Origin: Alphaproteobacteria bacterium
GTDB taxonomy: Bacteria; Pseudomonadota; Alphaproteobacteria; UBA6615
Reading direction: 5' to 3'
Length of the DNA stretch: 64,000 nucleotides
Assembly: GCA_021774445.1 (NCBI GenBank)
Contig: JAJFJA010000059.1
Span: 155,830-219,829, forward strand
This document shows, piece after piece, positions 1-64,000 of this stretch. A model generated the notes under the pieces. The model was not told the origin of the DNA. It was given only the letters and a program-made list of their open reading frames with translations, and did not search any database. Made by a program: the position numbers and the translations under genes. How positions within the stretch are numbered: position 1 is the first letter of the stretch; each line of letters starts with the position of its first letter.

Positions 1-354
1 CAAGGGCGGTCCGCTCCATTATGCACGCTCGGCCCCTGAATATACGTTAAGCGATTCGTTCTCAAGCGGCGGCGACTTACGCACAGGTGCCGGTGAATAG
101 CGGGAGAAACCACAATTTCGCCCTAATCCAAACCAACTGCCGTCACACCGGAGCGGTCAAATCCAACTGTGGACGGCGGCGCAAGTCGCCGCCACGGTAG
201 CCTCCGACAGCCCCTTCTCGGGTTGACTAACTAAGGCCCTGCGGCCGCCGGTTCCCCCACCGGCGGCCGCAACTCTTTGCCCCGACTGCCTAGCTTTCGC
301 TTCCGGCGACGGCCCGCCTTGCGTTATGGTGCGCGCCCACCAGGTTCTTCAGCC

Positions 355-1011
355 ATGCACAGCTTTATCGGCCGCAAGCTCGTCTGTTATCGCGGTGAAC
401 GCCGCGTCCTTAATGAGGTCGACTTCGCCGTCGCTCGTGGTGGGGCGCTGTTGTTGACCGGCGCCAATGGCAGCGGCAAATCTAGCCTCCTTCGCGCGAT
501 GGCCGGGCTGTTGCGGCCCACGGCCGGCACCATCACCTGGAACGACCAGGATATTGCCGACGATCTCGAGGCGCATCGCGCCCGTGTCGCCTATGTCGGC
601 CATCTCGACGCCCTGAAGCCGGTCCTGAGCGTGCGCGAGAATGTCTCATTCTGGGCCCAACTTGCCGGCAAAACCGATTCTAGTGCGGTCGAATCCGCGC
701 TCGCCGGCTTCCACATCGGGCATCTTGCCGATTTGCCGACGCGGATCCTCTCTCAGGGCCAGCGCCGCCGCGCCAATCTTGCACGCCTGCTGGCGGCGCC
801 GACGCCGCTTTGGTTGCTCGACGAACCCACCGTCGGGCTCGACACCGCCGCCATTTCCGCGCTGGATACGGCCATCGGCGCCCACCGCGGCAAGGGCGGC
901 ATCGTTATCGCCGCCAGCCACATCGTCGAACCCTCGCCGGACGTCGATCGCCTTGAGCTTACCGCCAAGCGCCCGGCGCCTGCCTCCTCGGTTGCCGAGG
1001 ATCGACTGTGA
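355..1011 (+). CDS. ccmA: heme exporter ATP-binding protein CcmA (cytochrome c maturation)
   Basis: Walker A GANGSGKSS, ABC signature LSQGQRRR, Walker B LWLLDEP; first of a ccmA-I run; ATG at 355 chosen inside longer ORF 277..1011. Confidence 0.85.
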   Translation: MHSFIGRKLVCYRGERRVLNEVDFAVARGGALLLTGANGSGKSSLLRAMAGLLRPTAGTITWNDQDIADDLEAHRARVAYVGHLDALKPVLSVRENVSFWAQLAGKTDSSAVESALAGFHIGHLADLPTRILSQGQRRRANLARLLAAPTPLWLLDEPTVGLDTAAISALDTAIGAHRGKGGIVIAASHIVEPSPDVDRLELTAKRPAPASSVAEDRL

Positions 1012-1673
1012 AACCCGCGCTGGTGGTCTTACGCCGAGAACTTCACCTGGCCCTCCGCGGCAGTGGTGACAGTGCCGCGACAGTGCTGTTTTTCGTCCTT
1101 GCGGCCATCCTCTTTCCGTTCGGCGTCGGGCCGGAGCCGGGTGTGCTCACCCGCATCGGCGCCGGTGTGATCTGGGTTGTGGCATTGATGGCGGCTATAT
1201 TGAGCCTCGAACGCCTATTCCTGTCCGACTATGAGGATGGCAGCCTCGATCTCCTAGCAATGGCGCCGCTGCCCCTCGAATTTGTCGTTCTGGCGAAAAT
1301 GGCCGCCCATTGGTTGACCACCGGACTGCCCTTGATCGTCGCCACCCCGCTCCTGGCGCTATTCTATGGTTTACCGGCCGAGACCTTGCCCATGCTGCTG
1401 CTGACCATGCTGATCGGCACGCCGACACTGAGTCTGGTTGGCAGTATTGGCGCCGCGCTCACGCTCGGCGCCCGCCGCGGCGGCGTGTTGCTGTCGCTGC
1501 TCGTTCTGCCGCTCTATATTCCGGTGCTTATTTTCGGTGTTGGCGCCATCGACGCCGCGGTTGCGGACTTACCGGTGCGCCCCCATTTGTTGATTCTCGG
1601 CGGCCTGCTGGCGGCGGCGCTGCCGTTGTGCCCTTGGGCGGCCGCGGCGGCCTTGCGCCAAGCCCTGGACTAG
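1008..1673 (+). CDS. ccmB: heme exporter permease CcmB
   Basis: polytopic membrane protein with CcmB-like sequence; GTG start overlaps ccmA stop (GTGA). Confidence 0.85.
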   Translation: MKPALVVLRRELHLALRGSGDSAATVLFFVLAAILFPFGVGPEPGVLTRIGAGVIWVVALMAAILSLERLFLSDYEDGSLDLLAMAPLPLEFVVLAKMAAHWLTTGLPLIVATPLLALFYGLPAETLPMLLLTMLIGTPTLSLVGSIGAALTLGARRGGVLLSLLVLPLYIPVLIFGVGAIDAAVADLPVRPHLLILGGLLAAALPLCPWAAAAALRQALD

Positions 1674-1687
1674 CGAGGACGTGATCA

Positions 1688-2419
1688 TTGGCCAACCTGC
1701 ACCGCTTCGCCAATCCTAACCGCTTTCTGCGTCTCAGCCGCGCCATCCTGCCATGGTCGGCCAGCTTGACGGTGCTGCTGTTTATCGTTGGTCTCTACTT
1801 CGCGTTATTCGCCTCACCGGCCGATTATCAGCAAGGCGAAACCGTCCGTATTATGTATGTCCATGTGCCGTCGGCCTGGATCGCCATGCTGTGTTACTCG
1901 GTCATGGCCGCCGCCAGCGCCACCGCCTTGATCTGGCGGCACCCGTTGGCTGATATAACCGCCCGCGCCGCGGCCCCGATCGGCGCCGGCTTCACCCTCA
2001 TCGTCCTCGCCACCGGCTCGCTGTGGGGCAAGCCCATGTGGGGCACATGGTGGGTCTGGGACGCCCGGCTTACATCGGTGCTAATCCTGTTTTTCCTTTA
2101 TCTCGGCCATATCGCGCTGAGTCGGGCTTTCGACGACCCCACCCGCGGCGCCCGCGCCGCCGCCGTGCTGGCCCTGGTCGGCTTCGTCAATGTGCCGATT
2201 ATCAAATTCTCCGTCGATTGGTGGAACACTTTGCACCAGCCGGCCAGCGTCAGCCGCTTGGCCGCCCCGGCGATCGACCCCGCCATGCTGCGGCCTCTGC
2301 TGCTGATGGCCCTGGCCTTCACGGCCTATTTTGTAACCCTGCTGCTGCTGCGCATTCGCGCCGAATTGACCAGTCGCAAGATCCGCGCCCTGCAGCTCGC
2401 CCAGGCCTCGGCGGAATAA
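1688..2419 (+). CDS. ccmC: heme exporter protein CcmC
   Basis: WWD-domain motif FSVDWWNTLHQ, N-terminal region typical of CcmC (PADYQQGE); TTG start per ORF track. Confidence 0.85.
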   Translation: MANLHRFANPNRFLRLSRAILPWSASLTVLLFIVGLYFALFASPADYQQGETVRIMYVHVPSAWIAMLCYSVMAAASATALIWRHPLADITARAAAPIGAGFTLIVLATGSLWGKPMWGTWWVWDARLTSVLILFFLYLGHIALSRAFDDPTRGARAAAVLALVGFVNVPIIKFSVDWWNTLHQPASVSRLAAPAIDPAMLRPLLLMALAFTAYFVTLLLLRIRAELTSRKIRALQLAQASAE

Positions 2420-2640
2420 CATGGCGACATCACCTCATTTGCACCCCAATTTTCGCGCGCCACCGGGTTCTATATCACCCCCCGGCTCTAAATCACTCGC
2501 GGGTCAAAACGCTGTGAAAATAACGGGATATCACCTTCTGGACATGTTTATGGGCGGCGCCGATGTTATCTAATGCCTTGGATCGTCGGACCCGGCGGTC
2601 GCCGCAGCCCGTATTCGGGAAGAATCACGAGTAGCGCGCC

Positions 2641-2862
2641 ATGGATCGGATCTACGAGTATTTACAGATGGGCGGCCATGCAGCCTTTATCTGGCCAGCC
2701 TTGGGCCTGACCGCCACGGTGCTGATCCTCATGCTCGTCCTTAGCCTGCATGACCTGCGCACCGGCGAGGCCGTGCTGCGCCGGCTGGAAGCCACCCGCA
2801 CCCCGCGCCGCGCCCGCCGGTCGCCACCGGACTCCCACCCGGAGCCGAACTATGAAGCCTAA
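2641..2862 (+). CDS. ccmD: heme exporter protein CcmD (small membrane protein)
   Basis: small single-TM ORF (IWPALGLTATVLILMLVLSLHDL) between ccmC and ccmE; overlaps ccmE start. Confidence 0.65.
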   Translation: MDRIYEYLQMGGHAAFIWPALGLTATVLILMLVLSLHDLRTGEAVLRRLEATRTPRRARRSPPDSHPEPNYEA

Positions 2863-3325
2863 GCGCCGCCGCCTCTATTTCGTGCTCTTCGGCATGGCGA
2901 CGCTTGGTGTCGCCGCGGCACTGGTGCTGTCTGCCTTTCAGGACAATCTGGTATTCTTCTACAGTCCCAGCGATCTTGCCGAGCGCCAAGTCGAACCCGG
3001 TCGCCGCCTGCGCCTTGGTGGACTGGTCGAGGCAGGCAGCGTGCAGCGCGATGGCAGCACCGTGCATTTCACGGTCACGGACCTGGCGCAGACGGTGCAG
3101 GTGTCATTCACCGGGATCCTGCCCGACTTGTTTCGCGAGGGCCAAGGCGTGGTCACCGAAGGCACCGTCCAACGCGACGGCAGTTTTCTCGCCAGCGACG
3201 TTCTCGCCAAGCATGACGAGACCTATCTCCCCAAAGAAGTCGCCGACGCGCTGAAGGCCTCGGGCCAGTGGCGAGACGGCGCCGAAAACCAGGCCCTCGA
3301 AGGGTCGGAGGGCACAGCTCAATGA
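2852..3325 (+). CDS. ccmE: cytochrome c-type biogenesis heme chaperone CcmE
   Basis: N-terminal anchor MKPKRRRLYFVLFG plus OB-fold body (LVFFYSPSDL...VQVSF); ATG at 2852 inside ORF 2750..3325. Confidence 0.85.
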   Translation: MKPKRRRLYFVLFGMATLGVAAALVLSAFQDNLVFFYSPSDLAERQVEPGRRLRLGGLVEAGSVQRDGSTVHFTVTDLAQTVQVSFTGILPDLFREGQGVVTEGTVQRDGSFLASDVLAKHDETYLPKEVADALKASGQWRDGAENQALEGSEGTAQ

Positions 3326-5325
3326 TCGCCGAAATCGGCCAGTTCGCCCTTGCTCTGGCGCTCGTCGTCGCGGTCGTTCAATCGGTGATTCCGCTGATTG
3401 GCGCCCAACGTGGCAACGCGACCCTAATGATGATCGCCCGGCCGGCCGCCCAATCCCTGGTGCTACTGGTCGCCGTCGCTTACGCCGCCCTGACCTACGC
3501 TTTCGTCGTTTCCGATTTTTCCGTCACCACGGTGGCCGGCAACAGCCATTCTCTCAAACCCATGCTCTACAAGGTAAGCGGCGTTTGGGCCAACCACGAA
3601 GGCTCGATGCTGCTGTGGGTCGTCATTCTCGCGGTATTCGGCGCCGCCGTCGCCCAATTCGGCAACAACCTGCCGCTGTCTCTCAAATCGCGTGCCCTCG
3701 CGGTGCAGGGCATGATCGCCACGGCCTTTCTCGCCTTCATTCTATTCACCTCCAACCCTTTCCTGCGCATCGACCCCGCGCCGTTGGATGGCCGCGGCCT
3801 CAATCCACTGTTGCAAGACCCTGGTTTGGCTTTTCATCCACCGCTGCTCTATCTCGGTTATGTCGGCTTCTCAGTCGCTTTTTCCTTCGCCGTCGCCGCT
3901 CTCATCGAGGGCCGTGTCGATGCCGCTTGGGGTCGTTGGGTGCGACCCTGGACGTTGGCCGCCTGGACCTTCCTCACCGGCGGTATCGCCTTGGGCAGTT
4001 GGTGGGCCTATTACGAACTCGGTTGGGGCGGCTGGTGGTTCTGGGACCCGGTGGAGAATGCCAGCTTCATGCCCTGGTTATTGGGCACCGCCCTACTTCA
4101 TTCGGCGATCGTCGTGGAGAAGCGCGACACCTTGAAGTCCTGGACTATCCTGCTCGCGATCCTGACCTTCTCCTTGAGTCTGCTCGGCACCTTCATTGTC
4201 CGCTCCGGCGTCCTCACGTCGGTCCACGCCTTCGCCACCGATCCCACCCGCGGCATTTTCATCCTGGCGATTCTCGTCTTCGCCGTCGGCGGCTCCTTGG
4301 TCCTTTATGCCTTGCGTGCGCCCATACTGAAGGCCGGCGGGCTTTACACCCCGGTGAGCCGGGAGGGCGGCTTGATTCTCAACAATCTGTTGCTCGCCCT
4401 GGCCTGCGCCACGGTCTTGCTCGGCACCCTGTATCCCCTATTGCTCGAGGCCATGACCGACGGCCGCGACAAGGTCTCGGTTGGGCCGCCCTACTTCAAC
4501 GCCACCTTCGTACCGATCATGGTGCCCCTGTTCCTGGCCATGGCCATCGGCCCCTATCTGGCCTGGAAACGTGGTAATCTGAAGATGATCTCGCGCCGCA
4601 TGATCGTCTCCCTCATCGGCGCCGTGGCGACCATAGCCACCACCTTCCTGCTTATCCCCGATGGTCCGACGCTGACCCCTTTCGCCATGGGCATGGCCGC
4701 CTGGCTCTTCCTCGGCACCGCCTCCGAATGGGCCGATCGCATCAAGTTATTTCGCGCTCCACCGCGTGAGTCCCTGCGCCGTCTGCAAGGTTTGCCCCGT
4801 TCGGCCACCGGCATGACTCTCGCCCATATCGGGGTCGCCGTGATGATCATCGGCGTCGCCGGTTCGTCGTCTTGGCAGACCGAGTCGATTCAAGTCTTAC
4901 GCCCGGGCGAGAGCGTCCCGGTCGCCGGTTATGATTTCCGCCTCGACGATGTCCGCGATGGCACCGGCCCCAACTATACGCTGCAGCGCGCCACGGTGAC
5001 TGTCAGCCGCAACGGCCGCGTCTTCGCCGAGTTGTATCCGGAAACCCGCTTCTTCCCGGTCGCCGGCCAATCCACCACCGAAGCCGCCATTCGCACCACC
5101 CCCTTCGCCGACCTTTATGCGGTGATTGGCGAGCCCGATGGCAGCGGCGGCTGGACCACCCGGTTTTACCGCAATCCTCTGGTGCCCTGGATTTGGTATG
5201 GCGCCTTGATCATGGTCGCCGGCGGCTTTCTGTCGCTCAGCGACCGCCGTCATCGGGTCGGCGCTCCGCGACGGGAAAAATCGCCGCAACCGGCGATCTC
5301 GTCCCACCCGGCGGCAGCGGAGTAG
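3322..5325 (+). CDS. ccmF: cytochrome c-type biogenesis protein CcmF (heme lyase component)
   Basis: about 667-aa polytopic protein with WWD-like region (WGGWWFWDPVEN); ATGA overlap with ccmE. Confidence 0.85.
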   Translation: MIAEIGQFALALALVVAVVQSVIPLIGAQRGNATLMMIARPAAQSLVLLVAVAYAALTYAFVVSDFSVTTVAGNSHSLKPMLYKVSGVWANHEGSMLLWVVILAVFGAAVAQFGNNLPLSLKSRALAVQGMIATAFLAFILFTSNPFLRIDPAPLDGRGLNPLLQDPGLAFHPPLLYLGYVGFSVAFSFAVAALIEGRVDAAWGRWVRPWTLAAWTFLTGGIALGSWWAYYELGWGGWWFWDPVENASFMPWLLGTALLHSAIVVEKRDTLKSWTILLAILTFSLSLLGTFIVRSGVLTSVHAFATDPTRGIFILAILVFAVGGSLVLYALRAPILKAGGLYTPVSREGGLILNNLLLALACATVLLGTLYPLLLEAMTDGRDKVSVGPPYFNATFVPIMVPLFLAMAIGPYLAWKRGNLKMISRRMIVSLIGAVATIATTFLLIPDGPTLTPFAMGMAAWLFLGTASEWADRIKLFRAPPRESLRRLQGLPRSATGMTLAHIGVAVMIIGVAGSSSWQTESIQVLRPGESVPVAGYDFRLDDVRDGTGPNYTLQRATVTVSRNGRVFAELYPETRFFPVAGQSTTEAAIRTTPFADLYAVIGEPDGSGGWTTRFYRNPLVPWIWYGALIMVAGGFLSLSDRRHRVGAPRREKSPQPAISSHPAAAE

Positions 5326-5328
5326 TCC

Positions 5329-5868
5329 ATGCGGCGCCTCTTTTTCCTGCTCCCGATCCTTATCTTCGTCGCCTTGGCCGCCATTTTCGCCAGCCGCCTC
5401 GATGGCAACCTTGACCCAAGCGCTCTGCCATCGGCACTGCTCGACAAGCCGGCGCCGGAATTTGCCCTGCCCGGCCTCGAAGGCCGGCCGCAAAAGCCCG
5501 GCTTTGCCACCGCCGATCTGTCCGGCCAAGTAACCATCGTCAATATCTTCGCCTCCTGGTGCGTCCCCTGCTTGGCCGAACACCCTCTGATCACCCGGCT
5601 GGCCGAGGATGGCGCCACCATCTACGGCATCAATTATCGCGATACCGACCCCGCCGCGGCCCGGTGGCTGGACAAGCATGGCGATCCCTATGCCCGCATC
5701 GGCGCCGACCGCGACGCCCGTGCCAGCCTCGAATGGGGCGTCACCGGCGTACCCGAGACCTTTATCCTCGACAGCACCGGGCGCATTCGCCACAAACAGG
5801 CGGGTCCCCTGACCCCGGCCATCGTCGAACAGGTAATCCTGCCCATTCTTGCCGAGCTCGGCCAATGA
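5329..5868 (+). CDS. ccmG: thiol:disulfide interchange protein CcmG/DsbE
   Basis: thioredoxin-fold CXXC motif WCVPC; N-terminal membrane anchor. Confidence 0.85.
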   Translation: MRRLFFLLPILIFVALAAIFASRLDGNLDPSALPSALLDKPAPEFALPGLEGRPQKPGFATADLSGQVTIVNIFASWCVPCLAEHPLITRLAEDGATIYGINYRDTDPAAARWLDKHGDPYARIGADRDARASLEWGVTGVPETFILDSTGRIRHKQAGPLTPAIVEQVILPILAELGQ

Positions 5869-6413
5869 CACGTGTCGTCTTCATCATCGCCCTACTGCTG
5901 CCGCTGACCCTGCTGGCGGCCCGGCCGGCCGTGGCCGTAGAACCGGACGAGATCCTCGCCGATTCCGCGTTGGAAACCCGGGCGCGGGAGATCTCCAAGG
6001 GCCTGCGCTGCGTGGTGTGCCAAAACCAGTCGATCGACGACTCTAATGCCGAGATTGCCCGCGACTTGCGTATTCTCGTGCGCGAACGCCTGCTCCTCGG
6101 CGAGGACAACAAACAAGTCGTCAACTATGTTGTGGCCCGCTACGGCGATTATGTCCTCCTCAAACCGCCCTTCCGCCTGTCGACCTCCGCTTTGTGGTTG
6201 GGCCCGCCGATCATGACCGTGCTCGCCATCCTCGTCGTCTTTTTCGCTTATCGCAGCATGCGCAACAGCCAGCCCATTGGCCATGTCGAACCCCTGTCTC
6301 CCGCCGACCGCCGGCGCCTAGACGCGCTCGTCGATCAAGAGATCGACCGGCAGGCCCGGTCCGAACCGTCCGCGATTCCCGCCTCCGAGCTGCGCCGCAA
6401 CGATCACGGCTAA
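5865..6413 (+). CDS. ccmH: cytochrome c-type biogenesis protein CcmH
   Basis: signal peptide plus LRCVVCQNQSIDDS (CXXC) motif; ATGA overlap with ccmG. Confidence 0.8.
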   Translation: MTRVVFIIALLLPLTLLAARPAVAVEPDEILADSALETRAREISKGLRCVVCQNQSIDDSNAEIARDLRILVRERLLLGEDNKQVVNYVVARYGDYVLLKPPFRLSTSALWLGPPIMTVLAILVVFFAYRSMRNSQPIGHVEPLSPADRRRLDALVDQEIDRQARSEPSAIPASELRRNDHG

Positions 6414-7765
6414 TGGCACTCTGGCTCAGCCTTGGCGGCCTCGCGGCGGTCGTTCTGCTCCTGCTGTTGCGGCCTATGTTAAGCGCCGGCGGCGCCGTCG
6501 GGGCCAGCCGTGCCGAACACGATCTTGAGGTTTTCCGGGCTCAGTTGAAGGAGCTCGACCGCGACCGCGACCGCGGTTTGCTGCTCGAACAGGAAGCGGA
6601 GGCCGCCCGTCGCGAAGTCGAACGACGTCTCTTGGCGGCCGGTCAACGGGCCAGTCAAAGTCGCACCATGAGCACTTTTGATTGGCGCGGCCGAACGGCG
6701 CTTGCGCTGCTTCTCGTTATCGCCCTACCGGCCGCGGCGACCGCCCTCTATTTGTCTCTCGGCTCCCCGGGCCTACCCGGACAGCCCTTTGCCAGCCGCC
6801 CGGCGCCGGTCCAGACCGCGCAGGACGACGAGCGCCTCGCCGCCCTGGCAACTTTCGAGCAGCGCAGCCGCGATAATCCCGCCGACACCGCCAACTGGCT
6901 CAACCTCGGCCGTGTCCATTTCGCGCTTGGCCGTTATGAGGATGCCGCCGCCGCCTTCGCACGTGCCATCGACCTGACTGACCGCCACCCCGGGGCCGTG
7001 TCTCTCTACGGCGAGGCCTTGGTCTATGCGGCCGAGGGCTTTGTGACCGAAGGGGCCCGCACGGCTTTCGGCGACGCCCTGGCCGCCGATCCCAACGAGC
7101 CGCGGGCACGCTTTTACCGCGCCCTCGCCGACTATCAAGCCGGCCGCCGGGAGCGCGCTCTTGATGACTGGCTCGATCTGGCCAGCGGCGCCCCGCCGGA
7201 CGCGGTCTGGCTGCCGGCCGTGCGCGATCGCATTCGGGCGGTGGCAACTGAGTTAGGCTTGGATGCCGAGGCCTTGATTGCCGAGGCTGTCCCGCAAGTC
7301 GCCCAATTGCCGCCCGACCAGCAGCTCGAGCAAATCCGCGGCATGGTCGACGGGCTGGCCGCCAGGTTGGCGGACACCCCTGACGATCTCGAAGGGTGGC
7401 TGATGCTCGGCCGGTCATATTTGGTTCTGGGCGAGCCCCGCAACGCCGTGGACGCTCTCGGCCGCGCCGCCGAGCTGGCGCCGGACCGGCCGCAAATCCT
7501 CGCCGCCCTGCTCGTCGCCACAATCACCGCGGCCGAGCAAGACCCGGCCCTTGCCGAAACCATCCCCGCACTGACCGACCGCGTTCTGAACCTCGACCCC
7601 GACAATGTCGACGCCCTTTGGTTCGCCGGCCTGGCCGCCGAACGGTCCGGTGACCCTACCGGCGCCGAAGCCTATTGGCGGCGTTTGCTGGCCCTATTGC
7701 CCGCCAGCGGCGAAGAATATCGCATCGTCACCGGCCGCCTCGACGCCCTAGCACGACCGCGCTAG
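6413..7765 (+). CDS. ccmI: cytochrome c-type biogenesis protein CcmI/CycH (TPR repeats)
   Basis: N-terminal TM plus TPR-like repeats (NWLNLGRVHFALGRYEDAAAAFARAI; GWLMLGRSYLVLGEPRNAVDAL); TAATG overlap with ccmH. Confidence 0.75.
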   Translation: MALWLSLGGLAAVVLLLLLRPMLSAGGAVGASRAEHDLEVFRAQLKELDRDRDRGLLLEQEAEAARREVERRLLAAGQRASQSRTMSTFDWRGRTALALLLVIALPAAATALYLSLGSPGLPGQPFASRPAPVQTAQDDERLAALATFEQRSRDNPADTANWLNLGRVHFALGRYEDAAAAFARAIDLTDRHPGAVSLYGEALVYAAEGFVTEGARTAFGDALAADPNEPRARFYRALADYQAGRRERALDDWLDLASGAPPDAVWLPAVRDRIRAVATELGLDAEALIAEAVPQVAQLPPDQQLEQIRGMVDGLAARLADTPDDLEGWLMLGRSYLVLGEPRNAVDALGRAAELAPDRPQILAALLVATITAAEQDPALAETIPALTDRVLNLDPDNVDALWFAGLAAERSGDPTGAEAYWRRLLALLPASGEEYRIVTGRLDALARPR

Positions 7766-7858
7766 TCCTCCGGCCCTTTTTTGTGACAGAATGACGCATC
7801 CGCGACGCCGGGGCACCTGGGGGGTGGTCCGGTGGTTCAGGCCACGTGGAGAGCGGTT

Positions 7859-8290
7859 ATGAATGTAAAGACCATATTGAACGCCAAGGGCAGCCGCGTT
7901 GAAACGATCCGCCCGACAGAAACCATCGCCGAGGCAGTGAAACGGCTCCGCCAACACAACCTTGGTGCCCTGATCGTCAGCGACGGCGGCAGCACCGTCG
8001 GCGGCATCATCTCTGAGCGCGACATCATTCGGGCTTTGGCCACCACCGGGGCCGGCATCTTGCAGATGCAGGTGGGTGAATTGATGACGGCAAACGTCCA
8101 TACCTGCGCGCCGGATGATACCGTCGCCAATATCATGGGCACCATGACGGCAAAGCGCATTCGCCATCTGCCGGTCGTCGCAGACGGCGCGCTGTGCGGC
8201 GTCATTAGTATCGGCGATGTCGTCAAGGTAAGGCTGGAGGAAGTCGAGTCCGAGGCGCACGCCTTACGCGACTATATCTCCAGCGGCTGA
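7859..8290 (+). CDS. CBS domain pair protein
   Basis: two CBS-like segments (GALIVSDGGSTVGGIISERDIIRAL; HLPVVADGALCGVISIGDVVK). Confidence 0.7.
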   Translation: MNVKTILNAKGSRVETIRPTETIAEAVKRLRQHNLGALIVSDGGSTVGGIISERDIIRALATTGAGILQMQVGELMTANVHTCAPDDTVANIMGTMTAKRIRHLPVVADGALCGVISIGDVVKVRLEEVESEAHALRDYISSG

Positions 8291-8490
8291 CCGACCGGTA
8301 GCCGCGGCGCCCGCGCCGGCAGAAATTTCGGGATCTCCCGCACCACACCGGCGGCGGCCGCCAGCAGGTCTTTGCGCCGCTGCGTCAGCACCAGTTGCTC
8401 GCGGCTCGGCACGCCGCCGACAATGGCGACCCGCGAAAGCCGCACTTCGATTTCGTCGAGTTCATCGGTGGAATGATTCGGCACGATGGT
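8272..8490 (-). CDS. hypothetical small protein (73 aa)
   Basis: ORF with GGAG about 10 nt upstream of ATG; no recognisable domain; could be non-coding. Confidence 0.25.
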   Translation of the reverse strand, partial: TIVPNHSTDELDEIEVRLSRVAIVGGVPSREQLVLTQRRKDLLAAAAGVVREIPKFLPARAPRLPVGQPLEI

Positions 8491-8599
8491 CATGAGCGAA
8501 CGGCTCCATGGCAGACCCTGAAGACCCATCCACATTCCGCGATTATGGTTAATATTCCTTTACCGAGTCCCCCGGTTTGGTTTTCGCGGCCATCGGGCG

Positions 8600-9379
8600 C
8601 TAGTGGGTGACCGGCGGTTCCTGCGCACCGGTCATGATGGCAACCGCATCGGACATTGAGAATTCCTTCGGATTGAGGATGGCGATGCGTTTCCCCAGCC
8701 GATGAATGTGAATACGGTCGGCGACTTCGAAGACATGCGGCATGTTATGGCTGATCAGCACGATCGGCAGGCCGCGCTTTGTCTTCACATCGAGCATCAG
8801 CTCCAACACTTTGCGGGATTCTTTTACGCCGAGCGCGGCGGTCGGCTCGTCCATGATGATGACCCGGCTGCCGAAAGCCGTTGCCCGCACCACGGCAACG
8901 CCTTGACGTTGCCCGCCCGACAACGTCTCCACCGCCTGTGTAATGCTCTGAATGGTGAGCAGACCGAGCGCATTGAGGTGCTGGCGCGCTTCATTTTGCA
9001 TGGCGGTGCGGTCGAGCGTCCGGAACACTTTGCCCAGCACCCCTGCCTTCCGCCGCTCGCGGCCGAGGAACAGGTTGTCGGCAATCGACAGCGCTGGCGA
9101 TAAGGCCAGGTCCTGGTACACCGTCTCGATGCCGACGGCCCTGGCCTCCATCGGCGAGCGGAAATGAACCGGCTGACCGTCCAGGCGAATCTCGCCCTGT
9201 TCCGGCGCGACCGCGCCGGCCAAGGCTTTGATCAGCGTCGACTTACCGGCACCGTTGTCGCCGATAACACCAAGGATCTCGTTCGGCATGAGATCGAAAT
9301 CGGCATGATCGAGGGCCACGACACGGCCGTAGCGCTTGACCAGGCCGCGCGCCGACAGGATCGGTTGCCCCTCCGTCAC
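8600..9379 (-). CDS. sugar ABC transporter ATP-binding protein (single-domain, FrcA-like)
   Basis: Walker A GDNGAGKST, signature LSGGQRQ, Walker B IIMDEPTAAL; GTG start overlapping permease stop (GTGA); upstream ORF extension judged artefact. Confidence 0.8.
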   Translation of the reverse strand: MTEGQPILSARGLVKRYGRVVALDHADFDLMPNEILGVIGDNGAGKSTLIKALAGAVAPEQGEIRLDGQPVHFRSPMEARAVGIETVYQDLALSPALSIADNLFLGRERRKAGVLGKVFRTLDRTAMQNEARQHLNALGLLTIQSITQAVETLSGGQRQGVAVVRATAFGSRVIIMDEPTAALGVKESRKVLELMLDVKTKRGLPIVLISHNMPHVFEVADRIHIHRLGKRIAILNPKEFSMSDAVAIMTGAQEPPVTH

Positions 9380-10452
9380 GTGGAGACCTTTCGTATCCAC
9401 TGGTCCAGGGCGACCGCGACAATGATCAGCAGACCGATGGTAAACTCCTGCCACAGTGCGTCGGCGCCGGCCAGCGCCAGGCCGTTGCGGAACACCCCAA
9501 CGATCAGCGCGCCGATAAGCGTCCCGACGATCGATCCGCGGCCGCCAAACAGGCTTGTACCGCCGATCACCACGGCAGTGATCGAATCGAGGTTGGCATT
9601 GCCGCCGGATATCGGGCTGACCGCGCCGATACGACCGATCAGGGCCCAGCTCGCGGTCGCACAGATCAAGCCGGCGATCGAATACACGGCGATCAGCGTG
9701 CGTTTGGTGTTGATACCTGCGAGTCGTGCCGCATCCGGGTCGTCGCCGGTTGCATAAATATGGCGGCCGAACGCCGTTCGATTGAGCACATACCAAACCA
9801 GCCCGGCGAGCACGATCATCAACAGCGACCCATAGGTCACTCGGGCGCCACCGACTTGAAACGCCGTTCCCATATATTGCAGCAGCGGCGCGCTCGCCTC
9901 GATGTCCTGCTGACGAATTGTCGTACTGCGCGAATACCCTAGGATCAGCGCCCCGAATATGCTCCAGGTCCCGAGCGTCACAATGAACGGCGGCAACCTG
10001 ATCAACGAGACCAGGGCACCATTGAAAAAGCCGCAAGCCACACCGGCCAACAATCCCAGGCCGAACGCGATCTCCGCCGGCACGCCGGAGATCACGGCGA
10101 GGCGACCCATGACGATCGACGCCAGTATCATGATGGCGCCGACCGAGAGGTCGATGCCGGCGGTGAGGATGATCAGTGTCTGCGCGGTCCCGAGAATGGC
10201 GACAATGGTGACCTGCTGCAGGACCAGCGATAAGTTAAAGGGCGCGAAGAAGCGGCCGCCGACGATCGAACTGAACAATATGACGGCGAGCGACAGCACG
10301 ATGAACGGCACCACTGTCGGATAGGCATGCAGGAAATGATGCAGGCGCCGCAGCACGGTATTGTCGTCGATCGCGAATTCCGCCGGCGCTGTCTCGGCTG
10401 ATGCGGCCTGCTCGTACGCCGTGGCGCCCGTCGCTTCTTCGGTACTGTTCAT
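9376..10452 (-). CDS. sugar ABC transporter permease (FrcC/RbsC-like)
   Basis: polytopic membrane protein with typical CUT2 permease sequence. Confidence 0.8.
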   Translation of the reverse strand: MNSTEEATGATAYEQAASAETAPAEFAIDDNTVLRRLHHFLHAYPTVVPFIVLSLAVILFSSIVGGRFFAPFNLSLVLQQVTIVAILGTAQTLIILTAGIDLSVGAIMILASIVMGRLAVISGVPAEIAFGLGLLAGVACGFFNGALVSLIRLPPFIVTLGTWSIFGALILGYSRSTTIRQQDIEASAPLLQYMGTAFQVGGARVTYGSLLMIVLAGLVWYVLNRTAFGRHIYATGDDPDAARLAGINTKRTLIAVYSIAGLICATASWALIGRIGAVSPISGGNANLDSITAVVIGGTSLFGGRGSIVGTLIGALIVGVFRNGLALAGADALWQEFTIGLLIIVAVALDQWIRKVST

Positions 10453-10478
10453 CTGACCGTAACCACCCAGCGGAATAC

Positions 10479-10516
10479 AAAAAAAGGAAGAGCAATCCTA
10501 TCGAGATTGCTCTTCC
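10479..10516 (-). terminator. intercistronic stem-loop plus U-tract after the binding-protein gene
   Basis: perfect inverted repeat ggaagagcaatc / gattgctcttcc (10486..10516) followed on the minus strand by a tttttttg tract (10479..10485). Confidence 0.5.
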
Positions 10517-10559
10517 AGTGTCGATAATTAGTTCGTTGTCGACTCAAGGGGCGGGAATA

Positions 10560-11591
10560 TCAGCCCCAGCAAAGCTTTAGGCCTTCCGCCGAAGTAATCG
10601 ACTCAACACCCTCGACCGGCTGGTCCGTGATGAGCTTGACGCCGGTATCGAAGAACGCCAGGCCAGGCGTCGGTGCCGGCTTAGTGCCGGAGTTGGCGAA
10701 CTCGACCACGGCCTCGACACCCAGTGACGCCATCAGCAACGGGAACTGCATTGAGGTTGCGCCGATCACGCCGTCTTTGACGTTCGCGACTCCCGGGCAA
10801 CCACCGTCGACCGAGGTCATTACCACATCGTCCTGCCGGCCAGCGGCCTTCAGCGCCTCGAAAGCACCGGCGGCGGTGGGCTCGTTGATGGTGTAGACGA
10901 CGTTGATGCCGGGCTCCTTCTGCAGCAGGTTTTCCATACCCGTGCGGCCACCTTCCTCGGCGCCTTTGCCCCACTGATGACCGGCGATGCGCTCGTCGGT
11001 TTCCTCGCCGTACCGGCTCGGATCCATGATATCGATACCGAAGCCTTGCATGAAACCTTGGTCGCGCGCGGCATCCACTGTTGGCTGATTCTCCAGCGCG
11101 TCGAGGAAGGCGATCTTCGCATTCGCCGCCGCATCGTCACCAAGGGTCTTGGCCGCCCAGGCACCGATCAGCTCTCCGGCCCGGAAATTATCCGTGGCGA
11201 AGGTCGCATCGGCCGCATCGATCGGATCCAGCGGCGTATCGAGGGCGATGACCAAGATCCCCGCCTCGCGTGCTCTCTGGATCGTCGGCACGATTGCCAC
11301 CGTATCACTCGGGGTGATCAGGATACCCTTGGCGCCGGCCGCGATCAGGTTCTCCACCGCAGCGACCTGTGCGTCATTGTCGCCGTCGAATTTTCCCGCG
11401 AAGCTCTGCAGCGTGGCACCAAGTTCCGCTGCCTTCGCCTCCGCACCTTCCTTCATCTTCACGAAGAACGGATTGTTGTCGGTCTTCGTGACCAAACCGA
11501 TCAGCACATCTCCCTGTGCCCAGGCAGAGGCCCCGCTAAGCACCATCAACGCAGCGGTTGCCGCCGATATCTTCAACATTTTCGATAACAT
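10560..11591 (-). CDS. sugar ABC transporter periplasmic substrate-binding protein (FrcB/RbsB-like)
   Basis: signal peptide ending ASAWAQG, periplasmic binding protein type I fold sequence (ILITPSD, VIALDTP). Confidence 0.8.
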
Positions 11592-11754
11592 TGATCCCTC
11601 CCGATTGGATGCATGGCATCTCTTCTTTAGGTTCGCCTATCGAATGTTGGTTCGATCCTAAGCGACCCCGCGTAAGCACCACGATTGTCCGCGTTTCGAA
11701 CCCGCCACGCAACCCAATCGCTGCCCAACGATAGGGCCCTGGCGGTAAAATCGT

Positions 11755-11785
11755 CAATAACTAAATCAACCTGGTTTAATTATTG
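11755..11785. promoter_or_regulatory. candidate operator: 11-bp imperfect inverted repeat CAATAACTAAA-N9-TTTAATTATTG
   Basis: AT-rich palindrome in the divergent intergenic region between the transporter operon and the ROK regulator. Confidence 0.3.
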
Positions 11786-11874
11786 CTGATCCGAGCCGCT
11801 GCGGTTACGGTATCCATGTACAATCTGATCGGCGTCTGCCGCGACCCGCCGGTACATCAGTTGGGAGCAACCGA

Positions 11875-13113
11875 TTGCTTAGTAACGGCAACAACGGCCC
11901 AGCGACGGGACTGTCACATCGGAAATTGAGCCGCTCGACGGTTGTCAGCGGCGACCCCGCGCGCGTCTACAGCTACAATGAACGTGCCGTCATCCAAACC
12001 TTACGCACGCACGTGAGCGCGTCACGGGCAGACATCGCCCGGGCAACCCGATTGAGTGCTCAGACGGTCGCGGTGATTACCGACCGGCTTATGCGCGACG
12101 GGCTCGTCATCACCAAGGGACGCAAGTATGGCGGTGTCGGCCAACCATCGAAGCAACTCGCCCTGAACGCCGATGGCGCTTATTCCGTCGGTGTAAAGGT
12201 CGGCCGCCGCGGCGTCGACGTCGTCGCCATCGATTTCGCCGGCGATCTTACGAAGGACTATCATTGCGACGTCTCGTTCCCTGGCCCCGACAACCCGTTC
12301 GATACCGTCGCATCGACCATCGACAAAATCCGTCGCGGCCTGGGTGAGCGCTGGGAGCGCGTGACCGGCATAGGCATTGCGACGCCGTTCAATCCAGATG
12401 TTTGGAACAACGCCTGGTATGACGAACCCGGTGCCTCGAACGACGCGGAGCTCTACACCTGGAGCCACCTCGAGATCGGCACCCACATGCACGGACAATT
12501 CCGGCGCCCGACCTTCGTCGAGAATGACGGCACAGCCGCGGCAACTGCCGAACTGGTTTTTGGCAGAGGGCGGCAATTCGATAATTTTTTCTATATCTAT
12601 CTCGGCACCGCGCTTGGCGGTGGCATTGTCCTCAATGGCCGGAGCTATCGCGGCATCACCTCCAACGCCGGCGATTTCGCGCTGATGCCCGTGGCTGCCA
12701 AACCGGGCCAGCAGAATTTGCTGATGAACTACGTGTCCCACGCGTCGCTGCTGAGCTATCTCGCCGCACGGGGCTATCCGCACCTGTCACCGGCGGATCT
12801 TGCCGATCTGTACAAATCCCAGCCGGCTGTCTTCGATGACTGGCTCGACACCGCCGCCGATGCCCTGGTCGCCCCTCTATTATCGGTGATTTGCCTACTG
12901 GATACCGAGGCACTTGTCTTCGGCGGCCGCCTGCCGCGGGCCCTGACCACGGCCCTCACCGACCGCACCGACAGCCGCATTTCCGCCGCCGCGGACCGGC
13001 GGCTGCGCTTGCCGGAGTGTTGCGTCGGCGAAATCGACGACAACGCGCCGGCATTCGGCGCCGCCCTGTTGCCGTTCTACGCCGACTTCGCCCCGGATCG
13101 GGAACTGCTTTAG
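11875..13113 (+). CDS. ROK family transcriptional regulator
   Basis: N-terminal HTH (NERAVIQTLRTHVSASRADIARATRLSAQTVAVITDRLMRDGLV) plus ROK sugar-kinase-like body; TTG start per ORF track, exact start uncertain. Confidence 0.75.
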   Translation: MLSNGNNGPATGLSHRKLSRSTVVSGDPARVYSYNERAVIQTLRTHVSASRADIARATRLSAQTVAVITDRLMRDGLVITKGRKYGGVGQPSKQLALNADGAYSVGVKVGRRGVDVVAIDFAGDLTKDYHCDVSFPGPDNPFDTVASTIDKIRRGLGERWERVTGIGIATPFNPDVWNNAWYDEPGASNDAELYTWSHLEIGTHMHGQFRRPTFVENDGTAAATAELVFGRGRQFDNFFYIYLGTALGGGIVLNGRSYRGITSNAGDFALMPVAAKPGQQNLLMNYVSHASLLSYLAARGYPHLSPADLADLYKSQPAVFDDWLDTAADALVAPLLSVICLLDTEALVFGGRLPRALTTALTDRTDSRISAAADRRLRLPECCVGEIDDNAPAFGAALLPFYADFAPDRELL

Positions 13114-13235
13114 AAATCAACACGTTATCTACCACCACGGCGCGAACGTGCGCCGCGGTAATTTTTCGCGTAACGTCTGCCGGCACGGAGTCGCTAAGGC
13201 CCCGTCGTCACCCCGAGGCCCACGACCGCCGGTGC

Positions 13236-15413
13236 ATGGCACGACGAACCTTTCTCTTACCGGCACTTTTGCTGCTCGCGGCACTTGCGCTGAAGTTGGT
13301 CGACCCGCCTCTGCTCGAGAGTCTGCGTCTTACCGTCTTCGACACCTACCAGCGCTTGAGCCCGCGTCCTTATGAGCCGGCCCCGGTACGCATCGTCGAG
13401 ATCGACGACCCCTCCTTGCAGGAATTCGGACAATGGCCGTGGCCCCGCACCGTGGTCGCGGATCTGCTAACCCGGCTCCATCGGCTCGGCGCCACGGTGG
13501 TCGCTTTCGACATTGTTTTCTCAGACGCGGACCGCAGCTCGCCGGCCAGCATCGCCGAAGATCTGGCCGCCATTCCCGGTCTTGCGGATCTCGCGGTCCA
13601 GCTTGCCCGCCTGCCGGACAACGACGCCCGATTTGCCCAAGCCATCGCCGGCGGCCCCACCGTCCTCGGCTTCGCTCTCGCCGCCGGCGGCACCGCCCAT
13701 CCGCCGCCCGGCCTGGTAAGTCCCCTCGCTGTCGGCAGCGACGATCCGCGCCGTTTCGTCGCCAGTCTCCCCGCCGTATTGCCCAATCTGCCGCGCTTCG
13801 ACACCGCGGCAAGCGGCCTCGGCAGCATCAATGCGGTGCCCGACCGCGATGGTGTCGTGCGCCGCATTCCGTTGGTCTTGGGTCTCGGCGACCGCCTGGT
13901 CCCCACCCTCGCCACGGAGATCTTACGGGTTCACCAAAACAGCGCCGAGAATCCAACCTTGCGCATGACCCCGCGTGGCATCGCGATCGTCAAGATCGCC
14001 GGCCTGGAGATCCCGACCGATAGCGGCGGCAACGTTTGGGGCTATTTTACCCGGCCCCAGCCCGAGCGCCGCATTTCCGCGGCAGCGGTTCTGTCGGGCA
14101 CCATCGATCCGGCGCAAATCCGCGACCACATCATTCTCATCGGCCCGACGGCCACCGGCCTTGCGGATCAGCGCGCCACGCCTCTCGACAAAACCGGGCC
14201 CGGGGTCGCTATTCACGCCCAAGCGTTGGAACAGATCCTTCTTGGCGCCTTTCTCAGCCGGCCGAACTGGGCGCCGCCTCTCGAGCTTGGTTATACCCTG
14301 GTCCTCGGCCTCTTACTCATCCTGCTCTTGCCCCGCCTCGGCCCGCTGCCCTGCGCCGGGCTCGGTGCAATCGCGGCTTTCGGCGCCCTCGGCCTGTCGT
14401 GGTTGTCGTTTCGACAGGGCCAACTCCTGCTCGACCCCGTCGGCCCGTCCCTGGCCGTGCTTTTGGTTTACTTGGCGTCGACCCTGATGAGTTACATGCG
14501 GGCCGAGACCGAGCGCAGTTCGGTCCGCCGCGCCTTTAGTCGTTACGTTTCACCTGAGCTGGTCGAACGTCTGGCCGCGGACCGCTCCCAACTGCATCTC
14601 GGCGGCGAGCAGCGCACCCTAACTCTGATGTTCTGCGACATCCGCGATTTCACCGCCTTGTCCGAGCGGCAAACGCCACAATCCCTGACGAGCCTACTCA
14701 ATCGTTTCTTCACGCCGATGACCGACGTCGTGCTACGCCATCGCGGCACCATCGACAAATATATCGGCGATTGCATTATGGCGTTCTGGAATGCCCCGCT
14801 CGCCGATCCCCAGCATGCCGCGAATGCCTGCCACGCCGCACTCGAGATGCGCACCGCGCTCGCCGCGCTGAACGCCCGACTCACGGATGAAAATACGACT
14901 GCCGTCCCATCGACCTTGGCCTTCGGCATCGGCATCAACACCGGCGACGCCATGGTCGGCAATATGGGATCGGAGCAGCGCTTCGACTATTCGGCCCTCG
15001 GCGACGCCGTCAATCTCGCCGCGCGCATCGAGGGTCAGTGCAAGGTTTATGGCGTCGATATCATCATCAGTGAACACACGCACGCCCTGGCGCCTGATTT
15101 CGCCGCTCTCGAACTGGACCTCATCCGCGTCGTCGGCCGCGCCCAACCCATTCGTATCCACGCGCTGCTTGGCGACGACCGCCACCGATCTTCCCCGGAT
15201 TTCCAGGCGCTCGCCGACCAGCACCGTGAACTGATCGAGGCCTATCGATCGCGCCACTGGCCGCAAGCGCTCGAACGCCTGCAGGCGTGCCGCAGCCATC
15301 AGGTTCCCTTGCTGGACCCTGTCTACCAGCTCTATGAGCAGCGCCTCCGGGCTTACGCCGACACCCCGCCGCCCGACGGCTGGGACGGCAGCTTCGCGGC
15401 CACCGAGAAGTAG
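13236..15413 (+). CDS. CHASE2 sensor domain adenylate/guanylate cyclase (class III)
   Basis: signal/TM start MARRTFLLPALLLLAALA; CHASE2-like periplasmic region; C-terminal cyclase domain (LTLMFCDIRDFTALSE, YIGDCIMAFWNAP, GDAVNLAARIE); upstream part of ORF 12891.. overlaps ROK gene and is rejected. Confidence 0.8.
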   Translation: MARRTFLLPALLLLAALALKLVDPPLLESLRLTVFDTYQRLSPRPYEPAPVRIVEIDDPSLQEFGQWPWPRTVVADLLTRLHRLGATVVAFDIVFSDADRSSPASIAEDLAAIPGLADLAVQLARLPDNDARFAQAIAGGPTVLGFALAAGGTAHPPPGLVSPLAVGSDDPRRFVASLPAVLPNLPRFDTAASGLGSINAVPDRDGVVRRIPLVLGLGDRLVPTLATEILRVHQNSAENPTLRMTPRGIAIVKIAGLEIPTDSGGNVWGYFTRPQPERRISAAAVLSGTIDPAQIRDHIILIGPTATGLADQRATPLDKTGPGVAIHAQALEQILLGAFLSRPNWAPPLELGYTLVLGLLLILLLPRLGPLPCAGLGAIAAFGALGLSWLSFRQGQLLLDPVGPSLAVLLVYLASTLMSYMRAETERSSVRRAFSRYVSPELVERLAADRSQLHLGGEQRTLTLMFCDIRDFTALSERQTPQSLTSLLNRFFTPMTDVVLRHRGTIDKYIGDCIMAFWNAPLADPQHAANACHAALEMRTALAALNARLTDENTTAVPSTLAFGIGINTGDAMVGNMGSEQRFDYSALGDAVNLAARIEGQCKVYGVDIIISEHTHALAPDFAALELDLIRVVGRAQPIRIHALLGDDRHRSSPDFQALADQHRELIEAYRSRHWPQALERLQACRSHQVPLLDPVYQLYEQRLRAYADTPPPDGWDGSFAATEK

Positions 15414-15581
15414 TACCGCGAACTATTAGCGGCACCCCTTTCGGCGTGTCCTTTCGCCTGCTTGGACTCATCGCTCTGCGTCGCGCTAAGATGAATGACA
15501 AGGCAGCAACCAAGGCTGTCGAAAAAAAGCGACCGTGGGAGGAATTTGGTGCACGCCTGGTCCGTTCGCCGGAAAAAAGTG

Positions 15582-16991
15582 ATGCCGGCGCTGCGTTGCA
15601 CGGCCGTCGCAGCGGCCGCGCTGATGGCGGTTCTCGTCGGCTCGACCGCCGAGGCGGCTCAGACCGTCGAGCGTATCGGCAGCGCCATCCAGATCGTGCA
15701 AACGGTCACCGGCGAGATCGAGGCCAATTTCCGCTATCTGATCTTGCAGGACCCGGTTTTTCAGGACGAGGTCATCGCCACCAAGCCCGGCAGTGCTTCG
15801 CGCATCGTCTTCCGCGACAATACCGAACTTCAAGTCGGCCCGGAGGCCCGGATCACCCTCGACAATTTCGTTTTCGACCCCGATCCCTCGGTTGCACGTT
15901 TTGTGATTTCCGCCTTCGACGGCGTCTTCCGCTTCGCCACCGGCAAGCTGGCCAAAACCGCCTATCAAATCGAAACGCCGACTGCGGTCATTGGCGTGCG
16001 TGGTACCACTTTTGCGAGCATCTTCGGCCCGTCCGGTGAGCAGGTCATTTTGCTGGAGGAGGGCGTTGCGGTCACCGTGCGGGACCGCAGCGGCGGCCCT
16101 GTTCGCACCCTGTCCCAGCCGGGCTTGTCGGTGACCATCATCGCCGACGGTTTCGTCACCGAGCCCGCGCCGCCGCCGGAATGGGCGCTGGAAAAATTGC
16201 GCGAGCTGAATGCCTTGCTCGTCACCCTCGACGTGCTGATTAGGGGCGATGATCTCGACGACGACCCGCCATCCACCCCACCGCCGGCGCCCCTGCCGCC
16301 GGTGCAGGAAGCGGCGCTGCCCGCCGCCCCGCCGCCGGTCGTCGAGGCCCCCCATATTCCCGCCCCAAAACCGGCGCCGGAAAAGGCCGATCACAAGCCA
16401 TATCCGAAACCCGAGGCCAAGCCGCGACAACGTGCCTTGCGCCGCGCCGACGCCGTCGCCGCCGCGCCGGCGCACGACCACGGCCTGCCCCGGGCCAAGG
16501 ACCGCGCCGACATTCGCGCCGCCGGCGACACGGCGCACGGCAATGGTCGGTCGGACATTCGCATCGAACGTCGCGGTCGACGCGCCCGCGAGCATATCGA
16601 GCGCGATGACGGCGACGATCGGGAGTATCACGCCGATCGGCTGGAGCCGCGCCCGGCAACACCCGGCGGCGACGGGCGAGACACTCCTGCGCCCGCCACG
16701 GCCCGGCACGACCAGCAGCGAGCGGGAGACATCGCTTATAGCCGCGACACGCGCGGTCGCCATGAGCGCACCGGTCGATCCCGAAGCAATCGCGAGTACC
16801 AAAGCGTCAACACAAATCGCAGCGGCGATCGGGACCGCGGCAATCATGACCGTGGCAGAAGCGGCGGCAGCCAGGACAACACGAGTTCCCACGGCGATAA
16901 CGACCGGGGCGGCCGTGACCAGGCCAGCCGGGATCGCGGCGATTCCGGCCACGACCGTGGTGATCGTGGTCGCGGCGGGCGGCGGCGCTAG
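15582..16991 (+). CDS. secreted FecR-domain protein with Pro-rich linker and long Arg/Asp/Gly-rich low-complexity C-terminus
   Basis: signal peptide (AAALMAVLVGSTAEAAQ), FecR-type motif VIGVRGTTF, then PPSTPPPAPLPP... and RDRGDSGHDRGDRGRGGRRR tail. Confidence 0.65.
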   Translation: MPALRCTAVAAAALMAVLVGSTAEAAQTVERIGSAIQIVQTVTGEIEANFRYLILQDPVFQDEVIATKPGSASRIVFRDNTELQVGPEARITLDNFVFDPDPSVARFVISAFDGVFRFATGKLAKTAYQIETPTAVIGVRGTTFASIFGPSGEQVILLEEGVAVTVRDRSGGPVRTLSQPGLSVTIIADGFVTEPAPPPEWALEKLRELNALLVTLDVLIRGDDLDDDPPSTPPPAPLPPVQEAALPAAPPPVVEAPHIPAPKPAPEKADHKPYPKPEAKPRQRALRRADAVAAAPAHDHGLPRAKDRADIRAAGDTAHGNGRSDIRIERRGRRAREHIERDDGDDREYHADRLEPRPATPGGDGRDTPAPATARHDQQRAGDIAYSRDTRGRHERTGRSRSNREYQSVNTNRSGDRDRGNHDRGRSGGSQDNTSSHGDNDRGGRDQASRDRGDSGHDRGDRGRGGRRR

Positions 16992-17168
16992 CTGACCAAG
17001 CCTAATCGGCACGCCTGCCGATAGTTCTTGGCAGCCAACGCTTTGCTAGGTACCTCGGTAGAAATTAAGGCGACCTCGCGCTCGGAAATCGCCGCCGGCC
17101 CCTGCCTCGCGCCCGCCGTCTCCACCATGCTACCCTCCTCGGATTGATGAGCCAGGAGGGATCCAACC

Positions 17169-18143
17169 ATGTCCGTAGCAGACCGCAAGACAAAGCTTGG
17201 GCGAACCAACCTCGCCGTATCACGCATCTGTTTCGGCACCTCGTCGTTGGGGAATATGCCCGACACCTACGGTTACGCCGTCGATGAGGAACGCGCGAGA
17301 GACACCGTGCGGGCCATCTTCGCCGGCCCGGTAAACTTTCTCGACACCTCGCGTTTTTACGGATTTGGGCGCAGCGAGCAGCGTATCGGCGACGTCATCC
17401 GCGAGCGCGGTGGTCTCCCCGATGGCTTCGTTATTTCCACCAAGCTCGATCGCGACGAGGCGACCAACCGCTTCGACGCCGCCCGCGCCCGCCGCTCGCT
17501 CGAGGAAAGCCTGGCGGCCCTGGGCCTCGACCGCCTCCAGCTCGTCCATCTCCATGATCCCGAATATGCGGCCGCGCTGACGGATGTCACCGATCCGGGC
17601 GGTGCCGTGGACGAATTGTTCCGTATGAAGGAAGAGGGCCTGGTGGAAGCCGTCGGCCTCGCCGCTGGAAATGTGGAAATCATGATGCCGATCCTGCGGG
17701 ACTGGGATTTCGACGCCTTGATCACCCACAACCGCTTCACCCTCACCAATCGCAATGCCGAGAACATGATCGACTTCGCCATCGCCAAGGGAACCGCCAT
17801 TCTGAACGCCGCCCCTTATTGCGGCGGCGTGCTGGCGAAGGGCGTGTCGGCATACCCGCGTTATGTCTACCAACAGGCCGGCGACACGGCGCTCGAACCG
17901 ATCCGGCGTATCGAAGCCATCTGCGCCGCGCACGGCATTCCCACCGGCGCCGCCGCCCTGCAGTTTTCCATGCGCGACCCGCGGATCGCTTCGACGATCT
18001 GCGGTGTCAGCAAACCCGAGAGAATCCAGCAAACCATCGAGTGGGCTCAATGGCCCATCGACGCACCGGTTTGGGAGGAACTGCTCGCACTGCCCTTCGT
18101 CACCGGCGACCCGGAAGCCACCCGCGACTACAAGCCGGGCTGA
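17169..18143 (+). CDS. aldo/keto reductase family oxidoreductase
   Basis: AKR signatures (ICFGTSSLG, NFLDTSRFYGFGRSEQRIG, LQLVHLHDPE). Confidence 0.8.
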   Translation: MSVADRKTKLGRTNLAVSRICFGTSSLGNMPDTYGYAVDEERARDTVRAIFAGPVNFLDTSRFYGFGRSEQRIGDVIRERGGLPDGFVISTKLDRDEATNRFDAARARRSLEESLAALGLDRLQLVHLHDPEYAAALTDVTDPGGAVDELFRMKEEGLVEAVGLAAGNVEIMMPILRDWDFDALITHNRFTLTNRNAENMIDFAIAKGTAILNAAPYCGGVLAKGVSAYPRYVYQQAGDTALEPIRRIEAICAAHGIPTGAAALQFSMRDPRIASTICGVSKPERIQQTIEWAQWPIDAPVWEELLALPFVTGDPEATRDYKPG

Positions 18144-19693
18144 GCGTCGGCAGCGCCTGCCGGAGTCTCCAAACCCAGCCGTCCGTACATCTCTTGCGGG
18201 CATTCATGGTCCTGCAGCCGGGCGATAATACCCTTCCTCATCCGCGCTTCGATGGCCGGGTCGCGAAATGCCTTCTCCTGGTCCGGATCGGCGTGCAGGT
18301 CGAACAGCCGCGTACCCAGGTCCTGGAATACTTTGCCGTCGATATTCGGCACCCGGTCTGAACTCCGCAGCGCGTCGATCTGCAACACCGGCGCGCCCTT
18401 GGTGAAGCTGAAACCGTTCGACAGGCGCGCGGTCTCAAGCTCCGCCATGGACATGCGTGAGCGGATATGGGTCGGCATCAGGGTGTATTCATGCAACCCC
18501 GGGGCATAGAGGTCTTCCGGATAAAGATAGTATGTGTAGCGGCCGTCGGTGGCGCCTACCGGCCCGCCAAACATGCCGAAAATGCCGATGTCCCGCAGTT
18601 CGTAGCCCGGGTCTCGGAGACATTGCAGGACCGATGTTCCCCGGGCCTCGGGGGGCGGCGCGATGCCGAAAGCATCCAGAAGGGTCGGCATCAGATCGAA
18701 GGTCTGGGTTAGGGCGCTGACCCGGTCGCCGGCCTGCGCCGCAAACTCCGGATGATGAACGATCAGCGGGATATGCGCGATCTCCCGGTAGTAGGGCTGC
18801 AGATTCTTGCCCCACCATTCATGCTCCGCCAGCAGAAAGCCGTGGTCCGTCGACAGCACCAACGCCGTATCGTCCCACATGTCATGACGATCCATGAAAT
18901 CGAGGACTTTGCCGAAATAATGGTCGCACATCGCCACCAGGGCCGCGTAGTTCGCCCGAATCTCGGCGATCTCTTCCGGGCTATCGGTCGCTTTTTCATA
19001 ATGTGGCCAATTGAGCACCCCGCCGTTCCAGCCGGTATGGTAGGGCCGCTTGAAGCGTTCCGGCGCATCGAAGGGCTCATGCGGATCGAAACACTCGATC
19101 TGCAGGAACCAGTTATCCACGTCGTGGTTCGTTTCCAGGAACTCCAGCCCGGAAGCAAAACAACGCGGTCCCGGCAAATCCCCTTCTTCGGTCATGAAGG
19201 TCTTGTTGACCGCATGTTGCAGACGCCCGTGGTTGACCACGCCCTTTCCCGGATCGAAATCGTAATGTTTGGCAGCATAAATTTCTCGCAACCGCTTCAG
19301 CGGCGGCGCCACCATGGCTTTCCAGGCGTCGTTTTCCTGCCCGCGAATGAAGTCCCACGTCGAATATCGATTGTGATAGGTCGCCCCGCCATCTTCGAAA
19401 TAATGACTATGGTCGGTCACCAAATGGGCATAGATCCCGGCATTCTTGAGTGTCTCGGGAAAGGAGTTGTCGAACGGTTCCAGTGGCCCCCACGACCGGT
19501 GCATGAAGTTCAGCCGGCCCGTATGCAGGTCGCGGCGCGCCGGCATGCACGGCAAGCTGCCGACATAGTGGTTGTCGAAGGTCACCGCCCGCCGTGAGAA
19601 GCGGTCGAAATTTGGCGTGGCGATCGCTGTCCCGCCATAGGCACCTAGCGCCAGTCGGTTTAGCGAATCGAACAGAACGAAAATCATGCGCAT
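18128..19693 (-). CDS. formylglycine-dependent sulfatase (arylsulfatase family)
   Basis: sulfatase signature SLPCMPAR (C-x-P-x-R) plus GTAIATPNFDRF N-terminal metal-binding region. Confidence 0.8.
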   Translation of the reverse strand: MRMIFVLFDSLNRLALGAYGGTAIATPNFDRFSRRAVTFDNHYVGSLPCMPARRDLHTGRLNFMHRSWGPLEPFDNSFPETLKNAGIYAHLVTDHSHYFEDGGATYHNRYSTWDFIRGQENDAWKAMVAPPLKRLREIYAAKHYDFDPGKGVVNHGRLQHAVNKTFMTEEGDLPGPRCFASGLEFLETNHDVDNWFLQIECFDPHEPFDAPERFKRPYHTGWNGGVLNWPHYEKATDSPEEIAEIRANYAALVAMCDHYFGKVLDFMDRHDMWDDTALVLSTDHGFLLAEHEWWGKNLQPYYREIAHIPLIVHHPEFAAQAGDRVSALTQTFDLMPTLLDAFGIAPPPEARGTSVLQCLRDPGYELRDIGIFGMFGGPVGATDGRYTYYLYPEDLYAPGLHEYTLMPTHIRSRMSMAELETARLSNGFSFTKGAPVLQIDALRSSDRVPNIDGKVFQDLGTRLFDLHADPDQEKAFRDPAIEARMRKGIIARLQDHECPQEMYGRLGLETPAGAADAQPGL

Positions 19694-19904
19694 TGCCGCC
19701 TCCCGAAGACCATCCTTCGCCAGAGTGGCGCCATACCCGCCCGAAGTACAAGGCGGATGCGCACCCAGCCGAACGCCAGGACGCAGGGGATTGCGAAGAC
19801 GCAGCCGCGGATGGGGGCAAGAACCACCGCGTACACGCCCGATTTGACAGGTCCGCGCTAAGCCGGTTCTCTAGCGCCGACACTCCGTAACGGAAAGCCG
19901 CCAC

Positions 19905-21191
19905 ATGCGCGTCGACATTCTCTATGGCAAAGGCAAGTTACCGGTCGATTTCGGCGCTGACCTGGACGTAACGGTCATCGCCAAGCGCGCCATGCCGCTG
20001 TTGCCCGATCCAACCGCGGCGATTGCGCGGGCATTGACCAATCCGGTCGGCGTGCCACCCCTGGGCGAGCTCGCCCGCGGCGCCAAATCCGCCTGCATCT
20101 TGATCTGCGACATTACCCGTCCGGTACCCAATGGCCTGTTTCTTCAACCAATGATTCGCGCGCTGCTCGCCGCCGGCGTGCCAGCGGATCGCATCACCGT
20201 GCTCATCGCCACCGGATTGCACCGGCCCAATCTGGGCGAAGAGCTGGCGGAGCTCGTCGGGGACCCCTGGGTGACGCAAACCGTCTCTGTCGTCAATCAC
20301 TATGCGCGCAACGACTCCGATCACCTGCTTGTCGGGACCACGCCGCGCGGCACGGTCGTTCGTTTGGATCGCCGCTTCGTCGATGCCGACGTGAAGATCG
20401 CCACCGGCTTGGTCGAGCCCCACTTCATGGCCGGCTATTCCGGCGGCCGCAAGGTTATCGCCCCGGGTGTCGCCCATGCGGAGACCATCACCACCTTCCA
20501 CAGCGCCCGCTTCATGGAGGATCAGAACGCCGCCAATTGCGTGTTGGACGGCAATCCCTTGCACGAAGAACAGCTCGCCATCATCGAGATGCTCGGCGGC
20601 GCCTTGGCGCTCAACACCGTGATCGATGAGGATCGCCGCCTCGCCTTCGTCAATTTCGGCGAGATCGTCGCCAGTCATTTGGCGGCGGTGGCCTACACGC
20701 GCGAATACTCGGAGCGTCCCATCGACCGCCGTTTCGGCGCCATCGTCACCAGCGCCGCCGGCTATCCCTTGGACAAGACCTACTATCAGACCGTGAAGGG
20801 CATGGTCAGCCCGATGAATATCCTCGCCCCCGGCGGCGACTTGATCGTTGCCTCGGCGTGCTCGGAAGGCATGGGGTCGCCGGAGTTCGTCGATGCCCAA
20901 AGACGCCTGGTCGAGAACGGCCCCGACGCCTTCATGCGCGAGATCACCGCCAAAACCCATGCCTCGGTCGACGAGTGGCAGACCGAAATGCAGCTCAAGC
21001 CCATGCGCATCGGCAACATTCATCTCTATACCGACGGCCTCGATTCTGCGGCCTTGTCCTTAACCGGTGTCGCCCATACCGCGTCCATTGCCGCGGCCGT
21101 GCGCGCCAGCGTCGCCCGCACCGGCGACCGCACCGTCGCCGTTATCCCCGAGGGCCCCTACGTCGTCCCGGTCCACCGGCCTGGACCGTAA
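19905..21191 (+). CDS. larA: LarA-family nickel-pincer-dependent 2-hydroxyacid racemase/epimerase homologue
   Basis: LarA N-terminal domain (DUF2088)-like sequence of about 428 aa, co-clustered with larC, larE and larB. Confidence 0.75.
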   Translation: MRVDILYGKGKLPVDFGADLDVTVIAKRAMPLLPDPTAAIARALTNPVGVPPLGELARGAKSACILICDITRPVPNGLFLQPMIRALLAAGVPADRITVLIATGLHRPNLGEELAELVGDPWVTQTVSVVNHYARNDSDHLLVGTTPRGTVVRLDRRFVDADVKIATGLVEPHFMAGYSGGRKVIAPGVAHAETITTFHSARFMEDQNAANCVLDGNPLHEEQLAIIEMLGGALALNTVIDEDRRLAFVNFGEIVASHLAAVAYTREYSERPIDRRFGAIVTSAAGYPLDKTYYQTVKGMVSPMNILAPGGDLIVASACSEGMGSPEFVDAQRRLVENGPDAFMREITAKTHASVDEWQTEMQLKPMRIGNIHLYTDGLDSAALSLTGVAHTASIAAAVRASVARTGDRTVAVIPEGPYVVPVHRPGP

Positions 21192-21202
21192 CGGCAGACG
21201 CC

Positions 21203-22411
21203 ATGCCGCGCCCGGTCGATCACCTGCATTTGGACCCCCTCGGCGGCATCGCCGGGGACATGTTCATCGCCGCCGTCCTGGATGCTTTTCCGGAATACGG
21301 CGACGGTGTCGAGACCGCGATGCGCGCCGCCGGGCTACCCGCGGACTGGCAGTTCTCCTGTATCGGACACACGGACGGACAACTCACCGGCCGTCGCATC
21401 GACATCGCCCACGACGGTATCGGTCCGGCCCAGCCGTCCGGTAATTACGCCGCCATCGTCGAAATGTTGGCGGCCACCGGCCTCGACCAAACCGTGCGCC
21501 GGCGCGCCCTGCATATCCTGGAACTATTGGCGCAAGCGGAAGCCGCCGTTCACGGCGTTCCGCTGGCCAACGTTCATTTCCATGAGATCGCCGACTGGGA
21601 CTCCATTTGTGATGTTGTCGGCGCGGCTTGGTTGATCGAGGCGTTAGGCGCGCCGACCTGGTCTATCGACCCCTTGCCTCGCGGCGGCGGCACGATCAGC
21701 ACCGCCCATGGCGTGCTGCCCGCCCCGGCCCCGGCGACGGTCAAGCTGCTCACCGGGTTCGCCATCCGCGATGACGGCATCATGGGCGAACGCGTCACGC
21801 CGACCGGCGCCGCCATCGTGCGAGCGCTGGCCCCCGGTCCCAACTTGCCGGACGGCCCACTGACCCTAACCGCCGAAGGCACAGGCTTCGGCCATCGCAT
21901 CTTGCCGACACCGGACGGCAGGCCGATGAGCAACATCTTGCGGCTCACCGCGTTCACGCGCCCGCCCTCGGACGTCGGGCCTCGGTCCGCTGGCCGGGTC
22001 GGGGTGATAACCTTCGAGATTGACGACCAATCGCCGGAGGATCTTGCCCTGGGTCTCGATCACCTGCGCGCCCGCCGCGACGTCCTCGACGTCTGCCAAT
22101 TCGCCGGCGTCGGCAAGAAAGGCCGCATGGTCATTCAGATCCAAGTGATCTGCGCCGACCATGCAGTGAATCCCATAACCGAAGCCTGCCTGGCACAGAC
22201 CGCCACCCTGGGCGTGCGCTGGCGCCTCGAGGATCGTCGGACGTTGCCGCGCGAAACCCTTGATCGGGCCGGTCTGCGGGTCAAGCGCGCCCACCGCCCT
22301 GGTGGCGACCTGACCGACAAGGCGGAAGCCGATGACCTGGCACGGAAAACGGCGGACTACGCCGGCCGCCGCCGAGCCCGGCGAGCCGCGGAGGGTGATG
22401 ATGACGGCTGA
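21203..22411 (+). CDS. larC: nickel insertion protein LarC (DUF111)
   Basis: start MPRPVDHLHLDPLGGIAGDMF typical of LarC; ATG at 21203 inside ORF 20858..22411. Confidence 0.75.
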   Translation: MPRPVDHLHLDPLGGIAGDMFIAAVLDAFPEYGDGVETAMRAAGLPADWQFSCIGHTDGQLTGRRIDIAHDGIGPAQPSGNYAAIVEMLAATGLDQTVRRRALHILELLAQAEAAVHGVPLANVHFHEIADWDSICDVVGAAWLIEALGAPTWSIDPLPRGGGTISTAHGVLPAPAPATVKLLTGFAIRDDGIMGERVTPTGAAIVRALAPGPNLPDGPLTLTAEGTGFGHRILPTPDGRPMSNILRLTAFTRPPSDVGPRSAGRVGVITFEIDDQSPEDLALGLDHLRARRDVLDVCQFAGVGKKGRMVIQIQVICADHAVNPITEACLAQTATLGVRWRLEDRRTLPRETLDRAGLRVKRAHRPGGDLTDKAEADDLARKTADYAGRRRARRAAEGDDDG

Positions 22412-23198
22412 CTTGGTGACCAGACTGCTCGCCGTCCTCGACGCGGCCGGTCCCCTCGCCATCGCCGTCAGCGGCGGCGTCGACAGCATGACCCTCGGCG
22501 TCCTCGCCGGCCGCCGCGCCGGCACGGCACCGCTGATCGTCCATGCCGTCTCACCGGCGGTCCCGCCCGAGGCGACGGCAAGAGTACGCCGCCACGCAGC
22601 TCTCGAGCATTGGGAACTGTGTGTCGGCGACGCCGGCGAGTTCGCCGATCCCACCTACCGCGCCAACCCGGTGGATCGGTGCTTTTACTGCAAGACCAGC
22701 CTCTATGGCTTCATCGCCGGCCTCACCGACCGCAGGATCGCATCTGGCACCAACTTGGACGATCTCGGCGACTACCGGCCGGGACTCCGCGCCGCCGACG
22801 ACCACGATGTCCTCCACCCCTATGTCGAAGCGGGTATGACCAAGGCGATGGTCCGTGCTTTGGCCCGCGCGTTGGCATTGACCGACATCGCCGAGCTGCC
22901 GGCCGCACCCTGCCTGGCCAGCCGCATCGCCACCGGCCTAGCGGTCACCGAACCTCGGTTGACCTTCGTGCATCTGATCGAACGGGAAGTGCAGCAAGCG
23001 CTTTCGCCGGCGGTCGTCCGCTGCCGGATCTTCCCCTCCGGCGTCGTCGTCCAACTCGACCCGGCAGCTCTTGCGCGCGTCTCGGACAGCTTAGGCGCGT
23101 CGCTGACCAAGCTTTGCAGCGCCCACGGTTACCGGCAGGCGCTGCGTTTCCTGCCCTACCGCCAGGGCAGCGCCTTTCTCCATCGAGGCACCCCATGA
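22398..23198 (+). CDS. larE: ATP-dependent sacrificial sulfur transferase LarE (PP-loop ATP pyrophosphatase)
   Basis: PP-loop SGGVDS, conserved Cys region CFYCKT; start overlaps larC end. Confidence 0.75.
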   Translation: MMTADLVTRLLAVLDAAGPLAIAVSGGVDSMTLGVLAGRRAGTAPLIVHAVSPAVPPEATARVRRHAALEHWELCVGDAGEFADPTYRANPVDRCFYCKTSLYGFIAGLTDRRIASGTNLDDLGDYRPGLRAADDHDVLHPYVEAGMTKAMVRALARALALTDIAELPAAPCLASRIATGLAVTEPRLTFVHLIEREVQQALSPAVVRCRIFPSGVVVQLDPAALARVSDSLGASLTKLCSAHGYRQALRFLPYRQGSAFLHRGTP

Positions 23199-23866
23199 CC
23201 GGCGACATCAGATTGGACCACGACCGCGCCACCCGCACCGGTATCGCCGAGGCCGTCTATTGTGACGGCAAGTCACTGGACCAAATCGTCCGGGCGCTGA
23301 CCGACACCAGGGGGCCGATGCTGCTGACCAGGCTCGCCGAGGCGCAATCCGAAGCCGTCGAACGCCAACTTGATGTGGCGCTCGACTACGACCCGATCTC
23401 CCGCACGGCGTTTTATCGCTTTCAACCCCAGCCCGCGAGCGCCGCGCGAATCGCCATCGTATCCGCCGGCGCCTCGGATCTTCCGGTCGCGCGGGAAGCC
23501 GCGCGCACCCTAGGTTTTCATCACCGGGCGGCCCATGAAATCGGCGATGTCGGGGTCGCCGGCCTTCATCGACTGCTCGACCAGTTGGACGTCATCGCGG
23601 CGCACCCCATTGTCATCGCCGTCGCCGGCATGGAGGGCGCGCTCTTCTCCGTCCTCGCCGGCCTGATCTCGTCCCAGATCATCGCCGCGCCGACCTCGGT
23701 CGGACACGGCGTCGCGGCCAACGGCGAGATCGCGCTCCGCTCGGCCCTCGCGTCCTGCGCCCCCGGCGTCACCGTGGTCAATATCGACAGCGGCTACCAA
23801 GCCGCCTGCGCCGCCATCCGCACCTTGCATGCGGCCGACAGATTAGCCGCGACGGCGCGGGATTGA
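23195..23866 (+). CDS. larB: nickel pincer cofactor biosynthesis protein LarB (PurE-like carboxylase/hydrolase)
   Basis: PurE-like fold sequence (IAIVSAGASDLPVAREAARTL...IAVAGMEGAL); ATGA overlap with larE. Confidence 0.75.
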   Translation: MTGDIRLDHDRATRTGIAEAVYCDGKSLDQIVRALTDTRGPMLLTRLAEAQSEAVERQLDVALDYDPISRTAFYRFQPQPASAARIAIVSAGASDLPVAREAARTLGFHHRAAHEIGDVGVAGLHRLLDQLDVIAAHPIVIAVAGMEGALFSVLAGLISSQIIAAPTSVGHGVAANGEIALRSALASCAPGVTVVNIDSGYQAACAAIRTLHAADRLAATARD

Positions 23867-23983
23867 GCGTCGGTCACCTTGGCCGCGCGTTTTGCAACGC
23901 GGCCGCCCGTGAACTTGGCGTGATTGTCAAAGTGCCGCCGGCGCGGTCCACGTACCATGACTGGATCAGATCGGGAGACGGTC

Positions 23984-24466
23984 ATGGAAATATTGCTCAA
24001 CGGCCGCGCCACGGCTGTTCCGAACCGACTTCGGGACACGGTGCTGCTGGATTTCATTCGTGATTTTGTCGGCCTAACGGGCACCAAGTTTGGCTGCGGC
24101 ATTGGGCTCTGCGGGGCTTGCACGGTGCACATCGACGGTACCGCGGTGCGTTCTTGCCAGGTCTTCGTCTCCGAGACAGTCGGCCGACAGGTGACGACAA
24201 TCGAAGGCCTGGCTGGAACCGCGGCTTCCGGGGCGCTCCACCCTGTCCAACAGGCTTGGATCGAGGAATCCGTACCGCAATGCGGCTACTGCCAGGCGGG
24301 GCAGATTATGGCCGCGGCCGCCCTTCTGCGGGATAATCCCACCCCCTCCGACGCCGAAATCCGGGCGGAAATGAGCGGCAACATCTGCCGCTGTGGAACC
24401 TATACGAGAATCCGCCGGGCCATCGCCCGGGTCGCGCGGGAGGGTCAAGATGCCGACCGCGGCTGA
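23984..24466 (+). CDS. (2Fe-2S)-binding small subunit of molybdopterin aldehyde oxidoreductase (IorA-like)
   Basis: [22 protein letters not shown] and CRCGTY cysteine motifs. Confidence 0.8.
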
Positions 24467-26687
24467 GCCCACGGGCATGAGCCGCCGCCGCTTCTTGGTC
24501 AACAGCGGCTGGTTGGCGGCGGGGGTCACGGTGCTGACATCGTGCAGCGCGGTGCGCGGTGTCCTGCCGGCCCTGCCGACATTCGACAGCCCCGAGGCCG
24601 ACGACGCGCTGGCTTGGGTTCAGGCCCTGCCGGGCGGCCGCATCCGCTTTCTCTGTCCGCGGATGGAGATGGGGCAGGGCGCGCCGCTCGGGCTGAGCCA
24701 GGTCGTGGCCGAGGAGCTGAACGTGGAGCAGGCGGAGATCGAATGCGTGCCGCCTGATACCGACCAGACGCCGCCCTTCAAAATGACCGTCGGCAGTGAA
24801 AGCATTGCCGACTTCTTCACCCCGGTTTCCTACGGGGCCGCGCGGCTGCGCGAAGCGTTGCGCACCCTAGCGGCAGCGCAGACGGGCCTGCCCGAAGCCC
24901 AGATTCGGGACGGCCGGGGCGGCTTTGTACTGCCGGATGGGGCAACCCTTCAATACGGCGCCCTGGTACCATCTGAGCCGCTGATCATCACTGGCGCGGA
25001 CGCACCGAAGCCTGATCGAACGCCACAATATGCCCTCGACCGCAGCCGCAAATACCAAGCTATCGGGCGTGGTTGGAGGCATCACGACCTCGACGCGATC
25101 GTCAACGGCAAAATGGTCTACAGCCGCGACGTGTCGCTCCCCGGCATGCTGTTCGGGCAAGCGATTCGAGCGCCCGCCTTTGGCGCCCGGTTGCGCGGCG
25201 CCGATACGCGCACCGCCGAGACCATGGCGGGGGTTACCGCCGTAATCGTCGACAGGGAAAACAATTTCGTCGGCGTCGTCGCAGACAATCCATTCACGCT
25301 GCCCGCTGCAGTGCAGGCCATCGAGCCGCAATGGGATATACCGGAGAACCTGGACCAGGATCGGATCGAGGCGACCCTTGACGTGCAGAAACATCGCCCT
25401 CGCGACGATTTTGAACACACGCTGACCGCCGCCGGCGATCTCGCTGCCGGTCGCGCGCGCGCCGTGCACCGAATAGCGTCCCGCTACGACACTTCCTTTG
25501 CGGCACACGCGCAGATGGAGCCGCGAGCCGGCGTCGCATCGGTGCGACCGGAGAAGGTGGAGGTCTGGTGCGGCAGTCAGGATCCCTTCTTTGTCCAGCG
25601 GCGGGTGGCCCGGGCGATTGGCCGCGACGCCGCGGATGTGGTCGTGCATAGCCATCGCATGGGCGGCGGGTTCGGCGGCCGGATCCAGTGCCAAGCATCA
25701 GAGGAGGCGGCCATTCTATCGGCCGCGACCGGCCGGCCGGTCAGGGTGCAATGGGACCGGGAGGCGGAGTTCCAAAACAACTATCTCCAGCCGGTCTTCT
25801 CCCATTTCATCGCCGCCGGCGTTACCGCCGAGGGCAAGATCAGCGACTGGCAGCACGATTTCGCCTCGATGCCGATCATGACCGGCATGATGACCGGCGT
25901 GGTGCCAAGGCCGGTAACCTGGATGGCGGACCAGGTGATGACCGACGAAGGCACGGCACGCGGCGCCTTGTCGCCTTACCGACTGCCTGACCATCGCGTT
26001 CGCTTCTCAGACATTCGGACCGCGGTACCCATCGGGGCCTGGCGCGGTTTAGGGGCGGCGCCGAACAACTTCGCCATTGAGAGCGCGATCGACGAACTCG
26101 CGTCCGCGGCCGGCATCGATCCGCTGGAATTCAGGCTGCGGAACCTGCCCCCGAGCGGCGACCGGGTCGCCGGCGTGCTGCGCCGAGCCGCGGAGATCGC
26201 CGATTGGGGCCAACCGTCGCCGCCGGATACCGGTCGCGGCATAGCATGCGCCGTCTACAAGGGACAATCGCCGGTGGCGATTGTCGCGGAAGTTCAGGTC
26301 GATCACCAGGCGCGCGAACTGCGGACCGCCAAGATATGGTGCGCCCACGATTGCGGGCTGGTGCTCAATCCCGACCAGGTCGAGAACCAAGCTATGGGAA
26401 ACATCGCCTGGGGCTGTAGCACCGCGCTCAAGGAGCGGGTCACAGTGGCAGCCGGCGCCGTCCAGGAGACCAACTTCCACAGTTATGACGTGTTGCGCCA
26501 CCGCGACGCGCCGGAAATGACGGTGGCACTGGTCGAGCCACCCGATACGCCGCCCGTCGCGGTTGGTGAGTCGGCCTTCGGACCTGTTGCCCCGGCGATC
26601 GCCAACGCGGTGTTTGCCGCCACCGGGCGCCGGATTCGACGTTTGCCGATGAGTTACGACGCTGTTTTTTCGGCCCACCGGGGCTAG
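24447..26687 (+). CDS. molybdopterin-binding large subunit of xanthine dehydrogenase family aldehyde oxidoreductase (IorB-like)
   Basis: Tat-like signal SRRRFLV, about 745-aa MoCo subunit architecture; overlaps small-subunit stop. Confidence 0.8.
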
Positions 26688-26768
26688 TGTGGCGCTCGCC
26701 GCCAACAGTATCGCGGAGACCAGGCCGTTTGCGGAGTTTGCCCTATTCGCGATTTTGCCAAATCCAGC

Positions 26769-27746
26769 TTGGTTAGCCTCGTCGTTCACCAACTCAGGCG
26801 CACGAACCCCGAACTCGTGCCGGGGGACGCAGGCACCCTCGACACCGTTCGGCATGCCAACATTCCGGCGGAACGCAAGCGAGGCCTGCTCGAGATTGTC
26901 TGGCGCCAAGCCGGTCCGCAAACCCTGTTGTCGATCGGTCAGGGTATTTCCGACTTTGACTACGATCCGATCTGGCACGCGGCCATCCGCTCGGCGAGCC
27001 CGGCCCTCTTCTTCGACAAGTGGCGGCGGTTCGAGGTGTTCGCCCATTCGCGAAATCGATTGCGGATCCACCTGGCGCACGAGAAAAGCGCTTTGTTCCA
27101 ACGCTACACGGTGGATGGCGGGACGCCGACGCCACCGGAGAACCTCCTGATATGCGGCCTGATTATCGCTTTGTTGGAACGGATCGGCTGCATCGGCCTT
27201 CGCTGCGATATGCGCCTCGATCGCGGCGCGGTTTATCGTGTCCTCGAGAACGGCCGGTTTCGCCTTCCCGCTGACGCGGGCTCCCTGGTGACGACCGCCT
27301 GGACCCTGGACTGGCAGAGTTTCTCTCCGCGGGCCGAGAGCATGGCGGCGGTTGAACCGCCGGCTATCCCGCTGCCAACGCCATGCGACCCGAGCGTCGA
27401 GGCGACCATTGGCGCCGTCGTTCGGCTATTGATGGTCGATGTCGCACGCCAATGGAGAATCAGCGAACTAGCGCGCGATGCGGGCTTGTCGACGCGCTCT
27501 CTCCAGCGCCGGCTGGGCGGCGCCAAGCTCAGTTTCTCGCAACTGGTCCGCCTGGTGCGTATCCAAGAGGCGTGCCGTCTTCTCAGGGCCAGTGACGTGC
27601 CGATAACAGCCGTTGGTTTCTGCGCCGGGTTCTCTGACAGCGCGCACTTCAGCCGCGATTTCCGCGCCAGCACCGGGCTGACCCCATCCGCTTTTCGCGA
27701 ACTCAGCGTGCCACCTCCCGGCGCCGCGCCCCAACCCGCGTGTTGA
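26769..27746 (+). CDS. AraC family transcriptional regulator
   Basis: C-terminal AraC HTH (SELARDAGLSTRSLQRRL...FSDSAHFSRDFRASTGLTPSAFRE); start uncertain. Confidence 0.7.
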   Translation: MVSLVVHQLRRTNPELVPGDAGTLDTVRHANIPAERKRGLLEIVWRQAGPQTLLSIGQGISDFDYDPIWHAAIRSASPALFFDKWRRFEVFAHSRNRLRIHLAHEKSALFQRYTVDGGTPTPPENLLICGLIIALLERIGCIGLRCDMRLDRGAVYRVLENGRFRLPADAGSLVTTAWTLDWQSFSPRAESMAAVEPPAIPLPTPCDPSVEATIGAVVRLLMVDVARQWRISELARDAGLSTRSLQRRLGGAKLSFSQLVRLVRIQEACRLLRASDVPITAVGFCAGFSDSAHFSRDFRASTGLTPSAFRELSVPPPGAAPQPAC

Positions 27747-28046
27747 GCCCCGCGCCGCCATCCGCAACCTGAACGCCGCACACAGCATCGCCGCCGCGCG
27801 CCAATAGGGGCGCGCGTTCAACGGTCGTTGGCAGAGGAAGGCGGTCGGGCGGATCGCCTAGGCGGCGAGATCCGTCGGGAACGGGCCGTCAAGAGGATGC
27901 AGCGGCAAGCGTTCTTCGGTCATGAGTTTCGGCCTAAGCCTGTTGGTGTGGGTCCGCTTGAGTTAATGCGGATAGCCCCAAGTCCGATTGTCTATTTTGC
28001 ACCGCTGCCCTGCGCCCACTGCATGGGTCCGCCGGTATCGAGACGG

Positions 28047-28679
28047 CTACGACCGTGTGCGGTAAATCACCCAGCCGCCGGTTGCGCCGCCGGAGGACGG
28101 CGCGCTGTAGGCGCGCGGCGCCGCCCCGACGTTCCACGAATAAGGCACCGGTGCCCCTTCATACCGGAACGGTTGGCCTGCACTGAACGAAGTGACGTGG
28201 ACATTGGCATCCCACGGATCGCACACCGTCGCGTAGTTATACGACAGGAGTGTCCGCACCGAGTCGATGACCACGAAATGACCACCGGAATTATCCCAGT
28301 TTATCAGTACGATGATCGGGTCTACCGATATCGTCGCCCCGGTCAGCGCCGACCGCGTGCCGACGACATCCAGGATTTTCTGCGCGACGTCGTTGGTACC
28401 GAGCTGTTCCTGCCGCCACTGTCCGCAATTGAGTCGATTGAGCACCGACGCCAGGTGGTTGGTGAACGTATAGGCCGAGCCGTTATAGGCCGAGCCCGAT
28501 ACCTCGCCATAAACCCGATAGATTTCCTGCTCCGTGTGCAGCGCTGATCGCCCGGGCGCCAACTTGTTGATCTTGAAGACGGACATCATAACGCAGGCGA
28601 TCCCGCACGAGTTCTCCGCCTCTTGACCGTAAACAAGATGAACATCGCGAAAACGCGTATATCTGGTGAACCAAGCCAT
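28047..28679 (-). CDS. stand-alone papain-fold cysteine peptidase, C39-like
   Basis: C39-type catalytic motif QEAENSCGIACVMM and downstream GGHFVVI (putative catalytic His); no transporter partner; lower GC by eye. Confidence 0.5.
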   Translation of the reverse strand: MAWFTRYTRFRDVHLVYGQEAENSCGIACVMMSVFKINKLAPGRSALHTEQEIYRVYGEVSGSAYNGSAYTFTNHLASVLNRLNCGQWRQEQLGTNDVAQKILDVVGTRSALTGATISVDPIIVLINWDNSGGHFVVIDSVRTLLSYNYATVCDPWDANVHVTSFSAGQPFRYEGAPVPYSWNVGAAPRAYSAPSSGGATGGWVIYRTRS

Positions 28680-29014
28680 TGCGCCCCCGAGCTATGGTCG
28701 GAGCTCAACGCGTTTTGCCTGGTGATTGCGAGAGCAGATTGTCAGGCCTCGCACAATCCACCGCGTGCCGCGCCGTCGCACAATCATTGCCCGCCCGCAT
28801 TCGTCAGCGGCAAAGCGATCCGAACCCTCCAATTCATGTAGCCACAATCACGGCACCACCTCAATACCACTTTCGTGTCTTCCATCACGGACAGCCAGCG
28901 GACGTAAGCGTTCCCGGACTTCGGGATCCAGAGTAGTCTGGGTTTGCCCTCGGTCGTCGGCTGACGTAGGACGAGGCCCGGGCGGGCGGCGGGCCACGCA
29001 TTCGGCAGGCTGGA

Positions 29015-29413
29015 TTGGGAGGAAATGTGCGCATCAAAGTGGAAGTTTCGCCCGGCGAGTTACTCGATAAGCTGACGATCCTCGAAATCAAGGAAGCGCG
29101 AATTGCCGATCCGCTAAAGCTCGAAAACGTTCGGCGGGAGAGAGCGACCCTCGGCGCGGCCGCGTCGGACCATATCGACCCGTCGCGTCAGATCGCGGAA
29201 CTCAAGGACGAACTGAAATCCGTCAACGAACGACTTTGGACCATCGAGGACCAGATTCGCGCCCGCGAACGCGATCAGGATTTCGGGCCGCGGTTTATCG
29301 AGCTTGCGCGCGGCGTGTACCGCACGAACGATCGCCGCGCGGCGCTGAAAAAGGCCATCAACGACATCCTTAAGTCCGACATCGCGGAAGAAAAATCCTA
29401 CGCCGAATATTAG
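29015..29413 (+). CDS. conserved hypothetical coiled-coil protein (heptosyltransferase-adjacent)
   Basis: charged helical sequence (ELKDELKSVNERLWTIEDQIRARERD); TTG start per ORF track, GTG at 29027 is an alternative. Confidence 0.45.
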   Translation: MGGNVRIKVEVSPGELLDKLTILEIKEARIADPLKLENVRRERATLGAAASDHIDPSRQIAELKDELKSVNERLWTIEDQIRARERDQDFGPRFIELARGVYRTNDRRAALKKAINDILKSDIAEEKSYAEY

Positions 29414-29445
29414 CGTACCGCAGCGGATTGGAGTGACCACGCGAC

Positions 29446-30396
29446 GTGGCCATACTTTTCATCACGTCAACCCACATCGGCGACGCGATCCTGTCGACCG
29501 GCCTGCTGAATCGCCTGCTCAGCGACGATCACGACGACCTCGTGACCATCGCCTGCGGCGCGCCGGCCGCCAAGATATTCGCGGCCGTCCCCCGGTTGGA
29601 GCGTATCCACGTGCTTCGAAAGCGCCGGTTTTCGCTACATTGGATCGACCTCTGGCGCACGACCGCGGGCCGCCGGTGGCGCATTCTGGTGGATCTGCGC
29701 CGCTCCGGGTCGCCTTTTGTCCTGCGCGCCCGAGAAAAATATGTTCTGCCGAAACTGCAGGCGCCGATTCACCGGGTGGAATTGATATCGAGTACGCTCG
29801 GTTCGCCGCCGCTCGCCCCGAAAATATGGACCGACGAGCGGCATGAACGCCGGGCGCGCACCCTCTTAGGTGACGGCGGCGACCTTGTCGCAATGGCACC
29901 GGGCGCCAACTGGCGTGGCAAGATTTGGCCGGCCGACAATTTCGTTGAACTGGCGCACCGGTTGCTCGGACCGGGCGGCCTGTTGGCCGATCATCGACTG
30001 CTTCTGGTCGGCGCCGGCGGCGAGCGCGATACCGCGCAACCGTTGCTGGACGCGTTGCCCGCTTCTCGGATCGTCGACGCGATGGGTGTCGGCGTGCTGT
30101 CCACCTACGCAGCCCTGAAGCGTTGTCGGCTGTTCGTCGGCAACGACTCCGCCATGATGCACCTGGCGGCGGCGACCGGCCGTCCCACGGTCGGACTGTT
30201 CGGCCCGACCCGCGACGTCCACTACGCCCCCTGGGGCGAGAACGGACTCGTCGTGAGAACCCCCGAGAGTGTCGAGGAACTCATCGACCGCCCCGACTAC
30301 GATACCCGGACGACCGGCACGATGATGGCGAACCTGACCGCCCAGACGGTCGAGGCGGCGATACGAAATCGCTGGGGAGACGCCTTGCCGATCTAG
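29446..30396 (+). CDS. glycosyltransferase family 9 (ADP-heptose:LPS heptosyltransferase-like)
   Basis: GT9 signature region (FVGNDSAMMHLAAATGRPTVGLFGPT); GTG start. Confidence 0.75.
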   Translation: MAILFITSTHIGDAILSTGLLNRLLSDDHDDLVTIACGAPAAKIFAAVPRLERIHVLRKRRFSLHWIDLWRTTAGRRWRILVDLRRSGSPFVLRAREKYVLPKLQAPIHRVELISSTLGSPPLAPKIWTDERHERRARTLLGDGGDLVAMAPGANWRGKIWPADNFVELAHRLLGPGGLLADHRLLLVGAGGERDTAQPLLDALPASRIVDAMGVGVLSTYAALKRCRLFVGNDSAMMHLAAATGRPTVGLFGPTRDVHYAPWGENGLVVRTPESVEELIDRPDYDTRTTGTMMANLTAQTVEAAIRNRWGDALPI

Positions 30397-30429
30397 CCGC
30401 CGATCTTGCGTGCGAGAGCATTCCGGGAC

Positions 30430-30834
30430 TTACGAAATGGTTTGCGTCGAGGTTCCTCGCAATTGGATTGGCCCGAACGGCAGGAAGCCGAGGGCGAGCG
30501 GCTCGTATTGGTAGTCGACCTGGACGGTGACCGTGCTCCCGCGGCTGTTATTTGGTTCCCACACCACCGAGACGGACAGCGCGGCGGCAGGCATCGCCGT
30601 CGCGCCGCTCTTCACATAATCGACCACCTCTGTCTCGGTCGCCGGAAAGGGCTTCTCCGACCCGCGTACACCGGCGTACCGCGCCCCCTGAACCGCGACA
30701 CGCTTGATGGTCGAATTGGCAAAACCGATCCGCCCGATATCGATGATGCCGACGGTGAACAGCATCAACAGCGGCGCAATGAGCGCCAGCTCGATGACCG
30801 AGGCCCCACGCTCATCCTTCCAAAAGGTCCGCAT
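30430..30834 (-). CDS. TadE/TadF-like pilus assembly pseudopilin
   Basis: TadE N-terminal motif GASVIELALIAPLLMLFTVGIIDIG. Confidence 0.6.
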   Translation of the reverse strand: MRTFWKDERGASVIELALIAPLLMLFTVGIIDIGRIGFANSTIKRVAVQGARYAGVRGSEKPFPATETEVVDYVKSGATAMPAAALSVSVVWEPNNSRGSTVTVQVDYQYEPLALGFLPFGPIQLRGTSTQTIS

Positions 30835-30846
30835 CGGTGCGCCCCG

Positions 30847-31299
30847 CTATCGCAGTCGCATGCGGCTGGCCGCAGCCAGCGTCACCGTGCTCGGCAGACC
30901 CGGATAGGCGAATGACAGATCGAGTGTGTCGGCGACTGTTACTTCGACATAAATCGGCGGGTAGGCCCCGTCCGGGCACGGGCTTGCACAAGCGACCTCG
31001 GCGCCGGTTGGGCAGCGGCAGAACTGACGTGCCGCGATACTGAGTTCATTGGCCGGGTCGACCGCATCGTCACGGGCATATTGGATCATGTTGGCGATGT
31101 CGTTCGCCGTGCTGTGGTCCAGCGTGCCGTATTGCACGCCGGCGCGTGCCGCACTGCTGACCCGCAGCAGGCCCAGCCCATAGCGCCCGAAATCGAAGGC
31201 GCCGAGGGCCATTATTACCAGCAGTGGTGCCAGAATCCCGAATTCCACGGCAACGTTGCCACGCGGACAACGCCACAACCGCCTAATTATCGTCAGCAT
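30847..31299 (-). CDS. TadE-like pilus assembly pseudopilin
   Basis: TadE N-terminal motif GNVAVEFGILAPLLVIMALGAFDFG. Confidence 0.6.
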   Translation of the reverse strand: MLTIIRRLWRCPRGNVAVEFGILAPLLVIMALGAFDFGRYGLGLLRVSSAARAGVQYGTLDHSTANDIANMIQYARDDAVDPANELSIAARQFCRCPTGAEVACASPCPDGAYPPIYVEVTVADTLDLSFAYPGLPSTVTLAAASRMRLR

Positions 31300-31308
31300 C
31301 GTTTCCTC

Positions 31309-32556
31309 CTATTCGATGAGCGTGGCGCTAATGAGCATGTTGTTCGCCTCGACGGCCGTCCCGGAAAAATCGCCCAATTCCGAGCTGCCGCTGAACGTCA
31401 CGGTTTGGGCGATGAGCATCGACGCGGCTGCGTTGAAGGTCGACCCGCCGGAAAAGCTGACATCTTGTCCCGGGAAATAGAGGATCCCCTCCAGATCCAT
31501 GGTGCCGCCGCCGGTGACACTGTGATTGATGTTGCCGGTCGTATTCGCATTTTGAAAGAACAGCACCCCGGCCAGGTCACCACTCGTGCCGGCGGTGAGG
31601 TCGACCGTTGCGCCGGCTTGAATATTGATCGCGTCGGCGGTCCCGGAGTTCTCGCTGAGATAAAAATGGACGTCGGATCCGGTCGCCGTTCCTTGTGCCG
31701 AGACCGTCAGACCGGCACCGTCCAGCACATACTGGCCAGGTTCGAAATTTACGATCCCGTCGGCCAGCACCTCGATGCTCCCGCAATAGACGCCGGGAGA
31801 AAGCGTGACGTTTTCACCGCTATTGATCTTGGTCTTTGCCGTATGATCGCAGGCGCCATAGCTTGGCGGCTGCAGCGACGAAAGCGGATCGTTCACGGGC
31901 GTAACGTTCGTCAGCGGTTGCGGGTTGATGCAGCTGCCGTTGTAACCGCCGGCCAGTTTGATCTTGGTCGAGGTCAGACAGGCGCCGCCGTCTTGCGACA
32001 GCGACTCGTCGTCCACGGAGTTGGCGATGACGCCGCAGCCCATATTGACCTGTGCGCCACCCGCGACCTTGATCGCGCCGCGCGCCGTCGGGTTCAGCGC
32101 CCACACACATGTATCGTTGATCTCGACGCGCGCCACGGCGCGGGCGGACATGTCCACCGGGCCACCTAGGAACAGGCTGGAAAAGAAAATCGGCGCTGAA
32201 CGCTGGACAATGATCTCGACCGAGTCCGCGGCACCCGTGGCGATGCCGCTGCTTGGCGGATGGTTCACGCTGATGGTATCGCCCAGGCCGGGTTCGTAGC
32301 CATTATAGGTGGCATCCGATGTCGCCGCGGTGAGAATGGCCGGGTCGTCGCCCGATCGCATGATCTCCAGCGCCCCTGCCACCGCTGCCGAGTCCGTCGC
32401 CGATTGAACCGTCCGCTGGTTGACGTGCCAAGACGCCACGTCGACCGACAGGCCGACCGCGCCAACGAGCAACGGCAACACCAACGCCGCGTAAGTTGTG
32501 ACGCCGCCATCGGTGTCATGAAGCAGTCTTGTGAGACGGTGCCATCTGGTGGACAT
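31309..32556 (-). CDS. TadG-like Flp pilus-assembly protein (large pseudopilin)
   Basis: N-terminal Tad-type TM (GVTTYAALVLPLLVGAVGLSVDVASW), Gly/Ser/Thr-rich beta body; ATG at MSTRWHRL chosen. Confidence 0.55.
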   Translation of the reverse strand: MSTRWHRLTRLLHDTDGGVTTYAALVLPLLVGAVGLSVDVASWHVNQRTVQSATDSAAVAGALEIMRSGDDPAILTAATSDATYNGYEPGLGDTISVNHPPSSGIATGAADSVEIIVQRSAPIFFSSLFLGGPVDMSARAVARVEINDTCVWALNPTARGAIKVAGGAQVNMGCGVIANSVDDESLSQDGGACLTSTKIKLAGGYNGSCINPQPLTNVTPVNDPLSSLQPPSYGACDHTAKTKINSGENVTLSPGVYCGSIEVLADGIVNFEPGQYVLDGAGLTVSAQGTATGSDVHFYLSENSGTADAINIQAGATVDLTAGTSGDLAGVLFFQNANTTGNINHSVTGGGTMDLEGILYFPGQDVSFSGGSTFNAAASMLIAQTVTFSGSSELGDFSGTAVEANNMLISATLIE

Positions 32557-33000
32557 AGTCGTCGCCTCCTGTATCAGCGGCATGTTCGTACATGCCGCCC
32601 CCCCCTTGACGCGTCGCGTGAGACCGACGATCAGGGTTAAGTTCGCCTTAAAGGTCTCGGCCCGAAATCGTACCTCGTTGGGGACAACGGTCTGGGGCTG
32701 ATGGCTATTCCACCCCTGTCGCTTTTTTGCTGTCGAAATAGCAGCGCGACCTGGTCACGGACGCCGTCGAGTCCCGCAATCGGCAGGGCTCAGGCCATGC
32801 AAGGGGCGTGTGACATTTGTCGGGCTCGCGTGGAGCGCGATAAGGCAAACTCTCCCGGCGCACCCCATGGACGTTCCAGGTTGGATAGGTCGACGCAAAG
32901 CCTGTCGCTTATCAACCAAATGCACGGCAAATCACGCTGATCTACCGCGTCGCCCGTCGCCCACGAATCAGACCCTGATCACCGGGTCGGCGAGCGCACC

Positions 33001-33747
33001 CTAGTACGGGATGCCAGGCGTAATCTCGGTCCCCTTCGCCAGGGAGGTCTTGCGATTCATCGGAATGAGAGTGCCGGCTTGGCGCATCGCCCCGACCTGC
33101 ATGATCATCTCGCTAACCGCTTTTGAGTGGGGGCGCGCCGTGATCGTATCAAACCACTGCCTGACCCTCGGATACTTTTGCCAGTCCGCATCTGAAAGAA
33201 TGGCGCCGGCAACGTGGGAGACGAACTCGTGATAGCCTAGCAGGTCCGCGAAGCTAATCTCGTCACCGCAGAGGTATTTACTCTTCGTGAGCCAGGCTTC
33301 CAGGAGCACCATCGACTCGTCGAGGGTATATCTCCCTTTGGCGATTTCCCTGGAATAGTCGTGCTTGCCCCAAATGCATTCCGCAAAATGGGTATAAAAA
33401 AATGCGCCGGCGCCACGGCGAAGGAATGTGGAGTGCCAGTGCAAATACTGCTGAATGTTCGCTCTTTGCTGCATAGTGGCCCCGAACCAGTTGTCGGGCG
33501 CAGCGAATTTTTCGTTCAGGTAGAAGGCGATGGCTGAACTCTCCCACACAACGAAATCACCATCGCACAGGATCGGCACCTGTCCTGTCGGGTTGTATTG
33601 ATCCTTGAAGCTCTGCTGCTCGTTGTCCCCCTCGATTAGATCGACAACTTCATCTTCAAACGGGATCTCGACTTCGAGCATGAATTGGTGCACGGCCCGA
33701 CATGGCTGAGAAGTCGGGTGGTGGAGAAAACGTACTGTTGAGCTCAT
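33001..33747 (-). CDS. glutathione S-transferase
   Basis: GST N-domain (SQPCRAVHQF, VPIL, ESSAIAFYL) and C-domain; noticeably lower GC than its flanks. Confidence 0.75.
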   Translation of the reverse strand: MSSTVRFLHHPTSQPCRAVHQFMLEVEIPFEDEVVDLIEGDNEQQSFKDQYNPTGQVPILCDGDFVVWESSAIAFYLNEKFAAPDNWFGATMQQRANIQQYLHWHSTFLRRGAGAFFYTHFAECIWGKHDYSREIAKGRYTLDESMVLLEAWLTKSKYLCGDEISFADLLGYHEFVSHVAGAILSDADWQKYPRVRQWFDTITARPHSKAVSEMIMQVGAMRQAGTLIPMNRKTSLAKGTEITPGIPY

Positions 33748-34077
33748 ACGGGCATACTCCCTTTCATGCGTGAGGTTGCCCCCATCTGGTCGACTGACGC
33801 GGCACCGGTCGCAATTCACGATTGTCGCCCATCTTCGGACTGGCACAAGACCGGATGCCGGGTATTTGATCGGCGGCAGGTGACCGTTGATCAACCCACG
33901 AGACCGGCAACCGCCGCGACTTACGCAAGATGTGGGGCGAACGGCGCCGGCGCGGCGGTTTCGGCCGCGTCCGCGCCGCCGAAGGCGAGTACCGTCGATA
34001 CCACCCTGGTCGCCTGGGGCCGATCCGCGGTCCCCTATGGCACCTTATGGTGGGTCCGCCTCTGACGCCGATTACCG

Positions 34078-34515
34078 TTACGGCATGCGATGCGGCCGGG
34101 CGGCAATGTTGTTGGCGGCTTGCAGTTCGCGCACATACACCACGATCGCGGCGATTTCCTGATCGCTGAGCCCTGGCTGCGGCGGCATGTTCCCGTATGG
34201 CCAGTGATGCTGAGGCACCCCTTGCCTGACGGCGCGAAAGAAGGCGGCATCGCCATGATGGCCGGGGTTATAAATGTCGTGGACAAAAGGCGGCCCCTTG
34301 TCGGTACCGGCGGCGTTCTGGCCATGACATTCGGCGCAGGCCGTGTCGAAGGCGATCTTGCCGGCCGCCGCTACTGGCGAAAGCACGGGAAGCGCAATCT
34401 CCTTCCCATCCGCATCGCCCGCCGATGGCGCCAGGATTTTCCAGGCGACTGTGATCACACCCGCCGCGACGACCCCCAAGACCAGGATGGCCGGTAACTT
34501 TCCACCAATTTTCAT
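34078..34515 (-). CDS. mono-haem c-type cytochrome, membrane-anchored
   Basis: CAECHG haem-binding motif, N-terminal TM/signal. Confidence 0.75.
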   Translation of the reverse strand: MKIGGKLPAILVLGVVAAGVITVAWKILAPSAGDADGKEIALPVLSPVAAAGKIAFDTACAECHGQNAAGTDKGPPFVHDIYNPGHHGDAAFFRAVRQGVPQHHWPYGNMPPQPGLSDQEIAAIVVYVRELQAANNIAARPHRMP

Positions 34516-34536
34516 CGCCGAAGCCCTTTCGCCCGC

Positions 34537-35232
34537 TCATTCCCCCCACATCCAGGCCGGTACCAGCCCGATATGGTTCTCGACCGCCTGCACACCGGCG
34601 ATGTTTTCTGCCGCCACTTGTGCGGCCTTTCTTTCCGTTTCGTTATCGACGACCCCCCAAAGCTGCACAACCCCGTTCGTGACGATCACGTTTATCGAGC
34701 CCGTCAGCAGCCCGGCATCGCGAGCCAGGGTTCCCAGCAGTTCCTCCCGGATGGTCCGGTCGTCGCCGGAGCCGCGCTGTGCCAGTGCGGCGCCACTGCC
34801 GGCGAGGCCGTGCAGCAAGTTGGCCCGACTGACAATACCAACGAGCCGTCCGCCGCGCATAATCGGCACCCGCTTGATGCGGTGCTTTTCGAGCAGGCCG
34901 GCGATCTCGCCAAGCGACATGTCCTCGGTGGCCGTGACAACGTCTCGGCTCATGACGTCGCTGGCTTTCCGGCCATGGGTCTTGATGTAGTCTTGCGCTT
35001 TGTCGGTCGCCGAGAACACCGCCTCCAGCCACCAGGAGTGTTGATTTGCGGTGTCGTTCTCCACCCGACGCATGAGATCGCCCTCGCTGACGATTCCGAC
35101 CACCTGTCGGTCCCCATCGATGACCGGAACCGCGCTGATCCTGTGTTTCAGCAACAGCGCCGCGATGTCTCGCACTTGCGTGTCCGGCTGCACCGTAATT
35201 ACGTCTGTGCTCATGACGTCCGTTGCGTGCAT
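34537..35232 (-). CDS. CBS-pair plus BON domain protein
   Basis: two CBS segments (HRISAVPVIDGDRQVVGIVSEGDL; HRIKRVPIMRGGRLVGIVSRANL) and C-terminal BON-like INVIVTNGVVQLWGVVDNETERKAAQVAAENIAGVQAV; ATG at MHATDVM chosen. Confidence 0.65.
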   Translation of the reverse strand: MHATDVMSTDVITVQPDTQVRDIAALLLKHRISAVPVIDGDRQVVGIVSEGDLMRRVENDTANQHSWWLEAVFSATDKAQDYIKTHGRKASDVMSRDVVTATEDMSLGEIAGLLEKHRIKRVPIMRGGRLVGIVSRANLLHGLAGSGAALAQRGSGDDRTIREELLGTLARDAGLLTGSINVIVTNGVVQLWGVVDNETERKAAQVAAENIAGVQAVENHIGLVPAWMWGE

Positions 35233-35264
35233 GTCTTCATCTCCTGCTCTCAGAGGCACCAGCC

Positions 35265-35816
35265 TCAGCCGATCGAAACCAGATCGTTCTCGGCAAACTT
35301 GTAGGGCGGCACCACGAGGTTCCTCGGTGCCGGTCCTTTGCGGATCCGTCCCGAGGTATCGTAATGCGAAGCATGGCAGGGGCAGAACCAGCCGCCCCAG
35401 CCGCCGAGCGGATCGCCGACCTTCTGGCCCAAGGGTATGCATCCCAAATGGGTGCATACCCCGACGACGATCAGCCACTCCGCTCGCTGAACACGGGCAC
35501 TATCGAGCTCCGGATCCTTGAGATCGGCGCTGTCATCCTGCCTTGCCCGGGCGATTTGCTCTGCCGTGCGGTGATCGACGAACACCGGTTGCCCACGCCA
35601 GACAATGGTCACCCGCTGACCCACGGCGATCGGCGCGAGGTCGAGTTCAGTGGTCGCGAGCGTGCGAACATCGGCGGCCGGGTTCAGGCTGTCGATGAGG
35701 GGCCAAATGGCGGCGGCCGTCGTGACCGCCGCCATCGCGCCCGTCATCACATAGAGAAAATCGCGGCGGGTCTCAGCCGGCTCGTGCCCTGGGGGAACCG
35801 TTTGAGTCGCGGACAT
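35265..35816 (-). CDS. Rieske [2Fe-2S] protein (PetA-like ubiquinol-cytochrome c reductase iron-sulfur subunit), orphan
   Basis: boxes CTHLGC and CPCHAS, Tat-like RRDFLY N-terminus; no petB/petC adjacent. Confidence 0.8.
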   Translation of the reverse strand: MSATQTVPPGHEPAETRRDFLYVMTGAMAAVTTAAAIWPLIDSLNPAADVRTLATTELDLAPIAVGQRVTIVWRGQPVFVDHRTAEQIARARQDDSADLKDPELDSARVQRAEWLIVVGVCTHLGCIPLGQKVGDPLGGWGGWFCPCHASHYDTSGRIRKGPAPRNLVVPPYKFAENDLVSIG

Positions 35817-35830
35817 TTCTGCCGCTCCTG

Positions 35831-36907
35831 TTAACCGCCGACCCCCTGGACCATCTGGTGCCCCCTGCCGCCGATCGGGATCGTCCCGACAACGACCAGA
35901 TCTTGCTGGTCGACCACCCAGATATCCGGCTGGTCGGCGCTCGAGACATAGAGCCTGCCGGTACCGTCGACCGCGGCAAGGTGATAGGGCGCGGGGGCTA
36001 GCGAAGCCGCGCGGCGCGCCGCCGTTTCGAGATCGATCGCAACCAGTTCGTCCTGCCCGCGGGCACTGACGAACAGGGTGTCGCCGTTCTGCGATAGGTC
36101 GATGCCGTGTAACGCACCACCGATGTCGAAGGTCCGCACGGTCGCGCCGCTATCCGTGGCGAGCTCCGAGACCGTGCCGTCGTCCACATTGGCGACATAA
36201 AGCCTGCGCCCATCGGCCGACAGCACCATATGCTCGGGGCTAACACCGGCCTTCATTTGGCGATGGATGGTCCACTGCCCGGTATCGACTTCGCTGACCG
36301 TGTTGTTGCCGGCATTGCTGACAAAGACATCTTCGCTGTCGGGACTAAATACCGCGTAGTTCGGCAGCGGTCCGGTCGCAACGGTCGCGACGACACCGTA
36401 GGACGCCAAGTCGATGACGCTGATCCCGCCCTCGCTGGGCTGGGTGACGACGGCGAATCGGCCGTTCGGGCTGACCGAAACATGGTGCACGGCACCCGGC
36501 ACGTCGATGCGCCGCACCACGGACATATCCGCGGTCCGTAACACTGACACGGTGCTGACGACCGCACCGTCCTTTTGAGCATCGACCGGCGCCGCGCTAT
36601 GGTGCGCATCGTGCTCATCCGCGGTCACGCTGGACGGTTTTTCAGGCGTCGCACTGCCGGGCTCGCGGTCCTCGAAACTACCGGCGATCAGGAAGGCGCC
36701 GTCGGGCGTCTTGGCGAGACCGTGCACAGCCGCAACACCGCCTATGGTGTCGACGATTTCATCCGTTGCGGCATCGACGACGACGATCTTGCCATCGCTG
36801 CCGAGCGGCACATATACCAGTGGCTCGGCGAAAGCCGTTTGCATTGCCAGCATGAGCGTGACCGCGCCGGGCCATGCCACGGTTCGGACAAGCGATACGG
36901 TTTTCAT
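35831..36907 (-). CDS. secreted YVTN-family beta-propeller repeat protein with His-rich insert
   Basis: repeated beta-propeller blades (LYVANVDDGTVSE, VFVSNAGNNTVSE, LYVSSADQPDIWVVD), signal peptide, DEHDAHHSAAP segment. Confidence 0.6.
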   Translation of the reverse strand: MKTVSLVRTVAWPGAVTLMLAMQTAFAEPLVYVPLGSDGKIVVVDAATDEIVDTIGGVAAVHGLAKTPDGAFLIAGSFEDREPGSATPEKPSSVTADEHDAHHSAAPVDAQKDGAVVSTVSVLRTADMSVVRRIDVPGAVHHVSVSPNGRFAVVTQPSEGGISVIDLASYGVVATVATGPLPNYAVFSPDSEDVFVSNAGNNTVSEVDTGQWTIHRQMKAGVSPEHMVLSADGRRLYVANVDDGTVSELATDSGATVRTFDIGGALHGIDLSQNGDTLFVSARGQDELVAIDLETAARRAASLAPAPYHLAAVDGTGRLYVSSADQPDIWVVDQQDLVVVGTIPIGGRGHQMVQGVGG

Positions 36908-36958
36908 AACTTTTCTCCATTTTCTGTGGGTGAATTCCTGCACGCCGGCGGAGTCCTT

Positions 36959-39322
36959 CTAGATTTCGACCGAGCGCAGGCGCAGCGCGTTGCCGACCAC
37001 CGATACCGAGGACAGGCTCATGGCCGCGGCGGCGAAGATCGGTGAGATAAGAATGCCGAAGAACGGGAACAGGATGCCCGCCGCCACCGGCACGCCGGCG
37101 GCGTTGTAAACCAGCGCGAAGAACAGGTTCTGCTTGATATTGCGCATCGTTGCACGGGCCAGACGCCGGGCCCGCACGATGCCGTTGAGGTCGCCCTTCA
37201 CCAGGGTAAGACCCGCGCTCTCTATGGCTACGTCGGCGCCGGTGCCCATGGCGATGCCGACGTCCGCCTGCGCCAGTGCCGGCGCGTCGTTGACGCCGTC
37301 GCCGGCCATGGCGACCTTCCGGCCCTCGGCCTGCAACTCCTTGATGATACGCGCCTTGTCCTCAGGCAACACGTCAGCGCGAATTTCGTCGATCCCCAGC
37401 CGTCCAGCCACCGCCTTCGCCGTGCGCTCGTTGTCGCCGGTCGCCATCACGATGCGGAAGCCTTCCTTGTGCAGCGCTTTCAGCGCCGCCGGTGTCGTTT
37501 CCTTGACCGGATCGGCGACCGCCACCAGGCCGGCGATTTCAGAGCCGACGATGACGAACATCACGGTTTCACCTTCGTCCCGCCGCGCATTGGCGCTCTC
37601 GGAGAGTCCGCCCCCATCGAGGCCCAGATCAGCAACCAACGTGGCATTGCCCAGCGCTACGGGCTTGCCGTCGACGATGCCCTTGACCCCTTTGCCGGTG
37701 ATCGCCTCGAATTCTTCAGTCTTGGCCAACGCGACCCCACGCGCCTCGGCGCCGCTGACGATCGCCTCGGCGAGCGGGTGCTCCGAACCCCGCTCCAAAC
37801 TTGCGGCCAGGCGCAGCACCTCGGCCTCGTCATGGCCGGTCTCGGGCAAGATGGCAACGAGCTTCGGTTTGCCGACGGTCAGCGTGCCTGTTTTGTCGAC
37901 GATCAGCGTGTCAACCTTGGCGAACCGCTCTAACGCTTCGGCGTTCTTGATCAGCACACCGGCTTGGGCGCCCCGGCCGGTCGCCGTCATGATCGACATC
38001 GGCGTCGCCAGGCCCAACGCGCACGGGCACGCAATGATCAAGACCGCAACCGCCGAGACCAGGGCGTAGGCGAGCGCCGGCGCTGGTCCCCAGAAGGACC
38101 ACACGACGAAGGCGACGGCGGCGATAGCGATCACCGCCGGTACGAACAGGCCGGCCACGGAATCGGCGAGCTTCTGGATCGGCGCCCGACTACGCTGCGC
38201 GTTCGCGACCATCTCGACAATTTGGCTGAGCATGGTGTCGGCGCCGACGCGTTTGGCCTCCATCACCAGGCTACCGGTCCCATTGATGGTGGCGCCGGTG
38301 ACCTTGTCGCCCTCGACCTTCTCGACCGGCACCGGTTCGCCGGAGATCATCGACTCGTCGACCGATGAGCGACCTTCGACCACGACGCCATCGACCGGGA
38401 CCTTGTCACCCGGACGCACGCGCAGCCGGTCGCCAACCTGTACGTCTTCAAGCGGAATTTCCTCCTCGCGTCCGTCGGCGCGGATCACCCGCGCGGTTTT
38501 CGCGGCGAGATCCAGCAGCGCCCGGATCGCCGAACCCGTGCGCTCGCGCGCGCCAAGCTCCATCACTTGGCCAAGCAGGACCAGAACGACGATCACCGCG
38601 CCGGCTTCGAAATAGACGCCGACATTGCCCTCCGGATCGCGGAAACCATCCGGAAAAATCCCCGGCGCCAGCACCGCCACCACACTGAAGAGATAGGCCG
38701 CGCCGACACCCATGCCGATGAGCGTGAACATGTTGAGACTGCGGTTGATCACCGACTTGACGCCGCGCACGAAGAACGGCCTGCCGGCCCACAGAATGAC
38801 CGGTGTGCCCAAGGCCAGCTCGACCCAAAGCGTCGCCCGCTCACCCAGGATATCGCGCACGAAGCCGAGCCCGACGATGGGCCCCATGGTCAGCACGAGA
38901 AGCGGCACCGTCAGCACCGCCCCGACCCAGAACCGGCGCTTGAAATCGACAAGTTCCGGATTCGGTCCTTCGTCGGCCGCCGGAACGCCCATCGGCTCCA
39001 ACGCCATGCCGCAGATCGGGCAGTCGCCCGGTCCGTCGCGCATGATTTCCGGATGCATCGGGCAGGTATATTGGGTGCCCTCGGGCGCCGCCTCGCGCGT
39101 CTGTTCACCGGCAAGATAATGCGCCGGATCGGCGGCGAACTTGTCTTGGCATCCCTGACCGCAAAAGTGATAGGTCGTGCCATCGTGCAGGTAGCTGGGT
39201 TTGCCAACGTCCACTGGCACGGCCATGCCGCAAACCGGATCCTTGGCGGTCTTGTCGCCAACTAGGGTGGTCGCCGTGCTTCGCCGATGGTCGCTGTGAG
39301 CGTGGTGAGCTTTTCCATTCAT
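36959..39322 (-). CDS. copA: copper-translocating P1B-type ATPase (CopA-like) with N-terminal YHS/TRASH and CPxCG metal-binding domains
   Basis: DPVCGMAV...[12 protein letters not shown] (YHS/TRASH), CPMHPEI...CPICGM, TM CPC motif [25 protein letters not shown]. Confidence 0.85.
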
Positions 39323-39373
39323 GGCTTCCTCCGAGGGTCACGTTTCGACTTCCGACGACGGCAACACCATCAA

Positions 39374-39715
39374 TCAATCAGATAGCAACCGCCGGCGCTC
39401 TTCGAACTCTTCCTTGTCGATCTCGCCTCGGGCGAAGCGTTTTTCCAGAATGTCGAGGGATCGCGACCCGGACTCTTGGGATGCCGCATCTTGCGGCGAC
39501 CGGCCACCGAGCCAGCGCACCGCCAGTATGACCACGAGGATGAGCCCGCCCCAGAACAGCACCATCATCACCAGGCCGAACGCCATGTGTCCCCAGCCCC
39601 AGTCCCAACCCGGATGCCAGTCGTTCGGACCGGCGGCCGTCGCCTGGGCCAGGGCCGGAAACGCCGCCAGCGCGGCGGGCAGTGCCGCGAACTTATTAAT
39701 CAACGGTCTTAGCAT
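39374..39715 (-). CDS. membrane protein with C-terminal SHOCT domain
   Basis: TM (GLVMMVLFWGGLILVVILAV) plus SHOCT-like ILEKRFARGEIDKEEFEERRRLL; ATG at MLRPLINK chosen. Confidence 0.55.
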   Translation of the reverse strand: MLRPLINKFAALPAALAAFPALAQATAAGPNDWHPGWDWGWGHMAFGLVMMVLFWGGLILVVILAVRWLGGRSPQDAASQESGSRSLDILEKRFARGEIDKEEFEERRRLLSD

Positions 39716-39750
39716 CTGAAACTCCTTAGTGAACCGCGATCGCCTGGGCA

Positions 39751-40074
39751 CTAGGCCAGGCGCTTCGCGAAAAAATTGTAGAGCGGGCCGAAAACCAGCG
39801 CGATGTACCACCCGTAGGCGAATGTCTCGACCAGGCCGAGCACGAAGCTGCTCCAGCTTATCCAAGTGAAGCCGGGGAGCAGGGGCGACCACGCCGGGTT
39901 CATCGCCAGCGCGGGAAACCACAGATCGAACAAGACGCACAGCACGAACGTTAATGACAAGAACGACCCCAGGCCCGCGCCCAAGGCGACGATCGGGATG
40001 TAGGGGACTCTGCGCGCCGGCAACGGCGTGCCTGCGCGCGCGGGTGGGTCGTTGGCGAACGCTGTTTCACGCAT
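39751..40074 (-). CDS. small polytopic membrane protein of unknown function
   Basis: three predicted TM helices; start ATG overlaps stop of upstream YHS gene by 8 nt (ccATGcgTGA); alternative start at 40107. Confidence 0.4.
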   Translation of the reverse strand: MRETAFANDPPARAGTPLPARRVPYIPIVALGAGLGSFLSLTFVLCVLFDLWFPALAMNPAWSPLLPGFTWISWSSFVLGLVETFAYGWYIALVFGPLYNFFAKRLA

Positions 40075-40411
40075 GGGAATGCTCCAATCTTGGCTGTTCA
40101 GGGTCACCGCCGCTCACATACAGATCGGGGGCCGCTTCGAAGACCTCGCGGCACTCGCGTGAGCAGAAGTAGTAGACGTGGCCAGCGTGAACACTGGGTT
40201 TCGCCCTGTCGGTCGTCACTGTCTTACCGCAAACCGGATCGGTATCCGTTTTCGGCGGTACCCAGCGGAGCTCGGCGTTGTCCTCTTGACCGCACCTGCC
40301 GCCCGCTTGGCCAGCGCCGTGGCCGCGCCCCATGATGTGCGCGCCACAGCCGACGCGCATCATCAGGAAAATGAGCGCGCCCCAGAAGGCGAAATAGAGT
40401 AAAGCTTCCAT
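40067..40411 (-). CDS. membrane-anchored YHS/TRASH-domain metal-binding protein
   Basis: N-terminal TM (LLYFAFWGALIFLMM), Gly/His-rich spacer, YHS motif DPVCGKTV...YYFCSRECREVF. Confidence 0.6.
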   Translation of the reverse strand: MEALLYFAFWGALIFLMMRVGCGAHIMGRGHGAGQAGGRCGQEDNAELRWVPPKTDTDPVCGKTVTTDRAKPSVHAGHVYYFCSRECREVFEAAPDLYVSGGDPEQPRLEHSHA

Positions 40412-40460
40412 CCCAGGTTCCTGCGTTTCAGCTTAGGTGGCCGCTGGCCACGCCGGTCAC

Positions 40461-40994
40461 TTATGGCTCGACGCGCTGCAACTGCCCGGTATGCCGGTCG
40501 ACCTCGAAACGCTCGACCAACGAGCCGTCGACGGTGGTGATGTCGGCGGTGACCGTGTCGCGGTCGACCTCCGTGACCTCGCCGACCGTCAGACGGCTGT
40601 TGCCGTGTCTCTCAAGACTATGCTCGAGGAAATGACGCACATCGTCCCCGGAAAGATCCTTGCTGGGGACCACCGGTCCGCGAAACCCGAACCCTGCGCC
40701 CCCCGAGCCCATCATGCCCTGGGGACCTTGGTCCGATCCCATCATTCCGGAACCCATCATGCCCTGGGTGCCAAAGCCCGGCCGCATCATGCCTTGATCA
40801 CCCATGCCTGGCGCTGCCACATTCGACCGGCCACCGCGATGACCGAACTGACCCTGGTCCATATGGGTCAACCCGGTGGGCGATCCCGCCTTGACGTTAC
40901 TGTGACCGCCGGCGGCAAGACCGGGACTAGCGAGCAGCGCAAGCGCCCCCAATCCGCCGATTGCGGCCACTGCCGATTTGCGAAGCTGTGTCAT
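40461..40994 (-). CDS. secreted Met/Gly-rich protein with C-terminal PepSY-like domain
   Basis: signal peptide, repeats GMGDQGMMRPGFGTQGMMGSGMMGSDQGPQGMMGSG, C-terminal VGEVTEVDRDTVTADITTVDGSLVERFEVDRHTGQL. Confidence 0.5.
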   Translation of the reverse strand: MTQLRKSAVAAIGGLGALALLASPGLAAGGHSNVKAGSPTGLTHMDQGQFGHRGGRSNVAAPGMGDQGMMRPGFGTQGMMGSGMMGSDQGPQGMMGSGGAGFGFRGPVVPSKDLSGDDVRHFLEHSLERHGNSRLTVGEVTEVDRDTVTADITTVDGSLVERFEVDRHTGQLQRVEP

Positions 40995-41165
40995 CGTGAT
41001 GCCTTTATGTCTGGTGTTTTCGAACACCCTCAATGTAGTAGGGCCGTGTCACGAGACGACCACCGGCGGGCGCCGTTTGGTAACGGACTGTCACAAGCCC
41101 GGGTCGAGTTATGGTCCGTTACAAATTTCTTCGCGGTCGTGGCGATGACGGGGTATTTTGCCTCC

Positions 41166-41915
41166 ATGAATGTTCCGGGGGCCGCCTTTGCGGCTCACAT
41201 ACTGGTCGTCGACGACGATCGCGAAATACGCGATCTGTTGGGGCGGTTCCTCACCAAGCACGGCTATCGGGTCACCGCGGCGCAGGACGGTAAAGAGATG
41301 CGCCGGGTCCTCGCGGACTGGAGCATTGATTTGGTTATCTTGGACCTCATGCTGCCCGGTGAAGACGGGCTGTCGTTGTGCCGGTATTTGCGGTCCCGAT
41401 CGCAGATCCCGATCATCATGTTGACCATGATGAGTGAGGAAACGGACCGCATCGTCGGGCTCGAGATGGGCGCCGACGACTACCTGCCAAAGCCGTTCAA
41501 CCCGCGCGAGTTGTTGGCCCGCATGAAGGCTGTGCTCCGCCGGGCGCAAAGCGCCCCCGCCGTGGCGGTCAACGGCAAACGGAAGATCCTGCGTTTCGCC
41601 GGTTGGAAGCTCGACTTGGGCCTTCGCCGGCTGGAATCTCCCACCGGGCTTGTGATCGACCTGACCGCCGGCGAGTTCGACCTGCTGGTCGCTTTTGCCG
41701 AGCATCCGCAGCGGGTGCTGAACCGCGATCAGCTCTTAGACCTGACCCATGGCCGGGCGGAGGCACCGTTCGAGCGCAGTATCGATATGCAGATAAGCCG
41801 CCTGCGTCACAAGATCGAGACCGACCCGAAGCAACCGGAATTGATCAAGACGGTGCGCGGCGGGGGTTATGTTTTTGCAGCAATTGTGGCGCCGGATGAA
41901 ACGCTTGATACCTGA
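41166..41915 (+). CDS. OmpR-family two-component response regulator
   Basis: receiver (ILVVDDDREIRDL...DLVILDLMLPGEDG) plus winged-helix output (LTAGEFDLLVAFAEHPQRVL); ATG inside ORF 40437..41915. Confidence 0.8.
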   Translation: MNVPGAAFAAHILVVDDDREIRDLLGRFLTKHGYRVTAAQDGKEMRRVLADWSIDLVILDLMLPGEDGLSLCRYLRSRSQIPIIMLTMMSEETDRIVGLEMGADDYLPKPFNPRELLARMKAVLRRAQSAPAVAVNGKRKILRFAGWKLDLGLRRLESPTGLVIDLTAGEFDLLVAFAEHPQRVLNRDQLLDLTHGRAEAPFERSIDMQISRLRHKIETDPKQPELIKTVRGGGYVFAAIVAPDETLDT

Positions 41916-43269
41916 GTCGATCGCCGCCCGAACCCTTGTCGTATTGATCGTTGGACTCACGGTGTCGCACATCCTGAGTGTCGGCTTGTATTTCACCGAC
42001 CGGACGAGCGCGCTCTTGTTTACCGGTGGCGAGCATATCGGCGAGCGCATCGCGACGATCGGTCGCCTCGCCGAAAATGCGTCGCCGGAAGAGCGGCAAC
42101 GTATCGCCGAGCTCGCGGATTCGACAGCGCTCCATGTCACGCTGAGCCAAGAAAGCGCCATCGACGATCAACAAGATGGCGGCTGGCAGGCAGTGGTTCT
42201 CCGTGATGCCTTGGTCGCCCACCTCGACGATGGGGGTCAACGGGGATTGACACTTCGCCATGCGGATGCGGACACCGTTGAAGTCTGGCGGGATCACCTC
42301 CGCCAAAATCATCAAGTGGAGTCGCTTGGTGAGACGTTTATGGCCTCGCTCCAATTGCCCGACAAGAGCTGGCTCAATTTTGCCGCGCCGGTCACCTCGC
42401 CCGAGTCCTTCTGGACGCTTCGTTTTGCCCTGTCGATGGCCGTGATGCTCCTCGCTGTGGGCATCTTGTCTGCCTTGGTCGTGCGTCATCTAACCAGGCC
42501 GCTGGGCACATTCGTGCGCGCGGCGCGGCGTCTCGGGCTCGATGTCAAAGCCCCCCCGCTGCCTGAAACCGGCCCGGCCGAGGTCCGACAAGCAGCGCAA
42601 GCGTTCAACGAAATGCAAAAACGCATTCGGCGTTTCGTCGAAGACCGGACGCAAATGGTGGCGGCTATCTCTCACGACCTGGGCACACCGATCACGCGCA
42701 TGCGGTTGCGGGCGGAATTCGTCGAGGACGAGGAGTTGCAAAAGAAGATGCTCGCCGACCTAGACGACATGGAAGAGATGGTTTTCTCCGCCTTGTCGTT
42801 CGCGCGTGACGAGGCCACCGACGAACCCAATGCAATGGTTGATCTCAGGACCTTGCTGCAGCGCGTTTGTGACGACATGGCCGACGCCGGTCATGCGGTT
42901 GTGCTGGATGTCGGCGACGATGCCGTGCCATACGGCTGCCGGCCGGTCGCGTTGCGGCGCGCCTTCGCCAACCTCATTGGCAATGCCGTCAAATACGGTC
43001 TTTGCGCGCGCGTGTCGCTGACCAACAGCCAGGACGCCATTCTGGTGACGATTGATGATGATGGCCCCGGAATTCCCGATGAGTTTCGGGAAGACGTTTT
43101 CAAACCTTTCCGGCGACTTGAGGTGTCGAGAAGCCGGGAAACCGGCGGCACGGGGCTCGGCCTGACCGTGGCGCGGACAGTTATCCGCGCGCACGGTGGC
43201 GACTTGACGCTGCTGAACCGTCGTGAAGGGGGCCTTCGGGTCGCGGTGCAATTGCCACGAAGCCTCTGA
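41896..43269 (+). CDS. sensor histidine kinase (two TM, periplasmic sensor, HAMP, HisKA, HATPase)
   Basis: H-box AAISHDLGTPIT, N-box IGNAVKY, G-boxes DDDGPGIP and GGTGLGL. Confidence 0.8.
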   Translation: MKRLIPESIAARTLVVLIVGLTVSHILSVGLYFTDRTSALLFTGGEHIGERIATIGRLAENASPEERQRIAELADSTALHVTLSQESAIDDQQDGGWQAVVLRDALVAHLDDGGQRGLTLRHADADTVEVWRDHLRQNHQVESLGETFMASLQLPDKSWLNFAAPVTSPESFWTLRFALSMAVMLLAVGILSALVVRHLTRPLGTFVRAARRLGLDVKAPPLPETGPAEVRQAAQAFNEMQKRIRRFVEDRTQMVAAISHDLGTPITRMRLRAEFVEDEELQKKMLADLDDMEEMVFSALSFARDEATDEPNAMVDLRTLLQRVCDDMADAGHAVVLDVGDDAVPYGCRPVALRRAFANLIGNAVKYGLCARVSLTNSQDAILVTIDDDGPGIPDEFREDVFKPFRRLEVSRSRETGGTGLGLTVARTVIRAHGGDLTLLNRREGGLRVAVQLPRSL

Positions 43270-43277
43270 AGTTGCGA

Positions 43278-44195
43278 CTACATGACAAAAGCCGCATCGA
43301 CGATCAGCGCGACAAAAACCCCCATCAGGTACAGGATCGAAAATCCGAAGGCGCGTTTGGCCCGGGCGTCATCGGGATTGCGCCACAGGTCAACCGCTAC
43401 GCCCAGATAGGCCAGGGCCAGCAGCAGGGCCATGGCGCCATAGCCGATCCCGGCGATCCCGACGATGACCGGCAAAACGGACAGCGGCACCAGGGCCGCG
43501 GCGTAGACGACCATCCGTCTGATTGTCGCTGCCCGGCCGGCGACGGCGGGCATCATCGGAATCCCCGCCCGCACATAGTCGTCGTTGCGATACAGCGCCA
43601 GTGCCCAGAAATGTGGCGGGGTCCAGAAGAAGATGATCAAGAACAGGCTGAACGAAGCGATGCTGACATCGCCGGTCACCGCGGCCCAGCCGATCATCGG
43701 CGGCAACGCCCCGGCTGCCCCGCCGACGACGATGTTCTGCGGTGTCCGGCGCTTGAGCCAGACCGTGTAGACCAGGATGTAGAAGGCGATCGTCAGCGCC
43801 AGCAACCCTGCCGCCACCCAGTTCACGACCAAACCCATGACCGAGACGGATATCGCCGACAGCGCCAAACCGACCGCGAGCGCTGCCCTCGGCGACACCA
43901 ATCCCGCCGGGATCGGCCGCCGACTGGTTCGTCCCATGATCGCGTCGATGTCGCGGTCATACCACATGTTGAGGGCACCGGCGCCGCCGGCGCCCGCCGC
44001 GATACAAAGGATCGCGACAACCATCAAACCGCCATCGAGCGATCCGGGCGCGATCGCCATGCCGACAAAGCCGGTAAAAATTACCAGCGACATGACCCGC
44101 GGTTTCAGCAACGCCCACACGCCCCACACCGTTTCCCTGGCGGCGGACCGCGTAAGACCGGTGCCTGTCGAAAGACCAGGGGCGATTTCTGTCAT
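43278..44195 (-). CDS. ctaB: protoheme IX farnesyltransferase (heme O synthase)
   Basis: UbiA-family polytopic protein with CtaB/CyoE signature (NMWYDRDIDAIMGRTSRRPIPAG). Confidence 0.85.
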   Translation of the reverse strand: MTEIAPGLSTGTGLTRSAARETVWGVWALLKPRVMSLVIFTGFVGMAIAPGSLDGGLMVVAILCIAAGAGGAGALNMWYDRDIDAIMGRTSRRPIPAGLVSPRAALAVGLALSAISVSVMGLVVNWVAAGLLALTIAFYILVYTVWLKRRTPQNIVVGGAAGALPPMIGWAAVTGDVSIASFSLFLIIFFWTPPHFWALALYRNDDYVRAGIPMMPAVAGRAATIRRMVVYAAALVPLSVLPVIVGIAGIGYGAMALLLALAYLGVAVDLWRNPDDARAKRAFGFSILYLMGVFVALIVDAAFVM

Positions 44196-44254
44196 GATGC
44201 TGATGGGCTCGATCTAGTTTTTTCAATGATCTCGGGTCGCAAGGGCCAACGCAG

Positions 44255-45376
44255 TTACATCTGCATGTCGCCCATTTCCATGCCCTCGGTCATCATCACG
44301 CCCATCATGCCGAGCTGCATATGGAACGGGAACATGCACATGAACATCCACAGACCGGGCTGCTCGATCTTCAGCACCGTTTCGAAGCTGTCGCCCGGCA
44401 TCACCAATGGATTCTCGAAAATCGCCTCATGTTCGGTCAGGTTCCAATCGGCCCGCTGGATGCGATAGCCGACGGACGCCATGCCCGGCCCGGTCATCAG
44501 CATGAATTCGTGCGGTATGTTGCCCCCGTTGGTAATGACGAACCGAATGACCTCGCCCGGCTCCACCATGATGGAACTGGGGCTGTAGCCCCATTCGGTC
44601 ATTTTCACTTCGATTGTCCGGGCGGCCGGCATTGCGGCCCCGGCGGCGACAAGCTCGATTCCGCCACCGCCTTCATGGCCTCCCTCGGCTGCCTCCGCCG
44701 CCTCCGCATGGTCCCCGCCGGCCGCTGTGTCGGCCATGTCCATCCCCGGCATTTGCGCGGCCGGCTGTTCGCCCGGCTGGTCCATCGCCATGGCCGGCGC
44801 CGCATCGGCTTCGGCAGCTTCCATTTGCCCCGATGTGGAGTCGCCCGCCACGCCCTCTGCCATTTGCATGACTTGGCCCGTCGCCGGACTATCCGAAGCC
44901 CCCGCCGCATCCTTGGCGGTCTCCATGACCATGCCCGGCATGGCTTGATCGTCGGTTGCTTCGGCGCTGCCCGCCTCCATCTGCATTGGCGCCGCCGCAT
45001 CGGTCGTGGCTGCTTCGTCCGCCATTTGCATGACTTGCGGTTCGTCCGGCTGGTCCATCGCCATGCCTTCCATCGCGTCGCCCGCGTCGCCGCTTGGCTC
45101 GGCGGCGCCCATCGTCATGCCGGGCATCGCGGTCATTTGTGCCGCCAGTTCTTCGGCCAGATGCTCGGCGTCCGTCGCCGGCAGCTCGAAGACGTCGTGG
45201 CCGATCTCGGTCGACAGTTTCCAGGCCTCTGCCGCCGGCATCAGCCCGGCTTGCCGGTAGCGGTCGATGGGCGTCTGCGCAGCCACCTGCGATGTCGGTA
45301 GCGGGGCCACGACGGTGAAATACCAGGCAACGCCAATGACCAGAATTCCGACAACCAACCACGCACGAACAACCAT
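44255..45376 (-). CDS. membrane-tethered azurin-like type-1 copper (cupredoxin) protein with about 220-aa Met/Ala/Asp/Glu-rich repeat region
   Basis: N-terminal TM (VVRAWLVVGILVIGVAWYF), two about 80-aa repeats rich in M-x-M/QM motifs, C-terminal cupredoxin with azurin-like ligand spacing (PHEF ... CMFPFHMQLGMM). Confidence 0.6.
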   Translation of the reverse strand: MVVRAWLVVGILVIGVAWYFTVVAPLPTSQVAAQTPIDRYRQAGLMPAAEAWKLSTEIGHDVFELPATDAEHLAEELAAQMTAMPGMTMGAAEPSGDAGDAMEGMAMDQPDEPQVMQMADEAATTDAAAPMQMEAGSAEATDDQAMPGMVMETAKDAAGASDSPATGQVMQMAEGVAGDSTSGQMEAAEADAAPAMAMDQPGEQPAAQMPGMDMADTAAGGDHAEAAEAAEGGHEGGGGIELVAAGAAMPAARTIEVKMTEWGYSPSSIMVEPGEVIRFVITNGGNIPHEFMLMTGPGMASVGYRIQRADWNLTEHEAIFENPLVMPGDSFETVLKIEQPGLWMFMCMFPFHMQLGMMGVMMTEGMEMGDMQM

Positions 45377-45395
45377 CCTTTCAGCCTCCCGATGT

Positions 45396-46973
45396 TTATT
45401 CCGCAGGTGCCGGCGTACCGGCGGGCACGGCGATATCGTCGCCCAGCTCCCACGGGTCGCCGCTGCATTCCCTGCCATGGCGCACGGTCAGCGCCAGATT
45501 GACCACGAAAACGAGGAATCCGAGGCCAATCAGATTGGCCGCAATGGTCAACACCATCTGCGGCGTCGCCCACTCGGTTAGCGGCAGGTAGTCGACGACC
45601 CATCGCGGGAAGAACACCAGACCCAGCAGGAACATCATCGTGACCTTGCCGAAGATGCCGATCTGCCAAAGCCAGAAATGCGCGTTGGCGAGGGTCTGGT
45701 TGTAATGGCGCCCGGTGATGTAGGGGTAGACGAAGTAGATGCCGGCGATCGCCATCTGCGCGCAAAAACCCAGGAACATCGCGTGGAAATGCGCCGGTAT
45801 CCAATAGGTGTTATGGATGAAATCGGTATCGATCGAGATTTGCGCATTAATGAACGCCGTTACCCCGCCATAGATCACGAAGAAGATCGCGCCGATCGCG
45901 AATTTGAACGGCACCGCCCGCCGCGCCGAGTCCGGGATGCGCCCCTGCCACAGCGAGGCGATCCAGTTGAACACATGCAGGGTGCTGGGAATGAAAATAA
46001 GCAGCGTGAGAATCTGAAACGCCCGCTGCACCCAAGTGTGCTCGGTCACGGCCGGCTGGAAGTGGTGATGGAAGACGACGAACGAGAGCAGGAACAGCGA
46101 TGAGAAGGCGATGATCGCCGACACGTGGCTCCACATCGGCCGCCCGAGGAAGCGTGGCAGCAGGCTATATAATATGCCGATCGCCGGGACGAAGGGCAGA
46201 TAGACCGCCGGATGGCCGTAGAACCAGAACATCCACAGGAATGTCTTCGTACTGCCCCCGGCGGCGGGATCGAACATCGCCGTCGCGCCGAGCCAATCCG
46301 TCAGCAACAGCGTGCCGACCAGGCTGAGGGCCGGGGTCGATATGACCAGCATGGCGCCCACCGTCAGCATCGCCCAGCCCATCAGCGGCATCGTCATCAG
46401 ACCGCCGCGCCAAGCCAGGGCGTTGCGGATCAGCATCACGCCGGCGAGGAATTCCGAGATGCCGACCAGGACGATCGCCAGATATCCCAGCCACACCAAA
46501 TCGCCGCCGACCCTTAGGCTCATCGGCGTATAGAACGTCCAGGTGAAGTCCGGCCGCCCGACGAGCAGCAATACCGCCGCCAGCGCCAGCAGCCAGTAGC
46601 TCCACTGCGCTAGCCCCGACCACAGCAGACCGTCCAGCTTCAGCAATTTCGGCATCAGGAAATAGCAGACCGACAGCGTCAGCGGGATCACGAAGCCGAA
46701 CACCATCAGCATGCCGTGCAGGGTCAGCAAGGTGATGTAGACCCGCGCCCCGAAATACTGAATGCCGGGAACCGCCAGTTCGGTCCGGAAGGTCAGCGCG
46801 AACAGCCCGGCCAGCCCCAGCATCACCAGCGAGGTGAGAATTCCCTTGATGGCGATGACTTGGTAGTCGTTCGAGAACAGCAGCTCCTTCAGCGTAAGCG
46901 TACCGAGCAGGTTTCTCGGCTGCCAATGAAGGGTTCTCGTCTCGGCAATCTCGTCTGCGGTCGGAAGCGCCAT
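45396..46973 (-). CDS. heme-copper oxidase subunit I, B-family (ba3-like)
   Basis: WFYGHPAVY, FHHHF, HNTYWIPAHFH motifs matching B-type subunit I; 12 or more TM. Confidence 0.8.
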   Translation of the reverse strand: MALPTADEIAETRTLHWQPRNLLGTLTLKELLFSNDYQVIAIKGILTSLVMLGLAGLFALTFRTELAVPGIQYFGARVYITLLTLHGMLMVFGFVIPLTLSVCYFLMPKLLKLDGLLWSGLAQWSYWLLALAAVLLLVGRPDFTWTFYTPMSLRVGGDLVWLGYLAIVLVGISEFLAGVMLIRNALAWRGGLMTMPLMGWAMLTVGAMLVISTPALSLVGTLLLTDWLGATAMFDPAAGGSTKTFLWMFWFYGHPAVYLPFVPAIGILYSLLPRFLGRPMWSHVSAIIAFSSLFLLSFVVFHHHFQPAVTEHTWVQRAFQILTLLIFIPSTLHVFNWIASLWQGRIPDSARRAVPFKFAIGAIFFVIYGGVTAFINAQISIDTDFIHNTYWIPAHFHAMFLGFCAQMAIAGIYFVYPYITGRHYNQTLANAHFWLWQIGIFGKVTMMFLLGLVFFPRWVVDYLPLTEWATPQMVLTIAANLIGLGFLVFVVNLALTVRHGRECSGDPWELGDDIAVPAGTPAPAE

Positions 46974-47013
46974 CGGTACCCCGTTCGTCTGCGAAGTTTG
47001 GTCTAAATGTCCG

Positions 47014-47616
47014 TCAGGACTCTGTCGGCGCGCCGTCGACCACCAGCCATGCCTTCATCTGCGAATGTCCGACGCCGCAATAATTGAGGCATTGGATCAA
47101 GTACTTGCCCGGCGTGTCCGGCGAGCGGATCCAGATGTGGCGGACGGCGCCGGGCTCGAACTCGGTCGTCATGCGGGCGGCGGGTATATTGAAGCCGTGC
47201 ACCACATCGTTCGACATGATCGTGAACAGCACCTTTTGACCCGGCGCTACTTTGACGGCGTTGCGGCTGGCCGCGCCGTTTTCGTCGACGAAGGCAAAAC
47301 CCCACTGAAAGGCGAAGACCCGGACCGTCCTGTCGAAGGCATCCTGGTCCTGTCCGGTGTCGGGGACCCCCGCGAGCGAGTCGCCTCTCGGCAGGTCCTT
47401 CTCATAGGCCGTAAAGGCGGCGGTGCTGCGCGCATCGGCAAATACCGCGAGCACCACGAGAAGCGCCGCGAAAAAGACTTCGATCCGGTAATGGAGTTGC
47501 CAGCGCCGTGGCCATAACAACGCCATGAACAAGGCCACGATCCCGGCACTCCCCAAGGCGATGATGATCGCAAACATCACGGCCTGATCGGCCATCAAGC
47601 CGAGCGCATTGAGCAT
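47014..47616 (-). CDS. heme-copper oxidase subunit II (short, B-family-like) with CuA site
   Basis: CuA ligands HGFNIP ... CLNYCGVGHSQM; two N-terminal TM. Confidence 0.75.
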   Translation of the reverse strand: MLNALGLMADQAVMFAIIIALGSAGIVALFMALLWPRRWQLHYRIEVFFAALLVVLAVFADARSTAAFTAYEKDLPRGDSLAGVPDTGQDQDAFDRTVRVFAFQWGFAFVDENGAASRNAVKVAPGQKVLFTIMSNDVVHGFNIPAARMTTEFEPGAVRHIWIRSPDTPGKYLIQCLNYCGVGHSQMKAWLVVDGAPTES

Positions 47617-47776
47617 CGTTTTGCTTCTTGCCAGTTTCCTCTGCCGGCGAGTCTATCGTGCTTCGAACCGGCAACAAATCGGCCGCCTGGCCGACACCGG
47701 TGTCGGCCGTTTGGGGGACACGATGCCACCATCCGGACGATTAGCGCGGTCGGACCCATGCTGCTAGACTGCGGCC

Positions 47777-49528
47777 ATGGATATCGTGGGCAATAAGCTC
47801 CACCGGCGCATTTCGGCGTTACGCACGCCGGTGGCGATCGCCATGATGGTGGTCGTCGCGACCCACCACATCGTCATCCAACGGGCCGTCCCGGGCTGGC
47901 ATTTGCCGACCGAGATCCTGGTTTATGGCATCGCCGGTCCGATCATCGCCTGGGTCTTGCTGGGCTGGCTCGCGCGCAGCGTCGAATCCGCCGAAACGGC
48001 CAGCGACGCCCTGGCCGAAAGCGTCGCCGACCTGGCCCGCCGCAATACCGAAATCGAGGCCCTCTACAATGCCAGCCGGCTGCTGACCGGGGCCCGGTCC
48101 TTGTCGAACATCGCCGGCTCACTGCTGCAACTGGCGATGCAGATCACCAGGGCGAAATCAGGGGCGCTGGTACTTTTCGATGCCGACGACCAGAGCGGTC
48201 CGATTGCGCCGGCCGCCGGCGATGCCGGAAACCATTTGCGCCGCGACCTGCTGGCCCATGTTGAGGCCGGCCCATGCCTAACCTGCCCCGAGCGCGCCCG
48301 CTGCCCACTTCCCGAGGGCGTGCGCTGCATGCCGATCGTGGCCGGCCGCCATGTCCTCGGCATCCTACGCTTGCAGGAGCCGGCGTGGCACCCCGAACCG
48401 CGGCGCAGCCTCGATGCACTGCTGAGTGAGATCGCCGCGGTTTGGATGGCCAGGCAAGCCGAAAGCCGCGCCTTCACCGCGTTCAGCAAGGTCGGCCAGG
48501 AGCTGCGCGGCGAGGCTGACGTCGGTCGCGTTCTGACCCGTTTCGCCGAGCTTATTTGTGACGCCAGCGGTGCCACGGCTGTCCGCTTGTTTCGTCGCCG
48601 GCACAGCGACTGGACCCTCCGGGCATCGAGCCGGTCCGAGCTGCCGCCGCCGCTGCCCCAATCCCTGCCCCAGGGAACCGACGCCGTGTGGCAGGAAAGC
48701 AAAGGGCGGTTCGTTTACGTCCTGGTCGATGGAGACTGCCTCCTGGCGCTTGATTTCGCCGGCGTTCGGCCGCTTAACCAGCGCGATGGCGCCTTGCTCA
48801 AGTCCCTGGCCCAGCAGGGCAACGCTTTGGCCACGATAACGGAGCGGATGTCCGAGATAATCTGGAATGAACGACAACGGACGGCTCAGGAGCTGCACGA
48901 CGGGCTTGCCCAGAACTTGGCTTTCCTCAACTTGCAGATTCGCCGCCTGGCGGAAATGCTTGACCCGCACATGCCTGCCGACATGCGCGGCGATTTCGAC
49001 AAATTGTCCGAGGCGGCCCTCGATACTTATGACGAACTACGCATGACCATCGGCGACCTACGGCTGCATCCCGGCGACGGCGAGAATCCCGTCGGTTTTT
49101 TGCGTCGCGTCGTCACCGCTTTCGCGCGCCGCCAGAACGTTGCCGCCAATATCGAGGCGTCGGCAGATCTCTCCCTCACGGAAGAGGTTCTTGCCCACCT
49201 CACGCGCCTGGTGCAGGAGGCTTTGAGCAATGCCGTCCGCCACGGCGCGGCGACGCGCGTCGACATCGTCCTCACGCGCGCCGACCAGGGCACCGCGCTG
49301 CATATGTCGATCAGAGATAACGGCACCGGTTTCGACGCCAAGGACACGCCGGCGACCGAGGGACATTACGGCCTCAAGACAATGCGCGAGCGGGTCGCCA
49401 GCATGTCAGGCAGCGTTCGGTTCGAGAGTCGGTTGGGGCAGGGGACGACCGTTCACGTCCGTCTGCCGGGTGTCGTCGCCGGCCCGGCCCGGCCCGATTT
49501 GGCCCCGGCGCCGCTGGGCGCAAAATGA
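47777..49528 (+). CDS. NarL/LuxR-type sensor histidine kinase (HisKA_3) with TM, GAF-like regions and a four-Cys cluster
   Basis: H-box ERQRTAQELHDGLAQNL, HATPase_c (RDNGTGFD, GHYGLKTMRERV), Cys cluster CLTCPERARCPLPEGVRC. Confidence 0.75.
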   Translation: MDIVGNKLHRRISALRTPVAIAMMVVVATHHIVIQRAVPGWHLPTEILVYGIAGPIIAWVLLGWLARSVESAETASDALAESVADLARRNTEIEALYNASRLLTGARSLSNIAGSLLQLAMQITRAKSGALVLFDADDQSGPIAPAAGDAGNHLRRDLLAHVEAGPCLTCPERARCPLPEGVRCMPIVAGRHVLGILRLQEPAWHPEPRRSLDALLSEIAAVWMARQAESRAFTAFSKVGQELRGEADVGRVLTRFAELICDASGATAVRLFRRRHSDWTLRASSRSELPPPLPQSLPQGTDAVWQESKGRFVYVLVDGDCLLALDFAGVRPLNQRDGALLKSLAQQGNALATITERMSEIIWNERQRTAQELHDGLAQNLAFLNLQIRRLAEMLDPHMPADMRGDFDKLSEAALDTYDELRMTIGDLRLHPGDGENPVGFLRRVVTAFARRQNVAANIEASADLSLTEEVLAHLTRLVQEALSNAVRHGAATRVDIVLTRADQGTALHMSIRDNGTGFDAKDTPATEGHYGLKTMRERVASMSGSVRFESRLGQGTTVHVRLPGVVAGPARPDLAPAPLGAK

Positions 49529-50154
49529 CCACCGCAATCGTCGCCGACGACCACAGCCTGTTTCGCCAGGGTGTTTGCCAAACCCTCACCGGCGCCGGCA
49601 TCGACGTGATCGGACAGGCCGATAACGGTGCCGGCGTCGTCGCCCTGGCGCAAGATCTGCGACCCGACGTCGTCGTCATGGATTTGCACATGCCCGGTGG
49701 TGGCGGGGTCGCCGCAACCCGGGCGCTTGCCGCCGACACGAATATTCTGGTCCTCACGGTCTCGGACGAAGACGAGGACCTTTTTGCCGCGCTGGAAGCC
49801 GGGGCGCTCGGTTACTTGCTCAAGGATGCGAAGCCGGCCGCCCTGGTCCGGGCGGTTGAAAGCATCGCCGAGGGCAACAGCGTGCTCTCGCCACAAATAT
49901 CCCGGCGGGTCTTCGGCGCGGTCCGTCGCCCAAACAAGGGCTTGCAGAAACTGAGTGATCGCGAGCGCGATGTCCTCGACCTCATCGCCCGGGGCCTATC
50001 GAACGGTGCCATCGCCCGCCGGCTGAAGATCTCGGAGCACACGGTCAAGACCTACAATGAGCGCTTGTATGAGAAGCTCGGCGTATCCTCGCGCAGCGAG
50101 GCCGCCGTCTACGGCGCGAGCCTTTCCCGCCGCCATGAAAAAGGCCGATCCTAG
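49525..50154 (+). CDS. LuxR/NarL-family response regulator
   Basis: receiver (IVADDHSLFRQG...VVVMDLHMPGGGG) plus LuxR HTH (LSDRERDVLDLIARGLSNGAIARRLKISEHTVKTY); ATGA overlap with kinase. Confidence 0.85.
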   Translation: MTTAIVADDHSLFRQGVCQTLTGAGIDVIGQADNGAGVVALAQDLRPDVVVMDLHMPGGGGVAATRALAADTNILVLTVSDEDEDLFAALEAGALGYLLKDAKPAALVRAVESIAEGNSVLSPQISRRVFGAVRRPNKGLQKLSDRERDVLDLIARGLSNGAIARRLKISEHTVKTYNERLYEKLGVSSRSEAAVYGASLSRRHEKGRS

Positions 50155-50246
50155 CGGCGTATGGTGGTCAGTCCTCTCGCGGACGGGCGTACCCGAGGTC
50201 GCGGTGGCTCGCGCGGCCCATTCCGGGGCCGACAATAATCGCTGAA

Positions 50247-51812
50247 CTACCCCACTAGCCGTTCCAATAGAGGCTCGAGCCGCACCAGGGCATTGGTCGT
50301 CGCGTAGTCGCTGACCGCATAGGGCAGTACCAGCCAGCCATTGTGGATCAGAGAACCGCAACTGTAGACCACATGCGGGACGTAGCCGTCGCGCTCGTGG
50401 TCAAGCGGCTCGAGCAGCGGCCGGCGCAGTCGCCCGATAACCCGTCGCGGATCGTCGCGATCTAGCAGTGCTGCCCCAATACAATAGTTGCGCATGGCGC
50501 CGACACCATGGGTGAGGACAAGCCAGCCGGCTTCGGTTTCCAGCGGCGATCCGCAATTGCCGATCTGAACATACTCCCAGGGTGCCGCGGGCTCCATCAA
50601 GACCTCATGGTCATCCCAGTGATGCAGATCGTCGGAGAACATGAGAGTGATATTGACGCCTCCTTGGCGCCCTAACATGGCGTAGCGGCCGCCGATGCGG
50701 CGGGGAAACAGGGCCATGCCTTTGTTGCGCGCGGCGGCACCGTGCAATGGCCGCAATCTGAATTTCAGAAAATCCTCGGTTTCGATAATCTGCGGCAAAA
50801 TGTTGTCGCCATCGAAAGCAGTGTAGGTGGCGTAGTATCGGTGGCTGCCATCGTCCTCGCGAAAACGCACGAAACGCGCGTCTTCGATGCCTCCCTGCTC
50901 GTTCGACGATGCTGGAAAGAGCACGCGCTCAGACAACGCCAACGAACCGGGAAACTCCACCACGTAGTCGCATTGTGCCGCTTGTCGGATCGCGTGTCCC
51001 AAGGCGTTCTGTTCGTGCTCCCGTTCGAACGCGCTCATGCCGGTCGAATGGGGCCAACGCTCCGGATGGTGCAAAACCACCTCCAGCTCTTCAGGATCGA
51101 ACTCCTCAGCGAGCCCACCCAGCGCGGCGGCAATAAACGGCTTGTCGAATCCCCGCTCCAACAGACTCGCGGCGAAGTCGGCTTTACGATAACGCGGGTA
51201 CCGGATTTCGGCCATCGAGACCGATCCGGAAACGGCGTCGAACACAAGGTCGCCGTCATCGCCGATGACACCGCCACGAAATTCGATCGACGACAGATGG
51301 CCCTCTCCGGTGGCCCGCAGACTCATCACGAATCGCTGCGCGCCTGCCGGGATACCGCTCTGATCCGGGTGCGCGACAATCGAAGGGTTAAACAACGCCG
51401 CCGATTGCAGGCTGTATTCGCTCATGAAGTAGGCGCCAATCAGTTGGGATTGGAGCGGCGAGGGTTTTGTGTCCTCCGGTAGGACATGGCTAAGTTGGCG
51501 GCAGCGGTTCGAGAATACCGTATCAATATCGGTATGCGCATGACTGAAGCGCCGCATGATGTCCCCCAACCTAACCTCTACTTGGGACGGTGACATCGTC
51601 ATAATCCGCCGGATCATATCCCGGGCGCGATCTTCGCCGCCCGGATGAAACGGACGCAGTAACATGCGCGAATTGTCCGGACGCAGATAAACACCAGCCC
51701 GACGGACGGCGAATCTATCGTCGGGCTGGGACACCACTGGAGTGCCGGTGACTTGATCCATATTTTTCTTTTTGCCTACGGGTAATGTGTTTGAGGTTCG
51801 CGTCGACATCAC
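50247..51812 (-). CDS. GH130-family glycoside phosphorylase/hydrolase-like protein with N-terminal extension
   Basis: GH130-type blades (SAALFNPSIV, DARFVRFREDDGSHRYYATYTAFDG, IGNCGSP, HVVYSCGSLIHNGWLVLPYAVSD); exact start uncertain. Confidence 0.6.
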   Translation of the reverse strand: MMSTRTSNTLPVGKKKNMDQVTGTPVVSQPDDRFAVRRAGVYLRPDNSRMLLRPFHPGGEDRARDMIRRIMTMSPSQVEVRLGDIMRRFSHAHTDIDTVFSNRCRQLSHVLPEDTKPSPLQSQLIGAYFMSEYSLQSAALFNPSIVAHPDQSGIPAGAQRFVMSLRATGEGHLSSIEFRGGVIGDDGDLVFDAVSGSVSMAEIRYPRYRKADFAASLLERGFDKPFIAAALGGLAEEFDPEELEVVLHHPERWPHSTGMSAFEREHEQNALGHAIRQAAQCDYVVEFPGSLALSERVLFPASSNEQGGIEDARFVRFREDDGSHRYYATYTAFDGDNILPQIIETEDFLKFRLRPLHGAAARNKGMALFPRRIGGRYAMLGRQGGVNITLMFSDDLHHWDDHEVLMEPAAPWEYVQIGNCGSPLETEAGWLVLTHGVGAMRNYCIGAALLDRDDPRRVIGRLRRPLLEPLDHERDGYVPHVVYSCGSLIHNGWLVLPYAVSDYATTNALVRLEPLLERLVG

Positions 51813-51824
51813 TAGCGCGCCCTC

Positions 51825-54122
51825 TCAGGCAACCGCTACGGCGTCAGGCTCCGCTAAGAGGGCGACGGTCGATATTTCCAGGCTTGTCATTTCTGCCAGT
51901 GCCAGCAGAAAGGCCAATGTGGATTCCGTGCCCTGGTTGAGATTAACACGGTCAAAATGAAGACCGTCATAACAACCACCAGACGATGGATTGTACAGCG
52001 GCTGGTCGAGGTCGTTGCGGCCGAGGAACCACTCAAAGGCACGCCGTGCCTCATCCCGCCAGAACGGATCGCGGGTCGCCTCAAAGGCTGCAATGCAGGC
52101 CGAGACCGTGGCCTGCGCTTCGATGGGTTGCTGGTCGAAACGCGCTCGCACGCCGCCGCGACGATAGAACCCGTTCGACCCAATCGGCGCGAAGACGCCC
52201 TCACGGGTCTGTTCCGCCACTAACCAACGCAGCGTTTGCAGACCGAGCGCCAGGGCTCGCTCCCCATACGCTCCGCCGTGGTGGCCACCGAAGATGAGGG
52301 CGTGCGGTAATTTCGCATTGTCGTAGCTCAACACCGGTTCAAACCACGGCCAATCTGCCTCACTTTGTTGATCATATAGGCGGATTAGCTTCCTGGTTAG
52401 CGCATCGCTGACGGCGCTGACCTTGCGGTCGCCGCCAAGGTGGTTGAGGTATTCCTGTACGCCGATCAGCCCGAATGCCATGGCTCGAGGTGAATTTACG
52501 CCCTCCAATCCCGGCAGGGCTTGCAGAAAGAGCCCAGCCGCCCACGTCTGGAAACTGCGATGCTTAGAACGCCCCAGACACGTGCCTAACACCCAAAGAC
52601 AGCGGCCGAAGCAATCGTCTGAGCCGGGCTCATCGCGCCACTGTCGATCAAAGTTCATAAAGTTTCGGAAGCGCCGATCATTGTCGTCAAAAGCGTACTG
52701 CATAAAGGCCGCATACGTCGTCGCAAGCCGACGGCGAACGAGCGTATCGTGACCGGATGATTCTAGCAAAACCATCAAAAGTAGCGCGCGCGCGTTGTCG
52801 TCAACGCAGTAGCCCTCCGCGAAGTCTGGCATGGCGTAAATCGCATGCTGAAAGATGCCTGTGGAATCCGTGAGACGCTCGACGTGATCCAACGTCAACT
52901 CCGGCAGCTCGATGGATTGTTGGGCTAGCGTCTGAACGACGAACCGGGGACCATGATGATGTCTATGGTCGACTCGCGCTTTTCGGAACGACTCGAAATA
53001 ATGTTTTGCCGTTTCGCTCCAGATCATGGCGCGGCCCAACGCATAAGCCCCTTCAGACATTGCATTTAGCCGCGTTGGGTCTGCCAACAGACCGGTCACT
53101 TCTTTCGCAATAGCCGTACTATCCTTGAACGGCACGAGCACGCCACGCCCCTCGGCCAGTAACTCTTCGGCGTGCCAGTAGGGGGTCGAGATGACCGCTT
53201 TGCCCGAGCCGAACGCATAACACAGGGTACCCGACGTGGCCTGGGCCTCGGCAAGATACGGGGTAATATAGATGTCCGCCGCGCCGATGAATTGCTTGAG
53301 CTCCTCAAGCTCGACGAAGCGGTTGTAAAAAGCGATGTGCTGGCTCACCCCCAGTTTTTCGGCCAAGCGTTCTAGGCTCCGGCGATAACGTTCGCCCTCC
53401 GCGCGCACCAGATTCGGATGGGTCGCGCCGAGCACCATGTAGATCAAGTTTGGATGCCGCCGGACGATCTCGGGCAGCGCACGGATCACGTACTCAATAC
53501 CCTTCCCCGGGGACAACAGTCCGAACGTCAGCAGCACCTCTTTGCCTTCGAGGCCGAACTGATCCTTGAGGGCGTTCGGATTGACGAGGGGCATGTCCGG
53601 AATGCCGTGCGCGATGAGATCAATCTTTTCCGCCGGCGCGCCGTAGGTCTCGCGAAGAATCGCATGTCCGCGCTCGGTCATCACGACCAGCCGTTCCGAT
53701 TGCCTGACGATCTCGTCCATCACCTGCCTTTGGTCGGAATCAGGCTCTCGCAGAATTGTGTGCAAGGTCGTCACCACAGGCAGGTTTACCTCTTGAAGGA
53801 ATGCCAGAATGTGGCCGCCGGAGACGCCGCCATAGATGCCGAACTCGTGCTGCAAGCTGAGCACGTCAAACCCGTTGAACCTAAGAAAGTTCGCCGCCTC
53901 TTGATAATCAAGCAGACGCTGCTCCTGGATTTCGAACCGGACCTCCGGCTCGTAATCATAGCCTTCCGGCAGATCGTTGATCGCCAATACGCCGCACTCG
54001 ATTGTCGGATATTGAGTCGCGACGGCGTGGTGCAGGTCGCGGGTGAAGGTGGCGATGCCGCATTTGCGCGGCAGATAATCGGCAACAAACGCGATCTTTG
54101 ACGGTTGGGTGGTCTCGCTCAT
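51825..54122 (-). CDS. glycosyltransferase family 4 fused to a C-terminal alpha-helical domain of unknown function
   Basis: N-terminal GT4 (GGVSGGH..., E-x7-E region GTLCYAFGSGKAVISTP) then about 380-aa helical domain (ALLLMVLLESSGHD...GGHHGGAYGERALALGLQTLRWL). Confidence 0.65.
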   Translation of the reverse strand: MSETTQPSKIAFVADYLPRKCGIATFTRDLHHAVATQYPTIECGVLAINDLPEGYDYEPEVRFEIQEQRLLDYQEAANFLRFNGFDVLSLQHEFGIYGGVSGGHILAFLQEVNLPVVTTLHTILREPDSDQRQVMDEIVRQSERLVVMTERGHAILRETYGAPAEKIDLIAHGIPDMPLVNPNALKDQFGLEGKEVLLTFGLLSPGKGIEYVIRALPEIVRRHPNLIYMVLGATHPNLVRAEGERYRRSLERLAEKLGVSQHIAFYNRFVELEELKQFIGAADIYITPYLAEAQATSGTLCYAFGSGKAVISTPYWHAEELLAEGRGVLVPFKDSTAIAKEVTGLLADPTRLNAMSEGAYALGRAMIWSETAKHYFESFRKARVDHRHHHGPRFVVQTLAQQSIELPELTLDHVERLTDSTGIFQHAIYAMPDFAEGYCVDDNARALLLMVLLESSGHDTLVRRRLATTYAAFMQYAFDDNDRRFRNFMNFDRQWRDEPGSDDCFGRCLWVLGTCLGRSKHRSFQTWAAGLFLQALPGLEGVNSPRAMAFGLIGVQEYLNHLGGDRKVSAVSDALTRKLIRLYDQQSEADWPWFEPVLSYDNAKLPHALIFGGHHGGAYGERALALGLQTLRWLVAEQTREGVFAPIGSNGFYRRGGVRARFDQQPIEAQATVSACIAAFEATRDPFWRDEARRAFEWFLGRNDLDQPLYNPSSGGCYDGLHFDRVNLNQGTESTLAFLLALAEMTSLEISTVALLAEPDAVAVA

Positions 54123-54155
54123 CGCTAGTAGCCTCGTTCGTGGCGGCGGTCTTGG

Positions 54156-55214
54156 TTAGACTGCCGCGTATTTCTGCTCTTCGAACTCGAAGATCGTTGC
54201 GTAAACTCGCTCATAGGCGGCAACCATAGTGTCTATGGAGAAGCATGCTTCGACGCGGCGGCGGCACGCGTGCCGGTCAATTTCCGAGAGCCGTCCGAGA
54301 GCCTGAACGGCTTGCTCGACGTTGCGGACCAAGAACCCCGTCTGCCCGTCCATGATGACCTCTCGGCAGGAACCAAGATCCATCGCGATGACCGGTATGC
54401 CGGCCGCATTGGCCTCAGCCAGGACCAAGCCGAATCGCTCCGGGATGGTATTCAAATGCAGCAGCGCGCCGGCTGCCGCGAATAGTCGGTTTTTACCCGC
54501 CACATCGACTGGCCCGATATAGTCGATATTTCGACCATCGAGATGCGGCTCGATTTGTTCGCGGTAGTAGGCTTGATCCTGAATGATGCCTGCGATGATC
54601 AATCGCCGGCCGCTCAGGCGAGCGACCTCAATGGCAAGATGAACACCCTTATCCGGGTGGATGCGGCCGAGGAAAACCAGATCATCCCCGGCGCGTTCCT
54701 GGAAAGGATAGAGCGAAAGATCGATCCCGTTGTAGACGGTCGCCAAATAGTTCAGCCCCGGCGCGCGATCGGCGTCGCTGATGGAAACATAATACCCGTC
54801 GCGATACTTTTGATAGACAGGCATGATTTTTGGCGAAGAGAAGCCATGGATGGTGGTCAGAACCGGTGTGCGGATCAGACGACTATAGCTCAAGGCCATG
54901 AAGTCATAGTGGCTGTGAATGAGGTCGAACTCGGCGGCGTGCTCGAAGGCTTCGGCGATGTGAAGGTATTCGGCCACCTTGGGATCGGCCGCGGGATCTT
55001 CTTCATACCCCTTGTCAACGACGGCGTGGAGTTGAGCGTGCGTGATCGAGTCCTTGGTGGCGAAAAGAGTCACGTCCCAGCCGCGCGCAACCAGCCCCTC
55101 GGCAACATTACTGGCCACCGTCTCCCAGGCGCCGTATCGGCGAGGTGGCGTTCGCCACGCAACCGGTGAGAGGACAGCTACTCTCTTGTCGCGCTTGTTC
55201 ATGCGGCTCGGCAT
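54156..55214 (-). CDS. glycosyltransferase family 4
   Basis: GT4 fold sequence (RVAVLSPVAWRTPP...GFSSP..., FGLVLAEANAAGIPVIA). Confidence 0.75.
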   Translation of the reverse strand: MPSRMNKRDKRVAVLSPVAWRTPPRRYGAWETVASNVAEGLVARGWDVTLFATKDSITHAQLHAVVDKGYEEDPAADPKVAEYLHIAEAFEHAAEFDLIHSHYDFMALSYSRLIRTPVLTTIHGFSSPKIMPVYQKYRDGYYVSISDADRAPGLNYLATVYNGIDLSLYPFQERAGDDLVFLGRIHPDKGVHLAIEVARLSGRRLIIAGIIQDQAYYREQIEPHLDGRNIDYIGPVDVAGKNRLFAAAGALLHLNTIPERFGLVLAEANAAGIPVIAMDLGSCREVIMDGQTGFLVRNVEQAVQALGRLSEIDRHACRRRVEACFSIDTMVAAYERVYATIFEFEEQKYAAV

Positions 55215-55292
55215 CGCGGCATCCGCCCCGCGGCCGGCGCTTGATTAGGCGAACATGCCCCGAGGCACCGGTTGGCCGAAGTCAAAGAATAT
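54879..55292. repeat. about 413-bp segment (GT4 5' end plus upstream) duplicated at 57461..57873
   Basis: direct comparison of the two stretches shows about 95% identity by eye over about 410 bp. Confidence 0.8.
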
Positions 55293-55561
55293 CCTCAAAC
55301 GTAAGTCATTTATCGCCGCACACTGCGTTCCCAGGTACGAGGCGATCGCCAGTGGCCCCCAGATCCGCGGGAGGGACGGCGCACTCCCGCATCGCGGCGG
55401 CGCTGGCTCCAGAGGTCTGCCGCCTTCAGGTGTCGCGATAACTCCGGAACTGCGGCGGCGCGCCAACAAAGTGACCCTATAACACTAGAAACGCCAATGA
55501 AACATCTGCGCCTGGCTATGAGCACGCATGCGAGGCAGGGCAGAGCGTGTCCGCTCGGACC

Positions 55562-55684
55562 TCAGCTTCGGATGTCAACTTCCTCGGCAAACGTGAGCGC
55601 ATCGTCGACCTCGACCCCAAGATATCGACCGGCGCTCTCCAGCTTCGTGTGTCCCAGCAATCCGTGATCCGCTTGAGGTCGTTG
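55562..55684 (-). pseudogene. tyrosine recombinase (phage-type integrase) C-terminal remnant
   Basis: minus-strand translation QRPQADHGLLGHTKLESAGRYLGVEVDDALTFAEEVDIRS* carries integrase box II (LGH...RY) but is preceded by an in-frame TGA; only about 40 codons. Confidence 0.5.
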
Positions 55685-55743
55685 TCACCCGACCTGAGTA
55701 CGTAAGGTATAAGACAAATAAAAAACTCTCCACGTCAAACAAA
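55658..55743. repeat. direct repeat copy 1 (about 87 bp) followed by an AT-rich tract
   Basis: caaTCCGTGATCCGCt.g.GGTCGTTG...CGACCT.AGTAC.TAAGGTATA...AAATAAAAAACTCTCC....TCAAACAAA shared with 59626..59712 at about 85% identity. Confidence 0.7.
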
Positions 55744-56083
55744 ACAAGAAAAAGAGATCGCAATATATTTCGTCGTTTATTATCATTGGGATAAGTCAAT
55801 AGTGCAAAATAAGTGATATTTACCATTGTAAATATTTCGATTAGGCCAATATATGTACAGCGGCAAATAATTTCTGCTATGGAGAGAGTGTTTTACATGA
55901 CCGAACCCAAGTTCGGTTGGCGCAGAAGCTATCTTTCCTCAGCTCCGAGCAAAGCCAGCCCTGGCGGCAGGTCCGAAGCTGCCCCGGCGCGCAAGTCGTA
56001 GCAATCGGAACGGAGAGGGCCTGGTCCTTCTCCGTCAACCTTCTCTCGGACGATAGGGCCGCCAACCCGGTGGCCGCCGATGG

Positions 56084-56458
56084 ATGAACGAAAGGAAACA
56101 CGACATGGAAGAGCTCAAGGCCCATTGGGGCCAATACGTCAAAGGCGGCATCGGCGGCGCGATCGTGGTTCTTATCGCCGGCTTCGCTTTCGGACCGCTG
56201 ACGACCAACGGCAATGCCCAACAGCTCGCGGCCACGGCGGTCGCCGACCGAGATGTCGCCTATTGCGTTGCCAATGCAGAGAAACTCGTGAGCTCAGGGA
56301 GGCACGCCGCCCCGTCGAGCAGTACGGAGCGGACCGATCTCGCAAAGGCGGCATACTCTGGCCTCCTACCAGACGCATCGTTCGGCAACGTGGCCTTCAG
56401 GAATTGCTCGCGTGCATTCCCGAAAGACTTCGCCCTCCCCATCTCTGCCGCCCAATAG
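56084..56458 (+). CDS. hypothetical small membrane protein
   Basis: ORF with one TM (GGIGGAIVVLIAGFAFGPL); no recognisable domain. Confidence 0.3.
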   Translation: MNERKHDMEELKAHWGQYVKGGIGGAIVVLIAGFAFGPLTTNGNAQQLAATAVADRDVAYCVANAEKLVSSGRHAAPSSSTERTDLAKAAYSGLLPDASFGNVAFRNCSRAFPKDFALPISAAQ

Positions 56459-56549
56459 TTACGAGGTCAGGGGTCCAGCCGCCAACCGAAAGCTATTGTG
56501 CCTCGTCTGTCGGCTGCGGGCTTACGGGCCGCCAATCAGGGGGCATCTG

Positions 56550-56816
56550 ATGACGATACGCACGACCAAGAAAACAGTGACCTTCAAGCGGCCCTTCGTT
56601 TTGGTTGGGTTCAACGCGTTGCTGCCAGCGGGCGCCTATGTCGTCGAGACGGATGAGGAGCTTCTGGAAGGCATCTCGTTTCCTGCTTATCGGCGGAAAT
56701 TGGACCTGATCCGCCGGCCCGCAAAGTCCGGAAATCCTAAGCGCCGCCATGAGGTCATCGCGCATGCGCTCGGCGATTTCACCCGGCTGTCCGACCATGC
56801 GAACGATTGTTCATGA
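56550..56816 (+). CDS. hypothetical protein
   Basis: ORF beginning MTIRTTKKTVTFKRPFVLVGF; no recognisable domain. Confidence 0.3.
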   Translation: MTIRTTKKTVTFKRPFVLVGFNALLPAGAYVVETDEELLEGISFPAYRRKLDLIRRPAKSGNPKRRHEVIAHALGDFTRLSDHANDCS

Positions 56817-57010
56817 GCATTTCCCGACCGACAAATACGCTCGCCGATCAGCCCACCAGGGTCGCGTCCAAGCTTCGCCAGTGTCTTAGGTGCCAAGCCA
56901 GGTTCCAAAGCGAGTGGGCCGGCGAGCGAATCTGTCCTCGCTGCAAGGGTTCGAATGCATGGCGGAACGGCACGCCGCCTAGGTTCAGTCCTACCGGCAA
57001 TCGACGATAG
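56807..57010 (+). CDS. small zinc-ribbon protein (CxxC-x16-CxxC)
   Basis: CLRCQARFQSEWAGERICPRCK; tiny basic protein. Confidence 0.35.
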   Translation: MFMSISRPTNTLADQPTRVASKLRQCLRCQARFQSEWAGERICPRCKGSNAWRNGTPPRFSPTGNRR

Positions 57011-57089
57011 AGGTCCCCTATTTGCGAGGGCGATCTGAAGTGCGAAGCACGCCCGACGGCGCGCCTCGCGGAAAGGAGTTGGGTTAGCC

Positions 57090-57353
57090 ATGACATTGAA
57101 TTTTCCGAACGGCAGCCGGAGCTACGATGCCGCGAGAGACCGGATTCGCTTTTGGGGGCACGACAGCGCCCTGGAGATTCCGTTTTTCGTGGAGGTGGGC
57201 GCTCTTCAAAAGCTCAATCCGCAGACCGGGAACGTGGAAGCGGCGTATCTCGAGGCGTTTGATGCCGCGCGGGATCTGATCTACGAAACCGCCCGCAAAG
57301 TCTATTCGCGCGCCGGCAAAGGCGTCTACCTCTTGGCAGCGGGGGATTTCTGA
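57090..57353 (+). CDS. DUF1488 family protein
   Basis: MTLNFPNGSRSYDAARDRIRFWGHDSALEIPFFVE matches the DUF1488 N-terminal pattern as I recall it. Confidence 0.55.
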   Translation: MTLNFPNGSRSYDAARDRIRFWGHDSALEIPFFVEVGALQKLNPQTGNVEAAYLEAFDAARDLIYETARKVYSRAGKGVYLLAAGDF

Positions 57354-57439
57354 ACATGCCCCGCCCTATCCGAGCATGTGCCAGTTAGAGTTGGTGCCAC
57401 CGTTTGCAGCCTGTTAACGAGCTCGGTGCCTTTGGCTTT

Positions 57440-57808
57440 TCAGGCCGACCAGGCGGCCGTGCGACTATAGCTCAAGGCCATGAAGTCATAGTGGCTGTGA
57501 ATCAGGTCGAACTCGGCGGCGTGCTCGAAGGCTTCAGCGATGTAAAGATATTCGGCCACCTTGGGATCGGCCGCGGGATCTTCTTCATGCCCCTTGTCAA
57601 CGACGGCGTGGAGTTGAGCGTGCGTGATCGAGTCCTTGGTGGCGAAAAGAGTCACGTCCCAGCCGCGCGCCACCAGCCCCTCGGCAATATTGCTGGCCAC
57701 CGTCTCCCAGGCGCCGTATCGGCGAAGTGGCGTTCGCCACGCAACCGGTGAGAGGACAGCTACTCTCTTGTCGCGCTTGTTCATGCGGCGGGGCCTCGCG
57801 GCATCCAC
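57440..57808 (-). pseudogene. truncated duplicate of the 5' end of the GT4 gene at 54156..55214
   Basis: encodes RMNKRDKRVAVLSPVAWRTPLRRYGAWETVASNIAEGLVARGWDVTLFATKD... nearly identical to the GT4 N-terminus, then diverges and terminates. Confidence 0.7.
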
Positions 57809-58129
57809 CCGGCGACCGGCGCTTGATTAGGCGAACATGCCCTAAGACACCGGTTGGCCGAAGTCAAAGAATACCGGCTATGTCCGCTTTTCGACCTGGA
57901 GGTCCGCTCTACCTCGGACAGCCGACGCCCGCTGGGCGAGGTCGGCCAAGACCGGTTTTAACCCTAAGAAGACTTCGGTGAGCCAACAAGACGGGTAAAT
58001 CCGATGCCGCGGAGTCGGCAGCGTCGATTCGCGTGGCTCTGGACCAGCCAGCACAAAGAATGTTTTGGTACCCATGTGAAAGGGGAGCGGGCAGCGCGTG
58101 CGACCCTCGCTCAACAGGGATCAAACGCA

Positions 58130-59371
58130 ATGGACATCAGTGGGCCGCAACGTGGATTCTTAGGCTGGGTAAACCGTGCACCGGAAGGTTCCGCCGCGGA
58201 CTTGAAGCGCACCTATGGTCTGGCCCGGGTCGGGTTTCCGTTAGGTCTTTTCTCGCATTTCTCTTTCATTTTTCTGTTCTGGTTTCTCGACCTGCCGGTC
58301 ATGGCGCTGTTCAATGTGATTTCCGCGGGCTTTTTGACATGGTGTGTTTGGTCCGCCTGGACGTTGCGCGACCTCAAGCTGGCGACAACTCTAGCGCTTC
58401 TGGTCGAGATCCCCTTGCACGCCATTTTGGCCACCTACTACATGGGCTTTGCACCGTTCTTCGTTGCATTTCTCCTGTTTCCGGTGATGCTGATGCCGTT
58501 GTTACCGTTCTTCGACCGCGGGACCCGCCTCGGTCTCAGCTTCACCTATGCGGCGGTTTTTGTCATCGTCGGCGCGGTCTCCATTGGCGCGGAGCCTGTG
58601 CACCCGCTGTCCACCTCCTGGAACGTTTTCTTTCTAATTTTCAACGCTGTCCCAGTGGTATCCTTCATAGGTATTTTTGCAGCGATCTATGAGACCGCAG
58701 TTACCTCCGCCGAAGAAAAACTGGCGCTCGAATTCGACCGCGCCGAGGGCCTACTGCTCAATATCCTACCCGCTCCCATCGCAGCCCGGCTGAAAGATAA
58801 TCCCGGATTGATCGCCGACGAACATCCGCAGGTGTCGGTCCTGTTCGCCGACATTGTGAACTTCACCGAAACCTCAGACAGGATGGCGCCATCCGACCTT
58901 GTGCAAACACTGAATGCGGCCTTTTCTCGATTTGACGCGCTGGTCGAGAAACATGGGTGTGAGAAGATCAAGACCATCGGCGACGCCTATATGGTCGCAT
59001 CGGGCCTGCCGGAACCGCGCGCTGATCACGCTGATGCCATGGTAGCCCTGGCGCTCGACATGATCGATGTGGCGGATGAGATCAACAGGTCGGGAGAATT
59101 TCCGTTTTCCCTGCGCATCGGGATCAATTCCGGCCCGGTAGTAGCCGGTGTGATCGGCGACCGAAAGTTCGCTTACGACCTCTGGGGTGACACGGTAAAT
59201 GTGGCATCGCGCATGGAGTCCCATGGCCGCCCCGGCCTGATCCAAATTACAGAAACCACGCGCGTCCAACTGGATAATACCGTCCAAGTGGACCCTCTCG
59301 GAAATGTCGACATCAAGGGGAAAGGCAGCATGCCTACCTATGCTGTGGCCGGACGACGGCAGACAGTCTAA
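58130..59371 (+). CDS. membrane-anchored class III adenylate/guanylate cyclase (6-TM plus CHD)
   Basis: six predicted TM helices then cyclase domain (VSVLFADIVNFTE, KIKTIGDAYMVASGLPEP, WGDTVNVASRME); ATG at 58130 inside ORF 58004..59371; lower GC. Confidence 0.8.
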   Translation: MDISGPQRGFLGWVNRAPEGSAADLKRTYGLARVGFPLGLFSHFSFIFLFWFLDLPVMALFNVISAGFLTWCVWSAWTLRDLKLATTLALLVEIPLHAILATYYMGFAPFFVAFLLFPVMLMPLLPFFDRGTRLGLSFTYAAVFVIVGAVSIGAEPVHPLSTSWNVFFLIFNAVPVVSFIGIFAAIYETAVTSAEEKLALEFDRAEGLLLNILPAPIAARLKDNPGLIADEHPQVSVLFADIVNFTETSDRMAPSDLVQTLNAAFSRFDALVEKHGCEKIKTIGDAYMVASGLPEPRADHADAMVALALDMIDVADEINRSGEFPFSLRIGINSGPVVAGVIGDRKFAYDLWGDTVNVASRMESHGRPGLIQITETTRVQLDNTVQVDPLGNVDIKGKGSMPTYAVAGRRQTV

Positions 59372-59625
59372 CAGCGCTGCAGTACTAATGACAAGCATCG
59401 CCGAATCTCGGCTCAGTGACCGCTGTTCGCTACAAGCCGAAGCCCAGAGTAACTGTCCGTTTGGTCCGCTTCTGCCCCGAAGCGGGCATTGGGGGCGAAT
59501 CGCGCTAAACGTCGGCCAACGCCCCCTGCCAATGTTGCGGATTGCGTCTATCCTGACGCTTTGGAACGGGTTAGGCAGGGGCGCTTCTTGCTGTAGGACG
59601 AGGAACGGGGACGTATCGTGCCGTT

Positions 59626-59712
59626 CAAATCCGTGATCCGCTCGCGGTCGTTGCCGAGCGACCTAAGTACTTAAGGTATACTTAAAATAAAAAACTCTCC
59701 GCTTCAAACAAA
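59626..59712. repeat. direct repeat copy 2 (about 87 bp) followed by an AT-rich tract
   Basis: see copy 1 at 55658..55743. Confidence 0.7.
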
Positions 59713-59885
59713 GAAGGAAGTAAATTGGCATTATATTTCGCCTGTTGTTTCGCTTACGGCAAGTCTATAGAAGGAAATAAACGAATTCCGCCGCAAAAAG
59801 AGCGACCATTACGGAAGCAGAACCCATGAAAAAGCCTACTATCATGCGGGTTTCTAGACGCTGTTGGAACTTCTTGGACGGTAAT

Positions 59886-59961
59886 TGGTGGAGCCGAGGG
59901 GAATCGAACCCCTGACCTCGACATTGCGAACGTCGCGCTCTCCCAACTGAGCTACGGCCCC
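59886..59961 (-). tRNA. tRNA-Ala (anticodon CGC)
   Basis: reverse complement GGGGCCGTAGCTCAGTTGGGAGAGCGCGACGTTCGCAATGTCGAGGTCAGGGGTTCGATTCCCCTCGGCTCCACCA; G3:U70 pair, anticodon loop TTCGCAA, encoded CCA. Confidence 0.9.
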
Positions 59962-60129
59962 ATCATGGGTTATCTCAGCCGCCCCCGGGGGCGGGGGCTA
60001 GGCGCGAGACGGCGGGATAATGGGGCCGGGCTGCAAACCCTGTCAAGCCCGTGAACGGAGCCAGGCTAGACACCCCTCGGAGCCAGCGTTAGTCTGCCGC
60101 GACCTTCAGACTCGGGGTATTAGCAGGCG

Positions 60130-60408
60130 ATGCAATCCTTACTCTGGCTACTAGATACCGTCATCGGTCTATACATCACCGCCCTGATTGTTTCTGTGGT
60201 GTTGAGTTGGCTCGTCGCTTTCAACGTGGTCAACACGACCAACCGCTTCGTCTACATGGTCGGCGATTTTCTCTACCGCATGACCGAGCCTGCGCTCGGC
60301 CGTATTCGCCAGGTCGTACCCAATCTTGGCGGCATCGACATCTCGCCCTTGATTCTCATCCTCGGTTTGGCCTTTGTCCGCCGGCTCTTGCCCGAGATAC
60401 TCTTGTAA
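60130..60408 (+). CDS. yggT: YggT family membrane protein
   Basis: 92-aa two-TM protein with YggT-like sequence. Confidence 0.75.
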   Translation: MQSLLWLLDTVIGLYITALIVSVVLSWLVAFNVVNTTNRFVYMVGDFLYRMTEPALGRIRQVVPNLGGIDISPLILILGLAFVRRLLPEILL

Positions 60409-60414
60409 CGGCGC

Positions 60415-60810
60415 GTGGCGACGGCCGGAAAACCCTCCCGAACTTTGCCTTGGCGCGCCGCTCCCGACGGCGTCCGTGTCGCGATTCGGGTCACTCCGAA
60501 ATCTTCTCGTGCCAAGATCGGCGGCGTAACCGATCTGGCCGCCGGCGGCGTCGCGATTAAGGTTCATGTCAACGCGCCGCCCGAAGGCGGCAAGGCCAAT
60601 GCCGCGGTATTGCACCTGCTGGCAAAAACCTGGCGGATTCCGAAAACCGCCTTGTCCGTGACGACCGGCGCCGCCGGCCGCACCAAGACCGTCCATATCG
60701 CCGGCACCCCGGAGATCTTGCTGGCCGATCTAGCGGCGTGGCTGGACAACGCCGACGCGGCGGGCCAAAAACCCGGCATGAATGACCCGACGAGAGAGCC
60801 TAACCGATGA
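60415..60810 (+). CDS. DUF167 (YggU) family protein
   Basis: [27 protein letters not shown]...[15 protein letters not shown] core. Confidence 0.65.
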
Positions 60811-61733
60811 CCAGCCCCGCACATGCCGCCAAGATCATCGACGGCAAGGCCTTCGCCGAAGCACTACGCGGGCGCATCGGTGCGCATGTTACCCGGCTCG
60901 GCCGACAACACGGTTTGGTGCCTGGCCTCGCCGTCGTCCTGGTCGGCGAGGACCCGGCCAGTCAGGTCTATGTACGCAGCAAGGGCCGGCAGGCCGAAGC
61001 CTGCGGCATTCGGTCCATCGACCATCGGTTGGCCGCCGACACCACCGAGGCGGACCTCCTCGCCCTGGTCGAGCAGCTCAACCAGGATCCCGCCATCCAT
61101 GGCATTCTGGTACAGCTTCCCCTACCGCCGCAGATCGACCCGGCCAGGGTCATCAACGCCATCGCCCCCGATAAGGACGTTGACGGCTTTCACGTGATCA
61201 ACGCCGGCCGGCTCGCCACCGGCCAGCGCACTGGACCCGAGGCGGCCACGGTCCCGTGCACGCCGCTCGGCGCCCTGATGCTGCTGCGCGACCGTCTCGG
61301 CGACCTCATCGGGCGTGATGCCCTGGTCCTCGGCCGCTCCAACATCGTCGGCCGCCCGATGGCGCAATTGCTGATTCAGGAGAGTTGCACGGTCACGGTC
61401 GCCCATTCCAAGACCCAAGACCTGGCGGCGAAATGCCGCGCCGCCGACATCCTGGTCGCCGCCGTCGGCCGGCCGGAGTTGGTGCGCGGTGATTGGATCA
61501 AGCCCGGCGCCACGGTTATCGATGTCGGCATCAACCGTATTTCGGCACCGACGCCGGAAAAGCCCGACGGCACCCGGCTGGTCGGCGACGTCGCTTTCGC
61601 CGAGGCGATAGAGATCGCCGGCGCTATCACGCCGGTGCCGGGCGGCATCGGACCCATGACCATCGCCTGTTTGCTGGCCAACAGCTTGACCGCCGCCTGT
61701 CGCCAGAACGGGCTAGCGCCACCGCAACTTTAG
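60807..61733 (+). CDS. folD: bifunctional methylenetetrahydrofolate dehydrogenase/cyclohydrolase
   Basis: [43 protein letters not shown]. Confidence 0.9.
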
Positions 61734-61788
61734 GTCACGGCACCCCGCCATGGCCTACCTTGCGTCCGACGACGTCGCTAAGGGATAA

Positions 61789-62490
61789 TTGCCGATGCTC
61801 GACAGCCTGAATGCGCTCCTCGCCGCGGCGACGCTATTTGTCGGCGGCCACTTCTTACTCTCCAGCACGCCGCTCCGCGGCAAACTCATTCAGCGCTTAG
61901 GCGACGGCTTTTTCCGCCTGCTCTACGCGGCCGTCGCCCTGGGCAGCTTCCTGTGGATGATCCTGGCTTACGCCGGCGCCCCCCGCGATGTCGTACTCTG
62001 GTCGGCCGCACCGGCGCTTGCCTGGGTACCGGTCATCGTCATGCCCTTCGCGCTGATCCTCGCGGTATGCGGCGTCACCACCCCGTCGCCGACCGGCATC
62101 GGCGGCGGTCAGCAGGTCGCCGGTCGCCCGGCGGTGGGCATTGTGACGATCACCCGCCACCCCTTCCTGTGGGGCGCGACCCTGTGGGCTGCCAGCCACC
62201 TTATCGCCAATGGCGACACCGCCAGTTTCATTCTCATGGGGAGCATCTTGGTTCTCAGTCTTGGCGGCATGGTCCATATCGACCGCCGGCGCGAGCTGAG
62301 CCTGGGCTCCGGATGGGGGCCAATTGCCTTGACCACCAGCATCGTCCCTCTGGAGGCGGTTGTGACCGGACGTACCGAGATCGATTGGGCCGGCATCGGC
62401 TGGCGGCGTCCGCTGATCGCCCTGCTGATCTATGGGCTGCTGCTCGGCGGCCACCCACACATTATCGGCGTCAGCGCCCTGCCGTTCTAG
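61789..62490 (+). CDS. NnrU family membrane protein
   Basis: polytopic membrane protein with NnrU-like sequence (HPFLWGATLWAASHLIANGD). Confidence 0.65.
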   Translation: MPMLDSLNALLAAATLFVGGHFLLSSTPLRGKLIQRLGDGFFRLLYAAVALGSFLWMILAYAGAPRDVVLWSAAPALAWVPVIVMPFALILAVCGVTTPSPTGIGGGQQVAGRPAVGIVTITRHPFLWGATLWAASHLIANGDTASFILMGSILVLSLGGMVHIDRRRELSLGSGWGPIALTTSIVPLEAVVTGRTEIDWAGIGWRRPLIALLIYGLLLGGHPHIIGVSALPF

Positions 62491-62623
62491 GGCCCGGCAC
62501 GCGGGCCGGCGCCAAACAGCGTGGCGATCCACCCAGGTCAGGCCACGGCGGGCCGGGGCATCTGGACGACGTAGCGCCCCCACAACGGCGGCGGCGGGAA
62601 ACCCGAATCGCGCCGATCCCGCT

Positions 62624-63832
62624 CTAACCGCGCGCCGCCTTGGCCAGACGCAGCCGCAACGCATTCAGTTTGATAAAACCGGCCGCGTCGCGCTGGTCGT
62701 AGACGTCGTCATCCTCGAAGGTCACATGTTCCAACGAATAGAGGCTGTCCGGGGACGACCGCCCGACGACGCTCACGCTGCCCTTGTAGAGCTTCAGCCG
62801 CACCATGCCATTGACCCGTTCCTGGCTCCTGTCGATCAGCGCCTGCAGCATTTCGCGCTCCGGCGAGAACCAGAAACCGTTGTAGATCAGCGACGCATAG
62901 CGCGGCATCAACTCGTCTTTGAGATGCGCGGCTTCCCGGTCGAGCGTCAGTGACTCGATGCCGCGGTGGGCCGCCAGCAACACCGTGCCTCCAGGCGTCT
63001 CATAGACCCCCCGCGACTTCATGCCGACGAAACGGTTCTCCACCAGATCCAAGCGGCCGATCCCATTGGCGCCACCCAACTCGTTGAGCCGCGTCAACAG
63101 GGTTGCGGGGCTAAGCTTCACCCCGTCGACCGCCACCGCATCGCCACCCTCGAAGCCGATTTCCACATAGGTCGGCCTATCCGGGGCCGCTTCCGGCGCC
63201 ACACTGCGCGAATAGACGAATTCCTCCGGCTCATGCGCCGGATCTTCCAATGCTTTGCCCTCGGCCGAGATGTGCAGCAGATTGGCATCCACCGAAAACG
63301 GCGCTTCCCCGCGCTTGTCCTTGGCGATGGGGATCTGATGCTGCTCGGCGAATTCGATCAGCTTGGTCCGCGACGTCAGTTCCCATTCCCGCCACGGCGA
63401 GATCACCTTGATGTCCGGCTTCAGCGCATAATAGCCCAGCTCGAAGCGGACCTGGTCGTTGCCCTTGCCGGTCGCCCCGTGGGCGACCGCATCGGCGCCG
63501 GTCAACTCGGCGATCTCGATCTGCCGCTTGGCGATCAACGGCCGCGCGATCGAGGTTCCCAGCAGATAGACCCCCTCATAGACCGCGTTGGCCCGGAACA
63601 TCGGGAACACATAGTCGCGCACGAAGGTCTCGCGCAGATCTTCGACGAAGATCTCCTCGACCCCCAGCATTTCCGCCTTGCGCCGCGCCGGTTCGACTTC
63701 CTCTCCCTGACCGATATCGGCGGTAAAGGTCACGACCTCGCAATCATAGGTCTGCTGCAACCACTTCAGGATAACGCTGGTGTCCAGACCTCCCGAATAG
63801 GCCAACACCACTTTCTTTACATTGCTCGCCAT
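62624..63832 (-). CDS. argG: argininosuccinate synthase
   Basis: [11 protein letters not shown]-loop, full-length ArgG similarity; ATG at MASNVKK chosen inside longer ORF. Confidence 0.9.
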
Positions 63833-64000
63833 GACTTTACTTGGACCCGCGTGACTAGAGTGCGCGCGAGTATAGGCACAGGACCGGCGAGGGCAAGAAC
63901 GGCGGCCGGTCAGGCCGGCGCCACCAGATCCGCCGCCAACCGCTCCACCGCCGACAACCGCCGGCTTGCCGATTTGAGCTGCCCACAAGCCGCCAGGATA

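Follow-up and report, generated by a model that had tools for sequence, protein, structure and literature searches.

In the FecR/PupR anti-sigma regulators, a periplasmic FecR domain mediates protein-protein signalling across the envelope, and no long low-complexity C-terminal tail follows it. FecR-domain proteins also occur next to CHASE2-domain cyclases: this pairing has already been reported, including in the CHASE2-FecR-TPR-phosphodiesterase clusters of Campylobacterota (PMC9239204), and the S. meliloti FecR-domain protein SMc02177 belongs to the CHASE2-cyclase/Clr pathway (CyaD1/CyaD2/CyaK-Clr; PMC5498481). SMc02177 is the only FecR-domain protein for which a functional link to cAMP/cGMP signalling is described (PMC5498481); it is also the only genetically studied FecR-domain partner that we found in the literature, where no mechanism is assigned to it. 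Apart from the S. meliloti uL2/NsrA pathway, our literature search turned up nothing on what binds or activates the CHASE2 sensor domain.

We analysed a FecR-domain protein gene in a 64-kb window (the whole stretch of 64,000 nucleotides studied here). As in the Campylobacterota clusters, this gene lies beside a CHASE2 cyclase gene; the last position of the cyclase gene is 15413 and the first of the FecR gene 15549 (Table 1). The cyclase matches CHASE2 (1.1e-61) and Guanylate_cyc (2.7e-20) in Pfam. Its start is likely the MARRTF... at 13236, and the 840-aa open reading frame that begins at 12891 is probably over-extended; orthologous cyclases of 713-734 aa lie directly upstream of the FecR-tail gene in L006, L007, L001 and L008/9. 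With the window, these four, L013, L014 and one S. meliloti locus, a CHASE2 cyclase adjoins the FecR gene in every locus long enough to show the neighbour; L014 displays the CHASE2 domain only (its contig is cut), and L010 has only a cut cyclase catalytic domain upstream. Neighbouring genes in the window encode a ROK regulator, the CHASE2 cyclase, an aldo/keto reductase and a sulfatase, and no ECF sigma factor or TonB-dependent transducer was found among the annotated neighbours.

The FecR gene occupies a plus-strand open reading frame of 498 aa (15495..16991) whose translation is exactly that quoted in the initial annotation; the GTG codon at 15549 is the likely start, rather than the first codon of the frame. 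By eye, the protein and all its orthologues show a basic n-region, a hydrophobic core and an AxA site, and in the orthologues the equivalent sites immediately precede a conserved (V/I)ERIG. The product is probably exported by the Sec route as a soluble periplasmic protein, judging from this signal peptide. FecR is the only Pfam domain (residues 93-190 of the 498-aa frame, 42.1 bits against a cut-off of 24, E = 1.3e-10). An AlphaFold model built with a 15-sequence alignment has its strands within residues 31-195; block means of pLDDT lie mostly at 78-95 but are lower (about 62-71) near residues 31-50, 91-110 and 121-130. Foldseek matches this fold to the periplasmic domains of anti-sigma regulators (4M0N, 2e-7; PupR 6OVK_R, 4e-6), and with PF04773 it is a globular fold shared with the FecR/PupR proteins. 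Unlike those regulators, the window protein has no cytoplasmic anti-sigma domain and no transmembrane helix and starts with the putative signal peptide, only about 36 residues preceding the mature (V/I)ERIG; the SMc02177-type proteins, which are exported, are likewise stand-alone FecR domains with no anti-sigma part. A PDB sequence search returned only spurious repeat-protein matches to the beta-sandwich, which were rejected.

Table 1. Positions in the window of the cyclase gene, the FecR-domain protein gene and the parts of its product
Feature	Position	Strand	Basis or remark
CHASE2-domain adenylate/guanylate cyclase, upstream partner gene	13236..15413	+	Pfam
Shine-Dalgarno sequence GGGAGG	15537-15542	+	sequence reading
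FecR-domain protein gene	GTG 15549 to stop 16991	+	matches database gene model P0001 (NCBI source, 480 aa)
Start codon GTG (likely)	15549	+	sequence reading
Putative Sec-type signal peptide, cleavage after AEA	15549..15656 (including start codon)	+	judged by eye
FecR-type beta-sandwich domain	15672..16166	+	Pfam PF04773, AlphaFold, Foldseek
Conserved alpha-helix EWALEKLRELNALLVTLDVLIR after the fold	16179..16244	+	AlphaFold helix 200-221
Acidic patch DDLDDD	16248..16265	+	D/E-rich in 11/11 aligned relatives
Pro-rich spacer, 52 residues, 38% Pro, AP/KP/EP dipeptides	16266..16421	+	
Motif block 1, 42 residues, PRQRALRRADAVAAAPAHDHGLPRAKDRADIRAAGDTAHGNG (R-A-L-x-R-A ... G-L-x-R-A ... A-H-G-N)	16422..16547	+	
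Motif block 2, RSDIRIERRGRRAREHIERD	16548..16607	+	most conserved tail piece
Low-complexity polyampholyte, 127 residues, ends GRRR	16608..16988	+	
Stop codon TAG	16989..16991	+	sequence reading

In the translated frame PPSTPPPAPLPPVQEAALPAAPPPVVEAPHIPAPKPAPEK comes after the FecR domain, and the protein ends in ...RDRGDSGHDRGDRGRGGRRR. The GC-rich stretch that encodes the tail is also open in the +2 frame (16249..16995) and on the antisense strand (15486..17012). Since several frames are open there, an open frame alone is weak evidence, and it is the comparative evidence that decides. A frameshift, a misassembly or reading on beyond the true stop could have produced the tail as an untranslated artefact: GC-rich DNA leaves several frames open by chance, and GC by codon position in the tail is atypical, at about 0.8/0.6/0.75. 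However, five other samples, assembled independently, yield this architecture in the same frame and with its motifs conserved, the C-terminus follows the pattern G-[R/H]-[R/H]-R in four of five orthologues (P0005 ends GPHR), and third-position variation dominates the motif block in the closest comparisons. The antisense and +2 frames, considered as genes of their own, gave no Pfam or family matches and were rejected. We give an artefact next to no chance, and these comparisons argue firmly that a tail of about 247 residues, lying upstream of the true stop, is genuinely translated in frame. This agrees with the initial annotation, which had described a tail of about 250 residues, Pro-rich and then Arg/Asp/Gly-rich, and had named loss or frameshift of the tail in close relatives as a sign of error; its closest orthologues keep it in frame. 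For genome annotation, the odd-looking 3' half should accordingly be treated as genuine coding sequence.

The tail is not of uniform low complexity; it consists of a spacer, two conserved motif blocks and a polyampholyte, and neither Pfam nor NCBIfam assigned it to a family. In a 469-aa numbering of the protein, the tail spans residues 223-469 and its polyampholyte residues 343-469. A helix and an acidic patch intervene between the FecR fold and the Pro-rich tract, which corrects the earlier description. The helix columns W201, A202, L209, L212 and L213 are invariant, short-tailed relatives included. The Pro-rich spacer is present in all relatives at variable length, with a PPVQ core that is invariant in the six orthologues. 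TonB has a Pro-rich spacer that spans the periplasm, and the KP/EP/AP X-Pro run of the window protein is similar: it could cross much of the periplasm as polyproline II, measuring about 16 nm if it forms such a helix. Unlike TonB, the protein lacks both an N-terminal membrane anchor and a TonB C-terminal domain (no Pfam or NCBIfam match), and its spacer leads into disordered low complexity rather than a folded domain.

The two motif blocks inside the tail had been overlooked when it was described as low complexity, a description that holds for the 127-residue polyampholyte. In block 2, the twelve residues spelled out in the motif R[SP]DIRIER..R....H.ERD outside its [SP] position are invariant across the six orthologues, and the motif is restricted to this clade among 163 family members. 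P0002-P0004 retain block 1 at about 70% identity, P0005 has a shorter form and P0006 has lost it; a similar R[GA]LxRA...GLxxA pattern occurs at the same position in nine distant relatives. The block 1 regular expression matched 13 tails against 0.5 expected, an enrichment that is inflated because the expression was written after examples had been seen. A profile built from non-clade relatives only gave P0004 13.7 bits, where the best of 3000 decoys reached 9.4, and gave the window protein 6.2 bits, though at the homologous position. Because this profile supports homology of block 1 across the family only weakly, we lowered that claim from shown to suggestive. AlphaFold gave no confident structure for block 2, and its model contains neither structure for the motifs nor docking of them onto the FecR domain.

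Codon comparisons point clearly to purifying selection on both blocks. In the two closest comparisons, the conserved 65-residue block differs at a rate of 0.55-0.58 at third codon positions and of about 0.2 at first and second positions, much as the folded domain does. L001 shows this pattern less strongly (0.53 vs 0.31) and L007 not at all (0.39 vs 0.30-0.35, over only 23 aligned codons).

From 16240 onwards the protein consists of 17.5% R, 13% D, 12% A, 11% P and 11% G, and the tail contains four Tyr, no Phe and no Trp. The C-terminal polyampholyte comprises 28 R (22%), 20 D, 21 G, 11 S, 6 H, 4 E and no K; 52 of its 127 residues are charged (fraction 0.41), and its net charge is about +4 (28 R vs 24 D+E). 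The long alternating-charge tract noted at the outset is borne out: same-charge neighbours number 3, against 10.5 +/- 2.6 expected from composition-matched shuffles, and opposite-charge neighbours 17 against 10.5. The charges are better mixed than in 99.8% of shuffles for the window protein and in at least 99.6% for each of the other orthologues (n=5). In the six orthologues the charged fraction is 0.29-0.43, the net charge per residue about 0-0.07 and kappa about 0.1, with a whole-tail kappa of about 0.11 in the window protein. Taking a strong, well-mixed polyampholyte to have a charged fraction above about 0.35, low net charge and low kappa, the low-complexity part of the window protein is one by charge fraction, net charge and patterning.

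Nowhere else does the 64-kb window hold a long tract of mixed charge. Of sliding 60-aa windows, 56 contain 12 or more basic and 12 or more acidic residues, and most other open reading frames that reach this threshold resemble out-of-frame reads. A tandem-repeat search found only weak, short repeats in the tail DNA, so that the tail is no recent microsatellite expansion. Slippage of GAC-CGN-type units, instead of selection, could account for part of the charge alternation.

The tail is predicted to be intrinsically disordered, as expected from the initial annotation. Beyond residue 221 the AlphaFold model contains neither helix nor strand, and past residue 239 pLDDT mostly stays below 50. On a charge-hydropathy plot, the mean hydropathy of 0.26-0.32 places the tail on the disordered side of the boundary at 0.42. 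The likeness to eukaryotic RS and RG domains that had been drawn did not hold beyond composition. Eukaryotic RS, RGG and mixed-charge (R-D/R-E) domains share with the tail an Arg-rich disordered low complexity and alternating opposite charges; however, Arg-Asp alternation dominates here, with only 7 RS/SR and 2 RGG in 127 residues, and the protein is apparently exported, has no RNA-binding domain and offers no serine phosphorylation context. The resemblance is therefore superficial.

A phase-separating region had also been suggested, which would form periplasmic condensates. Bacterial signalling condensates are discussed in the literature (PMC11326607), and a long disordered region containing Arg and Gly with some RGG motifs would be compatible with one. 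The usual drivers are lacking, however: with kappa about 0.1 the charges are more mixed than random and not in blocks, which disfavours self-coacervation; aromatics are almost absent; and there is no multivalent repeat architecture. We consider condensate formation very improbable.

We tentatively propose, at somewhat less than an even chance, that the tail is the disordered C-terminal half of a periplasmic FecR protein working with the CHASE2 cyclase, serving as a tether with docking motifs and a non-sticky spacer. The FecR-domain protein would act together with the cyclic-nucleotide cyclase encoded directly upstream. A stiff Pro-rich spacer would hold the rest of the tail away from the folded domain, and the two short linear motifs would most likely dock onto a partner, for which the CHASE2 periplasmic domain, the protein's own FecR domain or acidic patch, and an envelope component are candidates. 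The Arg/Asp/Gly polyampholyte may stay expanded and non-sticky, as a flexible spacer or entropic bristle; as a spacer rather than a specific binding surface, its sequence and chemistry would be free to drift between lineages. The two sharply conserved motifs thus offer concrete handles on what this accessory protein touches in the envelope, and the polyampholyte is a clean natural example of a long, putatively exported bacterial polyampholyte whose charge pattern is conserved and whose sequence is not.

Binding to polyanions, another role suggested initially, would instead have the Arg-rich tail anchor or localise the protein through peptidoglycan, lipopolysaccharide, polyphosphate or extracellular nucleic acid. 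The Arg content of the low-complexity part fits this, as do its enrichment in RG/GR dipeptides (15 vs 9.2 +/- 2.4 expected), the GRRR or GRHR C-termini and the strongly basic, K-rich or R-rich tails of P0089, P0073, P0144 and the S. meliloti protein. Nevertheless, the near-neutral net charge over 127 residues speaks against it, and acidic residues stand beside basic ones above chance, which neutralises local positive patches. Moreover, the corresponding tail is acidic and D/G-rich in some relatives (P0019, P0050, P0090) and uncharged and G/N-rich in others. Polyanion tethering therefore seems unlikely as the tail's main role.

How the tail is distributed bears on a further alternative to the proposed docking tether, namely that a GC-rich, slippage-prone 3' region has drifted into a long, hydrophilic, low-cost tail in which only the motifs matter, or nothing does. 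The five closest orthologues, all from uncultured Alphaproteobacteria and 46-65% identical, carry the tail in frame. The next-closest relatives, P0007-P0010, have no long tail; their identity is about 49-54% over the whole protein and 56-61% within the part aligned by BLAST. The tail is therefore not essential to the core function of the family. Among 1.84 billion representatives at 50% identity, just 2 cover it. A genome scan of species representatives (the window's organism not among them) found five loci, tailed only in L001, and a metagenome scan found one distant locus; the two scans yielded no further tailed orthologues. A local phmmer search with the tail as query finds P0001-P0005; word-index searches with the tail alone or with the 65-residue motif-block alignment miss even the query's own entry and are uninformative on distribution.

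The tiny clade, the tailless next relatives and the rarity of stop codons in this DNA, whose other frames are open too, would all suit a merely tolerated extension, and so would a low-complexity part that is only 29-43% identical among orthologues, with many indels, and a tail chemistry that looks unconstrained across the family. On the other hand, length and composition are retained: five complete orthologues keep about 100-135 low-complexity residues (83 in P0004, a partial record), four with the same C-terminal end. Charge mixing is significantly non-random in all six, the low-complexity part varies more at position 3 (0.60-0.71) than at positions 1 and 2 (0.39-0.48), and the motif blocks are clearly constrained. 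We regard tolerated drift as rather unlikely, and we continue to favour the tether with docking motifs.

Across the wider family, C-terminal low-complexity tails are common and differ widely in composition. Tails of at least 100 aa occur in 48 of 163 relatives, with G/N-rich, D/G-rich, K-rich and H/D/R/F-rich chemistries. The tail had been called unusual for a periplasmic protein; this stands for the Arg/Asp/Gly type, a rare form confined to this lineage among the family's variable tails, and not for the general type. A parallel exists in staphylococcal stalks, the Ser-Asp repeats of SdrC and the Pro/Gly region of Aap, which are disordered and extended and whose behaviour converges despite divergent sequences (PMC10367597); by analogy, such convergence could explain the differing tail chemistries of the FecR family. 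These stalks sit between the wall and an adhesive domain in LPXTG-anchored surface proteins of Gram-positive bacteria, whereas the window tail is a free C-terminus with embedded conserved motifs on a Gram-negative, putatively periplasmic signalling protein.

Some tails of the family are rich in histidine: that of P0160 is strikingly so (HHHHHHEWHFARDHHFDRHDHRF...), and an Ensifer adhaerens protein ends in ...GHKHHDD. Periplasmic pH tracks the outside pH, and a His/Asp/Arg-rich tail might alter in size or in what it touches as periplasmic pH, ionic strength or divalent metals vary, and so modulate the CHASE2 cyclase. The 6-15 His in the low-complexity parts of the orthologues, with many Asp, and the independent His-rich tails of these two relatives would agree with such sensing. 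However, His is moderate in the window protein (about 5%), Pfam and NCBIfam recognised no metal-binding motif, and many relatives have tails with no His or no charge at all; well-mixed polyampholytes are moreover expected from polymer physics to respond little to salt. An environment-responsive element is in our view improbable.

CHASE2-linked FecR partners typically carry a Pro-rich spacer and a fast-evolving disordered tail, and the CHASE2-adjacent FecR protein of S. meliloti likewise ends in a Pro-rich linker and a charged low-complexity tail ...PGKRGLDKGKKGQDTGKKGQDTGKNGQLDTGTKKGRG. One speculative extension, to which we assign only a small chance, is that CHASE2-associated FecR proteins share an undescribed architecture of fold, helix, acidic patch, Pro-rich spacer, docking motif and lineage-tuned tail, in which tail chemistry might set envelope reach or sensing and so gate the cyclase. 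On that view pH, ions or metals might act on the tail, or it might reach through towards the outer membrane; the window's clade would mark the charged extreme. The S. meliloti protein, whose locus is not established as SMc02177 itself, differs in several respects: the window tail is about three times longer and is Arg/Asp/Gly-rich, whereas the S. meliloti tail is Lys/Gly/Thr-rich (K/G/D/T-rich with its Asp counted), the window protein alone of the two has the clade-specific R.DIRIER..R....H.ERD, and the FecR domains are only about 35-39% identical.

The ORF at 15495..16991 (+) encodes a FecR domain (42.1 bits for Pfam PF04773, cut-off 24), continues with PPSTPPPAPLPPVQEAALPAAPPPVVEAPHIPAPKPAPEK and ends ...RDRGDSGHDRGDRGRGGRRR; the protein sequence quoted in the initial annotation is its exact translation. 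The likely start codon is GTG 15549, which is preceded by GGGAGG seven bases before and agrees with the 480-aa database gene model P0001; residue numbers below follow the 469-aa form beginning at ATG 15582. Residue frequencies from 16240 onward are R 17.5%, D 13%, A 12%, P 11% and G 11%, and no comparable mixed-charge tract was found in the other ORFs of the 64-kb window. An AlphaFold model built from a 15-sequence alignment has no secondary structure beyond residue 221 and pLDDT <50 over most of the chain past residue 239, and a charge-hydropathy plot places the tail well into the disordered side of the boundary. Within the folded domain, the G-T of an invariant GVRGT (IGVRGTTF, residues 137-144, window 15990-16010) is reminiscent of the Gly-Thr site at which FecR/FoxR-type anti-sigma factors are reported to cleave themselves.

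Anatomy of the FecR-domain protein, in window coordinates
Feature	Position	Strand	Remarks
Signal peptide	15549-15656	+	Cleavage site between AEA and AQ, judged by eye
FecR beta-sandwich	15672-16166	+	pLDDT mostly 78-95; Foldseek 4M0N 2e-7, PupR 6OVK_R 4e-6
Helix EWALEKLRELNALLVTLDVLIR	16179-16244	+	Kept in relatives, short-tailed ones included
Acidic patch DDLDDD	16248-16265	+	D/E-rich in 11/11 aligned relatives
Pro-rich spacer	16266-16421	+	52 residues, 38% Pro; ~16 nm if polyproline II
Motif block 1	16422-16547	+	PRQRALRRADAVAAAPAHDHGLPRAKDRADIRAAGDTAHGNG
Motif block 2	16548-16607	+	RSDIRIERRGRRAREHIERD; 12 residues invariant across the six orthologues
Polyampholyte	16608-16988	+	127 residues

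The DNA here is ~70% GC, and both the +2 frame (16249..16995, 248 aa) and an antisense ORF (15486..17012, reverse strand, 508 aa) stay open across the tail, with no Pfam match in either. As several frames are open in such GC-rich DNA, a long ORF is by itself no evidence of a gene, and the case for translation comes from comparison. Searching 5.8 billion proteins gave 17 relatives. Each of the five closest orthologues (P0002-P0006; 411-472 aa, 46-65% identity), assembled independently from metagenomes, has a same-frame tail of 180-246 residues, the initial annotation having proposed a missing or frame-shifted tail in close relatives as the sign of an artefact. Directly before the stop, four of the five have G-[R/H]-[R/H]-R (GPHR in P0005; the P0004 record is partial). 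We also compared differences by codon position in codon alignments with four orthologous genes (loci L010, L006, L001 and L007). In the folded domain these were 0.36-0.46 at position 3 versus 0.08-0.16 at positions 1 and 2. Over residues 281-345, position 3 reached 0.55-0.58 against ~0.2 in the two closest genes, L010 and L006; the excess was weaker in L001 (0.53 versus 0.31) and absent in L007 (0.39 versus 0.30-0.35), where just 23 codons aligned. At the low-complexity end, where the alignment is uncertain, position 3 was again ahead (0.60-0.71 versus 0.39-0.48). The orthologue tails, the C-terminal pattern and the codon-position differences together rule out an untranslated tail. The tail is real, and somewhat unusual for a bacterial protein that is predicted to be exported.

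By its FecR domain, its fold and its synteny, the protein is a stand-alone FecR-domain partner of CHASE2 cyclases. FecR-type anti-sigma factors, in contrast, have an anti-sigma domain and a transmembrane helix; lacking both, the protein is excluded from that class, and the neighbouring genes checked include neither a sigma factor nor a transducer. Directly upstream lies a cyclase gene with CHASE2 and Guanylate_cyc domains. Its mechanical ORF, 12891-15413 (+), is 840 aa long, with ~115 Arg/Pro-rich N-terminal residues that overlap the ROK gene (11875-13113) at its end; since the orthologous cyclases have 713-734 aa, translation probably begins with MARRTFLL... at 13236 (gene 13236-15413). The cyclase-FecR pairing is repeated in L006, L007, L001 and L008/9, while in L010 only a cut catalytic domain lies upstream. 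It also occurs beside the distant relatives P0027 and P0022 (the latter with just a cut CHASE2-domain gene in view) and beside a S. meliloti FecR-domain gene. No third gene was conserved around the pair in the loci examined. The CHASE2-FecR association is already known: CHASE2-FecR-TPR-phosphodiesterase clusters have been described in Campylobacterota (PMC9239204), and the S. meliloti FecR-domain protein SMc02177 is needed for cAMP/Clr-dependent control of secondary infection, though not for perceiving the plant signal (PMC5498481).

The 127-residue polyampholyte has 28 Arg and no Lys against 20 Asp and 4 Glu (net charge ~+4), besides 21 Gly, 11 Ser and 6 His. Same-charge neighbours are rarer than expected (3 versus 10.5 +/- 2.6) and opposite-charge neighbours commoner (17 versus 10.5 +/- 2.8), so that charge segregation is below that of 99.8% of composition-matched shuffles. 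The other five orthologues are all similarly well mixed (a fraction of 0.000-0.004 of shuffles reach a segregation as low or lower), and kappa is ~0.08-0.12 in all six. Tandem repeats in the tail DNA are weak. As this mixing is kept at only 29-43% identity in the low-complexity part, what is conserved is a physical pattern rather than a sequence. The resemblance to eukaryotic RS/RG domains pointed out initially proves only compositional, because RS/SR (n=7) and RGG (n=2) are scarce. Two functions suggested with it are disfavoured as well: binding to polyanions, because the charge is near-neutral and locally neutralised and relatives have acidic or uncharged tails; and phase separation, because kappa is low and aromatic residues are nearly lacking.

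The best-supported reading is that the tail is a disordered periplasmic tether. Its Pro-rich spacer would carry conserved short linear motifs, probably docking sites for a partner, which could be the periplasmic domain of CHASE2, an envelope component, or the acidic patch or fold of the protein itself; the well-mixed polyampholyte after them may serve as an expanded, non-sticky spacer. Staphylococcal stalks, whose very different sequences converge on the same behaviour, are a useful precedent (PMC10367597). After the Pro-rich linker, R[GA]LxRA, ~10-20 residues and GLxxA occur in nine distant relatives and four clade members, against 0.5 matching shuffled tails on average, the pattern having been written after the examples were seen. 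A profile of the nine outsiders gave P0004 13.7 bits (9.4 for the best of 3000 decoys) and the window protein just 6.2 bits, yet at the homologous position. Given the post hoc pattern and this low score, cross-family homology of motif block 1 is taken as suggestive. Block 2 is restricted, among 163 relatives, to the Arg/Asp-tailed clade.

That clade is very small: when 1.84 billion representatives were searched exhaustively with a profile, 3579 relatives came back at E < 1e-10, and just two of the representatives (P0004, P0005) covered the tail. A serious rival to the tether is therefore that the low-complexity part is a largely neutral, tolerated extension, as the clade's size and the rapid sequence change would suggest. 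In the 163 retrieved relatives, C-terminal extensions are frequent, with a median of 50 aa (at least 100 aa in 48), and their chemistry differs widely: G/N-rich in P0022 and P0011, D/G-rich in P0019, K-rich in P0089, R-rich in P0144 and H/D/R/F-rich in P0160. In the S. meliloti and Ensifer proteins a Pro-rich linker leads into K/G/D/T-rich and His-rich tails, respectively, and the closest proteins outside the clade (P0007-P0010) end after a Pro-rich tract of ~38-52 residues, terminating PGD. His enrichment in several lineages leaves a pH- or metal-responsive tail as a minor possibility. Among the variable C-terminal extensions of this family, the Arg/Asp tail is a new and extreme form, and no published account of these tails or their motifs was found in the literature searched. 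Confined to six metagenomic sequences and fitting a known gene pairing, it is of modest interest.

Some further observations concern individual loci. The window (6194-13113), L006 (1094-7600) and L007 (1-5585) share the upstream order CcmH/CycH-type TPR protein, sugar ABC transporter and ROK regulator, followed by CHASE2 cyclase and FecR; L006 and L007 have a CBS protein between the first two. Downstream of FecR the gene content differs: the window shares an aldo/keto reductase with L010 and L001, and L006 and L007 have ABC transporters. A few genes past FecR, the window carries a lactate-racemase-type nickel-pincer cofactor set (LarA-like, LarC-like Ni_insertion and AIRC/LarB-like; 19905-23866, +), syntenic in the closest relative, L010 (3247-7178). 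The S. meliloti record L011 (CP090106.1) is titled 'plasmid pSymB' yet is chromosome-sized at 3.72 Mb; its CHASE2 cyclase ORF (6061-8226, -), missing from the PLSDB gene table, was found by ORF listing and Pfam. Two distant family members have extreme tails: P0089 (L015 369-1736) ends in ~230 Lys-rich residues that include KKKEKKAAKR repeats, and P0160 (L016 15-1016) has a His/Asp/Arg/Phe-rich tract, HHHHHHEWHFARDHHFDRHDHRF...DRFDRFDRFDRH, its gene being followed by one for a Sel1/TPR-repeat protein. On the metagenomic L008/L009 contig, two tandem FecR paralogues (L008 6738-7802 and 8001-8816) lie downstream of one CHASE2 cyclase: P0011 has a G/N/S-rich tail of ~125 aa, and P0007 a short Pro-rich one ending MMGPGD.

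Follow-up and report, generated by a model that had tools for sequence, protein, structure and literature searches.

The window, that is, the whole 64-kb stretch of DNA that we analysed, contains five minus-strand genes lying in the same direction, which encode in turn the Cu(I)-exporting ATPase CopA, a beta-propeller, a Rieske protein, a CBS-CBS-BON protein and a cytochrome c (Table 1). From copA to the cytochrome c gene the intergenic gaps are 51, 14, 32 and 21 nt, so the tight, co-directional arrangement described in the first-pass annotation is borne out, with the starts refined and gaps of 14-51 nt. A Shine-Dalgarno-like motif precedes all five refined starts, no convincing terminator was found inside the five-gene cluster, and the next gene, encoding a GST, lies 330 nt downstream of it. 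Four further co-directional genes, separated by gaps of at most 51 nt or overlapping, are located directly upstream of copA. Thus, the unit is probably longer than five genes and is likely to begin ahead of copA, with the genes for the Met-rich, YHS, DUF5676 and SHOCT proteins. The Met/His-rich protein gene is the probable first gene of the unit; its product had no match in Pfam or NCBIfam, and homologues of it are present at a few related loci.

Table 1. Genes of the copA operon and its surroundings in the window, in order of position
Feature	Coordinates	Strand	Basis and remarks
Membrane-anchored mono-haem class I cytochrome c	34078-34515	-	Pfam Cytochrom_C 3.5e-13
CBS-CBS-BON protein, cytoplasmic	34537-35232	-	Pfam CBS 6e-32, BON 3e-16
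Orphan bc1-type Rieske iron-sulfur subunit (PetA isoform)	35265-35816	-	Pfam UCR_Fe-S_N 7e-17 and Rieske; TIGR01416
Secreted 7-bladed YVTN/lactonase-type beta-propeller	35831-36907	-	Pfam YNCE and Lactonase; TIGR02276 YVTN repeat
P1B-1 type Cu(I)-exporting ATPase CopA	36959-39322	-	Pfam, NCBIfam, motifs in translation
SHOCT-domain protein, signal peptide	39374-39715	-	Pfam SHOCT; 51 nt upstream of copA
DUF5676 two-TM membrane protein	39751-40107	-	Pfam PF18926
Small YHS/TRASH-domain protein	40067-40411	-	Pfam YHS 1.6e-9
Met/His-rich secreted protein	40461-41033	-	Translation
OmpR-type response regulator	41167-41915	+	Pfam; divergent from operon
HAMP-HisKA sensor kinase	41869-43269	+	Pfam
Haem O synthase	43278-44195	-	Pfam/NCBIfam
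Met-rich CopI-like cupredoxin	44255-45478	-	Pfam/NCBIfam
Haem-copper oxidase subunit I	45396-46973	-	Pfam/NCBIfam
CuA-type subunit II	47014-47616	-	Pfam/NCBIfam; CuA motif CLNYCGVGHSQM in translation

CopA scores 592 bits against TIGR01511 (cut-off 397) and matches the Pfam families E1-E2_ATPase (7e-58), Hydrolase, YHS (3e-10) and HMBD (1e-11); its N-terminus carries YHS/TRASH and HMBD metal-binding domains in place of HMA. The translation contains the motifs DKTGT, CPC (TM4), N-x6-YN-x4-P (TM5) and P-x6-M-x2-SS (TM6), and copies that are 73-92% identical precede the propeller at many loci. The propeller starts at an ATG (MKTVSL...) with a Sec signal, and ten of its histidines (H62, H99, H102, H103, H141, H142, H226, H267, H309 and H350 in the 358-aa numbering) stay invariant down to 37% identity. 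Seven conserved histidines, including an HH pair, are on the blade strands, and an HxxHH loop adds to these. Secondary structure and motif analogy would place the histidines on the innermost strands, and the propeller is predicted to be a multi-copper binding hub. N2O reductase (NosZ) is the third-closest solved fold. Identity as a NosZ was nevertheless rejected: the lactonase-type model (L-NosZ) gives 54.7 bits where 700 are required, a CuA domain is missing, and hhalign against a NosZ returns a probability of only 8.9%. At some loci a cupredoxin takes the propeller's place, as can be seen by comparing L088 (ATPase-cupredoxin-DUF2933-ICMT-cytochrome c-Rieske) with L085 (ATPase-propeller-x-PEMT-cytochrome c-Rieske).

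The first-pass annotation presented the Rieske protein as a stand-alone form without cytochrome b/c1. The gene is indeed an orphan, but its product is a standard bc1-type PetA. It scores 209.8 bits against the PetA equivalog TIGR01416 (cut-off 97.4), aligns over its full length with solved bc1 iron-sulfur proteins (ISPs; E 6e-52), and has the Tat motif RRDFLY, a TM anchor, an ADV hinge, the CTHLGC and CPCHAS boxes, a GPAP loop and the Ser/Tyr H-bond donors. Orphan-to-canonical and orphan-to-orphan identities are alike in the TM region (0.62 versus 0.59), the hinge (0.59 versus 0.60) and the cluster fold (0.76 versus 0.79), and in a tree the orphans are inseparable from in-operon PetA (23/100 bootstraps); the orphans are thus still under bc1-type constraint. 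Since the Rieske protein of the window passes the equivalog cut-off and its anchor, hinge and head are as close to in-operon PetA as to other orphans, we rejected the idea of a new type. Most likely, judging from these sequence features, it partners a cytochrome b/c1 encoded elsewhere and is not a free-standing carrier. No obvious copper-hardening substitutions were seen in the orphan Rieske, a point against the explanation that we prefer below.

The CBS-BON protein had also been counted as a member of the module. It does form a pair with the Rieske gene in a subset of loci, but it is cytoplasmic, lacking a signal peptide, and lies beside the Rieske gene in a minority of loci only. A 313-aa ORF for it in the mechanical ORF list was rejected because it extends too far upstream, into the Rieske gene. 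The CBS-BON gene starts 36-47 nt past the Rieske gene in the window and at L036, L042, L073, L096 and L097, the adjacency is found by coordinates on three more plasmids, and on plasmids of the Roseobacter group Rieske and CBS-BON are conserved as a pair in this order. The cytochrome c has a single CAECH motif, an N-terminal hydrophobic anchor, a Met ligand in GNMPP and conserved PGHH and HHW motifs. Its nearest solved relatives are the haem domains of CcoP and cytochrome cy, and QcrC, and we place it in the class that connects bc1 with oxidases. Thirty-three unique homologues were found at related loci, mostly right after the Rieske gene.

Divergent from the operon lies a two-component pair that is a candidate regulator of the unit, and homologues of the kinase adjoin the island in 18 loci, with up to 74% identity. 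Beyond it, the haem O synthase, cupredoxin and oxidase genes may be functionally linked to the operon; the link is weak because cox1 and cox2 adjoin the island again only in L074. The island also carries FabI, DUF3141, ackA, type II GAPDH and NhaA, among others.

A lack of joint conservation in related genomes, which the first-pass annotation had named as grounds for refuting its proposal, does not hold. The copA-propeller-Rieske-cytochrome c association recurs in dozens of further genomes and plasmids of Alphaproteobacteria, and the adjacencies copA-propeller, Rieske-cytochrome c and Rieske-CBS/BON recur, in varying order, across many alphaproteobacterial lineages and on plasmids. At 74 loci found via the propeller we counted a CopA-like ATPase at 42, a Rieske gene within 10 kb of the propeller at 26 (13 of 43 groups after dereplication at 80% identity), an operon-type cytochrome c at 31, SHOCT beside copA or the propeller at 33, YHS at 32 and DUF5676 with YHS at 29, these counts being biased and the loci partly incomplete because L002-L081 were chosen via the propeller and many are MAG contigs. 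As there are only about 1-2 PetA-like genes per genome, the Rieske-propeller linkage is far above chance. Copper-homeostasis genes accompany the Rieske gene at 13 of 16 loci found via the latter, and only 2 of the 16 are petABC operons. Orphan PetA genes are present in copper loci with ScsC/DsbD/MerR/SCO1/Cox11/SodC, with CcdA-DsbA-TlpA-DsbE-DUF411-MCO-RND, with SCO-DsbA-CcdA-ICMT-CusAB, and with copA/CueR, some of them without propeller or cytochrome. What these loci share is not a single fixed redox partner but copper stress together with the maturation of respiratory proteins of the periplasm. Among relatives, the more usual core consists of copA, a propeller or cupredoxin, DUF2933, an ICMT-like methyltransferase, a Met-rich cytochrome c (8-13 Met in the 40 residues ahead of the haem domain), Rieske and cytochrome c; the window has a reduced form of this core.

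Like the first-pass annotation, we infer a periplasmic electron-transfer or copper-handling function. The explanation that we prefer, albeit tentatively, is that of a copper-stress operon in which CopA exports Cu(I), the propeller handles it, and an exchangeable subunit for bc1 is provided together with a cytochrome c; that the operon sits on a mosaic copper and energy-stress island is a part of this explanation that we hold with similar reserve. CopA would pump Cu(I) to the periplasm, where the multi-His hub of the propeller, or in related modules a CopI-like cupredoxin in its position, would take it up. The Rieske protein would be a bc1 iron-sulfur subunit kept as a spare or as an exchangeable isoform, inserted into a cytochrome b/c1 core presumed to be encoded elsewhere, and the anchored cytochrome c a spare or alternative carrier from bc1 to the oxidase. 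Together they might keep the periplasm-exposed, high-potential respiratory chain running as copper damages Fe-S clusters and c-type cytochrome maturation; periplasmic assembly of c-type cytochromes is named as a copper target in PMC4600104. In the weakest and speculative step, the CBS-BON protein could be a nucleotide-sensing partner of the alternative subunit, in its assembly, export or regulation. What the association suggests is a module for copper defence that serves the respiratory chain as well.

The main rival, which we consider doubtful, sees in these genes a respiratory cuprous-oxidase chain. After export by CopA, Cu(I) would be bound by the His-ring propeller, or in relatives by the cupredoxin or Met-rich cytochrome c, and oxidised to less toxic Cu(II). 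The electrons would reach a terminal oxidase via cytochromes c and perhaps also the Rieske centre, in a CueO-like detoxification tied to respiration. The rusticyanin/cytochrome c/oxidase chain of iron oxidisers follows a comparable logic. At about 15 loci the genes for the Met-rich cytochrome c, the Rieske protein and the cytochrome c directly follow one another, 26-340 nt apart; such a row, with the Cu(I)-type Met-rich segment on its first member, resembles a dedicated electron-transfer chain more than a set of spares, which counts against our preferred explanation. The fold of the propeller is also near the two known copper-cluster propellers, and a CuA-type oxidase, haem O synthase and CopI-like cupredoxin adjoin the operon. 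However, the Met-rich cytochrome c is absent from the window, no role is evident in such a chain for an ISP of bc1 type whose anchor and hinge are conserved, copper loci without cytochrome or propeller can have orphan PetA too, and the oxidase genes recur at one other locus only.

It is unlikely that the ATPase is not a detoxifier but a copper supplier for cuproenzyme assembly, which would load the neighbouring oxidase and cupredoxin as well as the propeller, the latter being a new copper enzyme of CuZ-like or trinuclear type with Rieske and cytochromes c as its electron supply. In clade II nos clusters, Rieske and cytochrome genes form an electron-supply branch. The closeness of the NosZ fold, the histidines of the blade strands and loop, the weak L-NosZ match and the adjoining oxidase cluster would all agree with such a role, as would the clade III NosZ loci, reported without nos accessory genes and with cytochrome neighbours (PMC13477213). 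Against this stand the low scores and missing CuA domain mentioned above, the ability of a plain cupredoxin to stand in for the propeller, and an island context of copper resistance (CueR, MCO, Cus, Scs, Met-rich proteins and a CopRS-like two-component system). Equally improbable is that the genes are independent, co-transferred cargo on a mosaic stress island without direct functional coupling: gene order and content are highly mosaic, there is much non-copper cargo, and Rieske is present in only about a third of the propeller loci, but the three adjacencies, with gaps of tens of nucleotides, outlast divergence of the proteins to 45-65% identity and rearranged surroundings, and Rieske recurs in copper loci otherwise unrelated in content.

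A literature search found no paper describing the copA/propeller/Rieske/cytochrome c association, in line with its having been called "not a described system". Its parts nevertheless resemble known systems. The Rieske gene is like PetA2 of Rubrivivax gelatinosus and the alphaproteobacterial "ISP2" in encoding a full-length bc1-type protein outside petABC that is close to the in-operon form. According to Ouchane 2005, as cited in PMC4013037, the orphan and operon ISPs of R. gelatinosus are interchangeable in the complex, which concerns the Rubrivivax forms. Whereas PMC4013037 describes isolated clusters with "no common flanking genes" for ISP2, the neighbours here are, time and again, genes for copper homeostasis and cytochromes c, and in some cases CBS-BON. 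The MerR-copA-cupredoxin-DUF2933-ICMT module of Alteromonas and other marine gammaproteobacteria (PMC8478169) likewise has a Cu(I) ATPase followed by a periplasmic copper protein, and most relatives of our locus share its DUF2933 and ICMT-like methyltransferase. Unlike that module, our locus has a His-ring propeller in place of the cupredoxin, appended Rieske and cytochrome c genes, no DUF2933 or ICMT in the window, and regulation that appears to be by a two-component system and not by MerR. In contrast to the CuZ domain of NosZ, including the lactonase-type clade III, there are no CuA domain and no nosDFYL genes. Compared with NosZ and the trinuclear-copper propeller of thiocyanate dehydrogenase, the histidines are spread differently over the blades and the HxxHH loop is extra; family-model scores are far under cut-off and profile-profile similarity is weak. 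Hand-off from CopA to a periplasmic acceptor is familiar from CopA-CusF in E. coli and CopI in Rubrivivax (see also PMC13308877), where a periplasmic copper-binding protein is likewise encoded with, or works with, a Cu(I) exporter. CusF and CopI are small proteins with Met/His sites, whereas the presumed acceptor here would be a 36-kDa propeller with 10 invariant histidines. Finally, the cytochrome c shares its N-terminal anchor and class I haem c domain with cytochrome cy and CcoP, but the similarity reaches only E about 1e-6, its linker is much shorter than that of cy and it has the extra conserved PGHH and HHW motifs.

Copper is known to kill bacteria mainly through damage to Fe-S clusters and to cytochrome maturation in the periplasm, and the islands that confer copper resistance are generally interpreted as sets of pumps, oxidases and chaperones only. 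The locus analyzed here is a copper-homeostasis island with a respiratory add-on, and the finding is real, more widespread and better defined than the first-pass annotation, made from the sequence alone, allowed. What sets it apart is the recurrent combination of its parts, chiefly the copper setting of orphan Rieske genes (bc1-type genes of complex III outside petABC) and the Rieske-CBS/BON gene pair, for none of which a description was found in the literature searched. A full-text search returned no paper on Rieske genes, or on the present propeller, in copper islands. Thus, the first-pass statement that an orphan Rieske/cytochrome c pair next to a copper exporter is not a described system held for the literature searched.

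The five genes first noted form a co-directional, tightly packed cluster, as claimed, with gaps from copA to the cytochrome c gene of 51, 14, 32 and 21 nt. Each is preceded by a Shine-Dalgarno-like motif, and the next gene, encoding a GST, lies 330 nt beyond the cluster. A consensus promoter/terminator scan gave no sigma-70-like promoter at the locus and no convincing internal terminator, only weak terminator-like matches within genes, and the Rfam search of the window gave a distant tRNA only. Because four co-directional genes, encoding a Met/His-rich protein and YHS, DUF5676 and SHOCT proteins, lie immediately 5' of copA, the transcription unit is probably longer than first noted. Divergent genes for an OmpR-type regulator and a sensor kinase lie beyond the Met/His-rich gene. 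Repeated GTCAC and GTTAC/GTAAC half-sites (tGTCACgaga, GTAACggacTGTCACaag, cGTTACaaa) occur in the stretch that separates the Met-rich gene from the response regulator gene; they could be candidate binding sites of the response regulator.

Features of the copper island and its surroundings (positions in the window)
Feature	Position	Strand	Characteristics
copA	36959-39322	-	787 aa; Pfam YHS (3e-10) and HMBD (1e-11) at the N-terminus
Propeller	35831-36907 (from ATG)	-	358 aa; Sec signal peptide; YVTN/YncE/lactonase repeats
Rieske	35265-35816	-	183 aa; bc1-type Tat signal domain; PetA equivalog TIGR01416
CBS-CBS-BON	starts at 35232	-	Pfam CBS 6.4e-32 (two stretches), BON 2.9e-16
Cytochrome c	34078-34515	-	one CAECH; hydrophobic N-terminal anchor; Pfam Cytochrom_C 3.5e-13
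Intergenic region with half-sites	41034-41166		between Met-rich gene and response regulator gene
Haem O synthase, cupredoxin protein, oxidase subunits I and II	43278-47616	-	past the two-component system
Second two-component system	47777-50154	+	GAF/HisKA_3 kinase and LuxR-type response regulator
Region of lower GC	50247-59961		GC 0.56-0.60
tRNA-Ala(CGC)	59886-59961		

CopA scores well above the copper-ATPase models TIGR01511 (592.1 bits; cut-off 397) and TIGR01525 (631.7 bits; cut-off 346). Its translation contains the phosphorylation site DKTGTLT and a complete transmembrane metal-site signature, with CPC in TM4, N-x6-YN-x4-P in TM5 and P-x6-M-x2-SS in TM6, which in the established P1B classification is the P1B-1 Cu(I) signature. 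Pfam matched no HMA (CxxC ferredoxin-fold) domain in the N-terminus, where YHS and HMBD are present instead; this is an N-terminal variant of CopA, and the core assignment is unaffected.

The Rieske gene does stand alone, without cytochrome b or c1 genes: neither petB nor petC is present within 10 kb of it in the window, and the same holds for 40 other orphan loci. The protein scores 209.8 bits against the PetA equivalog model TIGR01416 (cut-off 97.4), matches Pfam UCR_Fe-S_N at its N-terminus (7e-17), and aligns over its full length with solved bacterial and mitochondrial bc1 subunits (E down to 6e-52). It has an RRDFLY Tat motif, a transmembrane anchor, the ADV hinge, which in bc1 Rieske proteins is what allows the head to move, the CTHLGC and CPCHAS boxes with the disulfide cysteines, the hydrogen-bonding Ser and Tyr, and the GPAP loop. 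The Ser and Tyr are the residues that raise the potential (PMC10715153). Had the protein left the bc1 complex, relaxation of its anchor and hinge would be expected. The mean identity of orphan proteins to two in-operon PetA proteins was 0.62 in the anchor, 0.59 in the hinge and 0.76 in the cluster fold, versus 0.59, 0.60 and 0.79 among orphans. Since the Rieske protein is thus not relaxed, we read it as an isoform of the Rieske subunit of complex III, its assembly into bc1 being predicted from the conserved anchor and hinge. A separate orphan clade was rejected: the neighbour-joining tree, itself weak, was star-like, and split canonical (in-operon) from orphan proteins in 23 of 100 bootstraps. 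Likewise, the 18-residue loop between the cluster boxes is not an orphan-specific insertion, because in-operon PetA proteins of related lineages have a loop of equal length.

The cytoplasmic CBS-BON protein has a pair of CBS domains ahead of its BON domain and no signal peptide; the mechanical ORF list extends it too far, past the true start given in the table. Its gene follows the Rieske gene by 32 nt in the window and by 36-47 nt in five other loci, namely three MAG loci with another ATPase (L036, L042 and L073), Roseovarius mucosus pSMR3-1 (L096 8362-9699) and Sulfitobacter dubius (L097 8365-9699). The paired proteins of these distant lineages are 45-50% identical to those of the window, and tight pairing kept at this level of identity shows that Rieske-CBS/BON is a conserved gene pair. 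CBS-BON genes are far commoner than the pairing, occurring in 223 plasmid records. The plasmid surroundings of the pair are sigma-DUF3141-FabI-petA-CBS/BON-PLD-DUF5676-MBL-thymidine phosphorylase-like-PRPP synthetase-like-copA-DUF2933-ICMT. On several Roseobacter-group plasmids, genes of the thymidine phosphorylase family and for ribose-phosphate diphosphokinase lie directly upstream of copA (L089 1-4320, L090 1-4747 and L096 12533-17336). In the three MAG loci, the other P-type ATPase is 39-40% identical to the window CopA and lies ahead of propeller-(Met-rich cytochrome c)-Rieske-CBS/BON (L036 7906-9813, L042 1738-3645 and L073 8032-9939), so that the downstream module is paired with at least two ATPase lineages.

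The linkage of the module was analyzed first for loci found via the propeller, with one genome per species; of the 80 loci returned, about 74 had family members, with 43-71% identity. Neighbours were counted by tblastn and ORF clustering in 74 loci, which form 43 groups at 80% identity. A CopA-like ATPase is encoded within 10 kb of the propeller in 42 loci (22 groups), and the genes do recur together in related genomes. The Rieske, CBS-BON and cytochrome c genes, whose co-occurrence next to copA the first-pass annotation had proposed to analyse, were counted near the propeller: a PetA-like Rieske gene is present in 26 loci (13 groups), the 145-aa cytochrome c in 31 (19 groups), the second, Met-rich cytochrome c in 25 (14 groups), an ICMT-like methyltransferase in 32 (20 groups), DUF2933 in 26 (15 groups) and CBS-BON in 7 (4 groups), these propeller-centred counts being biased by how the loci were found, and many loci being MAG contigs. 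In 28 loci, the propeller is preceded by an ATPase at least 60% identical to the window CopA, with less than 1.5 kb from the end of the ATPase to the propeller. The most frequent order, seen in Sneathiella, Kiloniellaceae, Hyphomicrobiales and one Nitrospiraceae-binned contig, is a two-component system, YHS-DUF5676 and copA-(SHOCT)-propeller-DUF2933-ICMT-Met-rich cyt c-Rieske-cyt c-AhpD-NhaA. Elsewhere the order varies; on an Indioceanicola profundi plasmid, the Rieske gene lies upstream of YHS. The nearest relatives in the one-genome-per-species propeller scan are MAGs of Rhodospirillales, Kiloniellaceae and Dongiaceae. One Sneathiella MAG chromosome (OZ245808.1) carries two full island copies (L028 and L032) about 1 Mb apart, each with its own orphan Rieske gene.

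Because these loci had been picked via the propeller, a second sampling was done from the Rieske side, using seven of the nearest database homologues with long contigs. Six of them are orphans in copper contexts, representing five distinct loci (L082 is the same as L083), and the seventh, with 65% identity, belongs to a petABC operon. The five contexts are ScsC-Rieske-MerR with SCO1/Cox11/SodC; DUF2933-ICMT-Rieske-cyt c with a YHS-HMBD ATPase; copA-propeller-x-PEMT-cyt c-Rieske; PEMT...Rieske-ScsC-DsbD...MerR-HMA; and HMA-ATPase-cupredoxin-DUF2933-ICMT-cyt c-Rieske-NhaA. A Rieske homologue is also present in 81 records of the plasmid collection. Copper genes accompany it in 9 of the 11 annotated plasmid contexts (Indioceanicola, Ruegeria, Leisingera, Ensifer, Nitratireductor, Sinorhizobium pSinB, Roseovarius and two Sulfitobacter plasmids, one of these by coordinates only); the Bosea context is unclear and that of Azospirillum is petABC. 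Overall, petB and petC lie beside the Rieske gene in only two of 43 Rieske-bearing loci (L086 and L095), and a P1B ATPase is encoded within 10 kb in 30 of the 41 orphan loci. By our estimate, chance would place a gene with one or two copies per genome close to any one locus roughly 1% of the time. The frequency of Rieske genes near copper loci is far above this, and the association is therefore not due to chance.

The propeller family is the uncharacterised component; all other parts of the locus belong to known families. The protein scores above the Pfam and TIGR cut-offs for YVTN/YncE-like repeats and has a seven-bladed fold, and its database homologues carry generic names only. Ten histidines, and with them N183, Y184, E225 and Q351 (358-aa numbering), show little or no variation among 62 homologues from the loci, 40 database homologues and about 40 representatives of 50%-identity clusters, the last of which keep the set while being 37-52% identical to the window propeller. 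In the seven-bladed AlphaFold model (pLDDT 86, pTM 0.84), H62, H141/H142, H226, H267, H309 and H350 begin the first strand in six of the seven four-strand units, N183/Y184 take the place of His in the one other blade, and H99, H102 and H103 lie on a short helix within a low-confidence insertion. We infer that the His-bearing strands are the innermost ones, and the propeller is predicted probably to bind several copper ions at its hub. It is not a nitrous-oxide reductase, either of the NosZ or of the lactonase-type (clade III, L-NosZ) form. Firstly, it scores 54.7 bits against NF052460 (cut-off 700). Secondly, hhalign against Sinorhizobium meliloti NosZ gave a probability of 8.9% (E 0.0037). 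Thirdly, the CuA domain is missing, since the protein ends at the last propeller strand and has no cupredoxin match. No nosDFYL genes are present in the window. Thiocyanate dehydrogenase, a propeller with trinuclear copper, was ruled out on scores. In one related locus on a 2.49 Mb MAG chromosome (contig ctg15122, L085 8055-12561), a transposase fragment lies between the copA-propeller-PEMT-cyt c-Rieske module and a canonical nosZ-nosD-nosF-nosY-nosL-apbE cluster. In related modules, a cupredoxin occupies the propeller's slot after the ATPase, an arrangement likewise present in PMC8478169, and this shared slot fits the propeller being a periplasmic copper-handling partner of CopA.

In translation, the window cytochrome c has, besides its single haem motif and hydrophobic N-terminus, a distal Met in GNMPP. 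The anchored family to which it belongs has 33 unique members in the loci and keeps CxxCH, the Met ligand and the hydrophobic N-terminus. The PGHH and HHW motifs are also kept and may form an additional metal site. The closest solved relatives, namely the haem domains of CcoP and cytochrome cy and QcrC of actinobacteria, act as carriers linking bc complexes to oxidases. A second family, missing from the window and matching no NCBIfam model, comprises secreted proteins of about 175 aa with 8-13 Met in the 40 residues before CxxCH (L032 12020-12559 and homologues in 25 loci). Its gene is nearly always directly upstream of the orphan Rieske gene, and the Met-rich stretch looks like a candidate Cu(I)-binding segment.

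The genes past the two-component system code for a haem O synthase that scores above its equivalog cut-off, for a protein of 407 aa that combines a long acidic, Met-rich region with a C-terminal type-1 cupredoxin domain and gives a weak CopI match, and for divergent haem-copper oxidase subunits I and II with a CuA motif. Together with the Rieske protein and cytochrome c, these proteins would give an almost complete alternative high-potential branch (bc1-cytochrome c-oxidase). As cox1/cox2 lie beside the island in only one further locus (L074), we regard them as neighbours outside the conserved module. A second two-component system is divergent from the oxidase genes. The region of lower GC contains genes for glycosyltransferases, a GH130 phosphorylase and an adenylate/guanylate cyclase; no integrase was found among its ORFs tested. 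The scanned ORFs revealed no mobile-element boundary, and the scanned flanks look chromosomal (FolD, ArgG, glycosyltransferases). The extra cargo of related islands comprises DUF3141, FabI, acetate kinase, a pta-like gene, type II GAPDH, CFA synthase, PLD/cardiolipin synthase, NhaA and ECF sigma factors, and the family therefore resembles a stress island, for energy and membrane stress, that is built around a copper core.

How might these components work together? We tentatively favour, at a little short of an even chance, a copper-stress operon in which CopA would export Cu(I) during copper stress, the propeller would capture or process the exported copper, and an exchangeable ISP (Rieske) and cytochrome c would be supplied, so that the periplasm-exposed section of the respiratory chain stays working. 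Such an operon would agree with the conserved bc1 features and with the precedent of Rubrivivax gelatinosus, whose PetA1 and PetA2 are interchangeable (Ouchane 2005, as cited in a passage of PMC4013037). It also fits the observation that copper loci with an orphan PetA share only copper and thiol/haem/copper maturation factors, and the sensitivity of c-type cytochrome assembly to periplasmic copper that is reported in PMC4600104. On the other hand, the contiguity of the three redox genes and the Met-rich segment of the second cytochrome c speak for a Cu(I)-oxidising chain running from the propeller or the Met-rich cytochrome to an oxidase, but such a chain has no evident role for a bc1-type ISP and some loci lack cytochromes, and we consider it rather unlikely. 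Distinctly unlikely, in our judgement, is a broader scheme in which the propeller would be a new periplasmic multicopper centre. With the Met-rich or anchored cytochromes c and the bc1-type Rieske protein, it would make up a hitherto unrecognised route for oxidation of exported Cu(I), or for turnover of some other substrate at a site like CuZ (the copper centre of NosZ), with electrons passing to the respiratory chain; CBS-BON would be a dedicated factor that senses nucleotides and assists assembly or regulation of the alternative Rieske protein. A role in cuproenzyme assembly, or of the propeller as a new enzyme, seems improbable to us, and we give equally little credence to mere co-transfer of the genes.

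The recurrence of a mobile combination of a Cu(I) exporter, a complete complex III Rieske protein and cytochromes c suggests that resistance islands may also carry respiratory replacement parts or a dedicated electron route. In addition, the unannotated propeller family, with its ten invariant histidines, is a candidate new copper centre. Plasmid-borne copies exist in cultured Nitratireductor, Ruegeria, Leisingera, Roseovarius, Sulfitobacter, Ensifer and Sinorhizobium, which makes genetics feasible. Orphan ISP genes as such were previously known, as a passage of PMC4013037 on 'ISP2' genes sets out. The present loci differ from those described in that passage in their recurrent copper context, which is missing from the description there, and the long-noted 'orphan' Rieske genes of Alphaproteobacteria thereby gain a concrete and testable context.

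Follow-up and report, generated by a model that had tools for sequence, protein, structure and literature searches.

A candidate Cu(I)/Ag(I) export operon with overlapping genes for two small membrane proteins of the YHS and DUF5676 families in an alphaproteobacterium

The minus strand of a 64-kb window (the whole stretch of alphaproteobacterial DNA that was analysed) carries, at positions 39374 to 40994, four small ORFs that precede the gene of a Cu(I)-type P1B ATPase. The best explanation of this cassette is that it is one operon devoted to Cu(I)/Ag(I) export, since its spacing is operon-like and its gaps are devoid of terminators. Its core consists of two closely coupled, uncharacterised membrane proteins, a TM-anchored YHS protein and a DUF5676 protein, that probably handle copper for the pump. 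The complete reading, in which a YHS-DUF5676 complex would serve as a tethered Cu(I) donor to CopA, is given a probability of about 0.5. An initial annotation had placed four small genes upstream of copA on the same strand, and all these ORFs are present over this span. The genes and the neighbouring elements are as follows:

35831 to 36943, minus strand: YVTN/YncE-like beta-propeller protein (Pfam YNCE and Lactonase matches, TIGR02276 repeats)
36959 to 39322, minus strand: copA, P1B-1 Cu(I)/Ag(I) P-type ATPase, 787 aa (TIGR01511, 592 versus a cut-off of 397)
39374 to 39715, minus strand: SHOCT membrane protein, 113 aa (PF09851, 30.3 versus 27, E-value 3.2e-7)
39751 to 40074, minus strand: DUF5676 protein, 107 aa (PF18926, 31.4 versus 27.6, E-value 3.8e-7)
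40067 to 40411, minus strand: protein with a TM helix and a YHS/TRASH domain, 114 aa (PF04945, 38.1 bits versus a cut-off of 30.3, E-value 1.6e-9)
40461 to 40994, minus strand: Met/Gly-rich secreted protein, 177 aa, ATG start
41080 to 41122, no strand assigned: conserved 43-bp dyad, putative operator, in the divergent promoter region
41166 to 41915, plus strand: OmpR-type response regulator (NCBIfam match to OmpR), divergent from the cassette
41869 to 43269, plus strand: EnvZ-like histidine kinase (NCBIfam match to EnvZ), divergent from the cassette

Apart from the overlap between the YHS and DUF5676 genes, the intergenic gaps of the cassette measure 49, 35, 51 and 15 nt, the last one separating copA from the beta-propeller gene that lies downstream in the same orientation. 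Every cassette gene is preceded by a Shine-Dalgarno-like purine run, and a search for terminator-like sites in the minus-strand intergenic gaps of the cassette found none. Furthermore, an exact-sequence look-up retrieved proteins with identical start and stop choices from a 284-kb NCBI contig, which indicates that independent gene calls agree.

CopA is classified from its translation as a P1B-1 Cu(I)/Ag(I) ATPase, on the basis of the TIGR01511 score above cut-off and of the motifs CPCALG (CPC, TM4), LVYNAAG (YN, TM5) and AMSLSS (MxxSS, TM6). It comprises N-terminal YHS and HMBD domains followed by E1-E2_ATPase and Hydrolase domains, and it is devoid of an HMA domain. No HMA match was found in CopA or in any of the four small proteins, and no CopZ-like (HMA-domain) gene was detected among the neighbouring ORFs scanned from 31309 to 55214. 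The cassette is a concrete candidate for Cu(I) delivery to P1B pumps that lack HMA domains and operate without CopZ. The donor would be a TRASH protein that is tethered to the membrane, paralogous to the N-terminal domain of the pump and probably produced in a fixed ratio with a 2-TM partner.

This YHS protein consists of a TM helix (residues ~3-18), a juxtamembrane motif (R19-x-G-C22-G-A-H25-x-M-G-x-G-H-G), a Gly/His linker and a YHS domain, and its charge bias predicts an N-out/C-in topology that would place the domain in the cytoplasm. The PF04945 match covers residues 57-100, and the Cys ligand pattern of YHS/TRASH domains (C-x19-22-C-x3-C) is present as C61/C83/C87. Among 63 sequences, these three cysteines and R19 are at least 95% conserved, H25 at least 90% and C22 70-90%. 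Moreover, this domain and the N-terminal YHS domain of CopA share 47% identity over 49 aa, and the Cys triad aligns with C31, C54 and C58 of CopA. The cytoplasm-facing domain would bind Cu(I) by its three cysteines and pass it to this very similar domain of the pump. The YHS and SHOCT domain calls of the initial annotation were right, both profiles scoring above the Pfam cut-offs, and the HMM assignment that it proposed for the small TM proteins yielded matches to PF18926 (DUF5676), PF04945 and PF09851. Conservation, on which it had staked its interpretation, lies far above chance for the ORFs concerned, with 179 homologues of the Met-rich protein, 862 of the DUF5676 protein and 871 of the YHS protein.

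The chaperone CopZ resembles the HMA domains of its own ATPase and can be viewed as a free copy of the metal-binding domain of the pump. The YHS protein would likewise be a free copy of the N-terminal domain of CopA, as for CopZ/Atx1-like chaperones of bacteria, but this likeness is functional only: the fold is TRASH/YHS instead of ferredoxin-like HMA with a CxxC motif, and the protein is membrane-tethered whereas CopZ is soluble. A second parallel is found in archaea. The TRASH protein CopM of the copTMA/copRTA clusters of Sulfolobus and Ferroplasma is co-transcribed with CopA, induced by copper and proposed to donate Cu to the pump (PMC3595675). As for CopM, the protein described here is small, carries the Cys triad and is encoded upstream of a Cu-ATPase gene. 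However, archaeal CopM is soluble (56-71 aa), whereas the YHS protein has an N-terminal TM anchor and a Cys/His/Met juxtamembrane motif; it is also bacterial, it has an obligate-looking 2-TM partner whose gene overlaps its own by 8 nt, and it is associated with a two-component system instead of the CopT/CopR regulator. In function, the YHS protein may therefore be a membrane-tethered counterpart of CopZ in bacteria and of CopM in archaea. A literature search found no paper mentioning DUF5676 and nothing relevant on the combination of SHOCT, YHS and copper or on YHS chaperones, and a search of solved structures returned no useful relatives.

The ATG of the DUF5676 gene sits 8 nt inside the YHS gene and overlaps its stop codon (ATGCGTGA, 40067 to 40074); this overlap, already pointed out in the initial annotation, is read straight from the sequence. 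DUF5676 relatives are encoded in 274 genome stretches, and 80 species-level loci were kept for counts. The 8-nt junction is retained as ATGNNTRA in 62 of these 80 loci although the identities of the codon and of the stop codon vary. Since such an overlap is expected, by translational coupling, to lead to roughly equimolar synthesis of the two proteins, it suggests a 1:1 complex. No fusion of the two proteins was found among the best 120 of the 862 DUF5676 homologues or the best 120 of the 871 YHS homologues, a result that counts against the proposed reading. The DUF5676 protein had been taken for a 3-TM protein, but the Pfam description ('2TM family') and the AF2 model, computed for the monomer, both give two TM helices: the model contains helices 28-52, 54-57 and 74-106, the first and the last being the TM helices. 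Hydropathy peaks at 23-61 and 77-95, and the charge bias predicts an N-in/loop-out/C-in topology. Four polar or ligand residues, C46 and D50 (one helical turn apart in TM1), M58 (loop) and E83 (TM2), are at least 95% conserved among 60 sequences. The two proteins would form a three-helix complex in the inner membrane, in which the role of DUF5676 would be to anchor the YHS protein or to orient it; it may also add an intramembrane Cys/Asp/Glu site. The intramembrane C46, D50 and E83 exceed the needs of a simple anchor, which counts against this explanation.

These same residues are an argument for another function, which we consider possible but unlikely: the pair would be a minimal conduit or relay of the inner membrane, comparable to MerT/MerF, in which C46, D50, M58 and E83 form a periplasm-side site that hands metal over to the YHS protein, namely to its juxtamembrane Cys/His motif and its TRASH domain, for uptake, for sensing or for shunting periplasmic Cu(I) to CopA. 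The predicted topology does place the DUF5676 residues in the outer half of the membrane, the TM helix of the YHS protein has the conserved C22/H25/M27 motif at its inner end, and the occurrence of the pair without an adjacent ATPase fits an autonomous function. Furthermore, as for MerT/MerF, the proteins are very small inner-membrane proteins of a metal-resistance operon that combine a membrane-embedded Cys with a cytoplasmic Cys site. However, they show no sequence relationship with MerT/MerF (Pfam, NCBIfam), they have Cys/Asp/Glu instead of Cys pairs and the sites are split over two polypeptides; comparisons with Pfam, NCBIfam and structures revealed no likeness to known transporters or solved structures. 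A pore built from three TM helices per heterodimer would require higher-order oligomers, and the AF2 model is that of a monomer only. Moreover, import beside an exporter would amount to futile cycling unless sensing were its purpose, and the cassette encodes no reductase that would make import useful, unlike mercury systems. A further form of this proposal is very unlikely, namely that the two proteins are a previously unrecognised minimal heteromer that conducts or senses Cu(I)/Ag(I) in the inner membrane, its periplasm-facing Cys-Asp-Glu(-Met) site being wired to the Cys/His motif and TRASH domain of the YHS protein; if true, periplasmic Cu(I) would be captured and fed straight to the entry site of CopA or signalled to the cytoplasm.

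Comparison of the related loci distinguishes a core from its accessories. The YHS gene lies immediately upstream of the DUF5676 gene in 69 of the 80 loci, and some DUF5676 genes have no YHS partner. A P1B ATPase gene is found within 41 of the 80 loci (37 of 68 when only loci with at least 4 kb of downstream sequence are considered) and a beta-propeller gene in 28. About half of the loci therefore have no P1B ATPase within ~6 kb, which counts against the explanation that the pair feeds CopA and indicates that its link to CopA is not obligatory. The SHOCT protein, the ATPase, the beta-propeller protein, the Met-rich protein and the divergent two-component system are variable accessories of the YHS-DUF5676 core. 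To spot recurrent neighbours, all ORFs of the related loci were clustered by single linkage, an approach used for this purpose only because shadow ORFs in GC-rich DNA made it noisy. The gene combination had been called unusual, but YHS-DUF5676(-SHOCT)-ATPase arrangements recur in dozens of genomes, and in RefSeq plasmids that carry YHS-DUF5676-SHOCT-ATPase the genes already bear these names. The pair occurs widely among alpha-, beta- and gammaproteobacteria of marine and soil origin, and also on their plasmids.

The SHOCT gene is directly upstream of copA and, in related loci that contain both, is usually the gene just before the ATPase. Its product has a signal-like N-terminus, a single TM helix and a SHOCT domain close to its C-terminus (PF09851 match at residues 87-111 of 113), predicted to be cytoplasmic by the charge bias (N-out/C-in). 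A motif at the outer end of the TM helix (W..GWGHM.FG..MM..FWG) is at least 90% conserved among 18 distinct relatives. SHOCT is a domain without known function (PMC3581485). It occurs in some anti-phage systems, but a role of the protein in defence was rejected, and none of the four small proteins matched a PADLOC model. In the donor reading, the SHOCT protein would be a second accessory membrane protein exposing a His/Met/Trp motif at the periplasmic face. Alternatively, the YHS, DUF5676 and SHOCT proteins could be regulatory or stabilising subunits of the ATPase that carry no metal, as do KdpF in KdpABC and sarcolipin, phospholamban or FXYD proteins with P2 ATPases. They are indeed small single- or double-pass proteins encoded right beside the ATPase, as are the small TM proteins of the DUF2933 family that accompany Cu-ATPases in the same islands (PMC8478169), and the position of the SHOCT gene agrees with such a role. 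This alternative is nevertheless quite improbable: the conserved Cys triad, in a domain paralogous to the metal-binding domain of the pump, points to metal handling, and the pair often has no ATPase nearby.

Since in Polaromonas and Methylophaga the place of the YHS gene upstream of DUF5676 is taken by DUF2933, homology between DUF2933 (PF11666) and the N-terminus of the YHS protein was considered. It was rejected: four N-terminal segments gave no profile match at E<=10 in a test where genuine DUF2933 proteins score 27-30 bits, and hhalign returned a probability of 28% over 5 columns that comprise only the HxxGH motif, the single feature that the two have in common.

The divergent promoter region contains a 43-bp dyad (41080 to 41122) made of GTAACGGACTGTCAC, a 13-bp spacer and GTTATGGTCCGTTAC, each arm being itself a direct repeat with 10-bp spacing. 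The pattern matches nowhere else in the 64-kb window, the number of matches expected by chance being 0. Of 27 short intergenic regions taken from related loci, 25 contain one or more GTNAC-N5-GTNAC elements; in about half of them both arms occur, with starts 28 bp apart. In 31 of the 80 loci, the two-component genes and the cassette are transcribed divergently, regardless of which cassette gene comes first. The OmpR/EnvZ-like pair is likely to regulate the cassette and would probably drive the operon promoter through the dyad, presumably in response to copper. This work defines a conserved putative operator for an uncharacterised OmpR/EnvZ-like system. Its identity as a classical CusRS/CopRS system was rejected: in the subfamily test (TIGR01386/TIGR01387), the response regulator scored 143.9 versus 279.2 and the kinase 112 versus 292.6, and the best matches were OmpR and EnvZ. 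That the system falls outside this subfamily was counted against the copper-export explanation.

Most annotated plasmid contexts of DUF5676 contain a Cu-ATPase, a cupredoxin, a multicopper oxidase, DUF411 or DUF305. Plasmid DUF5676 genes are located in copper islands of Indioceanicola, Halomonas, Burkholderia, Alteromonas, Croceicoccus, Roseovarius, Polaromonas and Methylophaga, and hence in alpha-, beta- and gammaproteobacteria. DUF2933, another small TM family, accompanies Cu-ATPases in those islands, and the same plasmid islands also carry ppk2, FtsH/HflKC and proton ATPase genes. The cassette resembles the merR-copA-cupredoxin-DUF2933-ICMT islands of Alteromonas and other marine gammaproteobacteria, which are mobile and associate a Cu-ATPase with small His-rich TM proteins, and in which copA and merR of the Alteromonas cluster are induced by copper (PMC8478169). 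In A. stellipolaris, DUF5676 is encoded between ICMT and the gene at the DUF2933 position. Unlike our cassette, these islands encode a MerR regulator, a cupredoxin and ICMT, and lack the YHS, SHOCT and Met-rich proteins. Our analysis overturns no current model but fills in unnamed parts of copper islands. Some contexts differ: the pair precedes a CDF transporter gene in Chromohalobacter and is found among DUF3141, acetate kinase, PTA and PhaC genes in Thalassospira and Aurantimonas. These contexts, the ppk2, FtsH/HflKC and proton ATPase genes on the plasmid islands, the scores of the two-component system below the heavy-metal cut-offs and the unproven Cu specificity of TRASH/YHS domains would suit a cassette devoted to another thiophilic metal (Zn, Cd, Hg, Ag) or to a general envelope or stress response, with the proximity of CopA a by-product of a mobile stress island, but this is highly improbable given the full Cu(I) P1B-1 signature of the adjacent pump, the GMM repeats and His/Met motifs of the cassette and the copper genes in most of the annotated plasmid contexts.

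The last component, the Met/Gly-rich protein, was rightly described as secreted, since its N-terminus has a signal-like hydrophobic stretch (residues 8-28). The signal peptide is followed by a disordered Met/Gly-rich linker of ~70 aa and by a C-terminal alpha+4-beta domain (residues ~111-177). Residues 41-110 include 10 Met, 22 Gly and four GMM motifs; the Met repeats that had been reported exist at the peptide level only and correspond to no tandem repeat in the DNA. Such GMM repeats and His/Met motifs are typical ligands of Cu(I)/Ag(I) in the periplasm. The four small proteins had been proposed to be periplasmic or membrane copper chaperones or buffers feeding CopA. The copper context is real, but positive-inside charge counts predict the YHS and SHOCT domains to be cytoplasmic, which leaves the Met-rich protein as the only one placed in the periplasm. 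Since CopA draws Cu(I) from the cytoplasm, a secreted protein cannot feed it; more plausibly, the Met-rich protein buffers or receives Cu(I) in the periplasm after export. By its secreted and largely disordered Met-rich segment and its location in a copper/silver resistance locus, it resembles binders of the SilE/PcoE type and other Met-rich periplasmic Cu(I)/Ag(I) binders (CusF, cyanobacterial CopM, the Met-rich loops of CueO and of the multicopper oxidase CopA). Unlike these, it matches no family and has an additional well-folded C-terminal domain.

In the AF2 model, residues 1-110 have a pLDDT below 50, whereas residues 111-177 reach 88-95 and form one helix and four strands. The suggestion of a PepSY-like C-terminus, for which the expected fold would be a helix against an antiparallel sheet of four strands, is only weakly supported: the protein has no match at E<=0.1 to any Pfam or NCBIfam family, PepSY included, and ten further members of its family have no PepSY match at E<=0.01. 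Used as sole query, the C-terminal domain retrieved 877 cluster representatives at E<=1e-3; among the matches of this search, P0255, a cadherin-repeat protein, is a spurious repeat match. The domain occurs singly or in tandem, each copy being consistently preceded by a Met-rich linker, and these 877 representatives define a large secreted domain family without a Pfam model.

The four small genes that the initial annotation placed upstream of copA on the same strand are real, conserved and were mostly described correctly, but their combination is less unusual than was thought and the compartments of the proteins need correcting. The arrangement is borne out by the ORFs, domain scores, spacing and matching recorded proteins, which have identical boundaries on a 284-kb NCBI contig:

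40461..40994, minus: secreted Met/Gly-rich protein (177 aa; no Pfam or NCBIfam family)
40067..40411, minus: TM-anchored YHS protein (114 aa; PF04945, 38.1 bits, cut-off 30.3)
39751..40074, minus: DUF5676 protein (107 aa; PF18926, 31.4, cut-off 27.6)
39374..39715, minus: SHOCT membrane protein (113 aa; PF09851, 30.3, cut-off 27)
36959..39322, minus: CopA, P-type ATPase (787 aa; TIGR01511, 592, cut-off 397)
35831..36943, minus: YVTN/YncE-like beta-propeller, downstream of copA
35265..35816, minus: Tat-signal Rieske protein, downstream of copA
34078..34515, minus: cytochrome c, downstream of copA

As first described, the ATG of the DUF5676 gene lies within the end of the YHS gene, giving an 8-nt overlap that can be read from the sequence (ATGCGTGA, 40067..40074). 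The other gaps of the gene run are 49, 35, 51 and 15 nt, a Shine-Dalgarno-like run precedes every start, and no terminator-like sites were found in the minus-strand intergenic gaps. HMM assignment of the small TM proteins, proposed initially as a check, placed them in PF18926 (DUF5676) and PF09851 (SHOCT), both above cut-off. The former had been taken for a 3-TM protein; it has two TM helices and a hydrophobic loop (AF2 helices 28-52 and 74-106; Pfam '2TM family'). CopA carries YHS and HMBD domains at its N-terminus, a Pfam scan found no HMA domain in it, and its translation shows CPC, YN and MxxSS, which are Cu(I) motifs.

Named Pfam families account for the components, and RefSeq already annotates the cassette. 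For instance, plasmids of Indioceanicola profundi and Halomonas sp. KO116 encode YHS, DUF5676, (ICMT), SHOCT and Cu-ATPase in this order, with the same names and the same 8-nt overlap, and a Burkholderia thailandensis plasmid carries YHS-DUF5676-ATPase. Scanning one genome per species yielded 274 stretches encoding DUF5676 relatives, of which 80 loci, mostly from alpha- and gammaproteobacteria, were kept for counting.

Gene content of the loci encoding DUF5676 relatives
YHS gene directly upstream of DUF5676: 69/80
Exact ATGNNTRA 8-nt junction: 62/80
4-nt ATGA junction instead: 3/80
P1B ATPase: 41/80 (37/68 with at least 4 kb downstream)
SHOCT gene: 35/80
Divergent OmpR/HK pair: 31/80
YVTN beta-propeller gene: 28/80
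Met-rich protein gene: 17/80

The 8-nt junction is retained despite a varying middle codon and stop codon (ATGCGTGA, ATGCCTGA, ATGTTTAA, ATGCCTAG, ATGGCTGA and others). These counts and the kept junction indicate that the YHS-DUF5676 pair is the invariant unit and that the other genes are modular. Hence, the ORFs are conserved, and a combination first thought unusual proves to be recurrent.

Candidate metal ligands are conserved in both members of the pair. Among 63 YHS proteins, the TRASH cysteines C61, C83 and C87 and R19, right after the TM helix, are at least 95% conserved, H25 at least 90% and C22 70-90%. In an alignment of 60 DUF5676 proteins, conservation of at least 95% extends to C46 and D50, which lie a helical turn from each other in TM1, to M58 of the loop, to E83 of TM2 and to a Trp/Tyr-rich frame. 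Furthermore, the free YHS domain and the N-terminal YHS domain of CopA are paralogous, with 47% identity over 49 residues (E=9e-13) and the three cysteines aligned. A DUF2933 module was also considered as the N-terminus of the YHS protein and failed testing, only an HxxGH motif past the TM helix being in common.

Topology was predicted from positive-inside K/R counts over family alignments. The YHS protein (0.1 in the 3-aa N-tail vs 2.1 in the 15 aa past the helix) and the SHOCT protein (0.3 vs 2.3) would both be N-out/C-in, and DUF5676 (2.3, 0.8, 2.3) N-in/loop-out/C-in. Because of these counts, the YHS and SHOCT domains are predicted to be cytoplasmic. A periplasmic location, one of those initially proposed, thus fits the Met-rich protein, the only one of the four predicted to be wholly periplasmic, but neither the YHS nor the SHOCT domain.

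In the periplasm, Cu(I) and Ag(I) are usually liganded by His, Met and Trp. At the outer end of its TM helix, the SHOCT protein carries W..GWGHM.FG..MM..FWG, at least 90% conserved in 18 distinct relatives from the same loci. A Haloferax SHOCT membrane protein induced by silver is a loose parallel only (PMC10694973). The repeats of the Met-rich protein exist at the peptide level but have no DNA tandem repeat behind them. Its AF2 model is disordered to residue ~110, followed by a helix and a four-stranded sheet (111-177, pLDDT 88-95). This C-terminal domain (40464..40673, minus) has 877 cluster representatives (50% identity) at E<=1e-3, and no Pfam or NCBIfam match was found for the family. Proteins carry one, two or three copies of the domain, every copy with a Met-rich linker in front of it, which points to a sizeable secreted family consistently tied to Met-rich segments. 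The relatives found with this domain as query include P0246, P0285 and P0316. Some members of the family start with a peptidoglycan-binding domain and contain very long Met-rich tracts (~150 aa).

The best-supported reading, to which we give a probability of about 0.5, is a copper/silver export operon in which a YHS-DUF5676 complex acts as tethered Cu(I) donor to CopA. The translationally coupled proteins would form a 1:1 inner-membrane complex, whose cytoplasmic TRASH domain would pass Cu(I) to the N-terminal CopA domain that resembles it, and the SHOCT and Met-rich proteins would bind or buffer exported Cu(I) on the periplasmic side. The data show the genes and their domains, the conserved ligands and junction, the paralogy of the two YHS domains, the genomic association and the intergenic dyad described below; how the proteins lie in the membrane, that they form a complex and bind metal, which way the metal passes and what induces the operon are inferred. 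The intramembrane Cys/Asp/Glu site of DUF5676 would also suit a MerT-like relay or conduit, a distinctly less probable role for the pair; the likeness of the two YHS domains fits the donor. Slightly less probable again, the small proteins may be non-carrier regulatory subunits of the pump: their association with ATPase genes would fit such subunits, their conserved ligands carriers.

Distant plasmid DUF5676 genes also lie in copper islands. These include merR-copA-cupredoxin-(small TM protein)-DUF5676-ICMT in Alteromonas, where copA and merR of the merR-copA cluster are copper-induced (PMC8478169), DUF5676-Cu-ATPase-DUF2933-ICMT in Roseovarius indicus, and (HMA)-DUF2933-DUF5676 near P1B ATPases in Polaromonas and Methylophaga. 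In Croceicoccus, DUF5676 adjoins a multicopper oxidase, DUF411 and DUF305. A copper gene is not always beside the pair: in Chromohalobacter the next genes encode a CDF transporter and ICMT, in Thalassospira and Aurantimonas the pair lies amid genes for DUF3141, acetate kinase, PTA and PhaC, and some DUF5676 genes stand without a YHS gene as partner. Such neighborhoods would accommodate a cassette without copper specificity, but the copper islands speak against this role, which is improbable.

The proposed donor parallels CopZ with HMA-type pumps but does not belong to the HMA family of CopZ. It is likewise chaperone-like when compared with the soluble TRASH protein CopM paired with archaeal CopA, differing by its membrane anchor and 2-TM partner (PMC3595675). 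In the literature searched, we found no mention of DUF5676 and no description of a YHS protein that is tethered to the membrane and serves a Cu-ATPase. The pair is a well-defined, testable candidate for Cu(I) delivery to HMA-less pumps. Two further results are a conserved, plausible operator and a family of secreted domains for which Pfam has no model. None of the findings is at odds with current models.

An OmpR/EnvZ-like regulator and kinase (41166..43269, plus) are directly divergent from the cassette, and such a pair keeps this position whatever gene leads, Met-rich, YHS or DUF5676. Both proteins score under the cut-offs of the heavy-metal subfamilies (CusRS/CopRS), and the periplasmic sensor domain of the kinase has no obvious His/Met-rich metal site. 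The intergenic region, from the Met-rich start (40994) to the regulator start (41166), contains:

41080..41122, intergenic: 43-bp dyad, GTAACGGACTGTCAC-N13-GTTATGGTCCGTTAC

Each arm is a direct repeat with 10-bp spacing, and the dyad is matched nowhere else in the 64-kb window (chance expectation 0). At least one GTNAC-N5-GTNAC element is present in 25 of 27 short intergenic regions of related loci; about half have two, inverted, with starts 28 bp apart. The dyad is plausibly the operator of the divergent OmpR-type regulator, and its architecture would suit tandem binding at divergent promoters.

Past the two-component system lies a four-gene cluster (43278..47616, minus), which is not kept beside the cassette in related loci:

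43278..44195, minus: heme o synthase
44255..45478, minus: protein of 407 aa; long region rich in Met, Asp and Ala, cupredoxin domain at the C-terminus (weak CopI similarity)
45396..46973, minus: divergent heme-copper oxidase subunit I
47014..47616, minus: divergent heme-copper oxidase subunit II

Both oxidase subunits score well under equivalog cut-offs. Downstream of copA, the beta-propeller, Rieske protein and cytochrome c possibly form a periplasmic redox module; the latter two genes each occur in ~20 related loci. On a Methylophaga thalassica plasmid (L086, 6451..7210), HMA-domain and DUF2933 genes overlap by 8 nt (6698..6705) with DUF5676 directly after, a layout that parallels the window, with metal-binding domain and His-rich TM segment on separate polypeptides. 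Moreover, at plasmid and genome loci L065, L072 and L083-L086, the DUF5676/YHS genes form part of a mobile 'stress island' that recurs and encodes DUF3141, acetate kinase, phosphate acetyltransferase, PhaC, thiolase, ppk2, ICMT, a petA-like Rieske protein, FtsH/HflKC, an ECF sigma factor, CBS-domain proteins, phosphoketolase and a proton P-type ATPase.

Follow-up and report, generated by a model that had tools for sequence, protein, structure and literature searches.

In the window (the whole 64-kb stretch of DNA that was analysed), the mosaic islet beside tRNA-Ala(CGC) was probably not a separate unit but the most eroded, tRNA-proximal part of approximately 26 kb of accessory DNA, in which related pieces had come to lie in tandem and had then suffered deletions. 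In the first-pass annotation, the islet had been described as a patchwork of approximately 4.6 kb, either a decayed integrative element or two nested insertions, lying between the tRNA gene and a GT operon regarded as backbone. The foreign or accessory character of this DNA, its recombinase remnant and its origin in several events were borne out. The self-contained 4.6-kb unit was not, because relatives lacked approximately 26 kb, and the GT operon lay inside the missing block as a transferred cassette itself. Coordinates of all features are listed in Table 1.

Table 1. Features of the tRNA-Ala(CGC) locus, with positions in the window.
Feature	Position	Strand	Remarks
GST gene, left anchor	32999-33747	minus	Pfam GST_N and GST_C; both relatives have the ortholog ~0.25 kb from tRNA-Ala
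Accessory DNA, ~26.1 kb	33748-59885		L089 and L090, the two nearest relatives, have no such block between GST and tRNA-Ala
GT4 - 765-aa GT - GH130 cassette	50247-55259	minus	Three genes including ~45 bp upstream; Pfam
GT4 gene	54156-55214	minus	
Repeat A	54880-55291	minus	5' 335 bp of GT4 and 77 bp upstream
Unique spacer	55292-55561		Repeat A to stop codon of recombinase tail; no feature found
Tyrosine recombinase tail	55562-55660	minus	Last 32 codons and stop, pseudogene fragment; translation, homologs
R1 and AT-rich tract 1	55659-55900	plus	R2 homology covers 55659-55812
hyp124	56084-56458	plus	No family
hyp89	56547-56816	plus	No family; homolog in another locus, 52% (E 2e-16)
Cys4 zinc-ribbon-like ORF	56807-57010	plus	E 0.003, under Pfam cut-off; homolog in another locus, 56% (E 3e-14)
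DUF1488	57090-57353	plus	Pfam, E 3e-16
Repeat A'	57462-57873	minus	Truncated GT4 5' fragment (codons 1-112) and 77 bp upstream
Class III adenylate/guanylate cyclase, membrane-anchored, 413 aa (predicted)	58130-59371	plus	PF00211, E 5e-63
R2 and AT-rich tract 2	59628-59885	plus	tRNA-proximal terminus of accessory DNA; R1 homology covers 59628-59780
tRNA-Ala(CGC)	59886-59961	minus	3' end towards accessory DNA; promoter-like site at 60046-60017

The locus was compared with the two nearest relatives found, L089 and L090 (FolD identity 84% and 79%), the nearest relatives being metagenome contigs throughout. In both, the gene order was GST, a gap of 232-260 bp, tRNA-Ala(CGC), yggT, folD and argG, and neither carried the block. 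The GST gene of the window was 83.5% identical at the nucleotide level to L090 8095-8843 and L089 1-157. Because this gene lies 26.1 kb from tRNA-Ala in the window and next to it in the relatives, approximately 26 kb in the window is extra. Towards the tRNA, homology started at 59885 (L089) and 59878 (L090), that is, at or no more than 8 bp from the tRNA 3' end (59886), so that homology broke at the 3' end of the tRNA gene. The tRNA-Ala/yggT/DUF167/folD layout was kept in 13 more distant loci, where the content beyond the tRNA was unrelated and included an AAA_21 and DUF4276 pair, a reverse transcriptase and a DDE transposase. It may be concluded that the 3' flank of tRNA-Ala(CGC) beside yggT-DUF167-folD is a conserved hot spot of variable content in this group of Alphaproteobacteria.

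Besides the islet and the GT cassette, the extra DNA included a copper/cytochrome-oxidase/two-component cluster. The window, L089 and L090 were mutually about equidistant, and a single deletion in the ancestor of the two relatives could also have produced the 26-kb difference, at least for the 34-50 kb part, which was genome-like in composition (GC 0.62-0.66). In the tRNA-proximal 9.6 kb, GC3 was 0.68-0.73 as against 0.81-0.83 in folD, nnrU and argG; the cargo, which had been called lower in GC, was therefore only mildly so. No integrase or transposase domain was found among the large ORFs of 33.7-59.9 kb, and no displaced tRNA-Ala fragment in the 64 kb, where the longest match to the tRNA was an inverted one of 13 nt (56462-56474, E 0.11). 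Since both were lacking, it is the position of the block only that points to site-specific integration.

The GT cassette was shown to be a widely transferred 5-kb unit, acquired horizontally and located inside the accessory block. Its proteins were 80-90% identical across phyla, it occurred in unrelated contexts at 78-84% nucleotide identity (L081, L082, L135 and L136), and its nucleotide homology with other genomes ended at 50249 and 55259. The duplicate of the GT4 5' end reported earlier was present, with its coordinates corrected to 412 bp at 95.6% identity. Repeats A and A' were direct and gap-free, with 18 mismatches and a longest exact run of 81 bp, and spanned the first approximately 112 codons of GT4 as well as the 77 bp upstream. 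Counted from the annotated start, mismatches numbered 12/335 in the coding part and 6/77 upstream, a contrast that was not significant (p = 0.12). The annotated ATG was AGG in A', while Met5 was retained, and Met5 is likely the true start of GT4. The duplicated upstream part had been called a promoter fragment that might drive the cyclase, yet no consensus promoter was predicted in these 77 bp. Moreover, the truncated GT4 copy is a minus-strand fragment, and the cyclase gene to the right of it is read from the plus strand; the upstream region of the copy thus points away from the cyclase and cannot drive it.

The second pair of direct repeats was likewise confirmed, with slightly corrected coordinates. 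R1 (55659-55743) and R2 (59628-59712) were 83.5% identical over 85 bp, and the similarity ran on, decaying, to 154 bp at 73%. The AT-rich tracts noted after each copy contained the two lowest-GC 150-bp windows of the 64 kb, at 55708-55857 (GC 0.28) and 59662-59811 (0.367); the next-lowest had a GC of 0.473, and the mean was 0.63. Two conserved blocks within R each matched only the R1 and R2 sites in the window (shuffle expectation 0), and no further copies of R were found there or in the metagenome, viral, plasmid and phage collections. No inverted repeat was found at the R ends, and with two copies in the window and none in these collections, R did not qualify as an IS- or MITE-type element, for which terminal inverted repeats, a target-site duplication and multiple dispersed copies are characteristic. 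The simplest reading of the AT-rich R modules is that they are non-coding ends, or upstream regions, homologous between two related insertions.

At its left edge, R1 directly adjoins the LLGH codon of the recombinase tail, which reads LLGHTKLESAGRYLGVEVDDALTFAEEVDIRS (minus strand, 55660->55565) and ends at the stop 55564-55562. The remnant with box II and an upstream in-frame stop had been recognized correctly, but only 32 codons of it were homologous, not approximately 40; the upstream stop lies 8 codons before them, inside R1. The tail matched the C-termini of PF00589 recombinases (E 2e-6 in 5.8e9 sequences) and was 70% identical to residues 177-206 of a 206-aa Agrobacterium integrase (pAtG3_79a, WP_174004126.1). 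Neither the 32-aa nor the 40-aa tail peptide matched a Pfam or NCBIfam model, and no N-terminal or other recombinase remnant was found elsewhere in the window. Of the R-K-H-R-H/W-Y set of the catalytic domain of approximately 170 aa, only the end of box II (LLGH...RY) was kept, so that in place of an integrase gene of its own the block has this tail. Integrases of tRNA islands are usually approximately 400 aa long and have an arm-binding domain. With only approximately 206 aa, the parent recombinase was therefore atypical for this role. Decayed copies of this recombinase family of approximately 200 aa were also common elsewhere; for example, the remnant in another locus (L083) was out of frame with its upstream part.

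Of the remaining cargo, the DUF1488 protein and the cyclase stood firm, two ORFs had no family, and the zinc-ribbon assignment proved weak. The predicted catalytic domain of the cyclase covered residues 272-449 of the 455-aa ORF and scored 212 bits against a cut-off of 21.9, which places the protein in the family at the sequence level; its start was supported by a 68%-identical ortholog sited in another context (L139).

According to the favored explanation, two related DNA pieces would have ended up in tandem at tRNA-Ala, each arranged, away from the tRNA, as AT-rich tract, R, further DNA, GT4 upstream region and GT4. The second piece could have arrived by another integration or by homologous (Campbell-type) recombination via the common GT4 5' region. 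Later deletions would have taken approximately 176 recombinase codons, joining R1 straight to the LLGH codon, and most of the second GT4 copy, and the cyclase and the four small ORFs may be cargo trapped during the rearrangements. How the duplications arose is inferred from the present arrangement; the collections that were searched yielded no element with the layout tRNA-R-full recombinase-GT operon.

The order of the repeats, A < R < A' < R', with both pairs direct and interleaved, would be produced naturally by a tandem segmental duplication in situ of the segment from the GT4 5' end to R and its AT-rich tract, after which the cyclase and small ORFs would have been inserted and deletions would have occurred, with no second incoming element. 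This possibility gains from the 32-45 bp of local sequence that A and A' share past the cassette boundary of other genomes (55246-55259 vs 55291). Against it, the pairs diverged unequally (4.4% for A/A', 17-27% for R/R'), which speaks against one event; a single duplication age would fit both pairs only if non-coding DNA had diverged much faster. Furthermore, two or more later insertions, each at a precise place, would be required in addition to deletions, and the ratio of synonymous to non-synonymous differences between A and A' (about 5-6 to 4-6) hints at divergence partly under coding constraint. An origin wholly in situ is therefore considered unlikely.

An element confined to the 4.6 kb, or two nested insertions, with the R repeats as relic attL and attR sites, appears even less probable. 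It is true that the repeats are direct, real and unique within the window, that R2 is located 105 bp (homology end) to 258 bp (homology start) from the tRNA 3' end, and that the recombinase remnant adjoins the other copy. However, R1 and R2 share no sequence with the tRNA and do not overlap it, their identity of 73-83% includes no exact block longer than 15-16 nt, and the interval from R1 to R2 does not include the integrase tail, so that the exact core, internal integrase and tRNA overlap of an attL/attR pair are all wanting. Nesting cannot account for the repeats either, because the two pairs interleave, and the DNA missing in relatives amounts to 26 kb.

It is very doubtful that R and its AT-rich tract form a useful duplicated non-coding module, such as a promoter or silencer-bound regulatory region or a small RNA gene. 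R contains a GGTCG-N8-CGACC hairpin with a conserved stem and a variable loop, its conserved blocks include TATAAT/TATATT (minus strand), a promoter-like site is present in tract 1 (55808-55779, minus strand), and both the four-ORF cluster (plus) and the GT operon (minus) have R1 on their upstream side. Nevertheless, no Rfam match was obtained for the R modules at E <= 1, the collections searched yielded no homolog, and with two sequences covariation is uninformative. In addition, the second copy has no downstream plus-strand gene, and on the minus strand it faces the 3' end of the cyclase gene.

There is a very slight chance that R and its AT-rich tract are the end, or the recombination site, of a small integrative module not yet described, moved by the class of tyrosine recombinases of approximately 200 aa and inserting just downstream of tRNA-Ala without tRNA duplication; the R1/LLGH edge would then be a site-specific crossover and not a random deletion end. 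An assembly artefact, in which two coexisting strain variants were joined via the common GT4 5' region and the duplication existed on no single molecule, is highly improbable: although the nearest relatives are all metagenome contigs and the 81-bp exact run is long enough to mislead a short-k assembler, the left edge of A' (57461/57462), where unique sequence meets the repeat in mid-gene, must be present on some real molecule, the divergence between R1 and R2 is too great for collapse or joining, and nothing else in the window appears chimeric.

With these results, the island boundary is redrawn from 4.6 kb to approximately 26 kb, and the GT operon becomes transferred cargo. Annotations of the locus should mark 55562-55660 and 57462-57796 as pseudogene fragments and should not assume that the GT4 upstream region drives the cyclase; outside annotation, the significance is slight. 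The present structure is an immobile scar with no integrase, no att pair and no hint of excision ability; as a tRNA-linked island, the locus is decayed and of an ordinary kind, and nothing in it points to a mobile element that still works.

The Islander database defines tDNA-integrated genomic islands, including tandem arrays, and filters them by an integrase plus a tDNA fragment (PMC4383910). By these filters, the locus is not callable as an island and is at best a degraded one: in contrast to tDNA islands, it lacks both an intact integrase and a displaced tRNA fragment marking the far end, and its internal repeats are not tRNA-derived. Like them (PMC4383910), it has foreign DNA starting at the tRNA 3' end and absent in relatives, accessory genes, a tyrosine-recombinase remnant and AT-rich ends, as well as indications that DNA was acquired at this tRNA more than once. 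Compared with the PF00589 recombinases of approximately 200 aa (WP_174004126.1), only 32 of approximately 206 codons are left, the other catalytic residues and the N-terminal part being gone, whereas the similarity holds for the last 30 residues, box II and the catalytic tyrosine. Finally, a 2.17-kb segment between near-identical 412-bp direct repeats is the footprint of Campbell-type (single-crossover homologous) integration or of unequal recombination between related elements; here, the repeats differ by 4.4%, and neither a circular donor nor a second complete element is available.

The 4.6-kb islet between the GT operon and tRNA-Ala(CGC) contained two pairs of repeats that had been reported in the first-pass annotation. 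Both were recovered. The copies of the GT4 5' end, A and A', aligned directly and without gaps over 412 bp, of which 18 were mismatched (95.6% identity), and each comprised 77 bp of upstream sequence and the first ~112 codons of GT4. The repeat described as 87 bp long was present in copies R1 and R2 with 83.5% identity, and the similarity continued, progressively weaker, over 154 bp (73%), into the adjoining AT-rich tracts AT1 and AT2. These tracts were the two lowest-GC 150-bp windows of the 64 kb (GC 0.28 and 0.367; third-lowest, 0.473; mean, 0.63). On the minus strand, starting at the tRNA, the elements were arranged as follows: the tRNA, AT2-R2, 256 bp, the cyclase gene (antisense), the GT4' upstream region with 112 codons, four small ORFs (antisense), AT1-R1, the integrase tail, a 270-bp spacer, and the GT4 upstream region followed by the full GT operon. 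The A and R pairs were thus direct, in the same order and interleaved. Because interleaved repeat pairs cannot come from nesting, the earlier proposal of nested insertions was abandoned.

Most likely, the mosaic originated from tandem related units that later suffered deletions. Two related units of the type AT-R ... GT4 5' arranged in tandem would give the interleaved order, and such a tandem could have come about by three routes: another integration, homologous recombination with a single crossover in the GT4 5' region, or in-situ tandem duplication. Each of these routes would have been followed by deletions, one joining R1 to recombinase codon 177 and another cutting the second GT4 at codon 112. 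The divergence was unequal (4.4% between A and A', 17-27% between the R copies), which, given the small counts, would favor two related units with separate histories over a single recent duplication in place. These counts were 12/335 A/A' mismatches in the coding part vs 6/77 upstream (p = 0.12), with synonymous and non-synonymous changes about equal in number. The annotated ATG of GT4 was AGG in A', where Met5 was kept, and since the homologs were 345-347 aa long, Met5 is likely the true start, as judged by this comparison.

Coordinates of the features discussed (window positions unless a locus handle is given; L089 and L090, nearest relatives; other L handles, other fetched loci)
Feature	Location	Content or strand
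Distal accessory part	34-50 kb (34078-50154)	cytochrome c, CBS/BON, beta-propeller, copper P-type ATPase, two two-component systems, cupredoxin, COX1/COX2
398-aa ORF	43272-44468	plus
Cupredoxin gene	44255-45478	minus
GT cassette	50.2-55.3 kb (50247-55259); L081 10001-14970; L082 10001-15062; L136 521-5525	GT4 - ~770-aa GT - GH130
GT4	54156-55214	minus
Islet	55.3-59.9 kb	
A / A'	54880-55291 / 57462-57873	direct
GT4' fragment	57808->57440	minus
GT4' upstream 77 bp	57797-57873	
R1 / R2, 87-bp part	55659-55743 / 59628-59712	direct
Recombinase tail	55660->55562	minus
Cyclase start	58130	plus
First genes past tRNA-Ala(CGC) in distant relatives	L046 7102-8948; L036 6066-7022; L039 5774-7207	
tRNA 3'-end pseudo-copies	L089 304-417; L090 9020-9075	
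89-aa ORF homolog	L082 5605-5802	
Zinc-ribbon ORF homolog	L070 1399-1548	

The recombinase tail noted earlier was confirmed; it reads LLGHTKLESAGRYLGVEVDDALTFAEEVDIRS followed by a stop, and another in-frame stop is located 8 codons upstream of it, within R1. The 40-aa peptide matched PF00589 proteins at their C-termini, which carry the motif HSMRRTKA..NLRAVQLLLGHTKLESTVRYLGVEVDDAL (E 2e-6, 5.8e9 sequences), and at the DNA level the tail matched an annotated 206-aa "tyrosine-type recombinase/integrase" of the Agrobacterium plasmid pAtG3_79a. When this protein was compared with the window by tblastn, residues 177-206 alone were aligned (70% identity), and no further piece was found elsewhere in the 64 kb. 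Therefore, approximately 176 codons are missing, and the break coincides exactly with the left edge of R1. The small recombinase at this locus is pseudogenised. An integrase split in the manner of SSV was rejected, as an N-terminal integrase remnant was found beside neither R copy nor elsewhere in the window. The many database integrase "tails" of 51-70 aa were also considered as a special class and rejected, since they resemble decayed pseudogenes; in the one example read through (locus L083), recognisable upstream integrase-coding sequence was out of frame with the tail. Short targets probably rank higher in this kind of search.

Two conserved blocks of R each occurred only at the two sites in the window, vs 0 in shuffled sequences. 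No homolog of R was present in the 218 loci examined, and the metagenome pattern scan returned 0 matches. Of two viral scans, one was likewise empty and the second yielded 44 15-mers due to chance, extending to no more than 22 nt. When the whole islet was compared with plasmids and phages by sensitive blastn, matches were limited to the integrase tail and the cyclase domain, with no R, and no inverted repeats involving the R ends were found in the window. As an RNA candidate R was rejected, because Rfam at E <= 1 reported nothing in the islet except the tRNA; consensus folds from the two sequences were uninformative (n = 2). The sequence GTTCAAATCC at the edge of R2 was considered as a piece of a tRNA or tmRNA and likewise rejected, its stems being unpaired and ARAGORN and Rfam silent there. 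It is very improbable that the R/AT modules and the coincidence of the R1 edge with the recombinase break reflect a site-specific event of an undescribed small element.

The cyclase and DUF1488 genes and tRNA-Ala(CGC) were confirmed in the window, while the zinc-ribbon assignment of an islet ORF was found to be weak. It had been suggested that the duplicated GT4 promoter could drive the cyclase gene; this idea failed, as GT4' and the cyclase gene are divergent. Owing to this orientation, transcription from the duplicated region would cover the GT4' fragment and continue into DUF1488 in the antisense direction. The cyclase start was supported by a 68%-identical ortholog in locus L139, and the upstream region of the gene itself (57874-58129) lies outside the duplication. 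No consensus promoter was predicted in the duplicated 77 bp. The nearest cyclase relative (68%) was located on a 3-kb contig in another context, with neither R nor a tRNA.

The GT cassette forms a discrete module that has been transferred. Its proteins were 80-90% identical in MAGs labelled Alphaproteobacteria, Thermomicrobiales and Blastocatellia, across which the three genes shared 78-84% nucleotide identity. The neighborhoods were always different and unrelated, and nucleotide homology ended at 50249 and 55259. These findings suggest a widely exchanged module, putatively for a glycan or a compatible solute. One database protein (P0103, 612 aa) had GT4 fused to GH130.

Two moderately close relatives, L089 and L090 (metagenome contigs), were found by FolD homolog search (84% and 79% amino acid identity). 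Both have a minus-strand tRNA-Ala(CGC) followed by yggT, folD and argG, as in the window; L090 also shares DUF167 with it, and L089 nnrU. In both relatives a GST gene lies 232-260 bp beyond the tRNA 3' end. Its window ortholog is at 32999-33747 (83.5% nucleotide identity), and homology is regained at the 3' end of the tRNA or slightly within it (59885 for L089 and 59878 for L090). Therefore, the window carries ~26.1 kb (33748-59885) that the relatives lack here, which is larger than the element first proposed. Lower GC, also claimed earlier, held in part: GC3 was 0.68-0.73 in the tRNA-proximal 9.6 kb vs 0.81-0.83 in folD, nnrU and argG, but the contrast was modest because GST and yggT were also low. 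Since the three sequences (window, L089, L090) are roughly equally distant from one another, the relatives' lineage may have lost the genome-like part at 34-50 kb by deletion.

The distal accessory part was a copper/respiration cluster with genome-like GC. Besides the genes tabulated, it contained SHOCT; its ATPase was of the YHS/HMBD type, and its regulators were an OmpR-type regulator with a kinase and a LuxR-type two-component pair. Between the kinase and cupredoxin genes lies the 398-aa ORF, which has no Pfam family. It runs opposite to the cupredoxin gene and shares ~200 bp with the 3' end of that gene, so that either this gene model or that of the cupredoxin gene is probably incorrect.

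The tRNA-Ala flank is a variable hot spot. The order tRNA-Ala/yggT/DUF167/folD was kept in 13 more distant alphaproteobacterial loci, and the DNA past the tRNA differed in each; among the matches listed in the FolD genome scan, relatives reached at most 71%, and they were used solely for synteny. In three loci checked, a defence-like AAA_21 ATPase-DUF4276 pair, a reverse transcriptase and a DDE transposase were found beyond the tRNA, one in each. Thus, the site collects mobile and apparently defence genes across lineages. Homologs of the 89-aa islet ORF (52%) and of the zinc-ribbon ORF (56%) were located ~4 kb upstream of a GT cassette and ~4 kb beyond a tRNA-Ala, respectively; the placement may be due to chance, or islands of the same kinds may carry these small genes along. 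Just 3' of tRNA-Ala(CGC), tandem ~57-bp pseudo-copies of the tRNA 3' end (TGGTGGAGCCCCAGGGACAAACATCGAACCGAGGCGA...) were observed, two in L089 and one in L090. They resemble displaced tDNA fragments that integration or excision events left behind at this hot spot in the past.

No such pseudo-copies were present in the window, and no integrase or transposase was found in the 26 kb. Nor was there a tRNA-Ala fragment elsewhere in the window: the best candidate was a 13-nt exact, inverted match to the T-arm region at 56462-56474, just downstream of the first small ORF, which is most likely due to chance, as it did not extend and had an E value of 0.11 in the window. The observations of the first-pass annotation held, and its interpretation was supported in part only. 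The novelty of the locus is low, the R/AT pair being the sole oddity left. Overall, this is an ordinary accessory region, decayed and linked to a tRNA, with footprints of recombination between related insertions. A tDNA island, as operationally defined (PMC4383910), must have an integrase, a displaced fragment and a regenerated target, and by this standard the locus is at most a degraded island.
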